A DNA stretch of 64,000 bases, taken from the NCBI GenBank assembly GCA_964644385.1, contig CAZXVJ010000006.1, positions 28,142 through 92,141 of the forward strand, in the 5' to 3' direction. Positions 1 to 64,000 of this stretch are shown one piece after another; position 1 is the stretch's first letter, and each line of letters opens with the position of its first letter. The notes under the pieces were generated by a model. It had not been told where the DNA came from and did not search any database. It worked only from the letters and a program-made list of their open reading frames with translations. Origin of the DNA: an uncultured Hyphomonas sp. Its GTDB lineage: Bacteria > Pseudomonadota > Alphaproteobacteria > Caulobacterales > Hyphomonadaceae. A program made the translations under genes and the position numbers.

Positions 1-414
1 CATGAGCCGGAAGAGTTTATGCCCGAAGGCCTACTCGAAGAATTGGCTGATCTGCCACCTGACACAGGCGGCAGAGGCGGTCGCGGACGCAGCGGCCGCT
101 CTGGTGGCAGAGACCGCGGAGGCCGTAGCGAAGGCGGCAGAGGACGCAGCCGCAGCAGGCACAGAGATAAAGATAAGGCGCGGGAAAGCTCGGAAACAAC
201 CGAGGCAAAGGAATCGCAGCAAGACGCGCCCAAAAAAGAGCGTACCGAAAAGCCTAAACGTGAAGCACGAAGCGATAGGCCGAAGAACGAAAAGCCGAAA
301 CGCGAGCGCGGTAACCGAGATCGCAAACGCAAAGATGATGACCCCATCCTTGATCCTGCACCGGAAGCGGTTAAAGGCTTCGGCGATGATGTTCCAGGCT
401 TCCTAAAACGCTAA
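1..414 (+). CDS. C-terminal fragment of a DEAD-box RNA helicase. Arg/Gly-rich basic tail; the 5' end lies outside the window.
   Basis: Frame 1 is open from nt 1 with no start inside the window. RGG/RGR-rich then Lys/Arg/Glu-rich tail is typical of bacterial DEAD-box helicase C-termini. The frame-2 ORF (2..406) is the alternative reading. Confidence 0.4.
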   Translation, partial: HEPEEFMPEGLLEELADLPPDTGGRGGRGRSGRSGGRDRGGRSEGGRGRSRSRHRDKDKARESSETTEAKESQQDAPKKERTEKPKREARSDRPKNEKPKRERGNRDRKRKDDDPILDPAPEAVKGFGDDVPGFLKR

Positions 415-430
415 ATCTGGGCGCTGTGCC

Positions 431-1156
431 ATGACCGACATCATTGACGCCAGCAAACCCCTCTCTCAACGCTTGGCAAAGCTGCACGCGCCCGGTGACG
501 TCTTTGTGGTTGGCCTGACGGGCTCTGTCGCGTCCGGTAAATCAACACTCGCCCGGCAGGTAACCGAACAGTTAGCCGACAAGCTGAGCGTCGACATGGC
601 GTCCACCGATGGCTTTCTATTTCCCACGGCCGTTCTGGAAGAGCGCGATCTAATGCATCGCAAGGGCTTTCCGGAAAGCTACGACACAGCCTCTATGGCC
701 GCTGCGATAGAAAGCCTGCGAAGCGGCGAAGCCACATTTCCAGCCTATAGTCATATTACCTTTGATATTGACCCTTCAGGCGCACGCACGCTGCCAGCGC
801 CTGACATCATGATATTGGAAGGCTTGGGCTTCACCGCGCCAAGCCCGCCGCCTCGCAAAATCGACCAACCAGACGTTTTAATTTATCTGGATGCGAAGCT
901 GGAAGATTTGGAGCGTTGGTATCTTGACCGTTTCCTGCGCTTCTGGCGCGCCGCCGAGGACGACCGCACATCCTTTTATGCCCAATTCCTGCACATGACA
1001 GAGCCAGAACTGATCGCGTTCGCAAAATCCGTCTGGGCGGGCATCAACCTGCCCAATCTCGAAAACCACATCCTACCCCTGCGCGACACCGCAGACATCG
1101 TGGTCAAAAAAGATGCCAGCCACCGCATTGAAATAATGGAAGATCGAACTGCCTGA
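431..1156 (+). CDS. coaA: Type I pantothenate kinase (CoaA family, P-loop kinase). N-terminal region is short.
   Basis: Walker A GLTGSVASGKST. TDGFLFP..VLEERDLMHRKGFPESYD, AYSHITFDI and DIMILEGL blocks match the E. coli CoaA core (TDGFLHPN..LKERGLMKKKGFPESYD..PVYSHLIYDV..DILILEGLN). Confidence 0.7.
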   Translation: MTDIIDASKPLSQRLAKLHAPGDVFVVGLTGSVASGKSTLARQVTEQLADKLSVDMASTDGFLFPTAVLEERDLMHRKGFPESYDTASMAAAIESLRSGEATFPAYSHITFDIDPSGARTLPAPDIMILEGLGFTAPSPPPRKIDQPDVLIYLDAKLEDLERWYLDRFLRFWRAAEDDRTSFYAQFLHMTEPELIAFAKSVWAGINLPNLENHILPLRDTADIVVKKDASHRIEIMEDRTA

Positions 1157-1269
1157 CACCTAGTATCCGGCTTGAAAAATCATTGTCTATGTAAAAGAGA
1201 GATTGGAACTGCCGAAGAGTCGTGCGCCGCGGTAATGTTAGGGCATCCAACTTGAACCGGTGTCTCAAT

Positions 1270-3870
1270 CTAAGGCAGGCGCGCACATTGGCTTTGAGAT
1301 TGATACGCGTTGAACCGCGAAAGGTCTCCGCTGGATAAATAGTAGTCGGGGTTCGCCTCCACGCCCGCCCTGGTGAGCGCATCCACTTCAGCCAAAAGTG
1401 CACAAATTTCGCTGCGGCTGTCTTCCCTGAAAATCTCATCGCGGCGAACCATGATGAGCGCCTTTTGGAGCCGTAAGGCAATAGATTCATCCCTCACGAT
1501 CTCATTTTCTGGCTGAATATCCAGATAGGCATCTGGAATGGCGGTGGCGCGCGATATGCTTTCGATGGCTGCGTCCAATTCGAAAGACAGCCCCGCTTCG
1601 ACATAGGCTCTATTCTTATGCGTGGCATAAACCAATTGGAGATAGGAATAGGTGTTGTCATCGAAGGGCTTCAGCCGTTCAAGCAAAACCTCCGCCGTAT
1701 CCAAATGCTCTTTGAGCTCATTTGCGATCTTGAGGTTCTCCGCCATTCCGGGTTGTCGTTTCTGAGCCTCCAAAATAGCACGCCCGCCATCTGAGTAAGT
1801 TCCCAGACGTGTCTCAACATCTTGAAGGGATGGTCGCCAGTCCAGTCCCATCACCGTTGTCCCAATCATTGTCTCCAGTGCCCAAAAATAGGTGTATATG
1901 TCCTCCGGATTAGACGGGTTGTCCTCCATCCTGCTTTTTGCGGTTTGAAATCCCGTCTGCACCCACTCGCGTACCGTCTCATATTCTGACCTGTCTGAAA
2001 TCGGCACGGTATCATGTGGTGGATTCCACTTACTCGAAGAGATCGCGTTGCCGGCAAGGTACAGGAAAGACCAATGTGAAATGATGTGGTCGTTATTGGC
2101 CAAATCATCTGCATACAATGCCCTGACGTCTCGCTCGATCGCGATGATTTCATCATCTAACTCTGCGAAACCTTGAGCGTCTGATTTTGCGCCCCAAAGC
2201 TCGAAGCGAATATCCAATAACGCCGCTTTGATCTCGATATTGTCTGGATCATCCTGAAGCAGGTCTTCATAGATCGCGCGCGCCTGCTCTGCGGCTTCTG
2301 GCATTTGTGAGCGGTCATTGAAATGAAAACGATAGACGTAGGCGCGGTTGACCAACTCATCAGCAAACAATTTCCGAACCTGCGGGCTCGCGTCGGGTCT
2401 CCCGGCGAGATCCTTCAATATGTTTAGCGAAATCTCAAACTGTTTTAGGCCCTCCTCAGGGTCACCCAGATTTCGGCCGCCCGACTGGGTCAACAAGTCT
2501 CCCAGTTGTTTGCGGCCCCGTGCATGTTCCAGGTCTAGGCTCGAATCCGCTTTCGCAGCCTCGGCTATAATGTTCAAATAGCGCGAAGACGTTTCGCTAA
2601 CCTTCTGCTGCAATGGCAACGTTCCGGGCAACTTGCTGAGGTCCTCGCCAAGGTCATTAAGTAGGAAACTCGTCAACTCGCGGGTTTCGGCAAATCGCTG
2701 GTCAGCTTGAACCCTTGCCGTCTGCGCCCGCCCATACTGCACCAGCGTTACGGTCAGGGCGGCAACAAGACCAAGCAGCGCCGCGCTCGTCAGGCCCACG
2801 CCAACTTTGTGCCGCGACATGAACTTGCTCACAGCATATTTACGCCCACCATCCACAGCGCTTACAGCGCGCCCGTTTAGATAGTTCTGAACGTCCTCTA
2901 CTAAGCCGCTGACGCTTGTAAAACGGCGCTCAGGTGCCTCGGCGGATGCTTTTTGCATAATCGCGACCAGTTCACCGTCCTGATCATTCGGTTCAATGAG
3001 GGCTTCGAGAAGTTTGCCAAGCGAATACACATCCGACAACGTGTTCGCACGCGCGCCGACAGAACGCTCTGGCGCAGCAAACCCAGGTGTAAAGCTCAGA
3101 CTGGCCAGTGAACCCGATCCCGCCTTTGCCGGGGCCGCCTCATCGAGGGGTTTGGCGATCCCGAAATCAATCAGTTTCACAACACCCGACATATCCACCA
3201 AAACATTGGAGGGGGTGATATCCCGGTGAATGATCTGGTTTTGGTGCGCGTAGGCCACGGCCGAACACGCAGCGATGAACAGTTGAAGACGATCGTTTTT
3301 CGACAAACCGTTTTGGCTCGCCCATTTTGTGATGGGCGAGCCGTCAATAAACTCCATCACAATATAGGGCTCGCCAGTGTCTAACTCACCGCCATCATAC
3401 AGGCGGGCAATGTTAGGATGGCTAAGGCCAGCCAGTGTTTGGCGTTCAATCGCAAATCTCGCGACCAATTTCTCAGACAGTGCGCCCGGGCGAACCACCT
3501 TGATGGCAACCTGGTGATCAAAGTCTCCGCTCGCTCGTTCCCCGCGATACACAGCGCCCATCCCACCGCGACCAATGAGGTCAATTATCCTGTAGGCCCC
3601 AATTTTCTCAGGCACTTTCGTGTCATCCAATGCGTCGTTAAAGGCCCCGCCCGTTCGCAGTTCGACGCGCGCCTCATTATCTCTGGACAGGTAAGTTAGC
3701 GCCCGTTCTATAAGGGCGGCGTCGCCTCGTCCTTCAGCCTCGATCCAGGCGATACGATCATCGGAGGGCACATCCAACGATCGCTCAAACAGCTCCAGCG
3801 CCCGCGTTTCAAGACTATTTTTATCATCTGACATATCGTCCCCCGCCCTCAGGTAATCACATCGCGTCAC
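1270..3870 (-). CDS. Ser/Thr protein kinase of the ECF-sigma-associated type. N-terminal helix motif, Hanks kinase domain, one TM helix, then a ~470-aa extracytoplasmic helical repeat domain.
   Basis: VAIKVV (VAIK), HRDITPSNVLV, DFGIAKP and APE motifs. N-terminus ALELFERSLDVPSDDRIAWIEAEGRGDAALIERALTYL matches the conserved N-terminal segment of kinases encoded next to ECF sigma factors. TM at LTSAALLGLVAALTVTLV. An alternative start at MSDDKNS (about nt 3834) is possible. Confidence 0.85.
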   Translation of the reverse strand: MTRCDYLRAGDDMSDDKNSLETRALELFERSLDVPSDDRIAWIEAEGRGDAALIERALTYLSRDNEARVELRTGGAFNDALDDTKVPEKIGAYRIIDLIGRGGMGAVYRGERASGDFDHQVAIKVVRPGALSEKLVARFAIERQTLAGLSHPNIARLYDGGELDTGEPYIVMEFIDGSPITKWASQNGLSKNDRLQLFIAACSAVAYAHQNQIIHRDITPSNVLVDMSGVVKLIDFGIAKPLDEAAPAKAGSGSLASLSFTPGFAAPERSVGARANTLSDVYSLGKLLEALIEPNDQDGELVAIMQKASAEAPERRFTSVSGLVEDVQNYLNGRAVSAVDGGRKYAVSKFMSRHKVGVGLTSAALLGLVAALTVTLVQYGRAQTARVQADQRFAETRELTSFLLNDLGEDLSKLPGTLPLQQKVSETSSRYLNIIAEAAKADSSLDLEHARGRKQLGDLLTQSGGRNLGDPEEGLKQFEISLNILKDLAGRPDASPQVRKLFADELVNRAYVYRFHFNDRSQMPEAAEQARAIYEDLLQDDPDNIEIKAALLDIRFELWGAKSDAQGFAELDDEIIAIERDVRALYADDLANNDHIISHWSFLYLAGNAISSSKWNPPHDTVPISDRSEYETVREWVQTGFQTAKSRMEDNPSNPEDIYTYFWALETMIGTTVMGLDWRPSLQDVETRLGTYSDGGRAILEAQKRQPGMAENLKIANELKEHLDTAEVLLERLKPFDDNTYSYLQLVYATHKNRAYVEAGLSFELDAAIESISRATAIPDAYLDIQPENEIVRDESIALRLQKALIMVRRDEIFREDSRSEICALLAEVDALTRAGVEANPDYYLSSGDLSRFNAYQSQSQCARLP

Positions 3871-3966
3871 TGTATTAAAGGCGCAGACGTCTGCAATATC
3901 GGGTCAATAACTGAACGTTCTCAAACTCAAATTGACCCAAAGACAATCGCTCTCACGCCTATTCTA

Positions 3967-4719
3967 TTGTACGCCATTGTGGAATCGATCATGATCAAAC
4001 GTCCCAAGGCCCCTGACATGGCTCCTGTAATTTACGCTATCGGAGATGTTCATGGTGAAGCGCAGCGACTGCTTCAGTTGCATAGCTATATCTTTGAGCG
4101 CCATGAACAGATGCATGCAGACCGTCCTTTGCGCATGGTCCATCTCGGCGACTATGTTGACCGCGGCTCAAACAGCGCGGATGTCATCGACATCATAAGC
4201 GGGCTTGAAAACAGACAAGATATCTCATGCATCAATCTACTCGGAAACCACGAGGAAATGATGCTGAATGGCCTGACACGCGCCACAGCGACCGCTTATG
4301 ACAATTGGCTCATCAATGGCGGTAAAGCGACGATCGAAAGCTATAAAGCACGCGGAGAAGACTCCGTACCGAAGCGCCACATCAATTGGCTAAAAACCTT
4401 GTTGCCAATCCATATTGAAGACACGCCAAAGTTGATCTTCGTGCATGCAGGCATAAATCCATCGCTGTTTCCAAATGAATCTGACGCCACCTATCGTTGG
4501 ACGCGCTCGCCTCGCTTTTTCAACGTTTCCAATTGGTCCAATCCAGATCTCGACGGCTGGACGGTTGTGCATGGTCACACGCCGACAGATGACTTCTATC
4601 CCGAACACAGTTCGGCAAAGGCAGCGCGACTAAACATAGACACAGGCGCGGTATTTGGGGGACGGCTCACCGCAGCCATCTTTGTTCCTGGGGAAGACGT
4701 TCAGTTCATCTTTGCCTAA
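3967..4719 (+). CDS. PPP-family (metallophosphoesterase) Ser/Thr protein phosphatase, PrpA/PrpB / lambda-phosphatase-like.
   Basis: GDVHG, GDYVDRG and GNHE metallophosphoesterase motifs in canonical order. Divergent from the kinase and convergent with the ECF sigma gene. An alternative start at MIKRPK (nt 3991) is possible. Confidence 0.8.
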   Translation: MYAIVESIMIKRPKAPDMAPVIYAIGDVHGEAQRLLQLHSYIFERHEQMHADRPLRMVHLGDYVDRGSNSADVIDIISGLENRQDISCINLLGNHEEMMLNGLTRATATAYDNWLINGGKATIESYKARGEDSVPKRHINWLKTLLPIHIEDTPKLIFVHAGINPSLFPNESDATYRWTRSPRFFNVSNWSNPDLDGWTVVHGHTPTDDFYPEHSSAKAARLNIDTGAVFGGRLTAAIFVPGEDVQFIFA

Positions 4720-4749
4720 AGTGTGCGTTTGATGGGCCGGGATTTTCAA

Positions 4750-5340
4750 TTACACGGCGTCGTTTATCGCATCGAGTAACCACGCCCGCGCCACACGCCA
4801 TTGACGCTTCACCGTCGACTCAGATGTTCCGGTCACTTCGGCGACCTCTTCCATCGTCATGCCGCCAAAATACCTCAGCTCAACAATGCTGGCCTTCTCC
4901 GCGTCGATGGCTGCAAGACGTATCAGAGACTTTTCCAACACATCCATGTCCAACCGCTGCGAGCCCCCTTCGAAGCGCGTCACAAGCGTAACCTTGCGAT
5001 GGTGTCGCTTGTCGGTCTTCTTCTTGCGCGCATGATCAATCAACACCCGGCGCATTGCGCGCGCAGATAGCGCGAGGAAGTGGCTTTTGTCCGCCCATTC
5101 AATCTGATCCAGCTGAATTAAACGAAGCGCGGCCTCATTCACCAAATCTCCCGTAGTGAGAGAATTATTACTTTCTGCTCGCAGAAGCGCCGCGGAAACC
5201 TGCCTTAACTCCGAATACAACAGCTCAAACAACGCGTCGCGCGCAGCTGTTTCGCCGCCGCGCCAGCGCTGTAGCAGCGCATTGCTGTCTTCAGAATTTG
5301 TCACCATCGACCGTCTTCCCCCCACGCTAGTAAGCCGCAA
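4750..5340 (-). CDS. ECF-type RNA polymerase sigma factor (sigma-70 regions 2 and 4) of the Ser/Thr-kinase-associated group.
   Basis: LLQRWRGGETAARDALFELLYSEL (region 2), HFLALSARAMRRVLIDHAR, and VELRYFGGMTMEEVAEVTGTSESTVKRQWRVARAWL (region 4 HTH). Adjacent to a kinase carrying the matching N-terminal motif. A probable alternative start at MVTNSE (about nt 5307) exists. Confidence 0.85.
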   Translation of the reverse strand: MRLTSVGGRRSMVTNSEDSNALLQRWRGGETAARDALFELLYSELRQVSAALLRAESNNSLTTGDLVNEAALRLIQLDQIEWADKSHFLALSARAMRRVLIDHARKKKTDKRHHRKVTLVTRFEGGSQRLDMDVLEKSLIRLAAIDAEKASIVELRYFGGMTMEEVAEVTGTSESTVKRQWRVARAWLLDAINDAV

Positions 5341-5456
5341 CCACAGCGCTTTTGCAAGAAATCATGAGCTTGCGCGATTTATTTCAAATTCTCCTGACCC
5401 ATTACCCGGTCAAGCTGCGCCTCTAACCGTGACACCGAATTTTTTGGAGATACGAA

Positions 5457-6011
5457 ATGGAAGACGTCGTCAGTGCGATCCCACCCGAAGCGTGGCCCCT
5501 CATAGATATATTATTCAATGTCACGATGGCGGTGACAGGCATTTGGCTGGCATGGACAGTCTTTGTCATTTGGCGACGCAACTCATCGAATTTGACGTCC
5601 ATGAGCAGCGTCTCACCAAATCGAAAAGCAAAACCCGACTTTTTGTCCGTCGATGAAAAGGAACGGCGTGAAGCCATCAAACGCGGCGAAAAGTTTGAAA
5701 AAGACCTCGACACTCGTGAACGAGAAGACGCCAAAGCGCTCAAGAAGGCGGGACGGAAAAAGGAGACCAAAGCCGGTCGTATCGGCCGCATCGTCTCATT
5801 CGGAATGGCGTTATTTTCAATCGCCACGATGATCTCTGGAACGGTTTTTCAGGTCTCAATCATGGGTCGGTATTGGGAACAATATTCTGCCAGTGAGCGC
5901 CTTCTCTCCGTCATCCAGAACCACCCCATCGGCGTTTCGGTCACCGTGCTGGTCATTCTCTACAACGTCATCACTTTCATCACTAACTACACATCGGAAG
6001 GGAGTTCATAA
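5457..6011 (+). CDS. Hypothetical 3-TM membrane protein with a central charged (KR/E-rich) helix. First gene of the operon.
   Basis: GGAGA RBS 7 nt upstream of the ATG. Hydrophobic segments at about aa 14-38, 113-135 and 157-178. Its stop is 1 nt before the next start. Confidence 0.5.
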   Translation: MEDVVSAIPPEAWPLIDILFNVTMAVTGIWLAWTVFVIWRRNSSNLTSMSSVSPNRKAKPDFLSVDEKERREAIKRGEKFEKDLDTREREDAKALKKAGRKKETKAGRIGRIVSFGMALFSIATMISGTVFQVSIMGRYWEQYSASERLLSVIQNHPIGVSVTVLVILYNVITFITNYTSEGSS

Positions 6012-6012
6012 C

Positions 6013-7608
6013 ATGGCTTCTGAACCAGTCATTCTAAGCGACCCACGGATCATCGCCGAATTTTTGCGCCAAACAGAATTCCAGGGTTTTTTCGAAAAGC
6101 GCTTCGCCGTTCCCCCAGACTATGCCGCCCTACTCTTTAAAAACGGACAGCTGATTGATGCCTTCAAAGGCGGACACTTCTCAGTTGGCGGCTTGGTCGA
6201 CAAGCTCAAAGGCGTCATTGGCGGCTCCACTCATGTCTCAATGATGATCGCGGATCTGAAACCGTTTCAAGTGCAAACGATGATTCAAGGCCGCAGCAAA
6301 GACAATGTCGATATTGTGGGCGTTGCCACACTGGAACTGCAGGTCAATCCAGATAAGCCGTCGAACTTCTTGGGCATGATGCACGGCGTGGATCGCGCAC
6401 CGGGCGACGCAAACGAGTTGGGCCGCAAATCTCTGACAAAAGGTCAGATTCTTGCGCGCATTCGCCCTCACCTATCAGACCGCGTTTTTGAAGCCACGAT
6501 TGGCCGGATCGACGCAATTGATCTGCGCGGTGACGTTGGCCTGCAAGACAAATTGCAAGCTGACATGATGCAAGAGGTGGAACGGGTCGCCGGCGATCTT
6601 GGTCTCTTGGTTCGGGCGGCGTCTATCGAATGGGCGGAAAACGCTGAAGAAGCCGCGCATCAGGCCCGGGCTGACGCGTCCCGCCAGCAAGACAATATCG
6701 ATTTTGAGATCGAAATGGCAAGACGCTCAGCTGAGCGCGCTCAAGACGCTATGATCTACAACATCAACAGCGAAGTCGATATCGCCAAGCTTCAGAACGC
6801 CAGTGAAGACGAACTCAAACACATGGCGCTCAACAGCGAGATCACCTTCCTGGACGCCCGCGAAGACGCAAAACGTCGTCAGGAAATGGATGAGTTGGAT
6901 CACCAGATTGCCTTTCTTGAAAAAGAACGCCGAACAACGTTTCAGAACGCGATTGAAACCGCGGAAAACGAAACGGATCTCAAACAGATCCAGCAGAAGC
7001 AGCTCAAACTCGACACCGAGATGGATGCGATGCGCCAGTTGCATCTGCAAAAAATGCAGCAATCCGGCGCATACAGCGAAGCGGAAGTCACCGCAAAAAT
7101 CCAAAAGCAACAGCGTGAACACATCTCTGCCCTGCAAGACATTGAGTTACGTGCAGAAAAAGTGCGTTCCGAATTAAAGCGAATTGAACGCAAAGACTCC
7201 CAGGACTTTGAACTAAAAAAACTTGGCGTTCAGCAGTCGATGAGTTCGGAACAAATTCTGGCTGTTCAGGCGGGGCTATCGCCGGATGTCGCTGCCGTAC
7301 TGGCCGAGCGAGCCCGCGCCGATTCCGATGGCAATGAAACCACGATGAAACTGATGCGCGAAATGGTAGAGGCAGCAACCGCCAGCCAAATCCGCTCAGA
7401 GGCGCAGGCCCGCGAGATGTTTAAAATGGGCATGGATGGCACGGTCGGCGTCGCAGCAGGCGCAGGAGGGGGACGCGCAAGCGGAGCGGCTGGGTCATCC
7501 AATAACGACTCAGCCGCTCAATCCTCAGTCGACTGTCCAAAATGCAGCACCACAGCGGACGCAATGTCAAAATTTTGCGCCAAGTGCGGCCACAAGCTTC
7601 GGACCTGA
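6013..7608 (+). CDS. SPFH (band-7/flotillin-like) domain protein with a long coiled-coil and a C-terminal zinc ribbon.
   Basis: GGAAGGGAG RBS before the ATG at 6013. The six-frame ORF starts at 5893, but the internal Met 41 at 6013 is the supported start. SPFH core-like TMIQGRSKDNVDIVGVATLELQVN (compare stomatin ILTKD.V.V.VD.VVYYRV). About 250 aa of heptad-like E/K/Q/R-rich sequence follow. C-terminus is VDCPKCSTTADAMSKFCAKCGHKL (CxxC..CxxC). Confidence 0.6.
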   Translation: MASEPVILSDPRIIAEFLRQTEFQGFFEKRFAVPPDYAALLFKNGQLIDAFKGGHFSVGGLVDKLKGVIGGSTHVSMMIADLKPFQVQTMIQGRSKDNVDIVGVATLELQVNPDKPSNFLGMMHGVDRAPGDANELGRKSLTKGQILARIRPHLSDRVFEATIGRIDAIDLRGDVGLQDKLQADMMQEVERVAGDLGLLVRAASIEWAENAEEAAHQARADASRQQDNIDFEIEMARRSAERAQDAMIYNINSEVDIAKLQNASEDELKHMALNSEITFLDAREDAKRRQEMDELDHQIAFLEKERRTTFQNAIETAENETDLKQIQQKQLKLDTEMDAMRQLHLQKMQQSGAYSEAEVTAKIQKQQREHISALQDIELRAEKVRSELKRIERKDSQDFELKKLGVQQSMSSEQILAVQAGLSPDVAAVLAERARADSDGNETTMKLMREMVEAATASQIRSEAQAREMFKMGMDGTVGVAAGAGGGRASGAAGSSNNDSAAQSSVDCPKCSTTADAMSKFCAKCGHKLRT

Positions 7609-7612
7609 TCTG

Positions 7613-9187
7613 ATGTCATCATCACCTCTTGAAATCTGTTCGTCTTGCGGCGCCACTATACCCGAAAACGCACGCTTTTGCGTTGAATGCGGCATCACAC
7701 TGGGATCTGGTCCGGTCGATACGCCGACGATGCACACGGTCAGCGGTCTCGAAACCGTCTTGCCGGACGATCAGGGCCACGCGCTCGCCAATGCGTCGTC
7801 ATCTGTTCTCAGCCCAGGCGACGTCATCGCTGACAAGTTTGAGATCGAGCGCGTCATCGGCCAAGGCGGCATGGGCACAGTCTACAAAGCAAAGGAGATT
7901 CTATCCGGCCAAACGGCAGCATTGAAAGTCATCTCGCAAAAGTTTGTCGGCAGCGAAAAAGCCGTCAAACGCTTGATCGAAGAAGGCATGACCACGCGGG
8001 GCATTTCACACCCCAATGTGGTCCAGATCTTCGACATCGGTCTGCACGGCACCCAGCCCTACATTGCCATGGAGTATTTAGACGGGCGGCCACTGCATGT
8101 TTGGCGCGGTGAGAAGATGGCCAATGGTGAAGCGGTTCCCGTTCGCGTCGCCGGCCAGATTATCAAAGAGGTGCTCCACGGACTTCAAGCCGCTCATGAT
8201 GCAGGGGTTATCCACCGCGACCTGAAGCCTGAAAACATCATGCTGATGGATGAGCCGTCGCAATCCTCTGCAAAAATCAAAATCGTTGATTTCGGCATTG
8301 CGCTCGCCACCAAGACAGCCACAGCGTCTGGCACCGGAACTGGGCTCGGCACGCAGCTTTACATGGCGCCAGAGCAGATCCGAAACGCCAATGCAGCAAA
8401 CGCCTCAGCAGATCTCTACTCATTGTCGAAAATCTTCTACGAATTGATCGTTGGTGTGCTGCCAACAGGTCATTGGCAACCGCCATCAGGCGGGCGTTCA
8501 GATGTGCCACGCGGCATAGATATGCTGATCGAGAAAGGTCTATCCGCCAATCGAGACATGCGCCCACAAAGCGCTGCGGCGTATAAGCAAGCGCTTATCG
8601 CGGGCATGAACCATCAGATGCCGTTACCCAAGCAGGATACAGGCAAGAATTGGAAAACGCCCGTCCTGCTCGCGGGTGGCGCACTGGCGGTCATACTGGG
8701 CGCAGTGGTCATCAACGACGCTGGATCATCGCCCCATCAATCTGGTGAACTGCAGCGTGATCAAAACGACTCAACTTTCGAGTTTTCGCCACCCAATCCC
8801 GAACGCGTTGACGTATCGCCGACAGAGCCGGTCACGCGCGATGTGCAGATTGGCCCTGGCACAGAAACGCCTCAGCCGCGCTTTGCCTACTATAATGGCC
8901 GCTGGGCTGACCCCTTCGGCGGAGCCTATGACATCACCATAAATGACAATGGAAACTTATCAGGCAATGGATATTTGGGAGATGGCACAAGCGTCTCAAT
9001 TGCAGGCCAACTGAGCGGCAACAATCTATCTTATTCACTTGGCATGTTCGGTGAAGCGTTCGCTGAGGGGACAGCAACGAAGACAGACCAGTGTCACTTC
9101 AACTTTACGACCGCCAATTACTTGACCGGCGGCTATTCTAACGGTGTCTTTCACGTCAATCACCAACCTGGGCAACCGTGTCCATGA
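7613..9187 (+). CDS. Zinc-ribbon-containing Ser/Thr protein kinase with one TM helix and a ~140-aa periplasmic C-terminal domain.
   Basis: Internal Met 60 of ORF 7436..9187 sits 5 nt after the upstream stop. N-terminal CSSCGATIPENARFCVECG zinc ribbon. Kinase motifs GQGGMGTVYKA, ALKVI, HRDLKPENIML, DFGIA, APE. TM at VLLAGGALAVILGAVVI. Confidence 0.85.
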   Translation: MSSSPLEICSSCGATIPENARFCVECGITLGSGPVDTPTMHTVSGLETVLPDDQGHALANASSSVLSPGDVIADKFEIERVIGQGGMGTVYKAKEILSGQTAALKVISQKFVGSEKAVKRLIEEGMTTRGISHPNVVQIFDIGLHGTQPYIAMEYLDGRPLHVWRGEKMANGEAVPVRVAGQIIKEVLHGLQAAHDAGVIHRDLKPENIMLMDEPSQSSAKIKIVDFGIALATKTATASGTGTGLGTQLYMAPEQIRNANAANASADLYSLSKIFYELIVGVLPTGHWQPPSGGRSDVPRGIDMLIEKGLSANRDMRPQSAAAYKQALIAGMNHQMPLPKQDTGKNWKTPVLLAGGALAVILGAVVINDAGSSPHQSGELQRDQNDSTFEFSPPNPERVDVSPTEPVTRDVQIGPGTETPQPRFAYYNGRWADPFGGAYDITINDNGNLSGNGYLGDGTSVSIAGQLSGNNLSYSLGMFGEAFAEGTATKTDQCHFNFTTANYLTGGYSNGVFHVNHQPGQPCP

Positions 9188-10317
9188 GCGCCGTGTTGAC
9201 CCCTTCCCCAAGCGCCGTTTGTTGCAACCGATCTGCACTCGACTGTGACGCGGGCTTTTGTACCGATTGCGGAAAATCGCTGATCCGCTGCATGGCCTCG
9301 GCAGAGTGTGGGTCATTGCTGGATGACCAAGGCGTCTGCCAGATTTGCGTCAGACCAGAATTGGCTCTTGATGCGGGCGCGGCAGCAACGGTTCGAGAGG
9401 GCGGCAAACTCGCTCTACCGCTCACCATCAAAAACGCGTCCCCCGTCGGTCGCCCCCTTTTCATCACGGGGCTTTGGATGAAGGAAGACGATGGAGAGTT
9501 GCGGGAAGTTCCGCTTCCCTTTAAGCGCCTGGACTCCGGCGAAGCGTCGAATGTTGGCATCCGTACAGGTGTGCTAGAATATGCTGGCGTGCACCAGGTG
9601 GATCTCCGCATTGCCGTTGCCACGCGCTATCAGTGGCGCCAGGAAGAATACGTCTTCTCCAGCGCGATCATCTTCCCGGTCGAGACCAAAGACCCAGACG
9701 GCCCGGTCACGAATATTCATGTCGATGGCGACGCAGGCCCCGGCTTCACTGTCTACAACCCAACGCGCATTGAGAACGAGCGCGCAACCGGCAACAGCGC
9801 GCACATTACCCCCATTTCGCTCAATATCCGGCGCGCCGATCAGTCTGAACGCACCTTAAAAAAACGAGGCTACGAATCTGGCCTGAGCGTGCCCCGGACG
9901 GTGACCTTCGAGTGGCAAGGTTTTGAAGACGGCGACGCCCCCTTTGTCGGCCCAATCTTAAGACCATCAGGGCTGCTTTGCTTTGGCCGCAACGCCACAT
10001 CGTTGGAGACAGGTGCAAACGATGCGCGTCTGCTTGTCAGCGGCCCAGACGGAATCGACGAAGCGGCGTCCCTTGCCATTTCTCGCCAACATTTCACGCT
10101 CTACGTGGAAAGCGGTCGACTTATGTTGCGCGTCGACAGCCGCTACGGGCTGCGTGTCAATGATCGGTCTCTTCAGCGCACCGAAACAAGCCTCCTCCAA
10201 AGCGGGGACATCATCCGCCCTTTGAGAAAATCACCCGACGCGCTGGCCATTTCTGTGCAATTCGAAACCCAGCAAGACATCGTCACGCTGATTGTCATAC
10301 GAAAGCAATCGACATGA
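9184..10317 (+). CDS. Cys-rich/zinc-ribbon N-terminal protein with a C-terminal FHA (phosphothreonine-binding) domain.
   Basis: ATG 9184 overlaps the kinase stop (ATGA); GTG 9178 is an alternative start. N-terminus has 9 Cys in 60 aa (CDAGFCTDCG..CGSLLDDQGVCQIC). C-terminus GRN..11..LLVSGPDG..6..SRQHFTLYVESGRLMLRVDSRYGLRVNDRSL..LQSGDIIRPL fits the FHA signature (GR..SRxH..StNG-like..N..GD.I). Confidence 0.75.
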   Translation: MSAVLTPSPSAVCCNRSALDCDAGFCTDCGKSLIRCMASAECGSLLDDQGVCQICVRPELALDAGAAATVREGGKLALPLTIKNASPVGRPLFITGLWMKEDDGELREVPLPFKRLDSGEASNVGIRTGVLEYAGVHQVDLRIAVATRYQWRQEEYVFSSAIIFPVETKDPDGPVTNIHVDGDAGPGFTVYNPTRIENERATGNSAHITPISLNIRRADQSERTLKKRGYESGLSVPRTVTFEWQGFEDGDAPFVGPILRPSGLLCFGRNATSLETGANDARLLVSGPDGIDEAASLAISRQHFTLYVESGRLMLRVDSRYGLRVNDRSLQRTETSLLQSGDIIRPLRKSPDALAISVQFETQQDIVTLIVIRKQST

Positions 10318-10844
10318 CACATGCATCGACATTGATCCTGCGCATAGCGCCAGTCGTCTTCATCGGCTGTCTCGCCTTAGCGGCTTGCAAACCGAGCAAC
10401 GTGCTCCGCCCTGACCAGTCACCCACACCGTCATTGACACAAAAAGAGCCAGCGGCACCGATCGCCAAACCAGCACCCCGTATTGGTTTTCCTTCCGGCG
10501 TTTGGGTCGAAGGAGATGACACAGTCTGGTCTGTTGCTGTCGACGGGAACCGCGTCCTTGCCAAAGGAGAATGCGGCCTCGGACAAGGCCTCACGCTTAC
10601 CGGAACAATAAAGAACGTCGCGCTGACCTATACCGTCAACACAGATGACCAAACCGGCATCGGAAAAGGACAAGCCGTCCTCGTCGGCGATGACCACGCT
10701 TACTTCGATGTCAGCGGCGGCATGCAAACCCACGGGCTGTTTCACTTCAATCACACCGATTTGAAAACAGCCTGCAGCCCAAAATTTACGCGCCGCGGAC
10801 CGATTGATATTCGCCCAGCGCCCAACACACGCCCCGGAGAGTGA
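10314..10844 (+). CDS. Predicted lipoprotein of unknown function.
   Basis: Signal peptide plus lipobox LALAAC. ATG overlaps the upstream stop (ATGA). No recognisable catalytic motif. Gly/Thr-rich beta-like composition. Confidence 0.55.
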   Translation: MTHASTLILRIAPVVFIGCLALAACKPSNVLRPDQSPTPSLTQKEPAAPIAKPAPRIGFPSGVWVEGDDTVWSVAVDGNRVLAKGECGLGQGLTLTGTIKNVALTYTVNTDDQTGIGKGQAVLVGDDHAYFDVSGGMQTHGLFHFNHTDLKTACSPKFTRRGPIDIRPAPNTRPGE

Positions 10845-10846
10845 GC

Positions 10847-11911
10847 ATGACAAACGCCCAAACCCGATACCGCATTGATGGCTATCTTCGTACCGATGAC
10901 GACCAACCCATCGCAACGCTCGAAATGACCAGCAAACCTAGCTTATCTGATTGGATAGATCTCAGGCCGCTCTGCTCTCCTGTTGAAGATCAGGGGCATG
11001 TCGGCTCATGCACCGCGAACGCCATTGTCGGTGCACTCGAATATCTGCAAATCGCCAGCGGCGGTCCATCTACGGATCTCTCGAGGTTGTTCGTCTACTA
11101 CAATGCCCGCAGGTTCTCAGATCGAGAGGGGGATGACTGCGGCGCCTCTATGGCGCACGCAATGGCATCGCTCCTCGCATTCGGGGCGTGCCCAGAATCG
11201 GTTTGGCCCTATGATGAGGCACGTTGGAGTAAAAAGCCGCCCGACGGCTGCTATCAGAGCGCCGTGCCTTTTGCAGGCCTGCACTATGCCAGCGTCGCCC
11301 CCAATGATGAGCGGAAATACGTCCTGGCTTCAGGCCTACCCATTATCTTTGGTATGGGTGTGCCGGAACATCTCTTGATGAACGTTGGCGCACAAACCGG
11401 CTACATGCCCGCCCCGGCAGACGGCAATTGGGAGCCCGCATCCAGCGGGCATGCAATGCTGATTGTTGGGTACAGCGACGCGAACAATGCATGGCTGGTT
11501 AGAAATTCATGGGGAACCGGTTTCGGTGAAGGCGGTCACGTTTGGATCGACTATGCGGTTATGGATCACTATGCGATCGGTGCGCAGGATTTTTGGACGG
11601 TCGGTCCGCTCGATCGGAACAAATTCTTCCGTCTTGCCGGTCCCAGTTCGCAATCTGTACAGCAACACGCCGTCCAGCACGCCACGCCGGCGACCCGCAA
11701 CTTTATGGATCAAGTCCGCAAACATCTTCGCCACGACCTCGAAACGCATCTCGACGCGACCCGTCAGGGCCTGCGCGATCGCCTTCGCGGTCCCGGAGTG
11801 GGCGGCGGATACGACAAAGGCCCCGGCGCGGGGGGCGGCTATGACAAAGGACCGGGCGTTGGCGGCGGATATGACCGCGGCCCCGGCGCAGGAGGTGGAT
11901 ACGATGACTAA
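10847..11911 (+). CDS. Papain-like cysteine peptidase (C1 family), copy 1. No signal peptide or prodomain, with 4x GPGxGGGYD(K/R) C-terminal repeats.
   Basis: DWIDLRPLCSPVEDQGHVGSCTANAI (papain mature N-terminus pattern DWR..VTPVKNQG.CGSCWAF; Q and C spaced 6 apart). HAMLIVGY (catalytic His). NSWGTGFGEGGHVWI (Asn plus Trp, compare NSWGTGWGENGYIRI). GGAGAG RBS 6 nt upstream of ATG 10847; GTG 10841 is an alternative start. Confidence 0.8.
   Translation: MTNAQTRYRIDGYLRTDDDQPIATLEMTSKPSLSDWIDLRPLCSPVEDQGHVGSCTANAIVGALEYLQIASGGPSTDLSRLFVYYNARRFSDREGDDCGASMAHAMASLLAFGACPESVWPYDEARWSKKPPDGCYQSAVPFAGLHYASVAPNDERKYVLASGLPIIFGMGVPEHLLMNVGAQTGYMPAPADGNWEPASSGHAMLIVGYSDANNAWLVRNSWGTGFGEGGHVWIDYAVMDHYAIGAQDFWTVGPLDRNKFFRLAGPSSQSVQQHAVQHATPATRNFMDQVRKHLRHDLETHLDATRQGLRDRLRGPGVGGGYDKGPGAGGGYDKGPGVGGGYDRGPGAGGGYDD
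11789..11908 (+). repeat. In-frame tandem repeat of four 30-nt units encoding GPG(V/A)GGGYD(K/R/D).
   Basis: Units ggtcccggagtgggcggcggatacgacaaa, ggccccggcgcggggggcggctatgacaaa, ggaccgggcgttggcggcggatatgaccgc, ggccccggcgcaggaggtggatacgatgac read directly from the sequence. Confidence 0.85.
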
Positions 11912-12911
11912 ACTAATTGACGGCGTCCTATTGGGCGGCTGGATTCCAGACGAGGTTGACGAGGCGATTCCAACACTCAAAACCGTAGCCGACATTCAAA
12001 CCCCGAACCTGGTCGACCTGAGGCCAAAATGCTCCCCGGTTGAAAATCAAGCGGCTGTCGGCTCCTGCGTCGCCAATGCTATCGTCGGCGCTCTCGAATA
12101 TCATCAGATCCGAAATGGCTCGACCATGAAAGATCTCTCCCGTCTCTTCGTTTATTACAATGCGCGCCGCCTCGGCGAGCGTATTGGCGAGGCAGGCACC
12201 ACCATTCAGCGGGCGATGGCCGCCATCCTCGGATGGGGCGCCTGCCCAGCTTCGATGTGGCCCTACCAAACCGCCATGGTAGATGAGCGTCCCAGCGAGG
12301 CTTGCTACAAAGCGGCGCAAATGTTCAAAGGCGTCCAGATTGCCCAAACCAGCTGGGGCGCTGGATGCCGTGAAGCGCTCGCCAACGGTTTGCCGGTTGC
12401 GTTCGGCATGAATGTCGCCATGCAAGACTTCAACAGCAATGGTCCGGCTGGCCAAACCGGCATGCTCAAGCCCCCATTGGACGGCAACTGGGCAGACCCA
12501 AGCGGCGGGCATGCCATGCTGATCGTGGGATATGACGACGCGCGCCACGCGTGGCTCGTGCGAAATTCATGGGGAGAGGCCTGGGGAGAAGGCGGGCACG
12601 TCTGGATCGACTATGATTATCTCAACCACTACATCGCATATGGACGCCGCGCCGCGCCATACGTGATTGGCCAAATTCAAGATATTCGAGCCTTTGAATT
12701 GAGCGGTGCCACAACAGAACAAGTTGTGGCGCAGGCTCTCTCGCGCGCGCCAGCGCAGGTTCAGAGCGAAATGGGCGCGCTCCGCCAACATCTTGCTTCA
12801 GACCTGGATTCAAGCCTCTCAGACGCCCGCAAAAGCATCCGCGATAGGCTACGTGGGCCGGGCGCAGGTGGCGGCTATGATAAAGGCCCTGGCGCGGGCG
12901 GAGGATATTAA
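11904..12911 (+). CDS. Papain-like cysteine peptidase (C1 family), copy 2, paralog of the upstream gene. 2x GPGAGGGYD repeats at the C-terminus.
   Basis: Internal Met 148 of ORF 11463..12911. Start overlaps the upstream stop by 8 nt. LVDLRPKCSPVENQAAVGSCVANAI, HAMLIVGY and NSWGEAWGEGGHVWIDY keep all catalytic residues. Tail motif LRDRLRGPGAGGGYDKGPGAGGGY is shared with copy 1. Confidence 0.8.
   Translation: MTKLIDGVLLGGWIPDEVDEAIPTLKTVADIQTPNLVDLRPKCSPVENQAAVGSCVANAIVGALEYHQIRNGSTMKDLSRLFVYYNARRLGERIGEAGTTIQRAMAAILGWGACPASMWPYQTAMVDERPSEACYKAAQMFKGVQIAQTSWGAGCREALANGLPVAFGMNVAMQDFNSNGPAGQTGMLKPPLDGNWADPSGGHAMLIVGYDDARHAWLVRNSWGEAWGEGGHVWIDYDYLNHYIAYGRRAAPYVIGQIQDIRAFELSGATTEQVVAQALSRAPAQVQSEMGALRQHLASDLDSSLSDARKSIRDRLRGPGAGGGYDKGPGAGGGY
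12854..12908 (+). repeat. In-frame tandem repeat of 1.8 units of the same 30-nt GPGAGGGYDK motif at the end of the second peptidase gene.
   Basis: gggccgggcgcaggtggcggctatgataaa then ggccctggcgcgggcggaggatat, followed directly by the stop codon. Confidence 0.85.
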
Positions 12912-12912
12912 A

Positions 12913-13404
12913 ATGCCAAATCCCATTCTCGCCGCGAACTCAGAACGCCAAAATCGGCTGCGACGCAACGGACCGCTCCGTAAAGCCATGACCGTTTTCC
13001 CCTTATTGGTTCCGCCAATCGGAATTTACATGATGATGGCGCTGTTTTCGGGAGATGGCGGCATTCAAGGCTCGCTCGATACAACGGTCTTCAATCTTTC
13101 AATGCTGTCGGGCGCACGCTGGGAATTGCGCGCCGGAGATCTATTGTCCCTTTTCGCCCTTCTCATGCTCTCCATCGAGATTGTGAAATCGACTAACACA
13201 AAATCTGGCGCCATCGCCAATCATGCCGCCTCAATGGGGCTTTTGCTCTTCTGCTTGATCGGATTTCTGGTGTTCCGCAGTTTCGCGACATCTGTGTTCT
13301 TTCTGATCACGATGATGTGCCTTTTAGATGTGCTGGCCGGTGTTATGGTCACAATCGTCTCCGCGCGCCGCGATTTCGGTGTTGGAGACGGGTTTGGTGG
13401 TTAG
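12913..13404 (+). CDS. Hypothetical small membrane protein with about 4 TM helices. Last gene of the operon.
   Basis: Internal Met 70 of ORF 12706..13404, 1 nt after the upstream stop. Hydrophobic segments VFPLLVPPIGIYMMMALF, LLSLFALLMLSI, MGLLLFCLIGFLVF, VFFLITMMCLLDVLAGVMV. Confidence 0.5.
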   Translation: MPNPILAANSERQNRLRRNGPLRKAMTVFPLLVPPIGIYMMMALFSGDGGIQGSLDTTVFNLSMLSGARWELRAGDLLSLFALLMLSIEIVKSTNTKSGAIANHAASMGLLLFCLIGFLVFRSFATSVFFLITMMCLLDVLAGVMVTIVSARRDFGVGDGFGG

Positions 13405-13533
13405 CGATCACATGACAGACCCATCGGGCTCATTTTCTACTCCATTTGGCCTCCAACACATCAATTTTGGGTCTATTTCGGCAACCTCTCTCAGGAATTG
13501 TGCAATTGCGCCAAATATCAGCGGTGACAGGGT

Positions 13534-13562
13534 TTGACAGCCTGCCCCAATTGGTGTTTACC
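13534..13562 (+). promoter_or_regulatory. Candidate promoter of rplU-rpmA (TTGACA -35 with a weak -10).
   Basis: TTGACA at 13534-13539. 17-nt spacer, then GTTTAC-like element. About 70 nt upstream of the rplU ATG, which has a GGAAGG RBS. Weak call. Confidence 0.25.
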
Positions 13563-13633
13563 CGCCTCTTCGGCGTGAACTGGCAACAGCTCGCGCCTCA
13601 ATCTATTTTTATTCCACCCGGAAGGACACGCGC

Positions 13634-14281
13634 ATGTTTGCGGTCATTAAGACAGGCGGTAAGCAGTATAAGGTTGCCGAAGGCGATCAAATCACTGTTG
13701 AGAAACTGGACGCCGAAGAAGGCAAGAGCATCACGTTTGATGATGTGCTTATGGTTGGATCTGGCGCAGACGTTACGATTGGCGCGCCTCTGGTGGCCGG
13801 TGCTAGTGTGACAGGCACGGTCGCCCAGCAGACCCGCGGCTCAAAAATCCTGATCCGCAAAAAGCGACAGCGTTCAACATACCGCCGCACCAAAGGCCAC
13901 CGTCAGCATCTGACCGTTGTCGATATTACAGGCATCTCTGCCAAGGGCGGCAAAAAAGCAGCCCCCGCCAAGAAAGCAGAAGCGGCTCCAAAAGCCGCTG
14001 AAGCGCCCAAGCCCGCCGCCAAGAAGGCTGACGTCAGCGCAATGGATGCGCGCGGACGCCTCGCTGGCCCGCAAGGCGAAGCAGATGATCTGAAGCTGAT
14101 CAAAGGCGTCGGCAAAGTGCTGGAAGGCAAGTTGAACGAAGCTGGCATCTACCACTTCTGGCAGGTCGCAGCGCTGAAAGGCGAACAGATCACTGAGCTT
14201 GAAGAAGAGATGAGCTTTCCAGGCCGCATCGAGCGAGATGACTGGGTAAGCCAAGCCGAAGAATTCGCAAAAGACGCGTAA
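13634..14281 (+). CDS. rplU: 50S ribosomal protein L21 with a ~110-aa C-terminal extension (Ala/Lys-rich linker plus an HhH-like module).
   Basis: [44 protein letters not shown] is canonical L21. The C-terminal extension is read directly from the ORF. Confidence 0.9.
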
Positions 14282-14320
14282 TCACGCTACACTGCCAACA
14301 TTGACGATAAGGAGCACACA

Positions 14321-14590
14321 ATGGCTCATAAAAAATCAGGCGGCTCGACACGTAACGGTCGCGACTCAAACCCAAAATATCTTGGCGTCAAAAAGTATGG
14401 CGGCGAGCATGTCATCCCCGGCAACATTCTGGTTCGTCAACGCGGCACAAAGAACTGGCCTGGCAAAGGCGTTGGCATGGGCAAAGATCATACTTTGTTT
14501 GCGTTGATCGAGGGCAAGGTTGAATTCCGCAAAAAGCGCGACAACCGCCAATATGTACATGTTGTGCCGCTATCAGAAGCAGCAGAATAG
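14321..14590 (+). CDS. rpmA: 50S ribosomal protein L27.
   Basis: [40 protein letters not shown] is the L27 signature. AAGGAG RBS. Confidence 0.95.
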
Positions 14591-14645
14591 CGGCTGATCC
14601 TTCGGCTGCGGAAACGTGGCCCGATCAATACCGATCATCCCAAAA

Positions 14646-14680
14646 GGGAGACAGGGCCACTGTCTCCCTTTTTGTTTGTC
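14646..14680 (+). terminator. Rho-independent terminator after rpmA.
   Basis: GGGAGACAGggccaCTGTCTCCC hairpin followed by TTTTTGTTTG. Confidence 0.7.
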
Positions 14681-14706
14681 TCCCCAAATTGTTGAGGACT
14701 GGGCCA

Positions 14707-17418
<2,712 letters not shown>

Positions 17419-17422
<4 letters not shown>

Positions 17423-19206
17423 AACCGAAACGCGCCTGATACCAGAGACTCATAGCGGTCTCGGGTCAGTTCCACATATTTCTTTTGGTCTGGGTGATAC
17501 ATCCAAACCGGGTCTTCAAATTTGCGTGGGTCGAAGCCGTCTTTCACAAGATCTACTTTGCGGTATTTAAACGTGCCCGTCGTCTCCGCCTCGCGCTGAA
17601 CCCGGACAAATAGTGGGACAGCATAGGATGGAAGCCGTTCAGTCAAAGTGGCATACAGCGAGTCAAAGTCGACATCGGCGTCAACCGTAATCGCCGCCAT
17701 CCCGGCCTTTCCATCCGTGCCGGCCAATTCAACGCCGTACACATTCGCAGTCGCAATACCATCAACTTGTGACAACGCCTCGCCCACTTCATTTGTGGAC
17801 ACATTCTCGCCCTTCCAGCGGAACGTGTCGCCAATCCGGTCAACAAAGTAGACGTAGCCGTCGGCGTCTTTGCTCATTAAATCTCCGGTGCGAAACCACA
17901 TATCGCCTTTTTCAAAAACATCGCGCAGGATCTTTTTCTTGGTGGCTTCTTCGTCGTGATAACCCTCGAACCGCTGGCGAATATCATCCCCGATCAGCCC
18001 CAAAGCCTCGCCCGCCTCATCCACATCTGCGGGCACACAAAAACCATCTGCGCCGCGCACGGGTTGCTCTTCCTCAACATCAAATTTCACAAACGCGATG
18101 TGCGCGAATTTCTTTTCCAGCCAGCCTGGAATACGCCCCACCGCGCCAACCTTACCATCGAAATTCAGGAAACTCACATTGCCCTCGGTCGAACCATAAA
18201 ACTCACACAAATGGTTGATGTTGAAGCGGTCCTGAAAATCCTGCCAAACCTCGGATCGTAGTCCATTGCCAAATCCGGTACGCAGATTGTGCGCCCGCTC
18301 TTTTGGATGGGGTGGTTGGTTCAGCAAATATCGACATAGCTCTCCGATATACACAATTGACGTCGCATTCTGATCGGCAACATCATCCCAGAACGCACTG
18401 GCCGAAAACCTGTCTCTGAGCAGGATACATGCCCCGGTCATCAGAGCCTGCCCAACGCCGCAAACGCCGCCAGTGCCGTGATACAGCGGAAGTGTCAGGT
18501 AAATCCGGTCTCGCTCCGTAATGCTGCACGGCGTCACAAATGTACGCATCATGCCTTGCAGGCGCGATTGGGTTAGTTTGGCGGCTTTCGGTAATCCTGT
18601 TGTCCCAGACGTGTAGACGTAAAGGCACAGATCAGCCCCGGTCAACGCCTCACGATAACTGCGCGCCGGTCGGTCTGCTGACGCTGCGGCCAGCGCATCG
18701 TCGAGGCTTTCACCCTCACCGCCGCCCAGGGTCCAGACAGCAGGGTCAGTCTTGAACAGTGTCATCGCCTCCTTGATGGCCCGGTCCTGATCCATGCCAG
18801 TGATGATGTGACGGGCTTCTGCAACATTGACACAATGGGCCAACCCGTCGCGCTCCAAATTATGATTGATGAGCGCGGTAACTACGCCAATTTTTGCCAG
18901 CCCAAACCAGACCGCGACATAGTCAGGCCGATTCTCCATAAACAGCGCAACGCAATCACCGGGCTTTAACCCCTCATGCAGCGCCCAATGGGCCACGCGG
19001 TTCGCGCGCGCATCAAACTCCGCATAAGTGGTTAGATTGTCCTCGAAGCGGAACGCCACATTGGTTGGGTATCGGTCAACTGTGTCCTCAATATCATCGG
19101 CGACGAGACGCTTTGATTCGCGTGAAATATCGGCCGTATATTTCAGCAAACGCCGCAAAGACAGGTAGTATTTGATTTCTCGAACGAGTTTGGAAAACAG
19201 ATTCAT
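17419..19206 (-). CDS. AMP-dependent synthetase/ligase, FATP-like (very-)long-chain acyl-CoA synthetase.
   Basis: YTSGTTGLPKAAKLTQ AMP-binding motif. N-terminus and overall layout resemble FadD6/SLC27-type enzymes. Stop overlaps the proB stop region (convergent). Confidence 0.8.
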
Positions 19207-19380
19207 CGTGGTCTTAAACTCCCAAAGATTTCAAAGTCTATATCGGTTTAAGCCAATGTGCGAGCGCAGGCATAGGATTTCGTACAGTTCGCAACATTCC
19301 GCAGCGGCAAGATTTGCAGGGGCCCGGGGTCTCTGATAGCTCCACCCCTTGGGCCGACCGCCAAAAACGAAAGATCAAAC

Positions 19381-20247
19381 ATGACAGACGCCGTCACCGA
19401 CTTACTAAAACTATTGGATATTGAACGCATCGAGTTAGATCTGTTTCGCGGACAAAGCCCAGATGAGCGGGCCAGTCAGCGTGTCTTCGGCGGCCAGGTC
19501 ATCGCGCAAGCCTTGGTGGCTGCCTATCGAACAGTTGAAGACCGCCGCTGTCACTCGCTGCATGCCTATTTCATTCGGCCCGGCGATCCGAAAGTCCCAA
19601 TCATCTATCAAGTCGATCATTCCCGCGACGGGCGCAGCTTTACCACGCGGCGCGTTGTTGCCATTCAACATGGAAAACAGATTTTCAATATGGCCGCCAG
19701 TTTCCATGTGGATGAAGATGGCTGGAACCATCAACATGATATGCCAAAAACCGAAAGCCCTGACGGTCTTGAAGCGGTTCGAGACCAACGCGTCAAAATT
19801 GCGGATAAATTACCAGCGGGTATGCGCGATGATTTCACCCGCGAACGGGCCATTGAAATACGTCACGTCGCACCGCTGGATATGCTGAAACCGGAAAAAG
19901 CGTCTGATGTGAACCATCTATGGTTTCGCGTCGCTCAGCCCATCACGGATGATCCGGCCCTCCACCACTGCCTCTTGGCCTATGCCTCAGATATGGCGTT
20001 GCTTGGCTCGGGCAATCGCCGGCACGGCGTCAGTTGGTTGACCGGCGATGTCATGTCCGCCAGCCTTGATCATGCGATGTGGTTCCATGCCCCGATCAAG
20101 TTTGACGAATGGCACCTTTACACAATGGACAGCCCCTATGCCGGGGGCGCGCGCAGCTTTAATCGTGGCGCCGTGTTTGATGCATCGGGCATTATGGTCG
20201 CCAGCGTGGCTCAAGAGGGCTTAATGCGCCCCAAAAAACCGAGATAG
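19381..20247 (+). CDS. tesB: Acyl-CoA thioesterase II.
   Basis: LLKLLDIERIELDLFRGQSPDE..RVFGGQVIAQAL N-terminus and double-hotdog length (288 aa) match TesB. Confidence 0.85.
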   Translation: MTDAVTDLLKLLDIERIELDLFRGQSPDERASQRVFGGQVIAQALVAAYRTVEDRRCHSLHAYFIRPGDPKVPIIYQVDHSRDGRSFTTRRVVAIQHGKQIFNMAASFHVDEDGWNHQHDMPKTESPDGLEAVRDQRVKIADKLPAGMRDDFTRERAIEIRHVAPLDMLKPEKASDVNHLWFRVAQPITDDPALHHCLLAYASDMALLGSGNRRHGVSWLTGDVMSASLDHAMWFHAPIKFDEWHLYTMDSPYAGGARSFNRGAVFDASGIMVASVAQEGLMRPKKPR

Positions 20248-20390
20248 GCGCCATTGACGCTCCACATTCCAACATAAAACCGCCCGTAAACCATCACTTC
20301 ACGCCATTTTTTCCTACAATCCGTGACATTCTATGCTGCAAGCGCAAAAAGGGGCTTGTGTTGCCCGCCGCGCTCATTATTACGGGAGTC

Positions 20391-20467
<77 letters not shown>

Positions 20468-20587
20468 TTTACCTCAAATAGTTGTGTTCGGCCCCCTCCG
20501 CTCGCCACGGCGCGGCTATCTCGCCATTGAATGCGTCCGCATTCCGATATAGGACACTAGTCTTGACTTCAGGAGGCGCTTTCAGCA

Positions 20588-20896
20588 ATGGACGCACGCA
20601 TTTATCGGCCCAGGAAAAGTGCTATGACCTCGGGTCGCGGCAAAACAAAGACGTGGGTGCTTGAACTAGCGGATGGCGATGCAACGCGCTCTACGGACCC
20701 GCTCATGGGTTGGACCAGCATAGACGACACTAACAGTCAGATCCGGATGACATTCGAAACCCGCGAGCAAGCTATCGCCTATGCTAAGCGCGAAAAACTC
20801 ACCTTCGTTGTCGAAGAACCTCGCGAACGCAAACGTCTGATAAAATCTTACAGCGAAAACTTCGCGTCAGACAGAAAACAGCCCTGGACCCATTAG
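20588..20896 (+). CDS. NDUFS4-like / ETC complex I subunit conserved-region protein (small alphaproteobacterial homolog).
   Basis: ARIYRP..TSGRGKTKTWVLE..DPLMGWTSIDDTNSQIRMTFETREQAIAYAKRE matches the conserved NDUFS4 (18 kDa subunit) domain. CAGGAGG RBS. Confidence 0.7.
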   Translation: MDARIYRPRKSAMTSGRGKTKTWVLELADGDATRSTDPLMGWTSIDDTNSQIRMTFETREQAIAYAKREKLTFVVEEPRERKRLIKSYSENFASDRKQPWTH

Positions 20897-20904
20897 GGCT
20901 CAAC

Positions 20905-20981
20905 GGCCCCTTAGCTCAGCTGGATAGAGCACCCGCCTTCTAAGCGGACGGTCGCAGGTTCGAATCCTGCAGGGGTCGCCA
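20905..20981 (+). tRNA. tRNA-Arg (anticodon TCT).
   Basis: GGCCCCT/AGGGGTC acceptor stem. TAGCTCAGCTGGATAGAGC D-arm. Anticodon loop cTTCTAa. GGTTCGAATCC T-loop. CCA encoded. Coordinates +-1. Confidence 0.85.
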
Positions 20982-21010
20982 TATTTCATTAGACCGAACG
21001 ACGAACAAGA

Positions 21011-22708
21011 TTAGCTGGACTTAAGTTCAGCGCTTAGCCGGTCACGGAGTTCTCGTTTCAAAAATTTCCCACTCGCATTTCGTGGCAGCGCCTCAGTTTG
21101 AAACCAGATGTATCGCGGGATTTTGTGCTTCGCCATCACCTCGGCGCAATGCGCGCGCAGCCCGGCTTCGTCCAGCGTTTCACCAGGCTTTGGCACGATC
21201 ACCACGCCAACCTCTTCGCCTAACCGATCATCAGCCACGCCAAAGACACTGCATTCAGCCACGGCCGAGTGACGATAAATTACGGTCTCAACCTCCGCGC
21301 AATAAATGTTCTCGCCGCCGCGCAGCACCATGTCTTTCTTGCGGTCTACGATATAAATAAACCCATGCTCGTCGATGCGGGCGATATCTCCGGTGTGTAG
21401 CCATCCATCAGTGATCGATTCAGCCGTCGCCTCGGGTCGATTGATATAGCCTTTAATGACCGATGACCCGCGCACCCACAGCTCACCCAATTCACCTTGC
21501 GCAACAGTGTTGCCATCATCATCCACGCATTTCACTTCAAAATTCGGCATCGCTGGCCCGGCACTATCAGGCTTATCGACGAAAAAGTCTGCGCCGATTG
21601 ATGTTATGATTCCGCACGTTTCGGTCATGCCATAGCCCGTGCTTGGCCGCGCGGTTGCGACATCAGACTCGATTTTGCCCACAAGATCAGGAGGAACCTG
21701 CGCACCGCCGCCAGACATTGTCACAAGGGTTGAAGTATCCGTCGTCGCAAAATTTGGATGATTGATCAGCTCCCGCGCCATGACAGGGACCCCCCCGATG
21801 GAGGTCACTTTCTCTTTCTCAATCAGACGCAACGCTTCACCGGCGTCCCACTTATACATCTGCACCAATGCTCCGCCCGCAGCGGTGATGATGTAGGCCC
21901 CACAATTATTAGCCGTCACATGAAACAACGGCGTCGTGACCAACCCCGTTGGCACGGCTGGCTCTGCAGGTGGTTCTTCGCCCGTCGCCAAGTGCATCGC
22001 GCGGGCCGACGACGCAGCCGAGTACATCATATTCATCAGATTGGCGACACATCCGCGCTGGGTCAGCTGCGCCCCCTTAGGGCGCCCCGTCGTGCCGGAT
22101 GTGTAGAATATGCAAGCATCAGAGTCTGGATCGACCGAAACATCCGGCATGTCGCCACCCGCAGCAACGATCGTGTCAAATGTCGTGCCGCCATCTGGCG
22201 CGGTGTCTAAACGCACACCGATCAGTTTAATATCAAACTCAAGGTCAGGCATTTCTATCAGGCGGGCCATGCGCTCCTTGTCCAAAAACAAAGCCTTTGG
22301 TTTTGAGTCATTCAGTGCGTACGCCATCTCATCAGCGGTCCACCACGCGTTCATGCCAACGACCGCGACGCCAATAGAAACACACGCCCAATAGATCTGC
22401 ATCCATTCAGGATAGTTGCGCATCGCGACCGCCACCCGATCTCCCGGTCCAATGCCTTGGCCATGCAACCAAGCCGCAATCGCGTTCACATTCGCGTGGG
22501 TTTGGCCATATGTGAGGCGCTCATCGTCGTATATGAGATATGGACGTTCGGAAAATTGAATGGTTGAGAGCCAAAAATCACGAATCGTTGGCGGCGCCGT
22601 TTTGAAGTTCAGAATTCGATTACCCAATATCTCGGCTTCGATGATTTCAAAATCACCACCCGGTCCGGTCAATTCTTCGCGGGCTTTCTGAAGCTCTGGA
22701 TAATGCAT
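21011..22708 (-). CDS. AMP-dependent synthetase/ligase (acyl-CoA synthetase, FadD-like).
   Basis: FYTSGTTGRPKGAQLTQ and later GYGMTE / GWLHTGD / RKKD AMP-binding motifs. Confidence 0.8.
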   Translation of the reverse strand: MHYPELQKAREELTGPGGDFEIIEAEILGNRILNFKTAPPTIRDFWLSTIQFSERPYLIYDDERLTYGQTHANVNAIAAWLHGQGIGPGDRVAVAMRNYPEWMQIYWACVSIGVAVVGMNAWWTADEMAYALNDSKPKALFLDKERMARLIEMPDLEFDIKLIGVRLDTAPDGGTTFDTIVAAGGDMPDVSVDPDSDACIFYTSGTTGRPKGAQLTQRGCVANLMNMMYSAASSARAMHLATGEEPPAEPAVPTGLVTTPLFHVTANNCGAYIITAAGGALVQMYKWDAGEALRLIEKEKVTSIGGVPVMARELINHPNFATTDTSTLVTMSGGGAQVPPDLVGKIESDVATARPSTGYGMTETCGIITSIGADFFVDKPDSAGPAMPNFEVKCVDDDGNTVAQGELGELWVRGSSVIKGYINRPEATAESITDGWLHTGDIARIDEHGFIYIVDRKKDMVLRGGENIYCAEVETVIYRHSAVAECSVFGVADDRLGEEVGVVIVPKPGETLDEAGLRAHCAEVMAKHKIPRYIWFQTEALPRNASGKFLKRELRDRLSAELKSS

Positions 22709-22834
22709 GGGTTTTCCTCACTATTGTTTTAGTCCTTAAACTTCGCATGGAAACGCCCGGTGGAAAACCGTTGGTCTTGTTTTGATTGTCGTTTGTTCAC
22801 CGAACGCGCTAAGGTTACGTAGGGAGAGATACGT

Positions 22835-23542
22835 ATGGGTTTGAAAGTTATCGGTGCCGGGTTTGGTCGCACAGGCACCCTATCTTTGAAACACGCGCTC
22901 GAGACGCTTGGTTTCACAAAAACCCATCACATGATGGAAGTCTTCCCCAGCGCCAAGCAAATCAATCATTGGCACGCCATCGGCAACGGCGAAATGCCAG
23001 ACTGGGACACCGTCTTTGAGGGCTATCAAGCCTGCGTCGATTTCCCGGCTGCCACCTATTACAAAGACCTCATGGCACACTATCCAGATGCAAAAGTCAT
23101 TCTCACCGTGCGCGATGCAGACCGCTGGTATGACAGCACCCGCAACACGATTTTTCGGTTTGGCGCGATCATTCCAAAATGGGTACGCATACTGGTTCCG
23201 CGAGCCGGCAAGATCTACAAAATGTCGGAAGGCAACATTTGGACACGCGTGTTCAAAGATCGATTCGAAGATGAGGCCTTCGCGAAATCAGTCTTCGTGA
23301 ACTATGTTGAGCAGGTAAAACGGGACGTTCCAGAAGAGAGATTGTTGGTTTTCAACGTCAAACAAGGCTGGGAGCCGCTCTGTTCATTCCTCGGTACAAC
23401 GGTGCCAGGCGAAGCATTCCCGCATTTGAATGACACCGCCAGTATGAGACGCGTTCAGGCCATTATGCAGATTGTATTCACGGCAATCCCGGTTCTCGCT
23501 GGTATCGGCCTCATCAGCGTCCTTTATCTCATGCTTCGGTAA
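22835..23542 (+). CDS. Sulfotransferase-family protein (P-loop-like PAPS-binding N-terminus) with a C-terminal TM helix.
   Basis: GFGRTGTLSLKHALE N-terminal motif resembles the 5'-PSB loop of sulfotransferases. C-terminal hydrophobic helix FTAIPVLAGIGLISVLYLML. Confidence 0.5.
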   Translation: MGLKVIGAGFGRTGTLSLKHALETLGFTKTHHMMEVFPSAKQINHWHAIGNGEMPDWDTVFEGYQACVDFPAATYYKDLMAHYPDAKVILTVRDADRWYDSTRNTIFRFGAIIPKWVRILVPRAGKIYKMSEGNIWTRVFKDRFEDEAFAKSVFVNYVEQVKRDVPEERLLVFNVKQGWEPLCSFLGTTVPGEAFPHLNDTASMRRVQAIMQIVFTAIPVLAGIGLISVLYLMLR

Positions 23543-23544
23543 AA

Positions 23545-23979
23545 TTACGCGCTCGGGCGGCGACGCAACTTCCTGAAAATTGCCGTGGCGCGTGCGATGG
23601 TCTTTCCGTCACTCATCAAATCTGCGCGCACAAAGACGACGTCGTCTTCCACTGCGGTGACCTCAGGCTGGGCCTCCACCCAACTGCCTTCCCTTACGAT
23701 ATCGAGAAACTCCAATGTAAGCTTGATGGTCACAGACCAGCGCTGCGTGGTCGCAAACACCGCCCGTGCGAGTGCACTGTCTGAAAAAGCGGAGATCATC
23801 CCCCCGTGCAGGAACCCCATGCCATTGCAGTGGCGATCTAGAACCCAAAAACCCATCCGCAAATCGCCGTCAGCGCTCGCCATGTAGGTTGGTCCGTTGT
23901 GAAGTGTAAACTTGCCCCGAGAAGGCGTCGGTGAGAATCCTGGCGGCGGCGGTGTTAACGCGGGATGATTTTCACTCAC
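23545..23979 (-). CDS. PaaI/hotdog-fold thioesterase.
   Basis: HGGMISAFSDSALA motif typical of 4HBT/PaaI thioesterases. 144 aa. Confidence 0.7.
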   Translation of the reverse strand: MSENHPALTPPPPGFSPTPSRGKFTLHNGPTYMASADGDLRMGFWVLDRHCNGMGFLHGGMISAFSDSALARAVFATTQRWSVTIKLTLEFLDIVREGSWVEAQPEVTAVEDDVVFVRADLMSDGKTIARATAIFRKLRRRPSA

Positions 23980-24427
23980 CTAGATTTTCGAGCACGTCAT
24001 GGCGCAGCATATCGCCGGGCTCGATACCAAGCGCCTCAGCTCGGCCGCCATTCAATTCCAGAACGCCCTTAACGGGCATGCCCGGATTAATATTACGCAA
24101 AGATCCCGGCACCGCGTTGCGTGCAATCGCAACGATCGTTCCATCTTCAACAAAGAACAGCATATCCAACGGAATCAGAGTGTTCTTCATCCACATATTT
24201 GCTTCGCGCGGAGTGCCAAAGTCGAAAATCATGCCGACATCTTCGTCCATCTCTGCCCGGTCCATCAGACCGCGGCGGATTTCTTCCGGTTCATCGGCCA
24301 GCTCAACTTGAAACTCAAAGGTTTGCCCCTCGCCCTCGATCACCAACGGGGACATGTTGGCCTGTGCGAGCGCAAATGGTGCTATGAAAATAAGTGTCGC
24401 GAGTGCGATAAAAAAAGTTCTGTTCAT
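23972..24427 (-). CDS. DUF192 (COG1430) secreted protein.
   Basis: Signal peptide. GLMDRAEMDEDVGMIFDF..NMWMKNTLIPLDMLFFVEDGTIV matches the DUF192 conserved core. Confidence 0.65.
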   Translation of the reverse strand: MNRTFFIALATLIFIAPFALAQANMSPLVIEGEGQTFEFQVELADEPEEIRRGLMDRAEMDEDVGMIFDFGTPREANMWMKNTLIPLDMLFFVEDGTIVAIARNAVPGSLRNINPGMPVKGVLELNGGRAEALGIEPGDMLRHDVLENLGE

Positions 24428-24496
24428 GTGACGGGTTTAGCCTCGCATGACACAAGCCGCAAGCATTCAGAACTGCGTACCAGATTACATTTCTGT

Positions 24497-25108
24497 CTAA
24501 TTGTCGCTTGCATCAGGAGATGCGCTAGATTCGCTGACAGAATTGGGCGCGGGCGCAGTGTCATCTTGAGCTGACTGACCATCAATTGGGCGAATTTGGC
24601 TCACATGCTCGCCTTTTGCCCCTGATTCAATAATGGCGTCGATCCGAATGCCTTGCTCCACGTCATCATAACCTGCACGACGCAAAACGACTGCGTGCAC
24701 AAACACGTCTTCTTCAGCACCATCTCGCTGAACGAACCCATATCCTCGAACGCGATTGAACCATTTCAGCGTGACCGTTTGAAACTCTTGCAGCGCGCCT
24801 TGTTCTTTCGCGATTTCTGCGCGGGGGCGCTCCATCTCGATCACATTTACGGCCTGCCATCCCCTGTCGCGCCGAACAGCATCGCAAACGATTCGGGCGT
24901 TCTCGTCGGCATAGGATTCGCCATAGTCTCTCAGGCAGGTGACGTGCAGCATCACATCCTTCGTCAGCGCGGGATCGGACGTCGATTCCGGCACGACAAA
25001 GCCATAACCCTTGGCACTATCGAACCATTTGATATGGCCGATTACACGAACAGTTTCCTGTTCCGTCCCCGGCTCGTCATCATCATTTGCCAATGCTGTA
25101 CTCATCAA
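24497..25108 (-). CDS. Cold-shock protein with two tandem cold-shock domains.
   Basis: Two CSD cores: IKWFDSAKGYGFV and LKWFNRVRGYGFV, each followed by an FVH-type RNP motif. Confidence 0.8.
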   Translation of the reverse strand: MMSTALANDDDEPGTEQETVRVIGHIKWFDSAKGYGFVVPESTSDPALTKDVMLHVTCLRDYGESYADENARIVCDAVRRDRGWQAVNVIEMERPRAEIAKEQGALQEFQTVTLKWFNRVRGYGFVQRDGAEEDVFVHAVVLRRAGYDDVEQGIRIDAIIESGAKGEHVSQIRPIDGQSAQDDTAPAPNSVSESSASPDASDN

Positions 25109-25340
25109 CCACTTCCCCTAACTGCATAAATTAGGTTCATGCCCACCTCTTGTCACGCCAAGAACGCATAAAAAAGCAACAAAGGTCAATTTTGGCGCGC
25201 GACCATTGCGTTTTAGTCACTAAAGACCTTAGCGACCTTGCTGGCCGATAGGCGCATGCAAACCACTAGACTCAACGGAAACTTGACGGCGGCGGCGCCC
25301 TTGTGTTCGCTCTCAATCAGCTCCACCGGAAGGCATAAAG

Positions 25341-26345
25341 ATGTTCAACAATAGTGACTGGCTTGCTCAAGTAACCGAAACGCCCATTGATCCTGACCGC
25401 GATATCGTTGACCCGCATCACCATCTCTGGCCCCAGCCAGACATGCACTACAATTTGGACCAGCTATGGAGCGATACCGATGCCGGACACGCCGTCAGCC
25501 AGACTATCTTTATGGAGTGCGGCGCCGCCTATCGCCCAAATGGGCCGGAACATCTGCGCCCGGTCGGTGAAACCGAATTCGTAGTGGCGGCAGCCAAACA
25601 ATCTGCGTGCGAAAGCGACAAAGCGACCATTGCGGGCATCATTGCCCATGCCGATTTGACCCATCCGGAACTGGATCAGATTCTCGATGCACAGTTGGAA
25701 GCAAGTGACGGTCTATTACGCGGTATCCGCCATGCCGGCGCCCATGACGAAGACCCCAGTGTTCTTGCCATCCCCGGCAGAGCGCCCAAAGATCTTTACA
25801 AAAATGAAGCGTTCCGGCAGGGCGTGATCCGCTTGGGTGAGCGCGGATTGACCTATGATACCTGGCACTATCATCATCAGAATCAAGATTTTCTATCACT
25901 CGCCGCTGCGATTCCCGGAACGACTATGATCCTTGATCATTTCGGTACACCGCTCGGTGTGGGCCGGTTTGCAGGCAAACACGATGAAATCTTCCCAAGT
26001 TGGAAAGATGACATCGCCGCCATTGCGAAATGCCCAAACGTCCACGCCAAACTTGGTGGCCTCGCCATGCCCGACAACGGGTTTGGCTGGATGGGACGCG
26101 ACAAACCACCAACCTCAGATGAGTTCGTCACCGCCCAGGCGCGCTATTACGATCATGCTATTGCATGCTTCGGCGCAGACCGCTGCATGTTCGAATCGAA
26201 CTTCCCGGTCGACCGCCTCTCCATCAGCTATGGCGTGCTTTGGAACGGACTAAAGAAAATCGCGGTTAAATATGATGAAGTCGATCAAGCGGCGATGTTC
26301 AGCGGCACGGCGCGGCGTATCTACAATCTGGACAAACCAGTCTAG
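25341..26345 (+). CDS. Amidohydrolase-2 family metal-dependent hydrolase (TIM barrel).
   Basis: DPHHHLW metal-binding start and a later ILDHFG motif, typical of the ACMSD/amidohydrolase_2 family. Confidence 0.65.
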   Translation: MFNNSDWLAQVTETPIDPDRDIVDPHHHLWPQPDMHYNLDQLWSDTDAGHAVSQTIFMECGAAYRPNGPEHLRPVGETEFVVAAAKQSACESDKATIAGIIAHADLTHPELDQILDAQLEASDGLLRGIRHAGAHDEDPSVLAIPGRAPKDLYKNEAFRQGVIRLGERGLTYDTWHYHHQNQDFLSLAAAIPGTTMILDHFGTPLGVGRFAGKHDEIFPSWKDDIAAIAKCPNVHAKLGGLAMPDNGFGWMGRDKPPTSDEFVTAQARYYDHAIACFGADRCMFESNFPVDRLSISYGVLWNGLKKIAVKYDEVDQAAMFSGTARRIYNLDKPV

Positions 26346-27982
26346 ACAGACTCGCCTTCAGCGACACGCTTAGCCCAGCGATAATCAGGTTTGCCGTTAT
26401 CGTGTCTTTTCACGGCCTCAACAATTTTGATCGCCTTGGGCAACTTGTAGCGGGCAATAAACTCACCCGCGGCCTCAACAAGGTCTCGCTCAGACGCCGC
26501 CTGCCCCGGCTTCAATTCCACAACCGCCACGACCTCTTCGCCCCAACGTTCGCTCGGTCGGCTACTAACCAGCACATCGGCAACCGCCACGTGCCGCCCC
26601 ACAGCCTGCTCCACCTCTTCGGCGAACACCTTTTCGCCGCCAGTATTGATTGAGCTAGAGTCTCTCCCATGAAACTCAATCTCTCCGTCCGTCAGCAATC
26701 GGGCCCGATCCCCCGGAACGGCATAACGCACACCGTCAATCACGGGGAAAGTCGCTGCGGTCTTCTCAGCATCGCCCAAATATCCCAGCGGCACCGCGCC
26801 AGACGTTGCCAGCCACCCAAGGTCTGAATGGCCAGGTGCCTCTAGCCTCGTCATGTCGGCGCTTAACACAACGCTTTCGCCCAGCGTTTTAGGCGCTGCG
26901 GCCGTGTTTCCGCCAGCGCTCGCCACGTGCTTCGCAAGCGGACCTGCTTCGGATGATCCGAACGTATCGACAATTTTAAGACCCGGAACTGCCTCTATCA
27001 ATGCGGTTTTGACCGTCGGCGTCATCGCGGCGGCGCTGTTTAATATCGTGGTCAGGCTCTGCGGCGGCTGCGGTGCTGCGTTCAACGCATCCAGAAACGG
27101 CCTGCCGAACGCATTGCCGACCAGTGACAGGATGCTGACCGCTTCGCGTTCAATCACCTGCAACAATTCTACGGCGTTAAACCTCTCCACATTGTCCTGA
27201 ATCACGACACAATGACCGCCATGCCATGCATTGAACGCCACCCATTGCGCCGTGCCATGCATGAAGGGCGGCGTTGGCAGGTATCGTCGCGGTTCGTTTC
27301 TGACGGCGCGCTCAGCATACTCTTCCAGCGAGCCGATCAACGCACCCGATTTGCGCCGCCCGCCCAGCGCCGCCGCGAGAATATCACCTTGTCGCCACAA
27401 TACGCCCTTTGGCATGCCCGTCGTGCCACCAGTGTAGAGAATATATAGATCGTCTGATGACCAATCGACATCTGGGCGCTCATCGGTCATCCCCGCCAAC
27501 GCGGTTTCATAATCGACCGCACCCTCTGGAACCGAATTGCCGCTCTCATCGGCCACCTGTATCCGAACGCTCAATGGCGGAATATCGGCCATGATCTCAT
27601 CCAGCAATGGCGCATAGCGCGCATGATAGATGATCGCCCGCGTTTGCGCATTTGTTAGCAAATACCGCATCTCATCGGCCACATAGCGATAGTTCACGTT
27701 GAACGATGCGGCCCGCGCTTTCGCGGCGCCCAGCATGCCCTCAAGATATTCATTCCCATTCTGCAATAGCAGCGCGACATGATCTTGCCCCGACGCCGCG
27801 TTATCCAGCAAATTGCGCGGCGTATGCAGTCCCACACCGCAAGAGCGCAAGTAATTGGCTAGCCGGCGAGACCTTCGCTTCACGTCATCAAACGTGAAAC
27901 GCCTGTCCCGAAACACCAGCGCCTCACGATCTGGGACAGCGTCAGCAATCGCCTCACTGACGGCCGCAAGATTGAAACTCAT
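26342..27982 (-). CDS. AMP-dependent synthetase/ligase (acyl-CoA synthetase).
   Basis: LYTGGTTGMPKGVLWRQ AMP-binding motif. Stop overlaps the stop of the convergent amidohydrolase gene. Confidence 0.8.
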   Translation of the reverse strand: MSFNLAAVSEAIADAVPDREALVFRDRRFTFDDVKRRSRRLANYLRSCGVGLHTPRNLLDNAASGQDHVALLLQNGNEYLEGMLGAAKARAASFNVNYRYVADEMRYLLTNAQTRAIIYHARYAPLLDEIMADIPPLSVRIQVADESGNSVPEGAVDYETALAGMTDERPDVDWSSDDLYILYTGGTTGMPKGVLWRQGDILAAALGGRRKSGALIGSLEEYAERAVRNEPRRYLPTPPFMHGTAQWVAFNAWHGGHCVVIQDNVERFNAVELLQVIEREAVSILSLVGNAFGRPFLDALNAAPQPPQSLTTILNSAAAMTPTVKTALIEAVPGLKIVDTFGSSEAGPLAKHVASAGGNTAAAPKTLGESVVLSADMTRLEAPGHSDLGWLATSGAVPLGYLGDAEKTAATFPVIDGVRYAVPGDRARLLTDGEIEFHGRDSSSINTGGEKVFAEEVEQAVGRHVAVADVLVSSRPSERWGEEVVAVVELKPGQAASERDLVEAAGEFIARYKLPKAIKIVEAVKRHDNGKPDYRWAKRVAEGESV

Positions 27983-28010
27983 GCTTTCTTCCTAGTAAAC
28001 GCTATCAGTT

Positions 28011-29447
28011 CTAGCGCTTCACGCGGCCTTTGACCTGCTTACGGAACGTGTCGCCATAAGGCGGACGCAACATAGCGAGCATTTCACTGCCTGTTTGCGA
28101 ATAAACGGCCTTGCGATGGCTAAACTCCAAAAACCCATCCCGTCCATGGTAGCTTCCCATGCCTGACGGACCCACGCCGCCAAACGGCAGATCTTCCTGC
28201 GCGACATGAAACACCACATCATTTACGGTCACACCGCCAGAGGTCGTATTGTTCAAGACGTTTTCGCGTTCAGAGGAGTCTTCACCAAAATAGTACAGCC
28301 CCAAAGGTCGATCATTCGCATTGATGTAATCAACCGCTTCACGCGTCTCGCCGTAAGATTTGATCGGTAGAATCGGCCCAAAGATTTCATCCTGCATCAC
28401 GGCCATGTCGTCGGTCGGATCAATGACGAGCGTTGGCGGGATTTTGTGGTGCGGCTGTTGGCTAAAGTTCTCGCCCGCAGGGTTGATCTCAACCACCTCA
28501 GCCCCCTTAGCTTTGGCATCGTCTAAATACCCCATGATGCGGTCATAATGGCGCTGATTAACGACTGATGTGTAGTCATCATTATCTTTCAGCCCTGTCG
28601 GGTACATTTTCGCCACCGCATTCGTTGCGGCGGCTGTGAACTCTGCCGTTTTCTCTTTCGGGACGAACGCATAGTCCGGCGCCAAACAGATTTGTCCCGC
28701 ATTCATCGTTTTCCCCGCCATGATACGATTTGCGGCTTTCTCCATGTTTGCAGAACGGCCCAAAATGACGGGGCTTTTCCCGCCCAATTCAAGCGTGAGC
28801 GGCACAAGATTGTCCGCCGCGGCTCGCATCACATGCTTGGCAATCGACGTCGCGCCAGTGAACAAGATGTGGTCGAAAGGCAATTTGGTAAACTCCGCGC
28901 CCACCTCTGGCCCGCCTGTACAGACCGCCACTTCAGTTTCGTCATAATACTGCGCAAACAGCGTCTTCATCAGTTCAGAGGTGTGCTCTGTAAACTCAGA
29001 CGGTTTGATCATGGTGCGATTGCCCGCTGCGAACACGCCTGCCAGCGGCGCGAACGTCAAGTTTACCGGAAAATTCCAAGGGCTCAGCACGCCAATCACG
29101 CCCTTAGGCTGATACTGAATATGAGCTTTTGACCCCAGCAAGCTCAGCGGAAACTCCACGCCGCGCTTTTCGGGCTTCATCCATTTGCGGACATGTTTCT
29201 TGGCATGCTTCAACGCGCCAATGGAGCTAGCCACGTCGGTGAACGCAGATTGATCGGTGGAGCGATGTCCAAAATCTTCCCGCATCGCTTCGCACAACGC
29301 CTCATTATGTGTGACCAGCAAATCTATTGATTTGTCTAGCCATTCAATGCGTTTCTCCGCGCTCGGACTCCCATCTCTCAAATTGGCCGCTTTTTGCTTG
29401 GCCAAAATTGTTTCCATGCCGCTGGATGTCGCACTGTCGAGAGCCAT
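28011..29447 (-). CDS. NAD(P)-dependent aldehyde dehydrogenase (ALDH3 / coniferyl-aldehyde dehydrogenase-like).
   Basis: ELGGKSP catalytic-Glu motif, ICLAPDY (catalytic Cys) and GTGAEF-like NAD motif. 478 aa. Confidence 0.8.
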   Translation of the reverse strand: MALDSATSSGMETILAKQKAANLRDGSPSAEKRIEWLDKSIDLLVTHNEALCEAMREDFGHRSTDQSAFTDVASSIGALKHAKKHVRKWMKPEKRGVEFPLSLLGSKAHIQYQPKGVIGVLSPWNFPVNLTFAPLAGVFAAGNRTMIKPSEFTEHTSELMKTLFAQYYDETEVAVCTGGPEVGAEFTKLPFDHILFTGATSIAKHVMRAAADNLVPLTLELGGKSPVILGRSANMEKAANRIMAGKTMNAGQICLAPDYAFVPKEKTAEFTAAATNAVAKMYPTGLKDNDDYTSVVNQRHYDRIMGYLDDAKAKGAEVVEINPAGENFSQQPHHKIPPTLVIDPTDDMAVMQDEIFGPILPIKSYGETREAVDYINANDRPLGLYYFGEDSSERENVLNNTTSGGVTVNDVVFHVAQEDLPFGGVGPSGMGSYHGRDGFLEFSHRKAVYSQTGSEMLAMLRPPYGDTFRKQVKGRVKR

Positions 29448-29597
29448 GATTTAATCCTCCAAAAATCGCCTGTTCTCCCACAGTGTAGACCGAGCGCAGT
29501 ATTAAACAAAGACTAAACGCCTGCCCCTGCGTGAGGCGTTCACAAAGCGATCCTTCGCGGTAAACTCGCCCTTGCAGACATCAAGGAGCAAACGCGC

Positions 29598-30395
29598 ATG
29601 GCCTATGAGAAGATTTCCTACGAGCTAAAAGGCGACATCGCCATCATTGCATTTGATGATGCTAAGACGATGAACGCCTGCGGCATGGATACGTGTATGG
29701 AATTGCTGCACGCTATAGAGAAAGCCGCTGACGAGGCGCGCTGCACCATCCTTACCGGAAATGGCCGCGGATTTTGCTCCGGCGCAAACCTCTCCGGAAT
29801 GGGCAGCGGGCCTAAGCTAAATCTCGACGGCATGAAGCCAGATGCCGGACGCGGGCTCGATACACACTATAACGCTGTCGTACGTGAAATACGGCACCAC
29901 CCTCATCCTGTTATCACAGCCGTAAACGGCGCAGCAGCAGGCGTCGGATGCGCAATTGCCCTGATGGGTGACCTCGTTGTGTGCGCAAAGTCTGGCTATT
30001 TTCTGCAGGCCTTCCGCCGCATTGGCCTCGTGCCAGATGGCGGCTCAACCTATCTGCTTGCCAAATCGATCGGCCGTGTGCGCGCCATGGAGATGGCTCT
30101 GCTTGGCGAAAAAGTTCACGCCGACGAGGCCAAGGATTGGGGGCTTGTGAACAAAGTCGTCGAAGATGACGCGCTCATGGATACGGCGATGGAATACGCC
30201 GCCAAAATTGCGACGGGGCCAACCAAATCCCTCGCCATTACACGTGATTTGGTTTGGAAAGCCGTCGACAGCGATTTCAACGGCGCGCTTCAGGCCGAAC
30301 GCTACGCACAGCGCGATGCTGGGCGCGGGGCAGACTTTGCAGAGGGCGTTAAAGCCTTTCTCGAAAAGCGTCCGGCTGAATTCGGCAAAGCGTAA
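29598..30395 (+). CDS. Enoyl-CoA hydratase/isomerase (crotonase fold).
   Basis: ITAVNGAAAGVGCAIALMGD oxyanion-hole region. 265 aa. Confidence 0.8.
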   Translation: MAYEKISYELKGDIAIIAFDDAKTMNACGMDTCMELLHAIEKAADEARCTILTGNGRGFCSGANLSGMGSGPKLNLDGMKPDAGRGLDTHYNAVVREIRHHPHPVITAVNGAAAGVGCAIALMGDLVVCAKSGYFLQAFRRIGLVPDGGSTYLLAKSIGRVRAMEMALLGEKVHADEAKDWGLVNKVVEDDALMDTAMEYAAKIATGPTKSLAITRDLVWKAVDSDFNGALQAERYAQRDAGRGADFAEGVKAFLEKRPAEFGKA

Positions 30396-30431
30396 AGCTG
30401 GACAACGCGAACAATCGCGCCATCATGGGGC

Positions 30432-30995
30432 ATGTTCACAAGACGACTTATACTTGGGCTGTTGGGCGCATTTGCGCTTTCTGCCTGCACGCACGTGCCG
30501 ATCCAAAGTGACCCTACAGTGGTCACAACCGTCTATCTGGTTCGCCACGCCGAAAAACTTGGTGGTGAAGACCCTAACCTCACACTGGCCGGTGAAGAGC
30601 GCGCCGCTGCGCTTGGCAAATGGATTAAGGCCGAGGGCGCAAAGCCTGTCCTGGTCCATTCCTCCCAATATAAACGCACGCTTAACACAGCGTTGCTCGC
30701 GATGCAGGCGTCAGGTCTGAAAACGGTAGAGCGACTCGGTAACAATATCCGGATCTATAATCCGCGTGACCTATCCGCAATTGCCAAACACCTGAAGCAA
30801 ACCCCAGGGCGCCACTTGGTGGTCGGCCATTCAAACACAACGCCGCAACTTGTGGCCCTGCTCGGCGGTAGTGCGGGCAATGAAATCAACGAGGCCAGCG
30901 AGTATGATCGCCTCTACATTGTTCAGTTTTTCAAAGATGGAACGGTCGCCAGCGAACTCAAGCGCTATGGCGCGCGCTACGTTCCGGCCGCCTGA
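30432..30995 (+). CDS. Histidine phosphatase family protein (SixA / phosphoglycerate-mutase-like), secreted or lipoprotein.
   Basis: Signal peptide with LSAC lipobox. VYLVRHAEK catalytic His motif. VVGHSNT second His motif. Confidence 0.7.
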   Translation: MFTRRLILGLLGAFALSACTHVPIQSDPTVVTTVYLVRHAEKLGGEDPNLTLAGEERAAALGKWIKAEGAKPVLVHSSQYKRTLNTALLAMQASGLKTVERLGNNIRIYNPRDLSAIAKHLKQTPGRHLVVGHSNTTPQLVALLGGSAGNEINEASEYDRLYIVQFFKDGTVASELKRYGARYVPAA

Positions 30996-31149
30996 CACAC
31001 CCTAGCGGCGACGCCGACGCAATGCCTCAATCGCGCGTAATTCTGCTTCGTATTTCCGCTCAACGCGGATGGCTTTGCGTTGCATACGTTGGGACAGGAT
31101 GCGCAGCGCAAAGGCAGAGTAGAGGCCAAGAAAAATTGCAGCAATCATA

Positions 31150-31431
31150 TTACGTCTCCAATGGCGGCAGGCCCAGTCGGTAGACCCCTTTGAGCTTATC
31201 AAGGTCGGGAACTGGCTTTCCTTTCCTATAGATAGTAATGGTGCCAGCCTTTGCCAAGCGTATCGCTTCATGTCGCACATCTTTCAACACACGCCGCCAC
31301 TGATCCTCGCTCACATGCTTGGCGGCGTCGTAAGGACGGATCGTCTTGCCGACCCCGCATTCCGCGGTCAGCTCGAGGATCGCCTCACGCACTGGATTGG
31401 GGTTCGGTTTTTTCTTTTCTGGCTCAGTCAT
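31150..31431 (-). CDS. DUF3253 domain protein.
   Basis: REAILELTAECGVGKTIRPYDAAKH..WRRVLKDVRHEAIRLAKAGTITIYRKGKPV matches the DUF3253 core. Start placed at MTEPEKKK; the ORF allows up to 31512. Confidence 0.5.
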   Translation of the reverse strand: MTEPEKKKPNPNPVREAILELTAECGVGKTIRPYDAAKHVSEDQWRRVLKDVRHEAIRLAKAGTITIYRKGKPVPDLDKLKGVYRLGLPPLET

Positions 31432-32578
31432 CGGACACTTTCGGTGTCGCGAGTGTGACAAGATTTGTGAGCAAAGCATCCAATCCCGTGCCTGGCGCGT
31501 TAGTTGTGACATCCAGTTTACCCACTTTTTCAGTAATCTTCTCTAGCGTTTCCATCTCTTTCATACGCAGCAAGAGCGGATTGTTCTCCATCAGGCGCGC
31601 CGTGTTCAATAAGCTGCGCGTCGCGGCTGTCTCTTCCTGACGGCGGATCAAATTGGCCTGTGCCTGCTTTTCGGCTTCGACGACACGGTTCAATATCTCG
31701 CGCATTTCGCCGGGCAGAATAATATCCTTCACCCCCACCGTTTCAACTTCAACACCAAGGTCACCAAACGCGCCCATCGCCCGCACTTTCGCCGTCAGTT
31801 CCTCATCAAGGTCCCCGCGCGCATTTAGCAACTCATCCAGCGTACGACTGGCCGTTGCATCGCGGATTGCGAATTGAATGTGGCGGTAGAGTTGATCGCT
31901 CAAATCCTTTGCACCGGATGCTTTCTCACTGTCTTTCACAGACCAGAACGCTGTCAGGGTTACCCGTACCGACACGCGATCACGCGTCAATATTTCCTGC
32001 GCGGTTACCTCCATGGTTTGACGGCGCAAATCGACCAGCTCCAACACAATCTGACGAACAGCGCCCCAATATGCATAGACACCCGGCTTCAGTCGGTCAC
32101 GTAGCTCTCCATCCACCAGCGCAAAACCTTCAAAGCCTTTTGGCACCGAGAGGGAGTTGATTTGTCCGCCCGGTGCCACTTTGACCAACGGTTTAATCAA
32201 ATTGCGCTCAATCTGCGGCGCGTCTGCGACATCCAAGTGTTCGGTAGTGATTTGGTATAAATCTTTCCAGAAACCGTAAGTCTTGCCCGGCGGCACGACA
32301 TGCGAGATCTGTCCGTTAAAGCGAATGATTGCGACTTCCGTATCCAGCGTACGAACGATTTCCAGATACTTTTCCGCCAGCTTTGGTTTCGCTTGCACAA
32401 TCGCCGCCAGCACTTCGCCATCAATCAATGGTGCCTCAACATCAAACCACTCGACGCGCGCGCGTTGCCCCAGACCAATAATTTTGTGTCGCCCTGGCGC
32501 AAGCACATTATCGATCTTGCCTTCATAGAAGTGCAAAGCGCGCTGGGTCGCTTGAACGATGACGGGTGAACCAAACAT
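31424..32578 (-). CDS. SPFH/band-7 domain protein (slipin/stomatin-like). Second SPFH protein in the window.
   Basis: 384-aa protein with an SPFH-like core (VRVTLTAFWSVKD) and C-terminal charged helices. Assignment by overall pattern only. Confidence 0.5.
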   Translation of the reverse strand: MFGSPVIVQATQRALHFYEGKIDNVLAPGRHKIIGLGQRARVEWFDVEAPLIDGEVLAAIVQAKPKLAEKYLEIVRTLDTEVAIIRFNGQISHVVPPGKTYGFWKDLYQITTEHLDVADAPQIERNLIKPLVKVAPGGQINSLSVPKGFEGFALVDGELRDRLKPGVYAYWGAVRQIVLELVDLRRQTMEVTAQEILTRDRVSVRVTLTAFWSVKDSEKASGAKDLSDQLYRHIQFAIRDATASRTLDELLNARGDLDEELTAKVRAMGAFGDLGVEVETVGVKDIILPGEMREILNRVVEAEKQAQANLIRRQEETAATRSLLNTARLMENNPLLLRMKEMETLEKITEKVGKLDVTTNAPGTGLDALLTNLVTLATPKVSDD

Positions 32579-32928
32579 TGGGCGGACTTTCTTTCAATCA
32601 AAACAAGACCAACAACCTGCCGGAGAGACCGACCCGTCGTCAAACATATAATAACAATTCAGCAAAATAGGATGACCGGGCATCTCTCACGCCGGGCGAC
32701 AGCGGTCCCTCAGGGTCTGGGCGGAGGGCGAACCGGTGGTCGTCCATGGGAAAGCCGGTTTTGAGCGCCCAAAAGCAACTCGTCCCGGCCGGCATAGACG
32801 GCCTGTCCGGCCCGGCCTTGCACACCTTCCAAGAAGGCGCAGGGCTGGCCTTGCGCTGCGCCGCCGCTTTGCCGTCGCCCGAAGGCTACGGCGCCGCATT
32901 GGCGCGGAGGGATGCCCGGCATCCCGGT

Positions 32929-32957
32929 TTAAAAGGCCCCTGCGATAAAACAGGGGC
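32929..32957 (-). terminator. Rho-independent terminator immediately after the minus-strand tRNA-Val.
   Basis: On the minus strand GCCCCTG-ttttatcg-CAGGGGC followed by CTTTTAAA (plus strand aaaaGGCCCCTGcgataaaaCAGGGGC). Confidence 0.55.
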
Positions 32958-32959
32958 GG

Positions 32960-33032
32960 AAAATACGATGGGAATCGAACCCATTACCATAGAGTGTGAG
33001 TCTATTGCTCTACCCGAATGAGCTACGTAGCT
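32960..33032 (-). tRNA. Probable tRNA-Val (anticodon CAC). The acceptor stem has one mismatch as read, and CCA is not encoded.
   Basis: On the minus strand: D-arm GCTC-ATTCGGGTA-GAGC. Anticodon arm ATAGA-CTCACAC-TCTAT (U33, anticodon CAC, A37). T-arm ATGGG-TTCGATT-CCCAT. Acceptor AGCTACG/CGTATTT pairs 6 of 7 (C3 vs T70). Could be +-1 in indexing. Confidence 0.55.
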
Positions 33033-33176
33033 TGCACCTAAAGCAAGTGTCCTTTGCAGGGACTGGAGGATCAACACATCACAGGAATACGAAACGGCAT
33101 CGCCGCCCGCACCGCCCGGGACCTTCCTAACCCGGCGAGACATGATTGGCCCGCCAGAATGATGACCCGCACAGGC

Positions 33177-34415
33177 TTACCAGTCAATCGCCGCATAAGT
33201 CAGTTGCTGGAACTGAGGGCGGATTGGGTACGTCGAAGATGGAATCATCTGGGTCATCTGGATGGCGATGATCTCTTCGGCGGGGTCAATCCAGAAGAAG
33301 GTACTTGCAAGGCCGCCCCAACTGAACGTGCCCTCAGAGCCAGGCTGTAGGTTGGCGACCTCGTTGACCAGCACTGATCCTCCAAGACCGAACCCATTGC
33401 CCTCCATTCGCGCTTCAGAAAACGTCTTATCGCCCATGTCTTTGATCGTTTTCCCGCCGGGCAAATGATTTTGACGCATAAACTCAAATGTTTTCGGGCT
33501 AATCAGGCGCGCGCCGTCCAACGTGCCGCCTCGCATCAAGCAAAGACAAAAGCGATGATAATCCCCAACGGTGGAGACAAGGCCGCCCCCTGCGTTGAGC
33601 AATTTGGGGCGTTTTGAGTAGGCTTTGGAGCTCGCGCCACCTTCGTCCGACACCGTAATCACGCCCGTCTCCGGATCCTTCTGATAGCAGTGCATCAGGC
33701 GGTCGATTTTGTCCTCTGGAACGAAGAAATCTGTATCGACCATGCCGAGCGGACTGAAGATGTGCTCCTTAAAGAACTCATCTAACGGCTGACCAGAAAC
33801 GACCTCAACGATGGCACCAAGCACATCAATCGAGTGACTATACTGCCAGCGGTCACCTGGGCTGAAGCAAAGCGGTAGGCCGGCAATGCGCTCACTCATC
33901 TCAAGGAGCGTCTCGTGCGGATGGCCAATCTTGGCTTTGCGATACAGCGCGTCGCACTCCTCCTGCATCAGGAATCCATAGGTGATACCGGACGTATGAG
34001 TGAAAAGGTCCAGCACAGTCATTTCGCGGTCAGGCTTACGCGTTTTGGGCGCCTCAACGGTGCCGCCATCAAAGACCATAGCGTCTTTAAAAGCTGGAAT
34101 GTATCGACTGACGTTGTGATCTAACCGCAGATCACCTTTCTCGAACAACATCATCGCGGCCAGCGATGTGATCGGTTTTGTCATGGAGTAGATGCGAAAA
34201 ATGGTGTCGGCAGCGATAGGTCTGCCTTTGCCATTGATCTCTGTGGTACCAGAATAATCTTCCAGCGCAATCTCGCCGCCCCGCGAAATCAGCGTGGCGA
34301 CGCAGGGCAGCTTGCCCTTGTCGATATAGCGCTCCTGAAAGAACGCCGGAATGGCGCGCAACGCGTCTTCGTTCAGGCCAACGTCAGAGGGGTCGGTAGG
34401 GTCATATTCAAACAT
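33177..34415 (-). CDS. Serine hydrolase of the beta-lactamase / EstB esterase family.
   Basis: SMTK (S-x-x-K) active-site motif in RIYSMTKPITSLAAMML. 412 aa. Confidence 0.75.
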   Translation of the reverse strand: MFEYDPTDPSDVGLNEDALRAIPAFFQERYIDKGKLPCVATLISRGGEIALEDYSGTTEINGKGRPIAADTIFRIYSMTKPITSLAAMMLFEKGDLRLDHNVSRYIPAFKDAMVFDGGTVEAPKTRKPDREMTVLDLFTHTSGITYGFLMQEECDALYRKAKIGHPHETLLEMSERIAGLPLCFSPGDRWQYSHSIDVLGAIVEVVSGQPLDEFFKEHIFSPLGMVDTDFFVPEDKIDRLMHCYQKDPETGVITVSDEGGASSKAYSKRPKLLNAGGGLVSTVGDYHRFCLCLMRGGTLDGARLISPKTFEFMRQNHLPGGKTIKDMGDKTFSEARMEGNGFGLGGSVLVNEVANLQPGSEGTFSWGGLASTFFWIDPAEEIIAIQMTQMIPSSTYPIRPQFQQLTYAAIDW

Positions 34416-35575
34416 TATAGGGTTCCTGCCTTGGCCGCCCGGGCGAGTTCACGGGCGATGATGATTTGTTGGATTTGGCTGGTGCCTTCGTACAGGCGGA
34501 AGATGCGGACATCGCGGTAGAAACGTTCGATGCCGTAATCTGTGACATAACCTGCGCCGCCAAAGACTTGCACAGCGCGATCAGCCACGCGCCCACAGGC
34601 TTCCGTAGCGAAAAGTTTGGTGGAGGATGCCAGCAACGTGACATTCTCCCCGGCATCGCGCCGACGAGCGGCATCCAGGATCATGCAGCGGGCGGCGTAT
34701 GTCTCCGCCTGGCTATCGGCAATCATAGCCTGGATCAGTTGGTGTTGCATGATCGGCTTGCCGAACTGTTCACGTTCAAGGCTGTAGGTCACCATCTCTT
34801 TGATCAACCTCTCAGACACGCCGGTCGCAACAGATGAGATGTGTAAACGCCCCTTATCCAGCACGCTCATCGCAACTTTGAAGCCTTCACCTTCATTGCC
34901 GATCATATTTTCGGCCGGCACCCTCGCATTGTCGAATATAACGTCGCAAATGTGCGCGCCTTGTTGGCCCATCTTCTTTTCCGGCGATCCAACCGACAGC
35001 CCCGGCGTGTTGCGCTCAACCACGAAGGCCGAGACTCCCTTTGGCCCGGGTGTGCCAGGATCGGTGCGCGCCATAACCGTGAATAGGTCCGCCTTATTGG
35101 CATTGGTAATGTAGCGCTTGGTTCCGTTGAGCACGTAATGATCGCCATCTTTGATCGCCTTTGTGGTGAGCCCGCCTGCGTCTGAGCCGGCTTCGGGTTC
35201 CGTTAGCGCGAAACTGGCGATCAGGTCGCCTGAGGCGATCCCGGGCAGCCATTTGGACTTTTGCGCTTCTGTCCCAAACAGAACGAGCGCCTGAGACCCG
35301 ATACCTATATTGGTGCCTGCCACGCTACGAAACGCTGGCGAGGTGCGGCCAAGTTCGAACCCAACAAGACACTCGGTCTCCATATCAAGGTCTAACCCGC
35401 CGAATTCTTCCGGCACCGCAAGACCGAATAGACCGAGATGTTTCATCTCATCAACAATCGCTTGGGGCACCTCATCTTCATCGCCCACTTGCGCCTCGAG
35501 TGGCACGCACTTTTCAGTCACAAATCGGCGCACTTGTTCAATCAGAGCGTCGCGAATGTCTGCATCAAATGGCAT
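34415..35575 (-). CDS. Acyl-CoA dehydrogenase.
   Basis: 386 aa. ALTEPEAGSD motif and YEGTSQIQ C-terminal motif of the ACAD family. Confidence 0.85.
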   Translation of the reverse strand: MPFDADIRDALIEQVRRFVTEKCVPLEAQVGDEDEVPQAIVDEMKHLGLFGLAVPEEFGGLDLDMETECLVGFELGRTSPAFRSVAGTNIGIGSQALVLFGTEAQKSKWLPGIASGDLIASFALTEPEAGSDAGGLTTKAIKDGDHYVLNGTKRYITNANKADLFTVMARTDPGTPGPKGVSAFVVERNTPGLSVGSPEKKMGQQGAHICDVIFDNARVPAENMIGNEGEGFKVAMSVLDKGRLHISSVATGVSERLIKEMVTYSLEREQFGKPIMQHQLIQAMIADSQAETYAARCMILDAARRRDAGENVTLLASSTKLFATEACGRVADRAVQVFGGAGYVTDYGIERFYRDVRIFRLYEGTSQIQQIIIARELARAAKAGTL

Positions 35576-35686
35576 AGGGTGCCTCCAGAGTGTTGTCCTG
35601 AAGATAGTCTATGCCGCGGCGTGACGCTTGTCGAAGGGTGACGGAGCGTTATCACTTACTCAAAGCAACAAAGCGGGAGCACGCGC

Positions 35687-36118
35687 ATGAACGGAACAAT
35701 CGTCGAAGGCGGTGAGTTTGATGGCTGGCTGAACTGGCCAAGCGAGCCATTTGAATATGAAACAGCGGGACCGTTTTATTATCGTACAGATCATATCGGC
35801 CACGTCGCCGCGTTTCGTGCAGAGCGCAAGCACATGAATGGCGGCGGCGTTGTGCATGGTGGCTGCCTTATGGCGTTTGCCGATTTTGCCCTTTTCGCGA
35901 TCGCCAACGATCACCTTAGCGAGGACGCCTACAGCCTAACCATCGCATTCACCTCCGAATTCCTCTCGGGGCCCAAGGAAGGCCAACTGGTTGAGGCGCG
36001 CGGCGAAGTTTTACGCGCCGGTGGATCGCTTGTATTTGTTCGCGGTGTGGTAACGGCCGATGGCACACCCGCCCTGAATTTCTCTGGCACACTTAAACGC
36101 ATAAGGAACAAAAAATGA
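35687..36118 (+). CDS. PaaI/hotdog-fold thioesterase.
   Basis: HGGCLMAFADFAL motif. 143 aa. Confidence 0.7.
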   Translation: MNGTIVEGGEFDGWLNWPSEPFEYETAGPFYYRTDHIGHVAAFRAERKHMNGGGVVHGGCLMAFADFALFAIANDHLSEDAYSLTIAFTSEFLSGPKEGQLVEARGEVLRAGGSLVFVRGVVTADGTPALNFSGTLKRIRNKK

Positions 36119-36903
36119 CCCACCTGCCCTACGAAGACCTTTCCCGCTCAATCGCTGGCAAGACGGCGCTAATAACGGGCGCAGCCAGCGGTATGGGCAG
36201 GGCCACGGCGCATCTGTTTGCGCGCGAAGGGGCAAACGTAGCGGTTACCGACCTGAATCAAGAGGCTGTCGACACAGTTGTTGATGAGATCAAAACGGCC
36301 GGCATGGACAATGTGCGTGGGTGGGCCATGGATGTGTCGGACGCCGGGGTCATTAAGTCTGTTGTCGATGCAGCTGCCACGCATTTCGGCGGATTGGATA
36401 TTTTGGTCAACAATGCCGGCTTTGCAATTCCCGGCGATGTGGCGACCGATGCTTATGAAGACGCATGGAGCAAAACCCTCGCCGTCATGTTAGATGCCCA
36501 TCACCGCGCAATTCGCGCCGCCCTGCCACATATGCGGGAAAACGGTTGGGGACGCATCGTCAACATTGCCTCTACTGAGGGACTTGGCGCAACGCCCGGC
36601 AATTCACCCTACGTCGCCGCCAAGCACGGCGTCATTGGTTTAACACGTGGCCTTGCGGTAGATTTAGGCCGCGAGGGTATAACCGTAAACTGCATATGCC
36701 CAGGGCCGATCATAACTGGCATTACCGCTGGAATATCTGACGAACACAAAACGATTTTCGCCAAGCGCCGCGTGCCACTTCGCCGCTATGGCATTCCGGA
36801 AGAAGTCGCGCACATGACGCTGTCGTGCGTGTTGCCGGCTGCCAGTTACCTAAACGGTGTGCACATTCCCGTGGATGGCGGCATGACCATCAAGAACGCC
36901 TGA
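36115..36903 (+). CDS. SDR family oxidoreductase.
   Basis: TGAASGMGRATA cofactor motif, NNAG, and YVAAK catalytic YxxxK. ATG overlaps the upstream stop. Confidence 0.85.
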   Translation: MTHLPYEDLSRSIAGKTALITGAASGMGRATAHLFAREGANVAVTDLNQEAVDTVVDEIKTAGMDNVRGWAMDVSDAGVIKSVVDAAATHFGGLDILVNNAGFAIPGDVATDAYEDAWSKTLAVMLDAHHRAIRAALPHMRENGWGRIVNIASTEGLGATPGNSPYVAAKHGVIGLTRGLAVDLGREGITVNCICPGPIITGITAGISDEHKTIFAKRRVPLRRYGIPEEVAHMTLSCVLPAASYLNGVHIPVDGGMTIKNA

Positions 36904-36905
36904 TC

Positions 36906-39593
36906 TTATTCGGCAAATACCGAAACAAGATCGTCTTGCGTCGCCTGATCCAAAGCATCGCAAAGTTCAATACTTTCGACCGTTTCTGCGAGCGCACGTT
37001 CATATCCAGACACAAGGGTAGCATTTGCGTCAAACAGCGCTTTGATTTCATCGGTGCGACTGGCGTCACAAAAACTAGCCGCGAAACGCGGCATCCGCCT
37101 GCGCCATTGTGAAGGGATATTGGCCGCGATGGTCGAAAAATTATCGTTGACGAATGCCCACGTTTCCTCGCGCGTTTCCGATCGCCCCATTTGGCTTTGT
37201 ACCAAGCTAAATGTCTCGCGAGGGCCCATTTCGCCGGATAAAATCATAGCCTGCAAACGCTTCGGCAAGTCGCCAGAAGTTGCCCGGCCAATGGCGCTGA
37301 ACACGGCCTGCTCGAATACGGGGTCGTCAATCGACTTTTGCGCGGCCAATATTCGATCAAACATTTCCGCGTCGCCGTCCTCAACCGCAACCCGCAGCGC
37401 TGTTCTATACAAATCACTTCCCAATGCACGTGGGTCGATCGCATCCGCTTCGGTGCCAGCCATAAAGGTTTCAAGCCGCTGAACCAGATCGCCCCTTTTC
37501 TCAGCATTGCGAATGGTCAACGCTTCAAACGCGTCAATGCGAGAAATTAATTCGTTTGATGAAGACTGATCCCCCATCTTGCCGCGAAGCGTATCAACCA
37601 GCGCTTGAGCGCGGGCGCGTGCCTCTGTTCTCGCATCACCGCTTGGTAGCCGGTCGATAATATCGCCAAATCTCGCCAGCGCCGACGCGACGACGCGTGG
37701 GTCATTGTGCTGTGTGCCTGCGCTAACGATATCAACCAATGCTTTTGCCGTCATCTCGCCCGCCTGATTAGCGGCCGCTGCACTGTCCAACGTCGACAGC
37801 GCGTCGCCTGCCGGAATACGCGGCAGCACTTCGGCGAGGCCCGCCCAACCAGCGGCATCAAGGGAGAACCGATAGTAACCGGTGCCACCAGCATTGGGCA
37901 TAACCCATTTCGGACAACCGGGTTGCTCCAACGCAATCAAATCTTCTTGCTTACGCAACATCGTACACGTGCGCTGAAACGCCGTGCCATCACCAGCGGC
38001 AACGCAAATTGGAATCGTCCACTGGGTTGTTGGGTCGATTTTTGATCCCAAAGGTCGATACCGCGTTTGCGACAGTTTCACCCGCGCAATGGGCGCATCA
38101 CAGATTAACTCCGCCGTCACAAGCGGCAGCCCATTTTGCGTTACAAAGCTCTGAAACGCTTCTGTGAGATCCGGCTCACCGGTGGCCGATCCAATCACGT
38201 CGAAAAAGTCCGCACTGTCAGCTGATTGATCAGCGAACTTCGCAACATACTCGCCCATGGCCGGGCGGAAGGTTTCGGGACCAAAATAGCTATCGGCCAT
38301 CGCGATGACAGCCATACCCTTTCGGTAAGTGATCGCGTCATAAGCGTTTCTGATGTCCTCATTGCGCTCAATAGGTTCGGAGACGGCGCGGGCACTGGCC
38401 AAACTATCCAGTCGCATCGCAGATATTGCTTCCGCGACCGCTTGCGCCTCATGACCTTCATCGGGCTCATACTGTGACAGCACCATTGGCTCTCCCCACG
38501 TGGCGAACCCCTCCTTCAGCCACAAATCATCCCACCAGGGCGGCGTCACGAGATTGCCAAACCACATATGGGCAATCTCATGCGCGTGCACCTCTTTCAG
38601 GCTTCGTAGAAACGCAGGTCCAGCATTCTCGCTCGCCAAAATTCGGCTTTCCCGGTATGTGATCGCGCCAGCCAGCTCGGTCGCGCCAGACGGCCATTGT
38701 GGCGCGGCAACAATATCCAGTTTCTTGTATGGATAAGGTTGCTCGATTGCTTCCTCAAACAGACGGACAAATGTCGGCGTAATCGCCAAGGCATATTCCA
38801 GCTCAGGCCCCTTGCCAGCGCGCGCATAACCTCTCAGAGGAATGGGTACGTCACGTATCGCATTCGGGGGAATATCCGGGCGCCGCACTTCATCAAAGTT
38901 GCCCACCGCAACCGATAGAAGATACGTCGATAGAGGCCGCGTTGCAGCAAACTCGACGCGCTCATATCCTTCGATCGCTGGTGTTCGAGCCGTCTGCGGC
39001 GTGTTGGCAATTGCAATCATGTCCTCCGGCACCAGATACGTCATATTGAATGGAGCTTTAAACCGCGGTTCGTCAAAGGACGGCAAAAAGCGTCGGGCCT
39101 GAATGCTTTCGGATTTCGCCAATGCATAAGCATTGCCTTGTTCTTCCACCCGAAAAAGACCCGCGAGATTAACGTCAAACGGCGCACTATATGCAATGGT
39201 CACCGTCACACCATCAACGCGTGTTCGACGTGGAAAGCCGACCCAGGACACGCCTGTTTCGAGCACCTCGGTCCACGTCCCTTCGAGTGTTTCGTCGCCC
39301 GCTTTAACCGCAACTGACGTTACGCTCAAATCGTCGCCATGCATCCAGAAGCCGGTTGTTGGTCGGTCTAGCAAGACGTCAATTTCGACGACCCCGGAAA
39401 ACGACTCTCGGCGCGGGTCGATGTCTAACTCAACACGGTAGGCCATCGGCTCAGCATTCTTCGGCAAAATACCAACCGGAGCAATTTCGCGCAATTCGTC
39501 GATGGTCACAGGCTGCGCAGGCGGTCCCCAGGCCCCTTTGTCAGTGCAGGATGCGAGCGCAAATACTAAAACGACCCAAAACCAACGTGCCAT
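36906..39593 (-). CDS. M1 family zinc aminopeptidase (aminopeptidase N-like), secreted/lipoprotein.
   Basis: HEIAHMWFGNLVT..18..LWLKEGFATW (HExxH plus E zinc site). A GAMEN variant GATELAG upstream. Signal peptide with LASC lipobox. Confidence 0.85.
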   Translation of the reverse strand: MARWFWVVLVFALASCTDKGAWGPPAQPVTIDELREIAPVGILPKNAEPMAYRVELDIDPRRESFSGVVEIDVLLDRPTTGFWMHGDDLSVTSVAVKAGDETLEGTWTEVLETGVSWVGFPRRTRVDGVTVTIAYSAPFDVNLAGLFRVEEQGNAYALAKSESIQARRFLPSFDEPRFKAPFNMTYLVPEDMIAIANTPQTARTPAIEGYERVEFAATRPLSTYLLSVAVGNFDEVRRPDIPPNAIRDVPIPLRGYARAGKGPELEYALAITPTFVRLFEEAIEQPYPYKKLDIVAAPQWPSGATELAGAITYRESRILASENAGPAFLRSLKEVHAHEIAHMWFGNLVTPPWWDDLWLKEGFATWGEPMVLSQYEPDEGHEAQAVAEAISAMRLDSLASARAVSEPIERNEDIRNAYDAITYRKGMAVIAMADSYFGPETFRPAMGEYVAKFADQSADSADFFDVIGSATGEPDLTEAFQSFVTQNGLPLVTAELICDAPIARVKLSQTRYRPLGSKIDPTTQWTIPICVAAGDGTAFQRTCTMLRKQEDLIALEQPGCPKWVMPNAGGTGYYRFSLDAAGWAGLAEVLPRIPAGDALSTLDSAAAANQAGEMTAKALVDIVSAGTQHNDPRVVASALARFGDIIDRLPSGDARTEARARAQALVDTLRGKMGDQSSSNELISRIDAFEALTIRNAEKRGDLVQRLETFMAGTEADAIDPRALGSDLYRTALRVAVEDGDAEMFDRILAAQKSIDDPVFEQAVFSAIGRATSGDLPKRLQAMILSGEMGPRETFSLVQSQMGRSETREETWAFVNDNFSTIAANIPSQWRRRMPRFAASFCDASRTDEIKALFDANATLVSGYERALAETVESIELCDALDQATQDDLVSVFAE

Positions 39594-39698
39594 AACGAAA
39601 TTCCCTAACCTGCCGAGGCCTGTATATACCCCATAAGTTCCGCGATCGGACCTACAGTTGATTGCTAAAAATACCCAGTTGATACTGGCACCAGTCTG

Positions 39699-40313
39699 TT
39701 ATCCCGCGAAACCGCGCTGCTTCATTTCACCATACCACCGCGCGACATGATCGTACTCCTTGGCCGGTTGCCACTGCATAACGCGCGCAAAGCCGCATGT
39801 AACAAATGCTGTTATGTCAGCAATCGAGAATCGGTCAGCAGCGATAAACTCATGAGATGAAAGATGCGCATCAAGGCTTTTCGCGAATGATTTTGCTGCG
39901 CGTTCCCCTTTGGCGGCCGCTTCCGGACTCTGCGGTTTCTCCAACGGTGCCATCATCTCATGCGAATTTCGGAACCACGTCGCAAATTGCAGCATCATCT
40001 GCATTTCAATACGTCGATCCCACATCTCTATCAAAGCGCGCTCTTTCGGGGTCGACCCCATCAAATTCGGCTCCGGAAAAACCCCCTCCAGATAAGTGCA
40101 AATGGCGCGGCTTTCGGTGATTGATGTGCCGTCATCCAGTACGAGAACAGGTACCTGTGCATATGGGCTGAGCGCGCGATATTCAGGCGTCTTGTGCTCC
40201 TGCTTCATAATGGAAACTTCTTCCATATCCACTGCATTCAGCTGTCCTTTTGCGCGCAGAAAAAAGACGACGCGGTCAGGATTTGGAGCCCTCGGGCTTT
40301 GGTAGAGTTTCAT
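39699..40313 (-). CDS. Glutathione S-transferase.
   Basis: MKLYQSPRAPNPDRV..VPVLVLDDG..ESRAICTYL thioredoxin-like GST N-domain. Confidence 0.8.
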   Translation of the reverse strand: MKLYQSPRAPNPDRVVFFLRAKGQLNAVDMEEVSIMKQEHKTPEYRALSPYAQVPVLVLDDGTSITESRAICTYLEGVFPEPNLMGSTPKERALIEMWDRRIEMQMMLQFATWFRNSHEMMAPLEKPQSPEAAAKGERAAKSFAKSLDAHLSSHEFIAADRFSIADITAFVTCGFARVMQWQPAKEYDHVARWYGEMKQRGFAG

Positions 40314-40322
40314 AACAGTCTC

Positions 40323-42479
40323 CTAAAATTCTTTACGTATTCCAAGTGTGACGTTGAGAGGCTCACCCGGGAAATAGCGCTCATTGCCAAATGCGAAATC
40401 GGCACGGTCAGCGTAGGCTTCGTCGGTGAGGTTGCGAACAATGGCAAACCCCTCAAGTCCACCCCCAAACGGATAACTTGCACGCGCATTAACGATTGTA
40501 TGGCCTCCATAGCGGCGCGTGTTGGACGGATTGGTGAAGTACTCGCCGACATATTCTGCGGAAAGACCAACCCGCGCACCGCGATCGCCTTCCCAAGTCA
40601 GCGAAACGTCGCCCAGCCATTCTGGCGCGGTGTCTATTTGATTTCCATTGCGAATGGTTTCGCTTCCGTTGCGGGTGATACGGTCAAACGTGTAAACTTG
40701 GTCGGACCAACTGACTTGACCGGAGAGGGTAAGCTGGTCGGCGATCTCAAAATTGGCCGCTATCTCAATACCTTTGTGCTCTGTCGAACCATTTGGGACA
40801 TTCAGGCCATCACTATCGCGGAAGAAGAAATTGTCTTTTTCCATCCAGTAAGCTGCAATATCAAACACGATGCGGCCATCAAGCCTGTTGCCGCGCAGGC
40901 CGACCTCAAAACTGTCGAGGGTTTCCTCATCAATCTGACCGGGCACTTGGCGGCTTTGCAGGCGGTAAAGATCTGAAGCCTGTGGCGCGCGCTGTCCGCG
41001 GGCGTAGTTGGCATAGTAGCTGATATCGCCAGCATCATAGATCGCGCCTAGCTTTGGGGTAAGAAGACTAAAATTGTCAGACCGGTCGGGTGAGACCTGG
41101 AACCGGCCATTTGTTCCCGGCGGGGTATCTGTGGCGTAATCGTAGCGATGCTCCTCAACGCGCAGTCCGGCGAGGATTGTAAGCCTCTCCATCGGCGTCC
41201 ATTCTGCTTCTCCCCAGAATGCGCCCATCATTGTGTCGACGCTGTAGTCGTAATGGATGCCTTCTGGGAAACGGCTATCTCCGGGGAAAAAACCAAACGG
41301 TTGGAGCTGAACCTCCTTCAGGTATCCGCTTGCAATGTCAGCGTCCGCGCCGATGCGATAAGTCAAACGATCGCTCACTTCGCGTTCGATCTGTGCAAGT
41401 ACACCACCGCCTGTATGGCCATTTTTCTCGACCCCACCATTCGGCAGAAAGTGCTGAGCAAATTGCATGGATTGGGTATGAACATATGGGGTCAAAGTTA
41501 GCTCGGCGGATCCGAACTGAGCCTCAAACCGTGATGCGGCCCGCGCGCTGAACGCATTCCGATACGCTTCCGGTTTGGCATTGGTTTTGGCAAGGTCGCG
41601 GTCTTTGTAAGCGTCAGGACCTTGCAAGAAGGCGGCGGTCTCTTGCTCCAGATTTGAGAGCGAGATCATCGGCCTTATTGTCCATCGACCAACAAACTGC
41701 TCACCTGTGACGGTGAGTTTCTGTTGATCTACGCCCGTATTATCCCGCCACCCAGTATCTTGGTGTAGCGATACAGCGACATTGTATGATTCCAATTCAT
41801 CATAAACGACGTCACCTTTGTAGCGCCCGAGCGAGCCAAAGCTAGCTTGCGCTTTGCTGCCGTGTCCGCCTTGTCCGTAAATCGTATTGACCAAGCCATG
41901 TACGGCATTGGAACCATACCGCGCACTGCCGGGACCTCTCACGACTTCAATTGCGTCGGCAATCTCGTGATGCGGTTCCAACAGTGCATTAACGTTTCCA
42001 AAGGCGGGTGAACGGGTGGGCACGCCATTTTCCAGAATTAGGAAGCTGCCCTGCCCTGCGCCGCCTGTCAGGACGGGGCTGCGAATGGCGATGAGGTGTT
42101 CCTGTCCCGAATTCATCTGGACGTTGGTGCCCGGGAGCTGATTGAGAATTTCGGCGGGATGGTCGGCAAGCGTATCTTCAATATCGGTTGAAGTCAGTGC
42201 CGAGAAACTACCCGGTCGACCAAACGGGCGATCCCCGTAGACATCGATGGACCGCAAGACCAGTGTAGACGTCCCACAACCGGCTTGCTCATTTGGACGG
42301 TTCAGCCTGAGGTCATCATTCGGCGGCCCATACCGCGCTGAAAGAACACATGCAGACGCCGCGTCCTCCGTGAATTGATCTGACGCGTCCTCTTGCCCGG
42401 CCGCAAAACCGGCGACACCCAAAACAAATGTCGTAAGCGCAAAAACGGAGCTTTTCAAAATCAGATACATCCGCCTCAA
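40323..42479 (-). CDS. TonB-dependent outer-membrane receptor.
   Basis: Signal peptide. Plug-domain motifs (VRGPGSARYGSNAVHGLVN). C-terminal beta-barrel ending ...TLGIRKEF with terminal aromatic. Confidence 0.85.
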   Translation of the reverse strand: MRRMYLILKSSVFALTTFVLGVAGFAAGQEDASDQFTEDAASACVLSARYGPPNDDLRLNRPNEQAGCGTSTLVLRSIDVYGDRPFGRPGSFSALTSTDIEDTLADHPAEILNQLPGTNVQMNSGQEHLIAIRSPVLTGGAGQGSFLILENGVPTRSPAFGNVNALLEPHHEIADAIEVVRGPGSARYGSNAVHGLVNTIYGQGGHGSKAQASFGSLGRYKGDVVYDELESYNVAVSLHQDTGWRDNTGVDQQKLTVTGEQFVGRWTIRPMISLSNLEQETAAFLQGPDAYKDRDLAKTNAKPEAYRNAFSARAASRFEAQFGSAELTLTPYVHTQSMQFAQHFLPNGGVEKNGHTGGGVLAQIEREVSDRLTYRIGADADIASGYLKEVQLQPFGFFPGDSRFPEGIHYDYSVDTMMGAFWGEAEWTPMERLTILAGLRVEEHRYDYATDTPPGTNGRFQVSPDRSDNFSLLTPKLGAIYDAGDISYYANYARGQRAPQASDLYRLQSRQVPGQIDEETLDSFEVGLRGNRLDGRIVFDIAAYWMEKDNFFFRDSDGLNVPNGSTEHKGIEIAANFEIADQLTLSGQVSWSDQVYTFDRITRNGSETIRNGNQIDTAPEWLGDVSLTWEGDRGARVGLSAEYVGEYFTNPSNTRRYGGHTIVNARASYPFGGGLEGFAIVRNLTDEAYADRADFAFGNERYFPGEPLNVTLGIRKEF

Positions 42480-43804
42480 CCGCCAACCCCAAGGAACAGA
42501 CCCACTGGTAGTGCGCCAACCACCGCGCCGCTCATACAGGTGGCCAGTGTGCCCGCAATTAGTGTTTTCCAGGCGAGGTTCAGGAAGGTTTCGCGCCGGG
42601 TCGGCTCAATGATAACAAGCCCGCCGATTAGGATGCCCATGGAGCCGATATTGGCAAAGCCGCAAATGGCGTGGGTGGTAATCATGCGTGTGCGATAGGA
42701 CATGCTCTCAGGGTCAACCATGCCAAGCTCGATGAAGGCGACGAACTCAGTCAGCACAGTCTTGACGCCCATCAGTGAACCTGACTGAGAGGCTTCAGCC
42801 CACGGCACGCCAATCATGTACATCAGCGGCGCAAACACCCAGCCAAGAATCCGCTGGATAGTGAGCGGCTCACCGCCGACGTTCGGAATGATCCCCAGCA
42901 TGGCATTGGCAATGTAGAGCAAGGCTAAAGCTGCGATCAGCATGGTCATGATGTTGAGTACAATTTTGAGACCGTCTGAGGCGCCCGTCGCGAATGCATC
43001 CATGGTGGATTCATATTCAAAGTCTGGTTCTTTCATCCGCGCCGCGATGTCTTCTTTCTCCGGCACGATGGTCATCGCAATCGCCACTGCGGCGGGCGCG
43101 GCCATGATGGAGGCCGTAAGGAGCTGCGCCAGCGGATTTGCGAGTAAGCCGTCTAGAAATGTCGTATAAATGATGAGCACAGATCCCGCGATGGTGGCAA
43201 AACCGGCCGTCATCAGGATGAAGATTTCAGACCGCGTCATACCTTTGATATACGGCTTGATCAGAACAGGCGCCTCGGTCATGCCCATGAAGACGTTTGC
43301 TGATACGGCGAGCGAGGTCGCCCCGCCGAGCCCCATGGTTTTGCGGAACACGAAGGCGAAGCCGCGCGTCACCCAGCGCAAGATTTTCCAGTGCCAAAGA
43401 ATGGCAGACAAGGCTGCTACGACGATTACGATGGGCAGGATTTGAAAGAAAAAGTTCGGTTGCAAGGGCCCGCCAGCCGCGTCTGTCAGCATGAGTTGGT
43501 CGGTGCCGGGAATGGTCTTTTGATTGTTGCCAACGAAGTTGAAGACGAAATCTGTGCCTGCACGAGTCGCGTCTTCCAGTGTTTTGATCACGATATTGGG
43601 CTCAGACCCGTCGCCGAACAAGCTGTCCCAACCAAACAATTTAGGCACGCCAAAAAACAGCAGCGCAAACGCAAATTGTAGCACGACCGCGCCAATCGCT
43701 ATGCGCCATGGGAACGCTTTTCGATTTTCAGACAAGGCCCACGCAATAGCAAAAATGAGCGCTATACCACCTAGCGCCCTGATATTGTCGAACCCGTATT
43801 CCAT
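42476..43804 (-). CDS. Concentrative nucleoside transporter (NupC/CNT family).
   Basis: N-terminus NIRALGGIALIFAIAWALSENRK and overall 442-aa polytopic layout match NupC. Stop overlaps the TonB-dependent receptor start (ATGA). Confidence 0.7.
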   Translation of the reverse strand: MEYGFDNIRALGGIALIFAIAWALSENRKAFPWRIAIGAVVLQFAFALLFFGVPKLFGWDSLFGDGSEPNIVIKTLEDATRAGTDFVFNFVGNNQKTIPGTDQLMLTDAAGGPLQPNFFFQILPIVIVVAALSAILWHWKILRWVTRGFAFVFRKTMGLGGATSLAVSANVFMGMTEAPVLIKPYIKGMTRSEIFILMTAGFATIAGSVLIIYTTFLDGLLANPLAQLLTASIMAAPAAVAIAMTIVPEKEDIAARMKEPDFEYESTMDAFATGASDGLKIVLNIMTMLIAALALLYIANAMLGIIPNVGGEPLTIQRILGWVFAPLMYMIGVPWAEASQSGSLMGVKTVLTEFVAFIELGMVDPESMSYRTRMITTHAICGFANIGSMGILIGGLVIIEPTRRETFLNLAWKTLIAGTLATCMSGAVVGALPVGLFLGVGG

Positions 43805-43964
43805 GTCGCGCTCCCTTACCTCGAAACCGTAACGTCCACACTTAGCGGCGCGGCAAAGGCTTGGGAAGCGAGCCTTTGCGCGATGCAGAAATTGTGTGCC
43901 CTACATACATCAAAAAGCGGACGCACAACCCACGTCCGCTTTTAGGGATGTGTAAGCGATCAGC

Positions 43965-44381
43965 CTATCCGCCCATTTTACAGACGCAAATCTTGTGACC
44001 GTCGGGATCGCGGAAATAGGCGCCATAGAAGCCCGGAATGCGCTCGCCCGGCGCGCCCTCATCTACGCCGCCCATTTCAAGTGCCTTTTTGTGAACCGCA
44101 GTGACTTGATCCTGAGAGTCGCAGGCCAGAGCCGGCATGACGCCATTACCACACGTGGCGGCCTTCTCGTCATAAGTGCCACCAATTGCCAGCATAGGCT
44201 GACCCGGGCCTTTGCCATAAAAGTACAGGCGATTGTTGTCGAAAAGGCGTTTCGCGCCCATTTCACCCATTACCGCATCGTAGAATTCGAGTGATTTTTC
44301 GGTATTGTTGGATCCGAGTGTCACATAAGCCAGCATGATATATTCTCCTATTCGGGGCCTGAGATGGTCCACGAAAATCAC
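43965..44381 (-). CDS. VOC/glyoxalase-family protein.
   Basis: 138 aa. Paired beta-alpha-beta-beta-beta modules with GPGQPMLAIGG / DPDGHKI signature segments. Confidence 0.6.
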   Translation of the reverse strand: MIFVDHLRPRIGEYIMLAYVTLGSNNTEKSLEFYDAVMGEMGAKRLFDNNRLYFYGKGPGQPMLAIGGTYDEKAATCGNGVMPALACDSQDQVTAVHKKALEMGGVDEGAPGERIPGFYGAYFRDPDGHKICVCKMGG

Positions 44382-44487
44382 GGGCGGCGATACAGCGCAA
44401 GAGGTAACGTCGCGGCGCGCCTTGACGTTTACGTCAACGTCTGTTGAGTCGCTCCTATCTTAGATTTGTAAGTTCAGGAGGCCACTC

Positions 44488-45405
44488 ATGGCTGATATTC
44501 GATTTGATGACCGCGTTGCGATTGTAACAGGCGCGGGCGGCGGACTTGGCCGGGAACATGCGCTGGAATTGGCGCGGCGTGGCGCCAAAGTTGTGATCAA
44601 CGACCTTGGCGGCTCTATGGACGGCACCGGCGGTAATTCCGAAGCGGCGCTCGCCGTGGTGAAAGAGATCGAAGCGATGGGCGGCGAAGCGATTGCGAAT
44701 GGCGCTTCGGTAAATGACGAAGCCGGAATGAAAAAGCTGGCCGACGACACAATGGCAAAATGGGGCCGCATCGATATTTTGATCTGCAATGCGGGTATTT
44801 TGCGGGATAAATCCTTCTCGAAAATGACGCATGATGACATCAATTTGGTGCTCGACGTTCACCTGCGCGGCACATTCGCTCCCATCAAGGCAGTGTGGGA
44901 TATTATGAAAGCACAATCATTTGGCCGTATTGTGGTGACCACATCCTCCAGCGGTTTGTATGGCAATTTTGGACAAGCCAATTACGGCGCAGGCAAAATG
45001 GGCGTCATCGGCATTATGAACACGCTGAAAATTGAAGGCGCGAAATACGACATTAAGATCAATGCCGTTTGCCCGATTGCAGCAACGCGGATGACGGAAG
45101 GCCTCATGAGTGAGGCCGTGCTTGAGCAGTTGAAACCGGGATATGTGACACCGGGCGTCATGAACCTTGTCAAAGATGACGCGCCAACAGGCATGATCTT
45201 GTCTGCCGGAGCGGGCGCATTTTCAATGGCGCAGATTGTCGAAACTAAGGGTGCATTTGTTGGCCATGGCGACGCGTTGACGGCCGAGGCTGTTGCGGCC
45301 AAGTGGGACGAGATTACCGATGTCAGCCAGCAACAACCTGCGTTCAAATCAGGCGGTGAGCATGGACAGAACATCTTTGGCCGCGTGGCCGAGGGCGCTA
45401 GCTAA
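44488..45405 (+). CDS. SDR family oxidoreductase (HSD17B4 / hydroxyacyl-CoA dehydrogenase-like).
   Basis: VAIVTGAGGGLGREHALELARRGAKVVINDLGG closely resembles the N-terminus of type-2 3-hydroxyacyl-CoA dehydrogenase SDR domains. YGAGK catalytic motif. Confidence 0.8.
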   Translation: MADIRFDDRVAIVTGAGGGLGREHALELARRGAKVVINDLGGSMDGTGGNSEAALAVVKEIEAMGGEAIANGASVNDEAGMKKLADDTMAKWGRIDILICNAGILRDKSFSKMTHDDINLVLDVHLRGTFAPIKAVWDIMKAQSFGRIVVTTSSSGLYGNFGQANYGAGKMGVIGIMNTLKIEGAKYDIKINAVCPIAATRMTEGLMSEAVLEQLKPGYVTPGVMNLVKDDAPTGMILSAGAGAFSMAQIVETKGAFVGHGDALTAEAVAAKWDEITDVSQQQPAFKSGGEHGQNIFGRVAEGAS

Positions 45406-45424
45406 CCCCCTTACCCATATTGCA

Positions 45425-45468
45425 AAAATTACGCGCCGCTTCGTATTTCACGGAGCGGCGCGTTTCGT
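45425..45468. terminator. Bidirectional hairpin between the convergent SDR and HD genes.
   Basis: aaaaattACGCGCCGCTtcgtatttcacggAGCGGCGCGTttcg. T-run on the minus strand, weaker on the plus strand. Confidence 0.5.
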
Positions 45469-45489
45469 CAAAGCAGCTTAAAAGAAAGA

Positions 45490-46104
45490 CTAGCCCGCGG
45501 GCGCGCCCTCGTCTTGCATGGCTTTTAGGTACATCGAATTGACCGGGTGGGCGAAGACACGTTCCACCATCGGACGGAAGAATTCGAGCGGTTCGCTGTC
45601 ATAGTCCGGATCAAACGCAGCTTGATCGTAGAGGTGGCAGAACTGAGCGGTATATTCGTAGTGCGGGCTGTCTTTGAAGGTCTCTCGCAGATTCTTGTCG
45701 AGCCCGAGATACTCAAAGAAGTAGTAGCCCTGAAAAGCGCCGTGATTGGCAACCATGAACAGGTTCGCCTCTGATACGAATGGCTTCAGGATCGCAGCGG
45801 CAACGTCAGGGTGATTGTGGCTGCCAAGTGTATCGCCAATGTCGTGCAGAAGCGCGCAGACGACATATTCTTCATCACGCCCATCGCGATGGGCCCGCGT
45901 TGCGGTTTGAAGCGAGTGCTCCAAGCGATCGACCGGAAAGCCACCATAGTCACCGTCCAGCAGCTCTAAATGTTTCAGAACGCGCGCGGCCAAGCCCTTG
46001 TTAAACTCTTTGGCGTGACCTGCAATGATGGTCCAGTCTTCCTTGGTCCCCTCGGTCATTGCCGTAAATTTCGCCTGATCGCCTGCACTATGTCCGTCTG
46101 CCAT
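45490..46104 (-). CDS. HD-domain metal-dependent phosphohydrolase/oxygenase-like protein (PhnZ/MIOX-like small HD).
   Basis: H..LQTA..10..VVCALLHDIGD..H.HPDVAA pattern of HD-domain metal ligands. 204 aa. Confidence 0.55.
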   Translation of the reverse strand: MADGHSAGDQAKFTAMTEGTKEDWTIIAGHAKEFNKGLAARVLKHLELLDGDYGGFPVDRLEHSLQTATRAHRDGRDEEYVVCALLHDIGDTLGSHNHPDVAAAILKPFVSEANLFMVANHGAFQGYYFFEYLGLDKNLRETFKDSPHYEYTAQFCHLYDQAAFDPDYDSEPLEFFRPMVERVFAHPVNSMYLKAMQDEGAPAG

Positions 46105-46149
46105 TTGGCATCTCCCTTTATTTTATAGGCAGATGATAGCCCAGCTTTC

Positions 46150-46193
46150 GAAAAACGAAAAGCGGCGAGGCTGGATCAATCCCCCTCGCCGCT
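46150..46193 (-). terminator. Rho-independent terminator downstream of the 355-aa hypothetical gene (minus strand).
   Basis: Minus strand GCGGCGAGGgggattgatccagCCTCGCCGC followed by TTTTCGTTTTT. Confidence 0.6.
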
Positions 46194-46218
46194 TCCAATT
46201 TGCCGCCCCTGGCGCGCT

Positions 46219-47286
46219 CTAATCCCAGAGCGTGCCAAGTTCGAGACGTTCCCGCCACGTATTCAGCGGTGGCATATGGGCCGGGCCGCAATGCGCACAA
46301 ATGTGCGCATGCAACCGCGCCGCAAGCGTCCAGGTGGAACCGCCTGTGACCAACCCCGCCGCCAATGCAGCATCGATAATTGGCCGAAGCGCATCATCGG
46401 TGATGCCGCCATTGCCGCGGGTTTCGACCTCTGCGACCCGCCAACCGGCAGGGTCCCAGCGAATAGCCATCACTGCATCCGGGCTGCCTCGCCAGACATA
46501 AATGGCCATACGTCCGGCCGAAATATCTCCGATGAAATCGCGCAGGCAGTTTTGAAACTCCAGCGCAATCTCTACGAGGCGGGCCAGCGTCGTCACCCGT
46601 TCAAAGGGCGCTGGCAGAACCGGCGGTGTACGATCACCGTCAAACCGCGTTGGCTTCAAGGCTTCAGCAGCCCCATCGAACAGGGCCATGTCAGACCCTT
46701 TGCGATCCCACGTTTTAGCACGCGCCGCCGGTTTGATATTGCTATCAATCCAGCCCGCCCGCTCAAACGCACGTGCCAAGTCACGCGCGGCCGCTTCGTG
46801 TGGCACCCGGTCAATCGTACGGGGCAAACGCAACGGCGCAGGCAAAAGCCCAATCAGCGCCAGGCGATCAGCCTGAATCCGGTCCATGTGCCGAAGCACA
46901 CGGCCGGCTTCATCGGAGGCAAACAGGCTGAGGAAACGATCATAATCGACCATGTTCCAAAGCACCTCGCCGAGACGCGCAAAGGCCTTCATCAAACCCG
47001 GGCGCGGCTCATTTGCGATCAGGCGCGCAAGATCAGCGTCCTTTGCAAACTCGACCGCCCGCAAAACGTCCGCCCCATCACCGCCAACTTTCGTAAAGCG
47101 ACGCTCAAGCAAGACCGCCGCAGCATGGCGACGTGCAGATGGCAGAGCCAAAAAGCCCATATGCGGCGCCGGCCAGACACGCGCAATATTCGCAGCGTGT
47201 GGGCCAGCAATGAACGCCAAAAGCGGCGTTGGAGTCGCTGCGCGCCGGGTAAACGGCGTCAGTGACACGTTCATGGGTTTACCCAT
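46219..47286 (-). CDS. Hypothetical protein (355 aa). No recognisable motifs.
   Basis: Long ORF with ordinary composition and a terminator just downstream. No signal peptide or TM. Confidence 0.5.
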   Translation of the reverse strand: MGKPMNVSLTPFTRRAATPTPLLAFIAGPHAANIARVWPAPHMGFLALPSARRHAAAVLLERRFTKVGGDGADVLRAVEFAKDADLARLIANEPRPGLMKAFARLGEVLWNMVDYDRFLSLFASDEAGRVLRHMDRIQADRLALIGLLPAPLRLPRTIDRVPHEAAARDLARAFERAGWIDSNIKPAARAKTWDRKGSDMALFDGAAEALKPTRFDGDRTPPVLPAPFERVTTLARLVEIALEFQNCLRDFIGDISAGRMAIYVWRGSPDAVMAIRWDPAGWRVAEVETRGNGGITDDALRPIIDAALAAGLVTGGSTWTLAARLHAHICAHCGPAHMPPLNTWRERLELGTLWD

Positions 47287-47670
47287 GACGCACCTCCTCT
47301 CAAGAGAGCGTTATTGCAGAATCTGCCCGCCGATTAAGGGCGAGCGATTCTACTTATGTATTGATCTAAAGTCAGATCGGTCTCGTCTCAGAGGCCACCC
47401 GGCAAAAGCGAGGCGGCCCTGAAATGGCTCCCCACTTTGCGTGAGGAGCAGGCTATACTTTGATAACTCTGCAACATCTCATTTGGGTCTTTCATTGATC
47501 CGAGGACAAACAGTGTGGCCCGGAGGAAGCGTGTCTTAGTGCGACAATATGGCGGCGTCAAGGCACGGATATAATTATGGAGATTGAGCGCATATCCCTT
47601 CGCCCAGCACATGCGGCCGCTGTGGGGCGGCTTGGGGTCGGCTGAATTTTTGATTGGGATGGACCCGCGG

Positions 47671-48039
47671 TCACGGAATTGGGAGCAAGGCTTCGCGGAT
47701 TTCGAACGGGCGCAGGATGGCTTGCGCGCAAGCATCACCGACACATAGAGGGCGCGAAAGCGTGCGCGCCACGGAATACATCCACGCAGGGTAATAGCCC
47801 CATGTCAGGCTTTCGAATGTCAGTGTGGTGTAGGTTTGCGGCAGGTCGTCTCTGAGATTGTCTGAAACGAAATCTATTGAGAGCGTGCCGCGTGGCCCCA
47901 TGTGAAGCATCACGGCGCAATGGTCTCCGCGCGCCACGCGCTGCGCCATCCAGCGGTCAAGCCGCCGGAATTGCAGCCATAGCCACGGCCAATACAAGAT
48001 TGGGCACGCCATGTAGTAGGGGATTTGCGAAGATTTCAT
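47671..48039 (-). CDS. Hypothetical Trp-rich small protein (122 aa). Uncertain.
   Basis: ORF with non-repetitive composition, but no RBS or motif support. Confidence 0.25.
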   Translation of the reverse strand: MKSSQIPYYMACPILYWPWLWLQFRRLDRWMAQRVARGDHCAVMLHMGPRGTLSIDFVSDNLRDDLPQTYTTLTFESLTWGYYPAWMYSVARTLSRPLCVGDACAQAILRPFEIREALLPIP

Positions 48040-48295
48040 GGGGATAAGTATATGCGAGCCCGCAAGGGGGTCGTGTTCAGCGCGTGAAATTTATCTTGAA
48101 CGTCAGCGTTTACAGGAGAATGAGCGGTTCCGGATGTGGGATAGTGGGGAATCTATCCCCCGAATTTCCAACAATGCGTTGTGAACTTGCACCGCAATTT
48201 GGACTTAGCGCCCTCCTCCCCCTGGCCCCTTGATACAGAGAAGGGACGCTCAGAGTGAGATTTAGACTGCACGCAGCCGCGATGCGAAAACAAAC

Positions 48296-48337
48296 AAAAA
48301 AGCCCGAACCAATCGGCCCGGGCTTTTGATTTTTGTT
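48296..48337 (-). terminator. Rho-independent terminator of the alpha operon (after rplQ). Bidirectional hairpin.
   Basis: aaaaaAGCCCGaaccaatcggcCCGGGCTtttgatttttg. T-runs on both sides of the stem. Confidence 0.7.
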
Positions 48338-48351
48338 GACGCGTTCGGCGC

Positions 48352-48774
48352 TTATGCGTTCATCGCTTCTAATTCAGCTTCGTGGCGCGCTTTGTCCGCT
48401 GCGCCTTTGGCTGTCTCATCACGGTCAACCAATTCGATGACGGCGATGGGGGCATTGTCACCATGGCGATAGCCCGCTTTCAAGACGCGCGTATAGCCGC
48501 CATTGCGATCTTTATAACGCTCGCCCATGACTTCGAACAATTTGCGAACGGCATCTTTGTCACGAACTTTCGAAATCGCCTGACGACGGGCGTGAAGGTC
48601 ACCCTTTTTCGCCAGCGTGATCAGCTTATCCATGATCGGCTTCATTTCTTTCGCCTTTGGCACAGTCGTCACGATTTGCTCATGCGTGATCAGGCTGGCG
48701 GCCATATTGGCAAACATCGCCTTACGGTGCGAGGCGGTGCGGTTGAGCTTGCGGTGGGCAATCTTATGGCGCAT
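48352..48774 (-). CDS. rplQ: 50S ribosomal protein L17.
   Basis: [37 protein letters not shown] is the L17 signature. Confidence 0.95.
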
Positions 48775-48822
48775 GGCAGTGTCCTTCGTGGGGGCGCGGC
48801 GGCCCCCGTCTTCTTATTATTC

Positions 48823-49866
48823 TTACAGGTGGTCGTCGTACTTCTTGGCGAGACCTTCGATATCTTCTGGCGGCCAATCCGGCACTTCCATGCCGAGGTG
48901 AAGCCCCATGCCGGCGAGCACTTCTTTGATTTCGTTCAAAGATTTGCGACCGAAGTTTGGTGTGCGCAACATTTCGGCTTCTGACTTTTGAATCAGATCC
49001 CCGATGTACACGATGTTGTCGTTCTTCAGGCAGTTCGCAGAGCGCACTGACAATTCCAATTCGTCGACTTTCTTGAGCAGCACAGGATTGAAGCCAAGTT
49101 CGGTTTCTTCTGTTTGCTGGGCTGTCTCAACGACAGGCTCTTCGAAGTTGATGAACAATTGTAGCTGGTCCTGAAGGATGCGCGCGGCATAGGCCACGGC
49201 GTCTTCCGGGGTGACAGATCCGTCGGTTTCAACGTCGAGCGTGAGCTTATCATAGTCAAGCACGGTGCCTTCACGCGTATCTTGCACCTGATAGCCAACC
49301 CGGCGGACCGGCGAATAAATCGCATCAATCGGCACATAACCGATGGGCGCGTCTTCCGGGCGGTTGGCTTCAGCCGGGACGTAGCCCTTGCCGGTGGCGA
49401 TGGTGAACTCCATGCGTACGCTGGCGCCATCATCCAAGGTACAGATGACGTGATCGGGGTTCAGGATCTTGCTGTCGCCTGACGTTTGGATTTGCTTGGC
49501 TTTGACTTCGCCAGGGCCTTTGGCTTCCAGCACCATACGCTTCTGACTGTCGCCTTCCATGAAGATGGCGACCTGCTTCAGGTTCAGCACGATCGTCGTG
49601 ACATCTTCGCGGACGCCTGGGATCGCGGAAAATTCGTGTACGACGCCATCAATCTGAACGCCGATAATGGCAGCGCCTTGAAGCGATGACAGAAGAACAC
49701 GGCGCAGCGCGTTGCCGAGCGTCATACCGTAGCCACGCTCAAGCGGCTCAACAACCAGCTTTGCTTTGCGGCGGGCATCATAGCCCGCTTCGACGACCGG
49801 GCGGTTCGGGCGTATCAGCTCTTTCCAGTTACGATCATTTACAGGGGTGAGTTCATTTTCGGCCAT
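48823..49866 (-). CDS. rpoA: DNA-directed RNA polymerase alpha subunit.
   Basis: [34 protein letters not shown] (alpha NTD). CTD with SVRSANCLK...IGDL helix-hairpin-helix. Confidence 0.95.
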
Positions 49867-49920
49867 GTTGGCTTTCCTTGAATCGAGTTCGCGGCATTCT
49901 GGCCGCAGGATATGTGTGAA

Positions 49921-50310
49921 TTAGACGCGGCGACGCTTCGGCGGGCGGCATCCATTGTGCGGGATCGGGGTTGTGTCACGAATAGACGTGACGGTCAGGC
50001 CAACAGCCTGCAAAGCGCGCAGGGCGCTTTCACGACCAGACCCGGGGCCGCGCACGTTGACTTCAACGGTTTGGACGCCATGCTCCTGAGCCTTTTTGGC
50101 GGCGTCTTCAGCCGCGACCTGAGCGGCATAAGGCGTTGACTTACGAGAGCCTTTGAACCCCATCGTGCCGGCAGACGACCATGAAATGGTGTTGCCCTGC
50201 GCGTCTGTGATGGTGATCATCGTGTTGTTGAAGCTGGAGTTCACGTGAACCACACCAGAGGTGATGTTCTTGCGTTCTCTCTTACGGATACGGGTTGTGT
50301 CACGAGCCAT
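49921..50310 (-). CDS. rpsK: 30S ribosomal protein S11.
   Basis: [27 protein letters not shown]11 signature. Follows S13 in the conserved order. Confidence 0.95.
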
Positions 50311-50318
50311 TTGCTATC

Positions 50319-50687
50319 CTACTTCTTCTTGCCGGCGATCGGACGGGCCGGGCCCTTGCGGGTGCGCGCATTGGTGTGCGTCCGCTGGCCGCGCACCGGA
50401 AGTTTCCGGCGATGGCGCAGGCCGCGATACGACCCAAGGTCCATCAGGCGTTTGATGTTCATTGACGTGTCACGGCGAAGGTCACCCTCAACCATGTAAT
50501 CCGCATCAATGGTTTCGCGAATTTTGATCACGTCCGCGTCGGCAAGTTCATGCACGCGCAGTTCCGGCGCAATGCCGACTTTTTCGATGATCTCACGGGC
50601 CATGGCAGGGCCAATTCCGTGGATATATGTCAGCGCGATCTGAACGCGCTTATTCGTCGGTATGTTGACGCCTGCAATACGGGCCAA
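50319..50687 (-). CDS. rpsM: 30S ribosomal protein S13. Probable TTG start; the ORF extends upstream to 50765.
   Basis: [25 protein letters not shown] is the canonical S13 N-terminus. It has no in-frame ATG, and TTG precedes ARIAGV. A 122-aa product fits S13 length. Confidence 0.85.
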
Positions 50688-50832
50688 AGCCAGTTCTCCT
50701 AAAGCGAATGTTAAAACATAAAAGACCGTCGACGCCGCGAAAATCACTTCCCAGCATCGGCGCATCTCGCCTGTAACTTAGACACGCGGTTATAGCCGCG
50801 ATACACCCCCAGTCAACAGGGTTTCGTAACCT

Positions 50833-51402
50833 TTATGCCGTCTGGCTTAGCGCCGCGTCAATTGCCGTGGCCACGCCTTCGATTGTGCCCATGCCATCGA
50901 CCTCAATCAGTTTGCCGCGTTCGGCGTAAATCGGGACCAAAGGCGCGGTGTCTTCATAGTATTTTTCGAGCCGTTTGGAGAAGGTTTCGGGGTTATCATC
51001 CTTACGACCCTGCTCCTCATAGCGCTTGGCAATGCGCGAGAGCAATTTGTCATCATCGACCATCATGCGGATCACGCAATCCACCTGCATATCGCGCGAG
51101 GTCAGCAGGCCGTCCAAAGCGTCGGCCTGCCCGACGGTGCGCGGAAAGCCATCAAAGATGAAACCCGCGGCGCCGGAATTGTTGGTCAATTGCTCATCAA
51201 TCAGTGCAATCACGATATCATCTGAAACCAGGCCGCCATCGTCCATAATCTGGGCGACCTTTTGGCCGAGCTCTGATCCTGAGGCCCGCGCGGCGCGGAG
51301 CATGTCACCTGTCGAGAGTTGAATGAAGTTCTTGTGCTCTACGAGGCGTTTGGCTTGCGTGCCTTTGCCCGCCGCTGGCGGTCCAAACAGGATAAGATTC
51401 AT
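50833..51402 (-). CDS. adk: Adenylate kinase (short form without a zinc lid).
   Basis: MNLILFGPPAAGKGTQAKRL P-loop. STGDMLRAA NMP-binding motif. Overlaps the secY stop (ATGA). Confidence 0.95.
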   Translation of the reverse strand: MNLILFGPPAAGKGTQAKRLVEHKNFIQLSTGDMLRAARASGSELGQKVAQIMDDGGLVSDDIVIALIDEQLTNNSGAAGFIFDGFPRTVGQADALDGLLTSRDMQVDCVIRMMVDDDKLLSRIAKRYEEQGRKDDNPETFSKRLEKYYEDTAPLVPIYAERGKLIEVDGMGTIEGVATAIDAALSQTA

Positions 51403-52766
51403 CGTTTGCGGCCCCCGAGCTTAGACTTCTTGACCATGCCCTCATATTGGTGCGCGATCAGGTGCGATTGTATCTGTGTGACCGTATCCATGGTCACCGA
51501 TACAACAATAAGCAGAGAAGTACCGCCGATGTAAAACGGTATTTCAGGATAATAGCGGCGGAGCAGTTCCGGCAGGATACACACAAAGACCAGATATATG
51601 GCGCCAATCGTGGTCAAACGCGTGAGCACATAGTCGATATAGGCGGCCGTATTGGAGCCTGGACGGATGCCCGGAATGAAGCCGCCATATTTGCGCAAAT
51701 TATCTGCAGTCTCCTCAGGATTGAACATGATCGAGGTGTAGAAGAAGGTGAAGAACGCCACGAGCGCAGCATAGGTGAGGATGTAGGTCCATGAGCCCGG
51801 CGAGAAGTTTGCCGCGAGCCAGCCAAGCGGCCCGCCGGCTGTGACTTCAGCGCCCGCCGCTGCATTCCCACCCATAAAGCCAACCGCCGTAAGCGGCAGC
51901 ATCAAAATCGCAATAGCGAAGATGGGCGGAATAACGCCAGATGTGTTGAGCTTCAATGGAAGGAAAGAGCGTTGGCCCTGCGCTGGGCCACCTGCGGCCT
52001 GTTGGCGCTTGGGATATTGAATCAACAATCGGCGCTGAGAGCGTTCGATGAACACAATGAACACCACGAGCGCGATGACCACCGCTGCAATGGCAACGAC
52101 GAACGCCACGTTCACAGATGTGGTGCGCGCTTGCCCAACGAGGTTAAAGATGGCGCGAGGCATTTCAGCGATAATACCGGCGAAGATGATCAGTGAGATG
52201 CCGTTACCGATGCCGCGTGCAGTGATCTGTTCACCCAGCCACATCAGCAACATGGTGCCGGCCGTTAGGGTTACAACGCTTGTGAGCAGGAAGAACCAAG
52301 GCGCAATGCTGTCGATCGCAAAGCTTTGCAGGCCGACTGAGATGCCGAAGGACTGAACAAAGGCAAAGGCCAACGTCAAATAGCGGGTATATTGGTTGAT
52401 TTGCTTTCGGCCTGCTTCGCCCTCTTTTTTCAGCTTTTCAAGCGTCGGTGAGGCCGATGTCATCATCTGGATGATAATGGAGGCGGTAATGTAGGGCATG
52501 ACGTTGAGGGCAAAAATACCCATTCGCTCCACGGCGCCGCCGGAGAACATATTCATGGAGCCAAGAATGCCGCCTGATTGGGATTGGAAGTATTGCGCAT
52601 AAGCGGCTGGGTCTAGGCCGGGCACAGGAATGAATGTCCCCACTCGGTACAAGATTAGAATGCCCAGCGTGAATAGAATCCGGCCTTGCAGATCCTTGGC
52701 TTTCCCAAAACTGGAAAAGTTCACATTTCGAGCCATTTGTTCGGCAGCATTCGCCATGGGCCGCAA
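51399..52766 (-). CDS. secY: Preprotein translocase subunit SecY.
   Basis: AEQMARNVNFSSFGKAKDLQGRILFTLGILILYRVGTFIPVPG SecY N-terminus. 10 TM layout. Start may be Met 4 (MANAAEQ). Confidence 0.95.
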   Translation of the reverse strand: MRPMANAAEQMARNVNFSSFGKAKDLQGRILFTLGILILYRVGTFIPVPGLDPAAYAQYFQSQSGGILGSMNMFSGGAVERMGIFALNVMPYITASIIIQMMTSASPTLEKLKKEGEAGRKQINQYTRYLTLAFAFVQSFGISVGLQSFAIDSIAPWFFLLTSVVTLTAGTMLLMWLGEQITARGIGNGISLIIFAGIIAEMPRAIFNLVGQARTTSVNVAFVVAIAAVVIALVVFIVFIERSQRRLLIQYPKRQQAAGGPAQGQRSFLPLKLNTSGVIPPIFAIAILMLPLTAVGFMGGNAAAGAEVTAGGPLGWLAANFSPGSWTYILTYAALVAFFTFFYTSIMFNPEETADNLRKYGGFIPGIRPGSNTAAYIDYVLTRLTTIGAIYLVFVCILPELLRRYYPEIPFYIGGTSLLIVVSVTMDTVTQIQSHLIAHQYEGMVKKSKLGGRKR

Positions 52767-52847
52767 AGCCTCCCTAAAAATACGTTCGCCGCCAAAATCG
52801 GCGGCGAAACTGTGTTTGTGAAGGGGTGAAAAGAAAAAAGCCCTGAA

Positions 52848-53327
52848 TTACTCAGCAGCTGTGTCTTTTATAGGCCCCGTAATTGTGACCGAACCGCCGG
52901 CTTTTTCTACCGCTTCAATGGCGCCCTTCGAGGCGCCGGTCACTGTAATAGTTGCGTTTTTCGGGGCCTCACCCTTACCCAGCAGACGGACACCATCTTT
53001 CACATGCGTGATCAAACCGGACTCAACAAGGCTGTCTTCGGTGATATTTGTCGGGTCAAGTTTTTTGGCTTCAATCGCTTTTGTGAGTCGGCCAAGGTTG
53101 ATCCAGGCATGAGTCTTCGAATTGCGCGCCGTGAAGCCGCGCTTCGGAAGACGCATATAGATCGGCATTTGACCGCCTTCAAACCCGTTAATCGCGACGC
53201 CGGACCGAGACTTTTGACCTTTGACACCACGGCCACCCGTTTTGCCTTTACCTGAGCCCACACCGCGGCCAACGCGGATGCGGTTCTTAGTAGAGCCTTC
53301 GGAGGGGGACAATTCGTTGAGTTTCAT
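52848..53327 (-). CDS. rplO: 50S ribosomal protein L15.
   Basis: [33 protein letters not shown]15 signature. Confidence 0.95.
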
Positions 53328-53378
53328 CGCTTTATCTTTCGAGCATGAGATGCGTGAGAGCAGATACGCCGCGAGGCG

Positions 53379-53564
53379 CTAGGATTCAAGCACCTTCACA
53401 AGGTGACCGACCTTTTTGATCATACCGCGCACGGCTGGTGTATCTTCGAGTTCGCGTTCGCGGCCGATCTTATTCAGACCGAGGCCGACAAGCGTCGCCC
53501 GCTGGCTGTGGTGCCGTCGGATGGGGCTGCCTGTCTGGCGAACTTTGAGCATTTTCTTGGCCAT
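53379..53564 (-). CDS. rpmD: 50S ribosomal protein L30.
   Basis: [49 protein letters not shown]30 signature. Confidence 0.9.
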
Positions 53565-53579
53565 CTTCTTAGATCTTCC

Positions 53580-54164
53580 TTAGTTGACGGCGTCAGCCAT
53601 GCCAGCCTCAGACGCACCATCGGTGCGGCGGCCAACAACATCTTGAACTTTCAGGCCGCGCTTAGACGCAACAGACCGTGGGCTGATTTGCTCTTTGAGA
53701 GCATCGAACGTCGCACGGACCATGTTGTAGGGGTTCGATGAGCCGATGGACTTGCCAACAACATCCTGAACACCCAGCACTTCCATAACAGCGCGCATTG
53801 GGCCACCGGCGATCACGCCTGTTCCGGGAGGCGCCGCGCGAAGCACAACTTTACCCGCGCCGTGACGGCCTTTGCCATCATGGTGCAATGTGCGGCCTTC
53901 ACGAAGGGGCACCCGCACAAGATTGCGCTTGGCTTCTTCGGTTGCTTTGCGAATGGCCTCTGGCACTTCGCGGGCTTTACCCTTGCCAAAACCGGCTCGG
54001 CCTTTTTGATCCCCGACAACAACGAGCGCGGCAAAACCGAAATTCTTACCACCCTTCACTGTTTTGGCGACGCGGTTGATTCCAACCAACTTGTCGACCA
54101 GGTCAGACTGTTCGTCATCGCGGTCACGGCGCCGGCCGCGCCCTCTGCCTCTATCTTCAGCCAT
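53580..54164 (-). CDS. rpsE: 30S ribosomal protein S5.
   Basis: [47 protein letters not shown]5 signature. Confidence 0.95.
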
Positions 54165-54174
54165 ATCCGGTCTC

Positions 54175-54537
54175 CTAGAACTTCAGACCGCCCTCACGGG
54201 CGGCATCCGCCAGGGCTTTCACCCGGCCGTGGAACACATAGCCGCCGCGATCAAACACGACGTCCTCAACACCCGCTTTCTTGGCGCGCTCAGCAAGCGC
54301 TTTGCCAACCAATTCAGCCGCTGAAATATCAGCGCCCGTCTTGGCCCCGCCCAGAACGTCTTTTTCAAGCGTCGAGGCGGACACGAGGGTAATGCCCTTA
54401 TCATCATCGATGATTTGGGCAGAAATATTCTTATGGCTGCGGGCCACTGATAGGCGAGGACGCCCTTCGGCAACCTTCCGCAGCTTGGTGCGTACGCGCT
54501 GTGCGCGGCGCTTCATTTTATCGCGTGAACTTTTCAT
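54175..54537 (-). CDS. rplR: 50S ribosomal protein L18. Start set at internal Met 40 (MKSSRDK).
   Basis: [34 protein letters not shown]18 signature. A 120-aa product from Met 40. Longer ORF upstream is probably untranslated. Confidence 0.85.
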
Positions 54538-54541
54538 CGGC

Positions 54542-55153
54542 TTACTTCTTCTTGCCTTCTTTGCGGCGGACATATTCGCCCTGATAGCGGATGCCCTTGC
54601 CTTTATAAGGCTCTGGTTTGCGATACTGGCGAATTTCGGCGGCGACCTGACCAACAGACTGCTTGTCAGCGCCCTCGATTATAACTTCAGTCGGCTTGGA
54701 CGAGGAAATCTTGATGCCGTCTGGCGCTTTGTAAATGACTTCATGTGACAGACCAAGGGACAGTTTAAGGTCATTGCCCTGCATCTGGGCCCGGTAGCCA
54801 ACGCCGTGAAGTTCAAGTGTTTTCGAAAAGCCTTCTGACACACCCTCGACCATGTTGGCGACACGGGCACGTGATGTGCCCCATTGTGTGCGCGCCGAAC
54901 GATCAAGCGCTTCTGCGAACGTAGGCAAACGGCGCCCGCGCTCTTTCTCTTCAGCGATCTTCTTTTCTGCAGCCTGCACCAATTCAGCGCGCGGCAGAAC
55001 AGAGACCTCGTTGTCGTTCAACGACGGCGTGATCAACTCTGAAAGGGTCAATGACATCTCGCCATTTTTACCTTTGGCAGAAATTGTCTGCCCGTCGATT
55101 GTGACAGTTGTGCCTGATGGAACGGGGATCGGGAGTTTACCAATACGTGACAT
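54542..55153 (-). CDS. rplF: 50S ribosomal protein L6.
   Basis: [40 protein letters not shown]6 signature. Confidence 0.95.
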
Positions 55154-55162
55154 GATCTTCTC

Positions 55163-55558
55163 CTAGAATACGCGGCAGAGCACTTCGCCGCCGACATTCT
55201 TATCGCGCGCGACAACGTCAGACATCACACCCTGGGACGTAGACAGGATGGAAATGCCAAGACCGTTGCGAACGAGTGGAATATCGTTGACGGATGAATA
55301 CACACGGCGGCCTGGCTTAGAGATGCGCTTGATCTCCTGAATGACAGGCGTGCCTTCGTAATATTTAAGCTCGATTTCAAGATTGTTGTGACCGTCTCTT
55401 TCAACCTGCGTGTAACCGCGAATGTAGCCCTCATTAATGAGAACATCGAGCACGCGGGCGCGCAGCTTGGATGCCGGGCTAACCACTTTGGTCATGCCAC
55501 GCATTTGAGCGTTACGGATACGGGTCAGCATATCGCCGAGGGGATCTGAAAGGTTCAT
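55163..55558 (-). CDS. rpsH: 30S ribosomal protein S8.
   Basis: [37 protein letters not shown]8 signature. Confidence 0.95.
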
Positions 55559-55574
55559 CTGTGTTCCTCCTCTC

Positions 55575-55880
55575 TTACCAGCTAGACTTCACGAGGCCGG
55601 GGATCAGGCCATTTGAGCCAAGCTCACGCAGGGCGATCCGCGACATTCTGAGTTTACGATAGTAGCCACGGGGCCGGCCCGTCACTTCGCAGCGATTGCG
55701 AACTCGGTTTGCCGCAGAGTTGCGCGGCATCTCAGCCAGCTTCAAGCGGGCTTTGAAACGCTCTTCCAGCGGCAAATTCTCATCAACAGTCATCGCCTTT
55801 AGACGCGCACGCTTTTCAGCGTAGCGTGCCACCATGCGTTGACGCTTCTTGTTTTTTTCGATTGCGCTCTTCTTAGCCAT
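55575..55880 (-). CDS. rpsN: 30S ribosomal protein S14 (long, non-zinc form).
   Basis: [28 protein letters not shown]...[29 protein letters not shown]14 signature. Confidence 0.95.
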
Positions 55881-55900
55881 TTAGCTTGCGTCTCCCAGCG

Positions 55901-56455
55901 CTAATTGCGGAACGGGAAGCCACACTCGACAAGGAGTGCTTTGGCTTCTTCGTTGGTTTGAGCTGTGGTGCAGACAACAATGTCCATTCCGCGAATGTCT
56001 TCAACGTCATCATAATTGATTTCGGGGAAAACGATGTGTTCTTTGAGGCCCATGGCGTAGTTGCCCATGCCATCAAAACTCTTGCCGTTCAGACCGCGGA
56101 AATCCTTCACACGCGGCAGAGCAATGTTGGTCAAACGATCCAAAAATTCAAACATACGGTCACGGCGGAGCGTAACTTTCGTTCCGATCAACATACCCTC
56201 GCGCAACTTAAAGCCCGCGATCGACTTACGAGCCTTCGTGGCGACAGGCTTTTGACCGGCAATCAGTTCAAGTTCAGCAATCGCCGATTTGATCTTCTTT
56301 GAGTCATTGACCGCTTCGCCAACGCCCATATTGATCACGACTTTATCAAGTTTCGGGATCCGCATTGGGTTGGTGTAGCTGAACTGTTCCTGCAGCTTTG
56401 CACGAATTTCAGCGTTATATCTTGTCTTGAGACGGGGTTCGTATGCCTTAGACAT
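55901..56455 (-). CDS. rplE: 50S ribosomal protein L5. Start at internal Met 70 ([10 protein letters not shown]).
   Basis: [43 protein letters not shown]5 signature. A 184-aa product. ATG overlaps the rplX end by 8 nt. Confidence 0.9.
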
Positions 56456-56765
56456 CGATGGCCTCCCCTGAACGTTTGGCAAAGCGCGTTTTGCGACCAT
56501 GCTCATCTGTTTTGAATCCGACGCGGACGGCTTTGCCATCGCGCGGGTCGACATGCGCCACATTGGACACGTGGATCGGCGCTTCAAAATTCTTGATGCC
56601 GCCCGGGTCCATCTGGCTTGGTTTCTGGTGGCGTTTGACGACATTGACGCCGCGCACAACAACGCGCGACTCGTCGACGAGAACCTTAAGCACTTCTCCG
56701 GTCGCGCCCTTATTACGCCCCGTCAGAATGATGACATTGTCACCTTTTTTGATCTTCGCAGCCAT
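56448..56765 (-). CDS. rplX: 50S ribosomal protein L24.
   Basis: [28 protein letters not shown] (KOW motif) L24 signature. Confidence 0.95.
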
Positions 56766-56767
56766 GA

Positions 56768-57136
56768 CTACACCACCTCCGGTGCCATGTTGGCGATCTT
56801 GACCTGGTTCTTACCGCGCAATTCGCGGGGGACCGGGCCAAAGACGCGGGTTCCAATCGGCTCACCATTATTATTGATGAGCACAGCGGCGTTTGAATCA
56901 AAGCGGATCGTCGAACCGTCAACACGGTTGATGTCCTTGCGAACGCGAACCACGACAGCGCGGCGCACATCGCCTTTTTTAACACGTCCGGTTGGGATCG
57001 CTTCCTTGATCGAAACAACGATCACATCACCCACAGAGGCGTATCTACGCCCTGCACCGCCCAGCACCTTAATACACTGGACTCGGCGCGCGCCGGAATT
57101 ATCGGCGACCCGCAGGTTGGATTGCATCTGGATCAT
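56768..57136 (-). CDS. rplN: 50S ribosomal protein L14.
   Basis: [28 protein letters not shown]14 signature. Confidence 0.95.
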
Positions 57137-57378
57137 GCGTCACCTTCCTTGTTGAGAACGAGTTCCCAACGCTTCAATTTGGAATGCGGGACGCACTCCT
57201 GAATGGTAACAATCGAGCCTTCGACAGCGGCATTGCCTTCGTCATGGGCGTGATACTTTTTCGTGCGGCGAACAATTTTCTTCATCACAGGATGTGTGAA
57301 GGTTCGTTCGACGCGAACAATTGCGGTTTTGTTCTGTTTAGAAGACACAACCACACCTTCCATTACGCGCTTTGGCAT
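57133..57378 (-). CDS. rpsQ: 30S ribosomal protein S17.
   Basis: [48 protein letters not shown]17 signature. Confidence 0.95.
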
Positions 57379-57388
57379 ATCGTCTCTC

Positions 57389-57604
57389 CTAACCCTGACC
57401 GGCTTGGGCTTTTTCGCGCTGGATCGTCAGAACGCGAGCGATGTCGCGCCGAACTTCCGTTGCTCGAGCCGTTTTTTCCAGTTGGCCTGTGGCCGCCTGA
57501 AAACGCAGGTTAAACTGTTCCTTCTTGAGCTTGCCGAGTTCGTCCTTGAGTTGGTCGGCTGACATGCCCTTAATCTCTTCGCGGCGTTTCGTTTGTTTAG
57601 CCAT
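57389..57604 (-). CDS. rpmC: 50S ribosomal protein L29.
   Basis: [34 protein letters not shown]29 signature. Confidence 0.9.
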
Positions 57605-57606
57605 GA

Positions 57607-58023
57607 CTAAATCCCCTCAATCCGCTTAACGACTTTTGTCTTGATCGGCAGCTTGGCCGCGCCGAGCGCGAGCGCCTCACGAGCAACCTCTTCCGGGACA
57701 CCGTCGATCTCAAACAGGATACGGCCTGGCGCAACGCGCGCAACCCAGCGGTCGACGCCGCCCTTACCCTTACCCATCCGAACTTCAATCGGCTTGGCTG
57801 TGACAGGCAGATCAGGGAAAATGCGAATCCACACTTTGCCTTGACGCTTCATGTGGCGCGTGACGGCGCGACGTGTGGCCTCAATCTGGCGCGCTGTGAC
57901 GCGCTCCGGCTCAAGAGCCTTCAAGCCGAACTCGCCAAAAGCCAAAGACGCGCCGCCTTTAGACGTGCCTTTGATGCGGCCTTTGAAAGCTTTACGATAT
58001 TTGGTGCGCTTGGGCTGACGCAT
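57607..58023 (-). CDS. rplP: 50S ribosomal protein L16.
   Basis: [36 protein letters not shown]16 signature. Confidence 0.95.
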
Positions 58024-58026
58024 TGT

Positions 58027-58764
58027 TTACGCTCCCGTCGCTTGCGTTCCGGAGGCCGGTCCGCGTTGGTTTGCATTTGCACGAGCACGAGACTGACCGG
58101 AAGATTCCAGCTTGCGGTCCTGAGCCATGGGATCGTGCTCCATAATCTCACCCTTATAGATCCAGACTTTGATGCCGATGATCCCATAAGTAGTCTTGGC
58201 TTCCGCCGTGCCGTAGTCGATGTCAGCGCGCAGGGTGTGCAGCGGCACGGAGCCCTCAGCATACTGTTCTGTGCGCGCAATCTCTGCGCCGCCCAAACGA
58301 CCCGCAACCATAATGCGGATGCCGTCAGCGCCGAGGCGCATGGCAGACTGAATGGAGCGCTTCATTGTGCGACGGAACGAGGCCCGGCGCTCAAGCTGGC
58401 GCGCAATGTCTTCGGCCACAAGATTAGCGTCAATCTCCGGCTTACGGATCTCGACCAAGTTCACGCGAACTTCGTCATCGGTCATCTTCGACAGGTGCTT
58501 GCGCAGCGCCTCAATATCCGCGCCCTTCTTACCAATCACAAGCCCTGGACGAGCGGTGTGGATGGTGATCAGGCACTTTTTGTGTGGGCGCTCAATAACG
58601 ATTTTTGAGATACCCGCTTGCTTGAGGCGATTGTTGACCTCTTTGCGAATGGCAATGTCTTCATGAAGAAGACGACCAAAGTCGGCACTATCAGCATACC
58701 AGCGGCTATCTGCCGTCCGGTTGATGCCGAGGCGCAACCCAATTGGATTTACTTTCTGACCCAT
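58027..58764 (-). CDS. rpsC: 30S ribosomal protein S3.
   Basis: [25 protein letters not shown]3 signature (KH domain). Ala/Gln-rich C-terminal tail. Confidence 0.95.
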
Positions 58765-59153
58765 CAGGCGGCCTCCGCTTCCATTGATGTATCGCGCAGG
58801 ACGATCGTAACCTGTGCAAATGGCTTTTGAATTCGCGCGGCGCGGCCACGGGCACGGGCCCGAATACGCTTCATCACGAGGTTCTTGCCGACATGAGCCT
58901 CTGAAACGACAAGTGAGTCGATGTCGAGGCCGTGATTGTTTTCCGCATTCGCAATCGCGCTTTGCAGCAATTTGCGAATGTCTTCTGCAGGCCGTTTACG
59001 CGAAAACTGCAGCTCAGCCAGCGCGCGCTCTACGGACAGACCGCGAATCGACTGCGCCAAAAGGTTCAGCTTTTGCGGGCTGGAACGATACATGCGCAAG
59101 ACCGCGCGAGACTCGTTTGAGGCCTGCTTAGGAGGGTTTTTCTTCTTTCCCAT
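58764..59153 (-). CDS. rplV: 50S ribosomal protein L22.
   Basis: [50 protein letters not shown]22 signature. Confidence 0.95.
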
Positions 59154-59155
59154 GA

Positions 59156-59434
59156 CTACTTTCTCCGCGCCTTCTTATCCGCGCCGTGACCGTAATAGCT
59201 ACGGGTAGGAGCGAACTCGCCGAATTTGTGGCCGACCATCTCCTCAGAGACAGACACCGGGATGAACTTATTGCCATTATGGACCTGAAAATTCAGGCCA
59301 ACAAATTGCGGCATGATTGTCGAGCGGCGCGACCAGGTCTTGATGACCACACGCTTTTCGGCGTTACGCGCCTCTTCAGCTTTCTTCAAGAGATAGCCGT
59401 CAACAAACGGACCTTTCCAGACAGAACGGGGCAT
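59156..59434 (-). CDS. rpsS: 30S ribosomal protein S19.
   Basis: [22 protein letters not shown]...[17 protein letters not shown]19 signature. Confidence 0.95.
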
Positions 59435-59448
59435 GATCCAGGCTCCTC

Positions 59449-60279
59449 TTAGCGTTTTGCGTTGCGTCGACGGATGATCAAGCGATCTGTCGACTTGTTT
59501 TTACGAGTTTTTGGCCCGCGTGTTTTCTTACCCCATGGCGTCACAGGATGACGCCCACCGGATGACTTACCTTCACCACCGCCGTGTGGGTGGTCGAACG
59601 GGTTCATAACCACGCCGCGAACAGACGGGCGCTTGCCCATGTGACGCTTGCGGCCGGCTTTCGACAGAACCTTGTTCATATTGTCTGGGTTTGAAACCGC
59701 GCCGACGGTCGCCAGGCAGCTGTCCATCACCATGCGAAGCTCGCCAGACGTCAATTTAATCTGAGCGTATCCACCATCGCGGCCAACCAGTTGAGCGTAA
59801 GTGCCTGCCGCGCGGATCATTTGACCGCCCTTTTGAGGCTTCAACTCTATATTGTGAATGATCGTACCGACTGGAATATTTTTCAGGGGCAGGACGTTGC
59901 CCGGCTTAATGTCAGCCGTCTTGGATGTGACAACCTTATCGCCCACCTGAAGCCGCTGCGGCGCGATAATGTAAGACAGCAAACCGTCTTCATATTTGAT
60001 CAGCGCAATAAAGGCTGTGCGGTTTGGATCATATTCCATCCGCTCCACCGTCGCCGGCATGTCCCATCGGTTACGCTTAAAGTCCACCTTGCGGTAAAGG
60101 CGCTTTGCGCCACCGCCAATCCGGCGCGCCGTAATGCGCCCGCGATTGTTGCGGCCACCCTTTTTGGTCAAACCCTCTGTCAGCGCCTTAACCGGCTTGC
60201 CCTTATGCAGGTGCGAGCGGTCCACCAGAACAAGCTGGCGGCGACCGGGAGAGGTTGGGTTGAATGTCTTAAGTGCCAT
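59449..60279 (-). CDS. rplB: 50S ribosomal protein L2.
   Basis: [17 protein letters not shown]...[20 protein letters not shown]2 signature. Confidence 0.95.
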
Positions 60280-60296
60280 TTGTTTCGTCCTTTCCC

Positions 60297-60596
60297 TTAG
60301 AGGCCCGTCGAAATATCGACCGACTGACCTTCTGCGAGCGTCACAATGGCCTTCTTAACGTCGCTGCGACGGCCGAGGTGGCCGCGAAAACGTTTCGTTT
60401 TGCCTTTTTGGAGCAGCGTGTTGACCTTCGTAACGTCGACCTTGAAGAGCGACTCGACAGCCTCTTTGATCATTGGCTTTGTGGCATCCATGGACACCTC
60501 AAAGATAACCTTGTTTTCTTCGGCCACGAGGGTCGACTTTTCTGTAATGATTGGGCGACGAATGACGTCGTAGTGATGGGTTTTTGGATCGGCCAT
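60297..60596 (-). CDS. rplW: 50S ribosomal protein L23.
   Basis: [45 protein letters not shown]23 signature. Confidence 0.95.
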
Positions 60597-60598
60597 GA

Positions 60599-61531
60599 TT
60601 ATTTAGCCCCCTTTGCGCGCTTCGCCAGCAAACGCGCGGCATACTCTTTATCGACCTTGGCGCGCGGAGCGCCGCCAGCGATCATCTCTTTGCACTGACC
60701 GAGCCAGTCTTCACGGGCAGCCTTATCAGCGCGACCTACTTTTTCGAGAACAGAAGAACGGTCGGCATCTGAAAGGGCCACATAGCCCGTCAATGTTCCC
60801 GCACCGACCGCGCGAAGCTCTTTCGCGACCTTTGGACCAATGCCGTCTACCAGCTGAATATCATCTACGAAATTGTCTTTCGAGAACGGCGAAGCAGTGG
60901 TCAGCGTGCCATCGAAACGCGCCTTAATGCCCTCAGCGGCCTCCTTTGTGAGAACCAGCTGCTTACGGCGCAGGACGTCATAGACGTTGAGACCAATCAC
61001 GGGCAAAACATCAACGTTCGGAATGTTGCTGGCAGCCTTCGCCAAATTCTCGTCCACCGAAATACCAGAGATGAACAAAGCATTCTCAATACCAAGCGCC
61101 TTAAACTGAGCGGCCAACTCCTTCGTTTTCGGAGTCGCAAGCGCAGCCTCCTCAAGGACGATCACCGCGTCACTCTTCACCTTTGAAGAAATCGCGTGAG
61201 CAAGCGCCATCTTACGGATTTTTTTCGGAAGCGAATGCGCATGGCTACGAACACGAGGCCCGTGCGCGACAGCGCCGCCAACAAAGATAGGCGCATTCCG
61301 CGAGCCGTGACGCGCGCCGCCTGAACCTTTTTGACGAATAAACTTTTTGGTCGTGACCGACACCTCTGAACGCGACTGCGTTTTATGTGTGCCGGCCTGA
61401 CGCTTGGCCAATTGCCAGCGAACCGTACGGTGCAAAATATCGGCGCGAATGTCCTGGACACCAAATATCGCCTCATCAACGGCGATCTTTCCAGCGGCTT
61501 TACCCGCGAGAGTTTTGACTGCGAGTTCCAT
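60599..61531 (-). CDS. rplD: 50S ribosomal protein L4 with a ~100-aa C-terminal HhH-like extension.
   Basis: [39 protein letters not shown]4 core (~206 aa). Then the extra C-terminal domain ...[44 protein letters not shown]...EDWLGQ... Confidence 0.9.
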
Positions 61532-62598
61532 TATTCACCGCCCTCATTCAGCAGTTTCTTGAGCAGATCTTTGTCGACTTGAGCCTTCGGTTCTCCGCCT
61601 GCCAAAATATCTTTGGCCTGCCCGACCCAATCCTCAGACGCAGCCTTGTCTGTGACACCCAATTCCTCAAGCGCCGCAGCGCGGTCAGCATCGGAAGCCG
61701 AAACAAATGCCGACAAAGAGCCAAGCCCCTTTTCTTCAAGCCCCTCCTGAGCTTTCGGCCCAACACCATCAACAAGCTGGATAAGGTCAGCCGCACTGCC
61801 CTCAATCTTTGGCGCGTCAGATGCAGTAGGTGCGTCGGCTTTCGATTCAGATTTTGGGGCGGCCTTCTCAGGCGCCTTGAAGCTGCCTGCCTCTGGCGCG
61901 TCCGCATGGATCGTCTTTTTAACGGCGTCACGGACTTCGACGTAGCTGCCTTCATGTCCGGGTATGGCGCCCTTCACCAAAATGAGGCCGCGCTCAACAT
62001 CCGTTCGGACGATTTCAAGATTCTGGGTGGTGTCTCTTTTGGCGCCGTAGTGGCCGGCCATTTTTTTGCCTTTGAAGACCTTGCCTGGGTCCTGGCACTG
62101 GCCTGTTGAGCCGTGCGAGCGGTGGGAGATCGAGACGCCGTGGGTGGCGCGAAGACCCCCGAAATTCCAGCGCTTCATGGCCCCGGCAAAACCCTTACCG
62201 ATGGTCACGGCGGACACGTCTACCTTTTGACCCGGCACAAAGTGATCGGCCTGAACCGTCGCGCCAATTTCCGGCAATTCGCCAGAGACGCGGAATTCTT
62301 TCAACTTACGCTTCGGCTCAACGCCAGCCTTGGCAAATTGGCCGCGCATCGGCTTCGGCGTGCGCTTGGCCTTTTTGTTGCCAGCCCCAAGGATAACAGC
62401 AGTGTAGCCATCAGAGCGCGTAACTTCGCCGCCCTTCTTGGTTTTGACTTTACGCTCTTCCATGGTGCGCAGGCCAACGACCTGGCAATCATCAAGCGAC
62501 AGGACGGTGACGGGCACATGGCGCCCTTCATCGTCAAATATGCGCGTCATGCCCAGCTTACGGGTCAGCACGCCAGAACGGGGAGCTGGAAGCGCCAT
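61531..62598 (-). CDS. rplC: 50S ribosomal protein L3 with a ~130-aa C-terminal extension (Ala/Pro/Lys-rich linker plus HhH-like module).
   Basis: [17 protein letters not shown]...[24 protein letters not shown]3 core. Then ...[45 protein letters not shown]...EDWVGQAKD... Confidence 0.9.
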
Positions 62599-62918
62599 TA
62601 TCGTGCTCCCTCAAGCTTAATCTCAATACCCACACCAGATGACAGGTCGAGCTTCATCAGCGCGTCAACGGTCTGCGGGGTCGGGTCCACGATGTCGAGA
62701 ATGCGCTTATGGGTGCGAATCTCGAACTGCTCGCGTGATTTCTTGTTCACATGGGGTGAACGATTGACTGTAAAGCGCTCAATACGCGTTGGCAGCGGGA
62801 TCGGGCCTTTCACTTCAGCGCCGGTGCGCTTGGCCGTCTGCACGATCTCTTTTGCCGACATATCGAGGGCGCGGTGATCGAAGGCTTTCAGCCTGATCCG
62901 GATATTTTGTCGTTCCAT
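62598..62918 (-). CDS. rpsJ: 30S ribosomal protein S10.
   Basis: [52 protein letters not shown]10 signature. First gene of the S10 operon. Confidence 0.95.
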
Positions 62919-63463
62919 TGGTCTTCCGTCCGCACAAGTAAATGAGTTTCAGGCGCATACTCGTCAGTCGCTGCACCAAAACGCATGGGTTTGATAAAAT
63001 TGTCAGTTTCAAAAGGAGCGTTCACGCGAAAACGTGCGGCCATCCATGTGAAGGCTGGGGTTTAGGCGAGAAGACTCATGGCGTCAACAGCCATATGCGC
63101 AATTTTTATGGGCGTGCGCATGGTTATTTTCGGTTTCAGCAGATCGCCCTGAACCCCGCAGAGTTTTATGCGGGGTTTGCAACCGAATCGCCGCCCCTGC
63201 TTCGGCGCAGCCCGCTTCGAACACACGTGTCCATATCGGCTCTATATCCACTCTGTATCTGGTCCATATCATTGGCGAACCGTCCATATCCATTTGCTCT
63301 ACTTGAGCAAAACCGAGCGTTAGCTCCAAGCGCCTGAAATCAGAACCTAAATGGGACTGACGCAAAACGCTCTTCGTCTCGTATGGGCGCAAAATCGGAC
63401 ATTAGAGATTTGTCCGCTCCCAACTTCTCGGCGGGCGAAACCAAACATATCAAAACCTAAACA

Positions 63464-64000
63464 CTAACCTTGAAAAATGCCTTTATAAGCAGCCGCTAAT
63501 GTTTCATCGACGTCGCGAAACGTCATTCCCAGATCGGCTCTTATTTTCTCGGTCGCAATATTCGCAGACTTGCCGATGTGAGTACGCAAATATGAACCTG
63601 TCCCCGCAGGTTGGAAGCGGCTAAAAACCTTTGTCATAAAGCTTCCAATGGCGCCCTCCATATTTTTTGTCGGTAGCGTCTTGGTCTCGATGTTGTTTGT
63701 CCGGCAAAACTCCACCACCTCACGCATACTGCGCTTGCCTGCTACGCAAAGATATCTGCCATTCGCTTGCGGTGTTTCCATCGCAAGAATATGCGCTTTG
63801 GCCACATCACGCACATCTACAAATCCCCAATGCAAGTCCAGAATTCCTGGCATGCCGCCAAGCGCAACGTTCTTGAGCAAGGCATTAGAATTGTTCAAGC
63901 CCGGCCCTAAGCTTGGCCCGATTGTCATGTAGGGATTTACAACAACCAAATCCCAATCAAAGTCATTGTCTTCCATATATTTCCAAGCTGCTTTCTCAGC
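63464..64000 (-). CDS. C-terminal part of an NAD-dependent epimerase/dehydratase (extended SDR) family protein. The 5' end lies outside the window.
   Basis: ORF reaches the window edge. DWDLVVVNPYMTIGP and later VDVRDVAKAHILAME resemble the substrate-binding half of CCR/3beta-HSD-like extended SDRs. Confidence 0.45.
   Translation of the reverse strand, partial: AEKAAWKYMEDNDFDWDLVVVNPYMTIGPSLGPGLNNSNALLKNVALGGMPGILDLHWGFVDVRDVAKAHILAMETPQANGRYLCVAGKRSMREVVEFCRTNNIETKTLPTKNMEGAIGSFMTKVFSRFQPAGTGSYLRTHIGKSANIATEKIRADLGMTFRDVDETLAAAYKGIFQG

What the first reader, a model, noticed from the sequence alone, without database searches (positions are those of the whole stretch)
10847..12911. Tandem paralogous papain-like (C1) peptidases lacking signal peptide and propeptide, with GPGxGGGYD(K/R) decapeptide repeat tails
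Seen in sequence:
- Both proteins keep the papain catalytic set in the right spacing: Q..6..C in QGHVGSCTANA / QAAVGSCVANA, His in HAMLIVGY, and Asn plus Trp in NSWG.GFGEGGHVWI.
- Their N-termini align with the mature papain N-terminus (DWIDLRP..SPVEDQG), so there is no inhibitory prodomain and no secretion signal. That implies constitutively folded cytoplasmic C1 proteases, which are rare in bacteria and potentially dangerous to the cell.
- Each ends in a conserved helix (HL..DL...L...R..LRDRLR) followed by perfect decapeptide repeats GPG(V/A)GGGYD(K/R), 4 copies in copy 1 and about 2 in copy 2.

Inference: the tail may be a localisation or partner-binding tag (e.g. to the SPFH scaffold), or a regulated autoinhibitory or phosphorylatable (Tyr) element.
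Basis: partly seen in the sequence, partly recalled or inferred. Interest (0 to 1): 0.8.

Follow-up and report, generated by a model that had tools for sequence, protein, structure and literature searches.

The report
Papain-type proteases of an SPFH–kinase operon
Two neighbouring genes encode intact, non-secreted papain-family proteases whose unusual tails mark them as the likely protease output of a conserved but undescribed bacterial membrane signalling operon (SPFH scaffold, Ser/Thr kinase, FHA protein).

Summary
pep1 (10847-11911) and pep2 (11904-12911) are 48% identical Peptidase_C1 proteins. Their Gln/Cys/His/Asn/Trp align with papain Q19/C25/H159/N175/W177. Neither has a signal peptide or an I29 propeptide. 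They carry 4 and 1.8 copies of GPG(A/V)GGGYD(K/R).

The interpretation needs correcting in three places.
- They are xylellain-type bacterial C1A enzymes, a known and not rare kind. Their roughly 32 N-terminal residues are conserved, confidently modelled, and appear to align structurally with xylellain's short N-terminal pro-region. "No prodomain, constitutively active" is therefore not supported.
- The feature that tracks genomic context is a C-terminal long helix ending in RxRLR. The Gly/Tyr repeats are a later addition centred on Hyphomonadaceae.
- The helix form occurs in 67 of 80 genome loci. Apart from loci cut by contig ends, these sit in one gene cluster: small membrane protein, SPFH/coiled-coil/Zn-ribbon protein, FHA protein, transmembrane Ser/Thr kinase, then 1-3 peptidases. 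The cluster is found in at least five phyla. In Hyphomonadaceae it sits behind a conserved ECF-type promoter motif.

The tail was found only on this peptidase family and is under strong purifying selection. My best guess is a docking motif. The mechanism is untested. I found no description of the system or the motif.

The parts
10847..11911 (+). pep1: xylellain-type C1A cysteine peptidase, 354 aa. Catalytic codons: Q49 10991-10993, C55 11009-11011, H202 11450-11452, N220 11504-11506.
   Evidence: ORF. Pfam PF00112, E 1.2e-13. PDB 3ois, E 1e-34. Catalytic columns.
11693..11788 (+). pep1 C-terminal amphipathic helix ending in RDRLR (residues 310-314, nt 11774-11788). The helix start is approximate.
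   Evidence: Alignment to the pep2 helix modelled at residues 284-316. R310, R312 and R314 are invariant, and L313 and G315 nearly invariant, in 30 homologues.
11789..11908 (+). pep1 tail: four decapeptides, GPGVGGGYDK GPGAGGGYDK GPGVGGGYDR GPGAGGGYDD. The last unit also carries the Shine-Dalgarno GGAGGTG for pep2.
   Evidence: SD sequence seen.
11904..12911 (+). pep2: paralogous C1A cysteine peptidase, 335 aa. Catalytic codons: Q49 12048-12050, C55 12066-12068, H203 12510-12512, N221 12564-12566.
   Evidence: AF2 model has pLDDT 91.9. Top Foldseek hit is xylellain 3ois.
12753..12854 (+). pep2 C-terminal helix (modelled at residues 284-316) ending in RDRLR (residues 313-317).
   Evidence: (DSSP H284-316; 10-residue pLDDT blocks over 281-320: 93, 84, 89, 79).
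12855..12908 (+). pep2 tail: GPGAGGGYDK GPGAGGGY, then the stop codon. The last unit carries the Shine-Dalgarno GGAGGA for the next gene.
   Evidence: Tail pLDDT is about 59.
5395..5422 (+). ECF-type promoter motif TGACCCA-N15-GCGCCT, 34 nt upstream of the first gene of the operon.
   Evidence: Two exact matches in the window against 0 in shuffles. The same motif lies 4-40 nt upstream of the first operon gene (mem184) in 15 related loci (14 scored as mem184; in L009 it was scored against an over-extended SPFH ORF call). It also lies upstream of separately placed mem163 genes (4 loci) and a relocated FHA gene (1 locus).
5457..6011 (+). mem184: small membrane protein (3-4 hydrophobic segments with a charged middle). 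First gene of the conserved core.
   Evidence: Syntenic in about 55 loci. No family hit.
6013..7608 (+). SPFH531: SPFH-like domain, about 270 residues of coiled coil, and a C-terminal Zn ribbon.
   Evidence: Zn-ribbon Pfam hits in 22 of 22 homologues. The AF2 model is of low confidence (pLDDT 65), yet all top PDB Foldseek hits are SPFH proteins. Band_7 was not detected by Pfam at E<=0.01.
7613..9187 (+). Receptor Ser/Thr kinase: N-terminal Zn ribbon, Hanks-type kinase domain, one TM segment and a periplasmic C-terminal domain. The ORF could start at 7436, but 7613 directly follows the SPFH stop.
   Evidence: Pfam Pkinase, E 7.6e-44, plus Zn_Ribbon_1. TM segment. Start codon.
9184..10317 (+). 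FHA protein: Cys-rich N-terminus, an uncharacterised middle domain and a C-terminal FHA domain. Its ATG overlaps the kinase stop (ATGA).
   Evidence: Pfam FHA, E 3.3e-7.
10314..10844 (+). Lipoprotein (LAAC lipobox) paralogous to the periplasmic domain of the kinase.
   Evidence: and BLASTP E 1e-9. Present in 7 of 18 tail-bearing loci and in none of the others.
12913..13404 (+). mem163: 4-TM membrane protein whose start lies 2 nt after the pep2 stop.
   Evidence: It co-occurs in 23 of 67 loci. Where it is placed separately it carries the same promoter motif.
4750..5340 (-). ECF sigma factor (TIGR02999 / PF07638), divergent from the operon.
   Evidence: An ECF sigma gene lies in the same locus in 27 of 67 system loci.
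1270..3906 (-). Ser/Thr kinase with TM segment and TPR-like region (1270-3870), preceded by the second copy of the promoter motif (3879-3906).

Best explanation
SHOWN. pep1 and pep2 are catalytically intact papain-family (C1A) cysteine peptidases of the bacterial xylellain type, with no secretion signal. They belong to a subfamily that always carries a C-terminal extension: a long amphipathic helix ending in RxRLR within a few residues of the C-terminus. That subfamily is almost always encoded at the end of one conserved gene cluster: small membrane protein, SPFH/coiled-coil/Zn-ribbon protein, FHA protein, transmembrane Zn-ribbon Ser/Thr kinase, then 1-3 peptidases. In Hyphomonadaceae the cluster is preceded by a conserved ECF-type promoter motif and sits next to an ECF sigma/kinase pair.

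INFERRED. The peptidases are the proteolytic output of this membrane-associated phospho-signalling module.
- They are kept latent by the short N-terminal segment, as in xylellain.
- They are recruited to, or confined by, the SPFH assembly through the C-terminal helix and RLR end. This would follow the recurrent pairing of an SPFH cage with a protease (HflK/C-FtsH, stomatin-NfeD).
- The kinase senses a periplasmic cue, and the FHA protein reads the resulting pThr marks to gate the protease.
- The GPG(A/V)GGGY(D[KR]) tail is a disordered short linear motif added in one clade. Present in 1-5 copies, it most likely increases avidity for a conserved partner in the complex. pep1 (multi-copy, acidic end) and pep2 (ending in Tyr-COOH) probably act as a pair.
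For: - Identity and catalytic set. All full-length peptidase ORFs from the 80 related genome loci (and two metagenome loci) keep Q/C/H/N; the single exception lacks the N-terminal columns only because the contig ends.
- Cytoplasmic location: no hydrophobic segment, and papain's disulfide Cys22 is Val in both proteins.
- Context: of 80 genome loci, 67 peptidases have the C-terminal extension. 57 of these have all four partner genes and 62 have three or four; the other five have little or no DNA upstream of the match (four) or were misclassified by my script (L079). All 13 peptidases without the extension have 0 of 4 partners.
- Host range: Alphaproteobacteria, Gammaproteobacteria, Planctomycetota, Acidobacteriota and Gemmatimonadota.
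- Operon structure in the window: overlapping or abutting genes (ATGA at 9184; 10844/10847; ATGACTAA at 11904; 12911/12913), with no convincing internal terminator.
- SPFH fold of the 531-aa protein.
- Promoter motif shared by the operon, the upstream TM/TPR kinase gene (1270-3870) and relocated system genes.
- Tail: nearly invariant across proteins only 43-48% identical. Differences between repeat units are almost all at third-codon positions, with 0-1 amino-acid change. In an exhaustive HMMER scan of 1.84 billion representatives, the helix-plus-tail was found only on C1 peptidases or their fragments. Tail pLDDT of about 59 fits a disordered motif.
- Recurrent tandem duplication (1-3 copies) and fusion of two C1 domains in one protein (P0030, L022, L029) fit a paired mode of action.
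Against: - No interaction was tested; the evidence is synteny and conservation only.
- The SPFH model is of low confidence (pLDDT 65), and Pfam Band_7 is not detected at E<=0.01.
- No substrate is known.
- Model coordinates are not exposed, so I could not check whether the N-terminal segment or the RLR end lies in the active-site cleft.
- Most system-associated peptidases do without the Gly/Tyr tail, so it is dispensable for the core mechanism.
- The tail lacks Ser and Thr, so it is not directly coupled to the kinase/FHA pair.
- The ECF sigma pair is absent from most loci outside Alphaproteobacteria.
Confidence: 0.5

Rival explanations
1. The tail is a removable C-terminal pro- or autoinhibitory segment. 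The invariant R-L-R|G junction offers P2 Leu, P1 Arg and P1' Gly, the classic preference of papain-family subsites. Self-cleavage, or cleavage by the paralogue, would shed the Gly/Tyr repeats. That would leave the same ...RLR C-terminus that tail-less orthologues have naturally. The RLR end may itself sit in the S3-S1 subsites, as the C-terminus does in C1B enzymes (PepC, bleomycin hydrolase).
For: - Tail-less orthologues in the same gene cluster end 0-4 residues after RLR (RLRD, RLRGK, RLRS, RLRGGR and others).
- R, L, R and G are invariant or nearly invariant.
- The modelled helix ends at L316, directly before R317-G318.
- The P2-hydrophobic/P1-Arg preference of C1A enzymes, and the C-terminal arm lying in the cleft of C1B enzymes, are established knowledge recalled from memory.
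Against: - The sequence beyond the junction (GPGAGGGY) is more conserved than a disposable cap would need to be, and it is repeated 2-5 times in pep1-type proteins.
- The pLDDT of 79 falling to 59 across the junction does not indicate a docked segment.
- The PF03051 (C1B) hit is below threshold (17.8 against 22 bits).
- No processed forms can be seen in sequence data.
Confidence: 0.2
2. The system is an anti-phage or abortive-infection module. The kinase/FHA pair senses infection and unleashes the cytoplasmic papain-like proteases to kill or arrest the cell.
For: - Cytoplasmic proteases held latent and coupled to sensors are common in defence systems (general knowledge).
- The kinase domain matches kinase models in PADLOC (PD-T4-6, mad6).
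- Distribution across phyla is patchy, which suggests horizontal transfer.
Against: - PADLOC gives no hit for the peptidases, the SPFH protein, the FHA protein or the membrane proteins. The kinase hits are generic Hanks-domain matches.
- Flanking genes are housekeeping: coaA-like, rplU, rpmA and obgE in the window, and pheST, rplT and rpmI in L002.
- No plasmid or phage record holds a full-length relative.
- The cluster appears in most of the sampled Hyphomonas and Henriciella loci and is under an ECF promoter motif. That looks like an envelope-stress regulon.
Confidence: 0.1
3. The Gly/Tyr repeats have no specific partner. They are a flexible spacer or a low-complexity element that promotes self-association, like the GPGGY and GGY motifs of silk, resilin and glycine-rich proteins.
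For: - Composition and predicted disorder.
- Variable copy number of 1-5.
- Resemblance to elastomeric GPGGY-type repeats (from memory).
Against: - Spacers tolerate substitution. Here eight residues are almost invariant across homologues only about 45% identical, and across repeat units whose third-codon positions have largely diverged.
- Most family members have only a single copy ending exactly at Tyr-COOH, which points to recognition of a defined end.
Confidence: 0.1
4. They are secreted degradative or virulence proteases, exported by a signal-peptide-independent route with the Gly-rich C-terminus as the secretion signal (RTX/type I-like).
For: - C-terminal Gly/Asp-rich repeats loosely recall RTX GGxGxDxUx nonapeptides.
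- Xylellain-like peptidases of plant pathogens have been proposed to be secreted (PMC12090721).
Against: - The period is 10, not 9, and there is no hydrophobic position.
- There is no Pfam HemolysinCabind hit.
- No ABC transporter, membrane-fusion protein or TolC genes occur in the conserved cluster.
- Papain's disulfide Cys22 is not conserved.
- Most orthologues lack the repeats altogether.
- All partner domains with which the peptidases co-occur are cytoplasmic.
Confidence: 0.05

Closest known systems
Xylellain (Xylella fastidiosa cysteine protease, PDB 3ois) and the 'short bacterial xylellain-type C1A peptidases' of PMC10380794
   Same: - Best sequence match (E 1e-34; E 2e-51 with a profile) and best structural match (TMt 0.81).
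- No signal peptide and no I29 propeptide.
- A short N-terminal segment that appears to align structurally. Its sequence motif G-W-[IV]-P-D in plain members corresponds to G-[CWY]-[LI]-x-[ED] here.
- The same catalytic set.
   Different: - Xylellain ends right after ...DDFWVIKTV. It has neither the roughly 80-residue C-terminal extension (linker, long helix, RxRLR) nor the Gly/Tyr repeats.
- The 13 plain relatives examined are not in the SPFH/FHA/kinase cluster.
SPFH-protease pairs: HflK/C-FtsH, prohibitin-m-AAA, stomatin-NfeD/STOPP, QmcA-YbbJ
   Same: An SPFH-fold, coiled-coil protein is encoded in one operon with a protease and a small membrane protein. The theme is a membrane cage or scaffold that controls a protease.
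   Different: - The protease here is a papain-type cysteine peptidase, not an AAA+ metalloprotease or a ClpP-like serine protease.
- No NfeD domain was detected.
- The SPFH protein has no TM segment of its own and ends in a Zn ribbon.
- A Ser/Thr kinase and an FHA protein are integral to the cluster.
Archaeal ESCRT-linked loci (Meth_adaptin and Halo_FHA types; Makarova et al. 2024, PMC10936438)
   Same: [quoted passage not shown] Membrane Ser/Thr kinases, phosphatases and FHA proteins lie in the same neighbourhoods.
   Different: - The loci here have no Vps4 or ESCRT-III genes.
- Those archaeal loci have no papain-like peptidase.
- The hosts here are bacterial.
C1B aminopeptidases (PepC, bleomycin hydrolase; Pfam PF03051)
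   Same: They are cytoplasmic papain-family enzymes whose C-terminal arm reaches into the active-site cleft (from memory). This is a precedent for a functional C-terminus in a C1 enzyme.
   Different: - PF03051 scores below threshold, and only over the His/Asn region (17.8 against 22 bits).
- The architecture differs, and no hexamer-forming features were examined.
Kinase-regulated ECF sigma factors (TIGR02999 / PF07638 type, 'ECF43-like')
   Same: The adjacent sigma factor hits TIGR02999 (E 1e-53) and PF07638. It is paired with a TM/TPR Ser/Thr kinase. A conserved -35/-10-like motif precedes the operon.
   Different: - The link between this sigma factor and the promoter motif is inferred from co-occurrence only.
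- Assignment to the ECF43 group is from memory and was not tested.

Membership tests
Peptidase family C1, subfamily C1A (papain) | Match to Pfam PF00112 above the gathering score | tested here: met
   52.1 bits (pep1) and 57.5 bits (pep2) against a cut-off of 20.7.
Peptidase family C1, subfamily C1A (papain) | Catalytic Cys/His dyad with Asn and the oxyanion Gln at papain-equivalent positions | tested here: met
   Q49, C55, H202/203 and N220/221 align with Q19, C25, H159 and N175. They are conserved in every full-length related ORF.
Peptidase family C1, subfamily C1A (papain) | Papain-like two-lobe fold | tested here: met
   The AF2 model has pLDDT 91.9. 294 PDB hits at E<=0.001; the 50 listed are C1-family papain-fold proteins (xylellain, papain, cathepsins, mite allergens, Lpg2622), led by 3ois.
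Peptidase family C1, subfamily C1A (papain) | Peptidase activity sensitive to E-64 | not testable with these tools
   This needs enzymology.
Classical secreted or lysosomal papain zymogens | N-terminal signal peptide plus an I29-type inhibitory propeptide | tested here: not met
   No hydrophobic segment. No Inhibitor_I29 hit. There is no upstream coding room for pep1.
Xylellain-type short bacterial C1A peptidases | Closest sequence and structure relative is xylellain; short N-terminal segment instead of a propeptide | tested here: met
   The N-terminal segment is modelled at pLDDT 75-98.
Xylellain-type short bacterial C1A peptidases | The N-terminal segment occupies the active-site cleft (latency) | not testable with these tools
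   Model coordinates are not exposed, and the xylellain paper is not held.
C1B (PepC / bleomycin hydrolase) | Match to PF03051 above the gathering score | tested here: not met
   17.8 bits against a cut-off of 22, and only for pep2.
   All top Foldseek hits are SPFH proteins, with TMt 0.6-0.7 to stomatin core domains. However, the model has pLDDT 65, and Pfam Band_7 is not found at E<=0.01 in 22 homologues. Some database entries carry a precomputed PF01145 flag.
SPFH-NfeD operons | An NfeD-domain partner gene | tested here: not met
   Neither mem184 nor mem163 gives an NfeD hit.
Known anti-phage defence systems (PADLOC 2.0) | System-specific component models match | tested here: not met
   Only generic kinase-domain hits. 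Nothing for the peptidases, the SPFH protein, the FHA protein or the membrane proteins.
RTX / type I secretion repeats | GGxGxDxUx nonapeptide repeats (Pfam HemolysinCabind) | tested here: not met
   The period is 10 residues (30 nt), there is no hydrophobic position, and there is no Pfam hit.

The most novel reading that the evidence does not exclude
The operon encodes a previously undescribed, phosphorylation-gated membrane proteolysis machine. An SPFH/coiled-coil/Zn-ribbon cage recruits papain-type proteases through their C-terminal helix-RLR end, and in Hyphomonadaceae through the multivalent GPGAGGGY motif. A receptor Ser/Thr kinase and an FHA adaptor switch them on. The whole forms the output arm of a kinase-controlled ECF sigma regulon. 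It would be a cysteine-protease counterpart of HflK/C-FtsH, spread across at least five bacterial phyla.
Probability: 0.25. Interest if true: 0.8.

Novelty: new variant of a known kind. Interest (0 to 1): 0.62.

Why it matters
- No substrate is known for the bacterial xylellain-type C1A peptidase that has been purified and solved, xylellain itself (PMC12090721). Here a whole subfamily is tied by near-perfect synteny to defined partners: an SPFH scaffold, a receptor kinase, an FHA reader and an ECF promoter. That gives a concrete, testable setting for what such a protease does and how a potentially dangerous cytoplasmic protease is held in check.
- It would add a cysteine protease to the SPFH-cage-plus-protease theme.
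- The nearly invariant, family-restricted GPGAGGGY end motif is a ready-made handle (peptide pull-downs, tail swaps) for finding the partner.
- Cultured Hyphomonas and Henriciella strains carry the system (H. polymorpha, H. chukchiensis, H. pacifica, Henriciella aquimarina, Henriciella pelagia).

Tried and rejected
- Is the tail a portable module found on other proteins? The word-indexed search with the 68-aa helix-plus-tail returned only a fragment of pep1. The exhaustive HMMER scan of 1.84 billion representatives returned 12 hits, all C1 peptidases or fragments. I rejected the idea, within the limits of phmmer on a low-complexity query.
- NCBIfam and PADLOC gave no family for the peptidases, the SPFH protein, the FHA protein or the membrane proteins.
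- Pfam Band_7 was not detected in the SPFH531 family, so I had to rely on a low-confidence model plus Foldseek.
- Profile search of the PDB with the SPFH531 alignment matched only the Zn ribbon.
- Does the tail or the N-terminal segment occlude the cleft? I could not test this. Structure prediction returns no coordinates and the afdb50 library is unavailable.
- The xylellain structure paper is not in the library, so statements about its pro-region rest on memory.
- Literature searches for the motif strings and for the gene combination found nothing relevant.
- Is one paralogue a dead enzyme? Rejected: all keep Q/C/H/N. The single exception seen in the database is P0111, with GSS in place of GSC.
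- Is any partner feature specific to tail-bearing loci? The SPFH C-termini look the same in both classes. Only the periplasmic lipoprotein is restricted to tail-bearing loci, and that is confounded by phylogeny.
- The RLRGG resemblance to the ubiquitin C-terminus: considered and dropped. No ubiquitin-like domain was detected in the model or by Pfam, and no E1/E2-like genes were seen in the loci with called genes.

Full report
**1. The observation**

The window holds two co-directional ORFs at the stated place.
- pep1 runs from ATG 10847 (GGAGAG 8 nt upstream; the ORF cannot extend beyond GTG 10841) to 11911, giving 354 aa.
- pep2 runs from ATG 11904 to 12911, giving 335 aa. Its start overlaps the pep1 stop in ATGACTAA, and its Shine-Dalgarno GGAGGTG lies inside pep1's last repeat.

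Both hit Pfam Peptidase_C1 well above threshold, with no other domain above threshold. They are 47.6% identical. Papain's disulfide Cys22 is Val in both. Neither protein has a hydrophobic segment.

The tails are four units of GPG(V/A)GGGYD(K/R/D) at 11789-11908 and 1.8 units at 12855-12908. The degenerate DNA motif occurs 6 times in the window against 0 in 100 shuffles. Units differ at 4-7 of 8 third-codon positions but at 0-1 residues. The peptide is therefore maintained by selection and was not produced by recent slippage.

**2. What kind of peptidase**

The best solved relative by far is xylellain from Xylella fastidiosa, PDB 3ois. It scores E 1e-34 with the single sequence, E 2e-51 with a 119-sequence profile, and Foldseek E 1.5e-20 with TMt 0.81. 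Cathepsins and papain follow at E around 1e-9 to 1e-13.

[quoted passage not shown] It notes that signal peptides are absent from the intracellular prokaryotic ones (PMC10380794). Relatives are numerous:
- 1191 clusters at E<=1e-3 in the protein collection.
- At least 531 tblastn-confirmed stretches in one-genome-per-species contigs.

A non-secreted C1 protease without a cathepsin-type propeptide is thus a known and not especially rare kind.

**3. The N-terminus is not bare**

About 32 residues precede the papain-mature start. They are conserved. The consensus is Y-R-x-x-G-[CWY]-[LI]-x-[ED]...P-x-L, which matches the Y-G-W-[IV]-P-D-L-P-D motif of plain xylellain-like proteins.

In the AlphaFold model of pep2 (pLDDT 91.9), residues 11-40 are placed at pLDDT 89-98 and include three short strands. 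The Foldseek alignment to 3ois covers 278 columns of a 268-residue chain. The sequence alignment covers only chain residues 55-289. I infer that the N-terminal segments are structurally superposed as well.

From memory of Leite et al. 2013 (FEBS Lett 587:339; listed as ref 70 in PMC10380794), xylellain's N-terminal pro-region covers the active-site cleft. I could not read that paper. I also could not inspect coordinates. Occupation of the cleft in pep1 and pep2 is therefore an inference.

**4. The C-terminal extension and where the repeats fit**

Xylellain ends right after ...DDFWVIKTV. pep1 and pep2 continue for about 80-100 residues: a linker, a short helix, and a long helix (pep2 residues 284-316, pLDDT about 80-90) ending in R-D-R-L-R. 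The tail follows at pLDDT about 59.

Among the 120 closest database homologues, nearly all end in ...R[DNE]RLRGPG[AV]GGGY.
- The common type, like pep2 and about 320 aa long, stops exactly at that Tyr.
- The pep1 type has 2-5 decapeptide units and ends in DD or DE.

In 80 genome loci the picture widens.
- 18 loci have the Gly/Tyr tail.
- 27 end 0-4 residues after RLR (RLRD, RLRGK, RLRS, RLRGGR and others).
- 22 have the helix with a more divergent end. A few of these carry a Cys-rich CxxCxGxG tail instead.
- 13 have no extension at all.

The helix ending in a basic RxRLR is therefore the general feature. The Gly/Tyr repeats are an addition in one subclade, mostly Hyphomonadaceae plus two Planctomycetota MAG contigs (L010, L016). 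A scan of 1.84 billion representative proteins with the 68-residue helix-plus-tail found it only on C1 peptidases or their fragments.

**5. Genomic context: the main result**

I called ORFs in all fetched loci and searched them with the window's proteins.
- All 13 peptidases without the extension have none of four partner genes nearby.
- Of the 67 with the extension, 57 have all four and 62 have three or four. Of the other five, four have little or no DNA upstream of the match (L010, L013, L018, L024 and L069 all fall in this group or just above it) and L079 was misclassified by my script.

The core gene order is as follows.
- mem184: a small membrane protein.
- SPFH531: about 530 aa with a long coiled coil and a C-terminal Zn ribbon.
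- An FHA protein: Cys-rich N-terminus and a C-terminal FHA domain.
- A receptor Ser/Thr kinase: N-terminal Zn ribbon, kinase domain, one TM segment and a periplasmic domain.
- One to three peptidases.

In the window and its two nearest relatives (L004, L005) the kinase gene precedes the FHA gene. The two metagenomic contexts fetched first show the same cluster at 43-48% peptidase identity.

Host range covers Hyphomonadaceae, Sphingomonadales, Rhizobiales, Acetobacteraceae, Parvularculaceae, Gammaproteobacteria (Pseudohongiella and others), Planctomycetota/Pirellulaceae, Acidobacteriota and Gemmatimonadota.

In the window the genes abut or overlap: ATGA at 9184, 10844/10847, ATGACTAA at 11904, and 12911/12913. 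There is no convincing internal terminator.

The 531-aa protein gives no Pfam Band_7 hit. Its model is weak (pLDDT 65). Nevertheless every top Foldseek hit is an SPFH protein: prohibitin, stomatin, HflK/C, erlin, flotillin or QmcA, with TMt 0.6-0.7 to stomatin cores.

No component apart from the generic kinase domain matches PADLOC or NCBIfam models. No plasmid or phage record holds a full-length relative. Flanks are housekeeping genes.

**6. Regulation**

Divergent from the operon lies an ECF sigma factor (TIGR02999, E 1e-53; PF07638). Nearby are a PPP-family phosphatase and a second, TM/TPR Ser/Thr kinase.

A motif TGACCC(A/G)-N15-GCGCCT occurs exactly twice in the 64-kb window, against 0 in 100 shuffles.
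- One copy lies 34 nt upstream of mem184 (5395-5422, + strand).
- The other lies directly upstream of the TM/TPR kinase gene (3879-3906, - strand).

Across the fetched loci a slightly relaxed form gives 29 hits in 2.76 Mb.
- 15 lie 4-40 nt upstream of mem184 (14 were scored as mem184; in L009 the hit was scored against an over-extended SPFH ORF call).
- 4 lie upstream of mem163 where that gene is placed apart.
- 1 lies upstream of a relocated FHA gene.

System genes carry the motif with them when they move. This argues that the operon, including pep1 and pep2, is the regulon of the adjacent kinase-linked ECF sigma factor in Hyphomonadaceae. It remains an inference from co-occurrence. Most loci outside Alphaproteobacteria lack both the sigma factor and the motif.

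**7. How it most likely works**

Shown: pep1 and pep2 are intact C1A catalytic machines with no export signal. They carry a context-specific C-terminal module, sit in a conserved operon with an SPFH-like protein, an FHA protein, a kinase and membrane proteins, and carry a selected, family-restricted tail motif.

Inferred:
- The peptidases are the proteolytic output of a membrane-associated Ser/Thr phospho-signalling module.
- They are kept latent by the N-terminal segment.
- They are recruited or confined by the SPFH assembly through the helix-RLR end. This would parallel HflK/C-FtsH and stomatin-NfeD, a comparison that rests on established knowledge of those systems.
- They are gated by the kinase/FHA pair.
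- The GPGAGGGY units act as a short linear motif that adds avidity. pep1 (multi-copy, acidic end) and pep2 (Tyr-COOH end) work as a pair. Recurrent tandem duplications and two-domain fusions (P0030, L022, L029) support a paired mode.

I put about 0.5 on this composite. The identity and system membership are near 0.85, and the docking role of the tail is near 0.35.

The main rival, at about 0.2, is that the tail is a removable cap. R-L-R|G is a textbook papain-type site (P2 Leu, P1 Arg). Cleavage there would leave the same RLR end that tail-less orthologues have.

Less likely readings are an anti-phage effector (0.1), a partner-less low-complexity spacer (0.1) and a secreted protease with an RTX-like signal (0.05). 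Tyr phosphorylation of the tail has no support. The tail has no Ser or Thr, so it cannot itself be the FHA ligand.

**8. Comparison and novelty**

As enzymes these are members of C1A and of the xylellain type; the membership features I could test were met. They differ from every described member I could find in three ways: the C-terminal helix-RLR module, the Gly/Tyr repeats, and obligatory linkage to the SPFH/FHA/kinase cluster.

The SPFH/coiled-coil/Zn-ribbon architecture, together with kinases and FHA proteins, has been noted in archaeal ESCRT-linked loci (PMC10936438). Those loci lack a papain-like protease, and the loci here lack ESCRT genes.

Full-text searches for the motif strings and for the gene combination found no description. 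The library covers open-access papers only.

I rate this a new variant of a known kind, with interest 0.62. The enzymes themselves are ordinary. The conserved multi-phylum system they report on, and the sharply defined tail motif, are worth follow-up.

Noticed in passing
window 5395-5422 (+) and 3879-3906 (-); L004, L006, L008, L025, L027, L032-L038, L044, L047 and others: A conserved ECF-type promoter motif, TGA(C/A)C(C/G)(G/A)-N15-GCGCCT. It precedes the operon, the TM/TPR kinase gene, and relocated mem163 and FHA genes in other genomes. There are two exact matches in the window against 0 in shuffles.
   Followed up: partly
window 11890-11896 and 12897-12902: The Shine-Dalgarno sequences of pep2 (GGAGGTG) and of mem163 (GGAGGA) are formed by the Gly codons of the last repeat unit of the preceding peptidase gene. 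The tail DNA therefore also serves translational coupling.
   Followed up: no
window 10314-10844 compared with 8753-9184: The lipoprotein upstream of pep1 (LAAC lipobox) is a paralogue of the kinase's periplasmic C-terminal domain (25% identity, E 1e-9). It occurs only in tail-bearing loci (7 of 18 against 0 of 49).
   Followed up: partly
L045 10900-12084 (-), L058 9896-10999, L061 4692-5795: Some system-associated peptidases carry a Cys-rich CxxCxGxG (DnaJ-type zinc-finger-like) C-terminal tail in place of the RLR or Gly/Tyr end. This is interesting because the SPFH protein and the kinase each carry a Zn ribbon and the FHA protein has a Cys-rich N-terminus.
   Followed up: no
P0030 (605 aa); L022 8816-10924; L029 8543-10918; L024 1-2729: Two C1 domains are fused in one polypeptide in some genomes, and three tandem peptidase genes occur in L024. 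This suggests the peptidases work as pairs or oligomers.
   Followed up: no
P0111 (317 aa, MAG 'Pseudomonadota bacterium'): One family member has Ser in place of the catalytic Cys (QIGSSVANA) and ends in ...RDRLRGG. It may be a serine-nucleophile or an inactive variant.
   Followed up: no
window 7436-7613: The longest kinase ORF overlaps the SPFH gene by 172 nt. ATG 7613, five nt after the SPFH stop, gives a 524-aa product that begins right at the Zn ribbon, close to the homologue lengths seen (489 and 508 aa). It is the more likely start.
   Followed up: partly
window 3967-4719 (+): A calcineurin-like (PPP-type) phosphoesterase lies between the ECF sigma and the TM/TPR kinase genes. Homologues recur next to the system in L004, L005, L007, L043, L044, L046 and L047. 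It may be the cognate phosphatase.
   Followed up: no
window 13634-14281 (+): Ribosomal protein L21 (rplU) carries a C-terminal extension of about 110 residues: a Lys/Ala/Pro-rich linker followed by a small helical domain. Total length is 215 aa.
   Followed up: no
L002 1036-1063 (-): The promoter motif also lies upstream of an unannotated 280-aa gene (145-987, - strand) next to the TM/TPR kinase gene. This gene may be a further regulon member.
   Followed up: no

Follow-up and report, generated by a model that had tools for sequence, protein, structure and literature searches.

Three ribosomal protein genes with long C-terminal extensions

The window, a 64,000-nucleotide stretch of a contig assigned to an uncultured Hyphomonas sp., contains three ribosomal protein genes whose products continue past their conserved cores. 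The rplU gene is an uninterrupted open reading frame on the forward strand (13634-14281) encoding a bL21 protein of 215 aa, while rplC (61531-62598, 355 aa) and rplD (60599-61531, 310 aa) lie intact on the reverse strand as part of the S10 operon. It is well supported that each of the three products, bL21, uL3 and uL4, is composed of a normal core, a low-complexity linker and an all-helical HhH domain of about 68 residues. The parts are arranged as follows.

13634..13942, forward strand: rplU core (bL21, aa 1-103); PF00829 over residues 1-101, E 1.6e-38; TIGR00061 over 2-101
13943..14077, forward strand: bL21 linker (aa 104-148), Ala/Pro/Lys-rich with PAKKA-like motifs, net charge +7, pI 10.3
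14078..14281, forward strand: bL21 HhH module of type A (aa 149-215) with the stop codon; net charge -8; matched by NF008916
61930..62598, reverse strand: rplC core (uL3, aa 1-223); TIGR03625 L3_bact over 9-223, E 3.5e-78
61792..61929, reverse strand: uL3 linker (aa 224-269, 46 aa), Ala/Pro/Lys/Ser-rich, near neutral (charge -1)
61588..61791, reverse strand: uL3 HhH module of type B (aa 270-337), net charge -9
61531..61587, reverse strand: uL3 conserved C-terminal helix (aa 338-355, 18 aa, net charge 0) with the stop codon; residues 73-86 of the tail model are helical
60914..61531, reverse strand: rplD core (uL4, aa 1-206); PF00573 over 16-204, E 1.5e-62; TIGR03953 over 17-203
60872..60913, reverse strand: uL4 short linker (aa 207-220, 14 aa), kept as ...ASPFSKDNF in the loci with an L4 fusion
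60668..60871, reverse strand: uL4 HhH module of type B (aa 221-288), net charge -2; HMM match of 121.3 bits
60599..60667, reverse strand: uL4 basic C-terminal helix (aa 289-310, 22 aa) with the stop codon, net charge +6, kept in the 27 L4-fusion loci

The original prediction described the L21 protein as a core of about 103 aa continued by an Ala/Pro/Lys-rich linker and an HhH-like end; this description holds, and the tail quoted there is found verbatim in the reading frame. The L21 linker measures 45 aa, no residues follow the module, and the corresponding linkers of 119 homologues span 40-70 aa with a mean charge of +5.3. All three linkers of the window (14-46 residues) are Ala/Pro/Lys-rich and of low complexity, and from this composition they are presumed to be disordered. 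The neighbourhood of rplU is the usual alphaproteobacterial one, with rpmA at 14321-14590, an open reading frame of 189 aa and then obg; the product of the intervening frame looks, by eye, like a GNAT acetyltransferase.

Judged by its sequence, the L21 protein is a member of a curated family of long L21 proteins, and its fusion is thus already catalogued. The NCBIfam model NF008916 matches it with 246.8 bits against a cut-off of 193, aligning residues 1-213 with model positions 1-223 of 223. The long-form bL21 models NF008916 and NF008915 (PRK12278 series) describe the same succession of core, linker and C-terminal module as seen here, without any substantive difference, and the entry PRK12278 in CDD presumably bears the name ‘50S ribosomal protein L21/unknown domain fusion protein’. 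The view that such appended domains are unusual is therefore only partly right: this L21 fusion is curated, and the models of long S2 and long NuoE proteins share the domain.

For L3 and L4 there is no dedicated NCBIfam model with the module tail, and only the cores are matched; the L15 and L20 fusions of related genomes likewise lack a model of their own. The Pfam Ribosomal_L3 model aligns with the L3 protein only in part, its best stretch being 117-199, and the core bounds were taken from TIGR03625 instead. A uL4 ‘sunset domain variant’ (NF051449) was considered and rejected, as it reaches 135.8 bits against a required 385 and its matched positions, 3-192 of 285, represent the L4 core. The other ribosomal proteins of the S10/spc/alpha cluster in the window have ordinary lengths. 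The stop codon of rplC shares 1 nt with the start codon of rplD, which indicates that the extension of L3 has been accommodated without disturbing the coupling of the operon.

A single domain in two subtypes

The three tails, as far as can be told from their sequences, represent one homologous HhH-type module, their similarity lying far beyond chance. Identity between the tails of L3 and L4 reaches 47% over 96 aa (E 8e-31), and between those of L21 and L3 it is 26% over 62 aa (E 2e-5). With NF008915, a curated long-L21 model, the L3 tail is found at an E-value of 7e-10 and the L4 tail at 4e-6, and in a profile-profile comparison by hhalign, 48 modules of the L21/NuoE type align with 21 modules of the L3/L4 type over 67 columns (probability 99.5%, E 2.6e-23). 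These scores bear out the common architecture proposed for rplU, rplC and rplD, and the alignment of the tails suggested as a check excludes, by pairwise and profile-profile scores alike, an absence of mutual similarity. A six-frame HMM scan of the 64-kb window returned exactly three copies of the module, with none beyond those of L21, L3 and L4.

Long reading frames of this kind might be produced spuriously by frameshifts or by read-through of a stop codon, and the original prediction named such an artefact as grounds for its own dismissal. We give this explanation practically no credence. The three reading frames are uninterrupted, the long L21 conforms to a curated family model, and the module is present in all of the best 120 clusters of L3 homologues (341-364 aa) and in 119 of the best 120 clusters of L21 homologues (209-239 aa), complete genomes being included. 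Among these best 120 L3 clusters, the taxonomic labels, where given, are Henriciella, Hyphomonas and unclassified Alphaproteobacteria, and the L21 clusters include a RefSeq MULTISPECIES Hyphomonas entry, on 532 contigs. The organism, a marine alphaproteobacterium, accordingly belongs to Hyphomonadaceae or stands close to that family. Comparison of the L3 and L4 tails with related loci yields dN values of 0.11-0.30, at most about double the core values, at dS values that are saturated (>1.4 or undefined); as this saturation affects every pair, dN and an upper bound on the ratio are the only meaningful quantities. Low dN alongside saturated dS points to purifying selection acting on a translated domain. 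The tails thus withstand the suspicion of a frameshift, given both their conservation across clusters and the selection acting on them.

The hairpin L[IV]xG[VI]G[PK]K, which conforms to the HhH motif h-x-x-h-x-G-h-G-x-x, occurs in all three tails. The more specific pattern originally proposed, DxIQLVDG(V/I)GPK, stands as regards the presence of the hairpin, while the L21 copy has GVGKV rather than GVGPK. Each module contains one canonical hairpin, L-x-x-[IV]-x-G-[IV]-G-P-K, together with an invariant W..Q. In an alignment of 69 sequences, the positions invariant across both subtypes are the G-x-G of the hairpin, a third glycine (G11, G13 and G24) and the W and Q of the penultimate helix.

With this alignment of 69 sequences as input, AlphaFold2 modelled the L3 tail at a pLDDT of 92.2 and a pTM of 0.80. 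The model has six helices of at least 4 residues, the last of which is the C-terminal helix of type B; it is compact, all-helical and superposable on solved HhH domains. A single-sequence model of the full L21 protein had a pLDDT of 41.7, was unusable and was discarded. The nearest solved folds to the L3-tail model are AF1548, the N-terminal domain of Rad51/RadA, NusA-AR2 and the mitoribosomal protein mL85, all of them HhH domains. In the Foldseek search the best E-value is no lower than 0.18, the RadA N-terminal domains lead the list, and the complex of NusA-AR2 with SuhB is also listed (TM 0.56-0.72). We count the N-terminal (HhH)2 domain of Rad51/RadA, the C-terminal domain of AF1548 and the HhH elements of the Pol X and Y-family polymerases among the closest known relatives in fold. 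On the strength of the model, the designation ‘HhH-like’ is correct at the level of fold class, with no close solved structure.

Profile searches agree with this picture in a weaker form. Pfam sees the first hairpin alone: HHH_5 scores 17 bits against the tails (E 0.007-0.008) where its cut-off is 27, and IMS_HHH reaches an E-value of 0.05, so that no curated HhH profile rises above its threshold. Multi-copy relatives of the module do pass the cut-offs of HHH_5, Cdd1 and IMS_HHH. Even these relatives match generic models alone (HHH_5, Cdd1, IMS_HHH, DUF4332 and TfoX_C), which means that the module has no dedicated Pfam family. The anticipated similarity to HHH_5 is therefore real, albeit weak and sub-threshold; the anticipated link to the C-terminal extension of NuoE is clear, the L21 tail matching the C-terminus of the NuoE model NF009040 with an E-value of 7e-24.

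The same L21 tail matches the C-termini of the curated S2 model NF008966 (E 1e-22) and of the PhaH model NF045508 (E 1e-12). The L3 tail is recognised by the PhaH, NuoE and S2 models with E-values of 1e-5, 2e-7 and 2e-3, respectively, and the L4 tail with 4e-4, 9e-7 and 2e-3. It is well supported that the L21 copy belongs to a type A, which also forms the C-terminus of long S2, NuoE, PhaH and Urf1/protein-O, and that the L3 and L4 copies belong to a type B distinguished by an extra C-terminal helix. The consensus of type B reads D-x-I-x-L-[VI]-D-G-I-G-P-K ... E-[ED]-W-[VL]-x-Q ... G-G-x-P-R-A-x-V-D-x-x-L. Its additional segment, AGGxPxAxVDKxxxxxLL, is conserved, predicted to be helical and absent from L21; the segment following the module is kept across the tails of L3, L4 and L15.

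Hosts of the domain and its spread among ribosomal proteins

Outside the ribosome, the one relative tested experimentally is PhaH. According to a review (PMC13052382, citing Salinas et al. 2023, Mol Microbiol 120:307), the N-terminus of Caulobacter crescentus PhaH attaches to PHB granules, and the HhH domain at the other end of the protein reportedly binds DNA non-specifically, spreading the granules along the nucleoid and tethering them to it. PhaH is the only member of the family with a reported activity, namely this binding of DNA and tethering to the nucleoid. The proteins of the window share with PhaH a homologous C-terminal HhH domain and a general design in which an N-terminal part anchors the protein to a large body; the anchor is a region binding PHB granules in the one case and a ribosomal protein in the other. 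The matched stretch of the PhaH model comprises positions 133-233, and membership of the window proteins in the PhaH family as a whole was rejected, since nothing else matches and the score is 48.7 bits against 250. Among stand-alone homologues we encountered the JGI label ‘predicted flap endonuclease-1-like 5' DNA nuclease’, and the PhaH-type domain is COG3743-like.

Long NuoE (NF009040), long S2 (NF008966) and Urf1/protein-O/protein-3h carry a type A domain at the C-terminus behind an Ala/Pro-rich linker, just as the L21 protein does, and differ from it in the host. In the PDB the domain is confined to two sequences, those of protein-O from the Dinoroseobacter shibae RC-LH1 complex and of Urf1/protein-3h from the Rhodovulum sulfidophilum LH1-RC complex (8YY9 chain O, 9WQV chain a). 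Each has a membrane anchor at its N-terminus and continues through an extended flexible linker, which in Rdv. sulfidophilum Urf1 is Ala/Pro-rich, into a compact domain at the C-terminus. One structure does not show this domain, and in the other it has been cleaved off (PMC12079452, PMC13066640). This is consistent with a flexibly tethered unit, and means that there is no experimental structure of the domain. The authors of the D. shibae structure noted homology to the C-termini of NuoE and called the function of such domains obscure (PMC12079452); those of the Rdv. sulfidophilum structure describe the function of Urf1 as unknown (PMC13066640).

Overall, the module family is a very large one: a threshold of E<=1e-3 gives 24,577 representative clusters, one of E<=1e-10 gives 13,719, and single proteins contain up to 26 tandem copies of the module. 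Both features fit a generic adaptor domain. As the top 150 matches of this exhaustive search of representatives are all multi-repeat proteins, it does not amount to a census of hosts. A word-indexed search with the module profile returned L3, L4, L20, L21, NuoE, DUF2934, stand-alone and membrane-anchored hosts; its matches are mostly fragments of <=160 aa, and they serve as host examples rather than as an unbiased census. Small module proteins with an N-terminal transmembrane helix are represented by P0175 and P0220, and type B occurs outside the ribosome in a DUF2934 fusion and in stand-alone proteins.

For type B, a survey restricted to one genome per species gave 136 loci with the module, of which 80 were kept. 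Nearly all loci with an informative label belong to Hyphomonadaceae (Henriciella, Hyphomonas, Algimonas), other Caulobacterales and Parvularculaceae; two further labels resemble those of mis-binned contigs. L3 is the carrier in 68 of the 80 loci, in Hyphomonadaceae and their relatives, and L4 in 27 of the 72 loci in which its C-terminus is complete. L4 proteins of the Henriciella type end 7-8 residues past the core, and at two loci L4 has only a basic tail rich in Ala, Lys and Pro, such as PAPKKAAPKKAAPKKAVPKAKK in L040. L15 (PF00828) is the second carrier at five loci of Caulobacterales and Parvularculaceae, some of them in MAGs. A fusion of L20 with a linker and a complete type B module was found on one low-coverage contig, where two sequencing frameshifts had to be read through. 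The lineage-specific character ascribed to the extensions is thereby supported, with a presence that varies within the lineage: L4 carries the module in under half of the loci, and some Caulobacterales and Parvularculaceae MAGs have it on L15 instead.

How did the module come to reside in several ribosomal proteins? The L3 and L4 modules share on average 53% identity within a locus and 49% between loci, compared with 75% among L3 orthologues and 66% among L4 orthologues, a pattern that suggests an ancient duplication, after which the copies were inherited vertically. L3 and L15 modules that share a contig are 76-82% identical against a background of 52%, which points to a recent copy or to gene conversion. 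Spread of type B by duplication among ribosomal protein genes is well supported: in the window it concerns L3 and L4, in other Caulobacterales and Parvularculaceae L3 and L15, and on another contig L20. A limited literature search returned no relevant paper on the L21, L3 or NuoE extension, and to our knowledge, within that search, neither the L3, L4, L15 and L20 fusions nor the hopping of one domain among ribosomal protein genes has been described.

Possible partners of the ribosome-borne domain

What could be the purpose of a flexibly attached HhH domain on the ribosome? Going by bacterial 50S structures in general, the C-terminal globular parts of L3, L4 and L21, like those of uL15 and bL20, should point towards the solvent. 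Given this arrangement and the composition of the linkers, it is plausible that the module projects from the ribosome surface. The core of each protein would anchor it in the subunit, and the linker would leave the HhH domain free to swing out into the solvent; each 50S would then have up to three arms with which the ribosome could attach to a common partner in the cell. We tentatively favour nucleoid DNA as this partner, by homology with PhaH, and put the chance that this reading is right at somewhat below even. Contact would be made through the backbone of the hairpin and its conserved Lys, aided by the basic linker or the basic C-terminal flank, and ribosomes would thereby be kept near the chromosome, with complex I, RC-LH1 and PHB granules hitched likewise. 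The preference for DNA follows from the precedent of PhaH, from the conserved GhGxK hairpin and from basic flanks resembling the tails of PhaM, PhaF and AlgP.

The distribution of charge is where this proposal meets its main difficulty. The mean charge of the module core is -9.2 for L3 (n=120), -6.8 for L15 (n=5), -5.0 for L21 (n=119) and -2.7 for L4 (n=26). Such acidity is atypical for domains that bind DNA non-specifically; it is typical of HhH repeats that dock on proteins, NusA AR1/AR2 among them. The flanks are of opposite sign in some of the hosts: the C-terminal segments of L4 and L15 are basic, with means of +4 to +5 and values of +4 to +6 across cases, and these helices together with the L21 linker (+7) could supply electrostatic affinity for nucleic acid. 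The histone-H1-like AKP/PAKKA tails of PhaM, PhaF and AlgP, described as DNA-binding in the review (PMC13052382), agree with the L21 linker in composition, and the resemblance is compositional only. Unlike them, the L3 and L4 linkers of the window are not basic, which in the case of L3 counts against a tether to DNA.

The acidity of the cores keeps alive another reading, in which the module, in the manner of the NusA acidic repeats, binds a basic protein surface and brings the ribosome, complex I, RC-LH1 and PHB granules to a common hub. Candidates for such a hub would include the alpha-CTD of RNA polymerase, a nucleoid-associated protein, a scaffold protein with many repeats or a second copy of the module itself. 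We consider this a serious rival, though less likely than not. Apart from the strongly acidic cores on all four ribosomal hosts, which recall the acidic HhH repeats of NusA and are the reason why we grant it any sizeable weight, it draws on the presence of the NusA-AR2/SuhB complex among the Foldseek matches, on the fact that the hosts are all large assemblies and on the multi-repeat proteins, whose tandem copies could make them multivalent scaffolds. NusA AR2 docks the alpha-CTD of RNA polymerase; its sequence relationship to the module is not significant, and its fold scores fall below those of the Rad51 N-terminal domain and AF1548. Furthermore, the most conserved feature of the module is the GhGxK hairpin with its invariant glycines, the element by which HhH motifs contact the DNA backbone, and the sole functional datum for the family is the reported binding of DNA by PhaH (PMC13052382).

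A different role would be played by a tail that folds back onto its own ribosome and binds rRNA or neighbouring ribosomal proteins, assisting assembly or stabilising some lineage-specific feature of the rRNA. Extensions of ribosomal proteins commonly act in cis, most of the proteins concerned (L3, L4, L15, L20 and L21) join the 50S subunit early in its assembly, and the basic linker of L21 could bind rRNA. We nevertheless find this role unlikely, because the domain also resides on non-ribosomal hosts (NuoE, PhaH, Urf1, small membrane-anchored proteins and DUF2934) and is patchy among close relatives, unlike an integrated structural element. The acidity of the ribosome-borne modules also argues against it, as rRNA should repel such a core, while leaving room for the docking of proteins. 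The low-complexity linkers, moreover, resemble tethers more than packed segments, and the corresponding linker and domain of Urf1 are unseen or cleaved in the available structures.

The presence of the module on NuoE, on Urf1/protein-O and on small proteins with an N-terminal transmembrane helix might instead suggest that it anchors ribosomes near the membrane, a membrane complex or the cell pole. In all these hosts the membrane is contacted by another part of the protein and not by the module, which is itself soluble, acidic and devoid of amphipathic membrane-binding features; as neither PhaH nor the ribosomal proteins are membrane proteins, we judge a membrane or polar tether very improbable. 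The original prediction had proposed rRNA, mRNA or the membrane as the target of the extensions. None of these finds support here, the only characterised homologous domain, that of PhaH, being one that reportedly binds DNA (PMC13052382), and DNA or a protein appears the more likely partner.

Taken at its widest, docking of the ribosome through flexible HhH arms could be part of a general modular system. In Hyphomonadaceae and related Alphaproteobacteria, as many as three HhH arms per 50S might attach the ribosome to the nucleoid, or else to a hub that is shared, the arms being borne by L21, L3 and L4, or by L15 or L20 elsewhere, with S2 providing an arm on the 30S subunit. The same system would hitch complex I, RC-LH1 and PHB granules, and its module would have been copied repeatedly between ribosomal protein genes. 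We offer this extended scheme as a speculation that is less likely than not to be right.

Passive exclusion is the usual account of where bacterial ribosomes lie with respect to the nucleoid. A tether built into the ribosomal proteins themselves, if true, would constitute an active and directly testable mechanism of ribosome positioning. Identifying the partner of the domain once would, in addition, explain several extensions at the same time, including those of complex I (NuoE), of the RC-LH1 auxiliary proteins and of the nucleoid-tethering phasin. Should the tails be no more than decorations, already catalogued and mild in their effect, the finding would be an ordinary one, the L21 case being already present in curated databases. 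The repeated, lineage-specific capture of the domain by L3, L4, L15, L20, L21 and S2 is a clean example of domain shuffling in extremely conservative genes. Data from this locus thus offer a testable hypothesis of what a very common orphan domain does, and of active tethering of ribosomes to the nucleoid.

Further ribosomal carriers of the module

The helix-hairpin-helix (HhH) module is also attached to uL15 (rplO), which bears it together with uL3 in some Caulobacterales/Parvularculaceae metagenome-assembled genomes (MAGs) whose L4 is without a tail. The loci, related DNA from other genomes in its own coordinates, share contigs with L069, L073, L066 and L074:

L070:2455-3255, uL15 with module
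L072:2479-3261, uL15 with module
L076, L078 and L080, uL15 with module

Within one genome the L15 and L3 modules are 76-82% identical, and they belong to ribosomal protein genes lying about 9 kb apart. Such identity suggests that the module was recently duplicated, or underwent gene conversion, between the L3 and L15 genes.

One more carrier is bL20, found on a contig of low GC and low coverage (2.7x), where the gene is broken up by sequencing frameshifts and thrS is likewise split:

L081:2304-3000, bL20 gene, Lys-rich linker and complete type-B module (the L3/L4 subtype)

Relatives of the module and their database labels

A type-B-like module is joined to DUF2934 (PF11154) in small public proteins of about 138 aa (P0153, P0157-P0164, P0168, P0170), several of which bear the JGI label 'large subunit ribosomal protein L21', apparently an annotation transferred via the common tail. 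Tandem copies make up most of P0241-P0243 and of other public metagenome proteins found outside the window by representative-cluster search, reaching 26 copies in a protein of about 3000 aa among the matches listed; a Pfam scan of such proteins returned generic HhH hairpins as the sole matches. They might act as multivalent scaffolds.

Close homologues of the long ribosomal proteins are filed under improbable taxa: one is attributed to the isopod Idotea baltica and flagged 'UNVERIFIED_CONTAM', others come from MAGs labelled Saprospiraceae/Saprospirales or Porphyrobacter. Contamination, or mis-binning of Hyphomonadaceae contigs, probably accounts for these entries (proteins P0392 and P0431, loci L035 and L050).

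The rplC-rplD junction and another reading frame

Window 61529-61533, minus strand, rplC stop codon and rplD start codon with a 1-base overlap

Since the two codons share one base, operon coupling is retained in spite of the 130-aa L3 extension.

Elsewhere in the window, one segment of a further frame, which includes VENQAAVGSCVANA, looks like a papain-type cysteine peptidase on reading of the translation; the C-terminal end is a duplicated GPGAGGGY(D)K motif:

Window 11463-12911, plus strand, 482-aa ORF

Basic tails with and without the module

In some Henriciella-like uL4 proteins the module is absent, and the C-terminal tail consists of basic repeats of the histone-H1-like kind, for example PAPKKAAPKKAAPKKAVPKAKK:

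L040:3264-3989, uL4 with basic tail
L007:465-1169, uL4 with basic tail

The ribosomal proteins of this lineage are thus decorated by basic Ala/Lys/Pro-rich tails, in some cases together with the HhH domain and in others without it.
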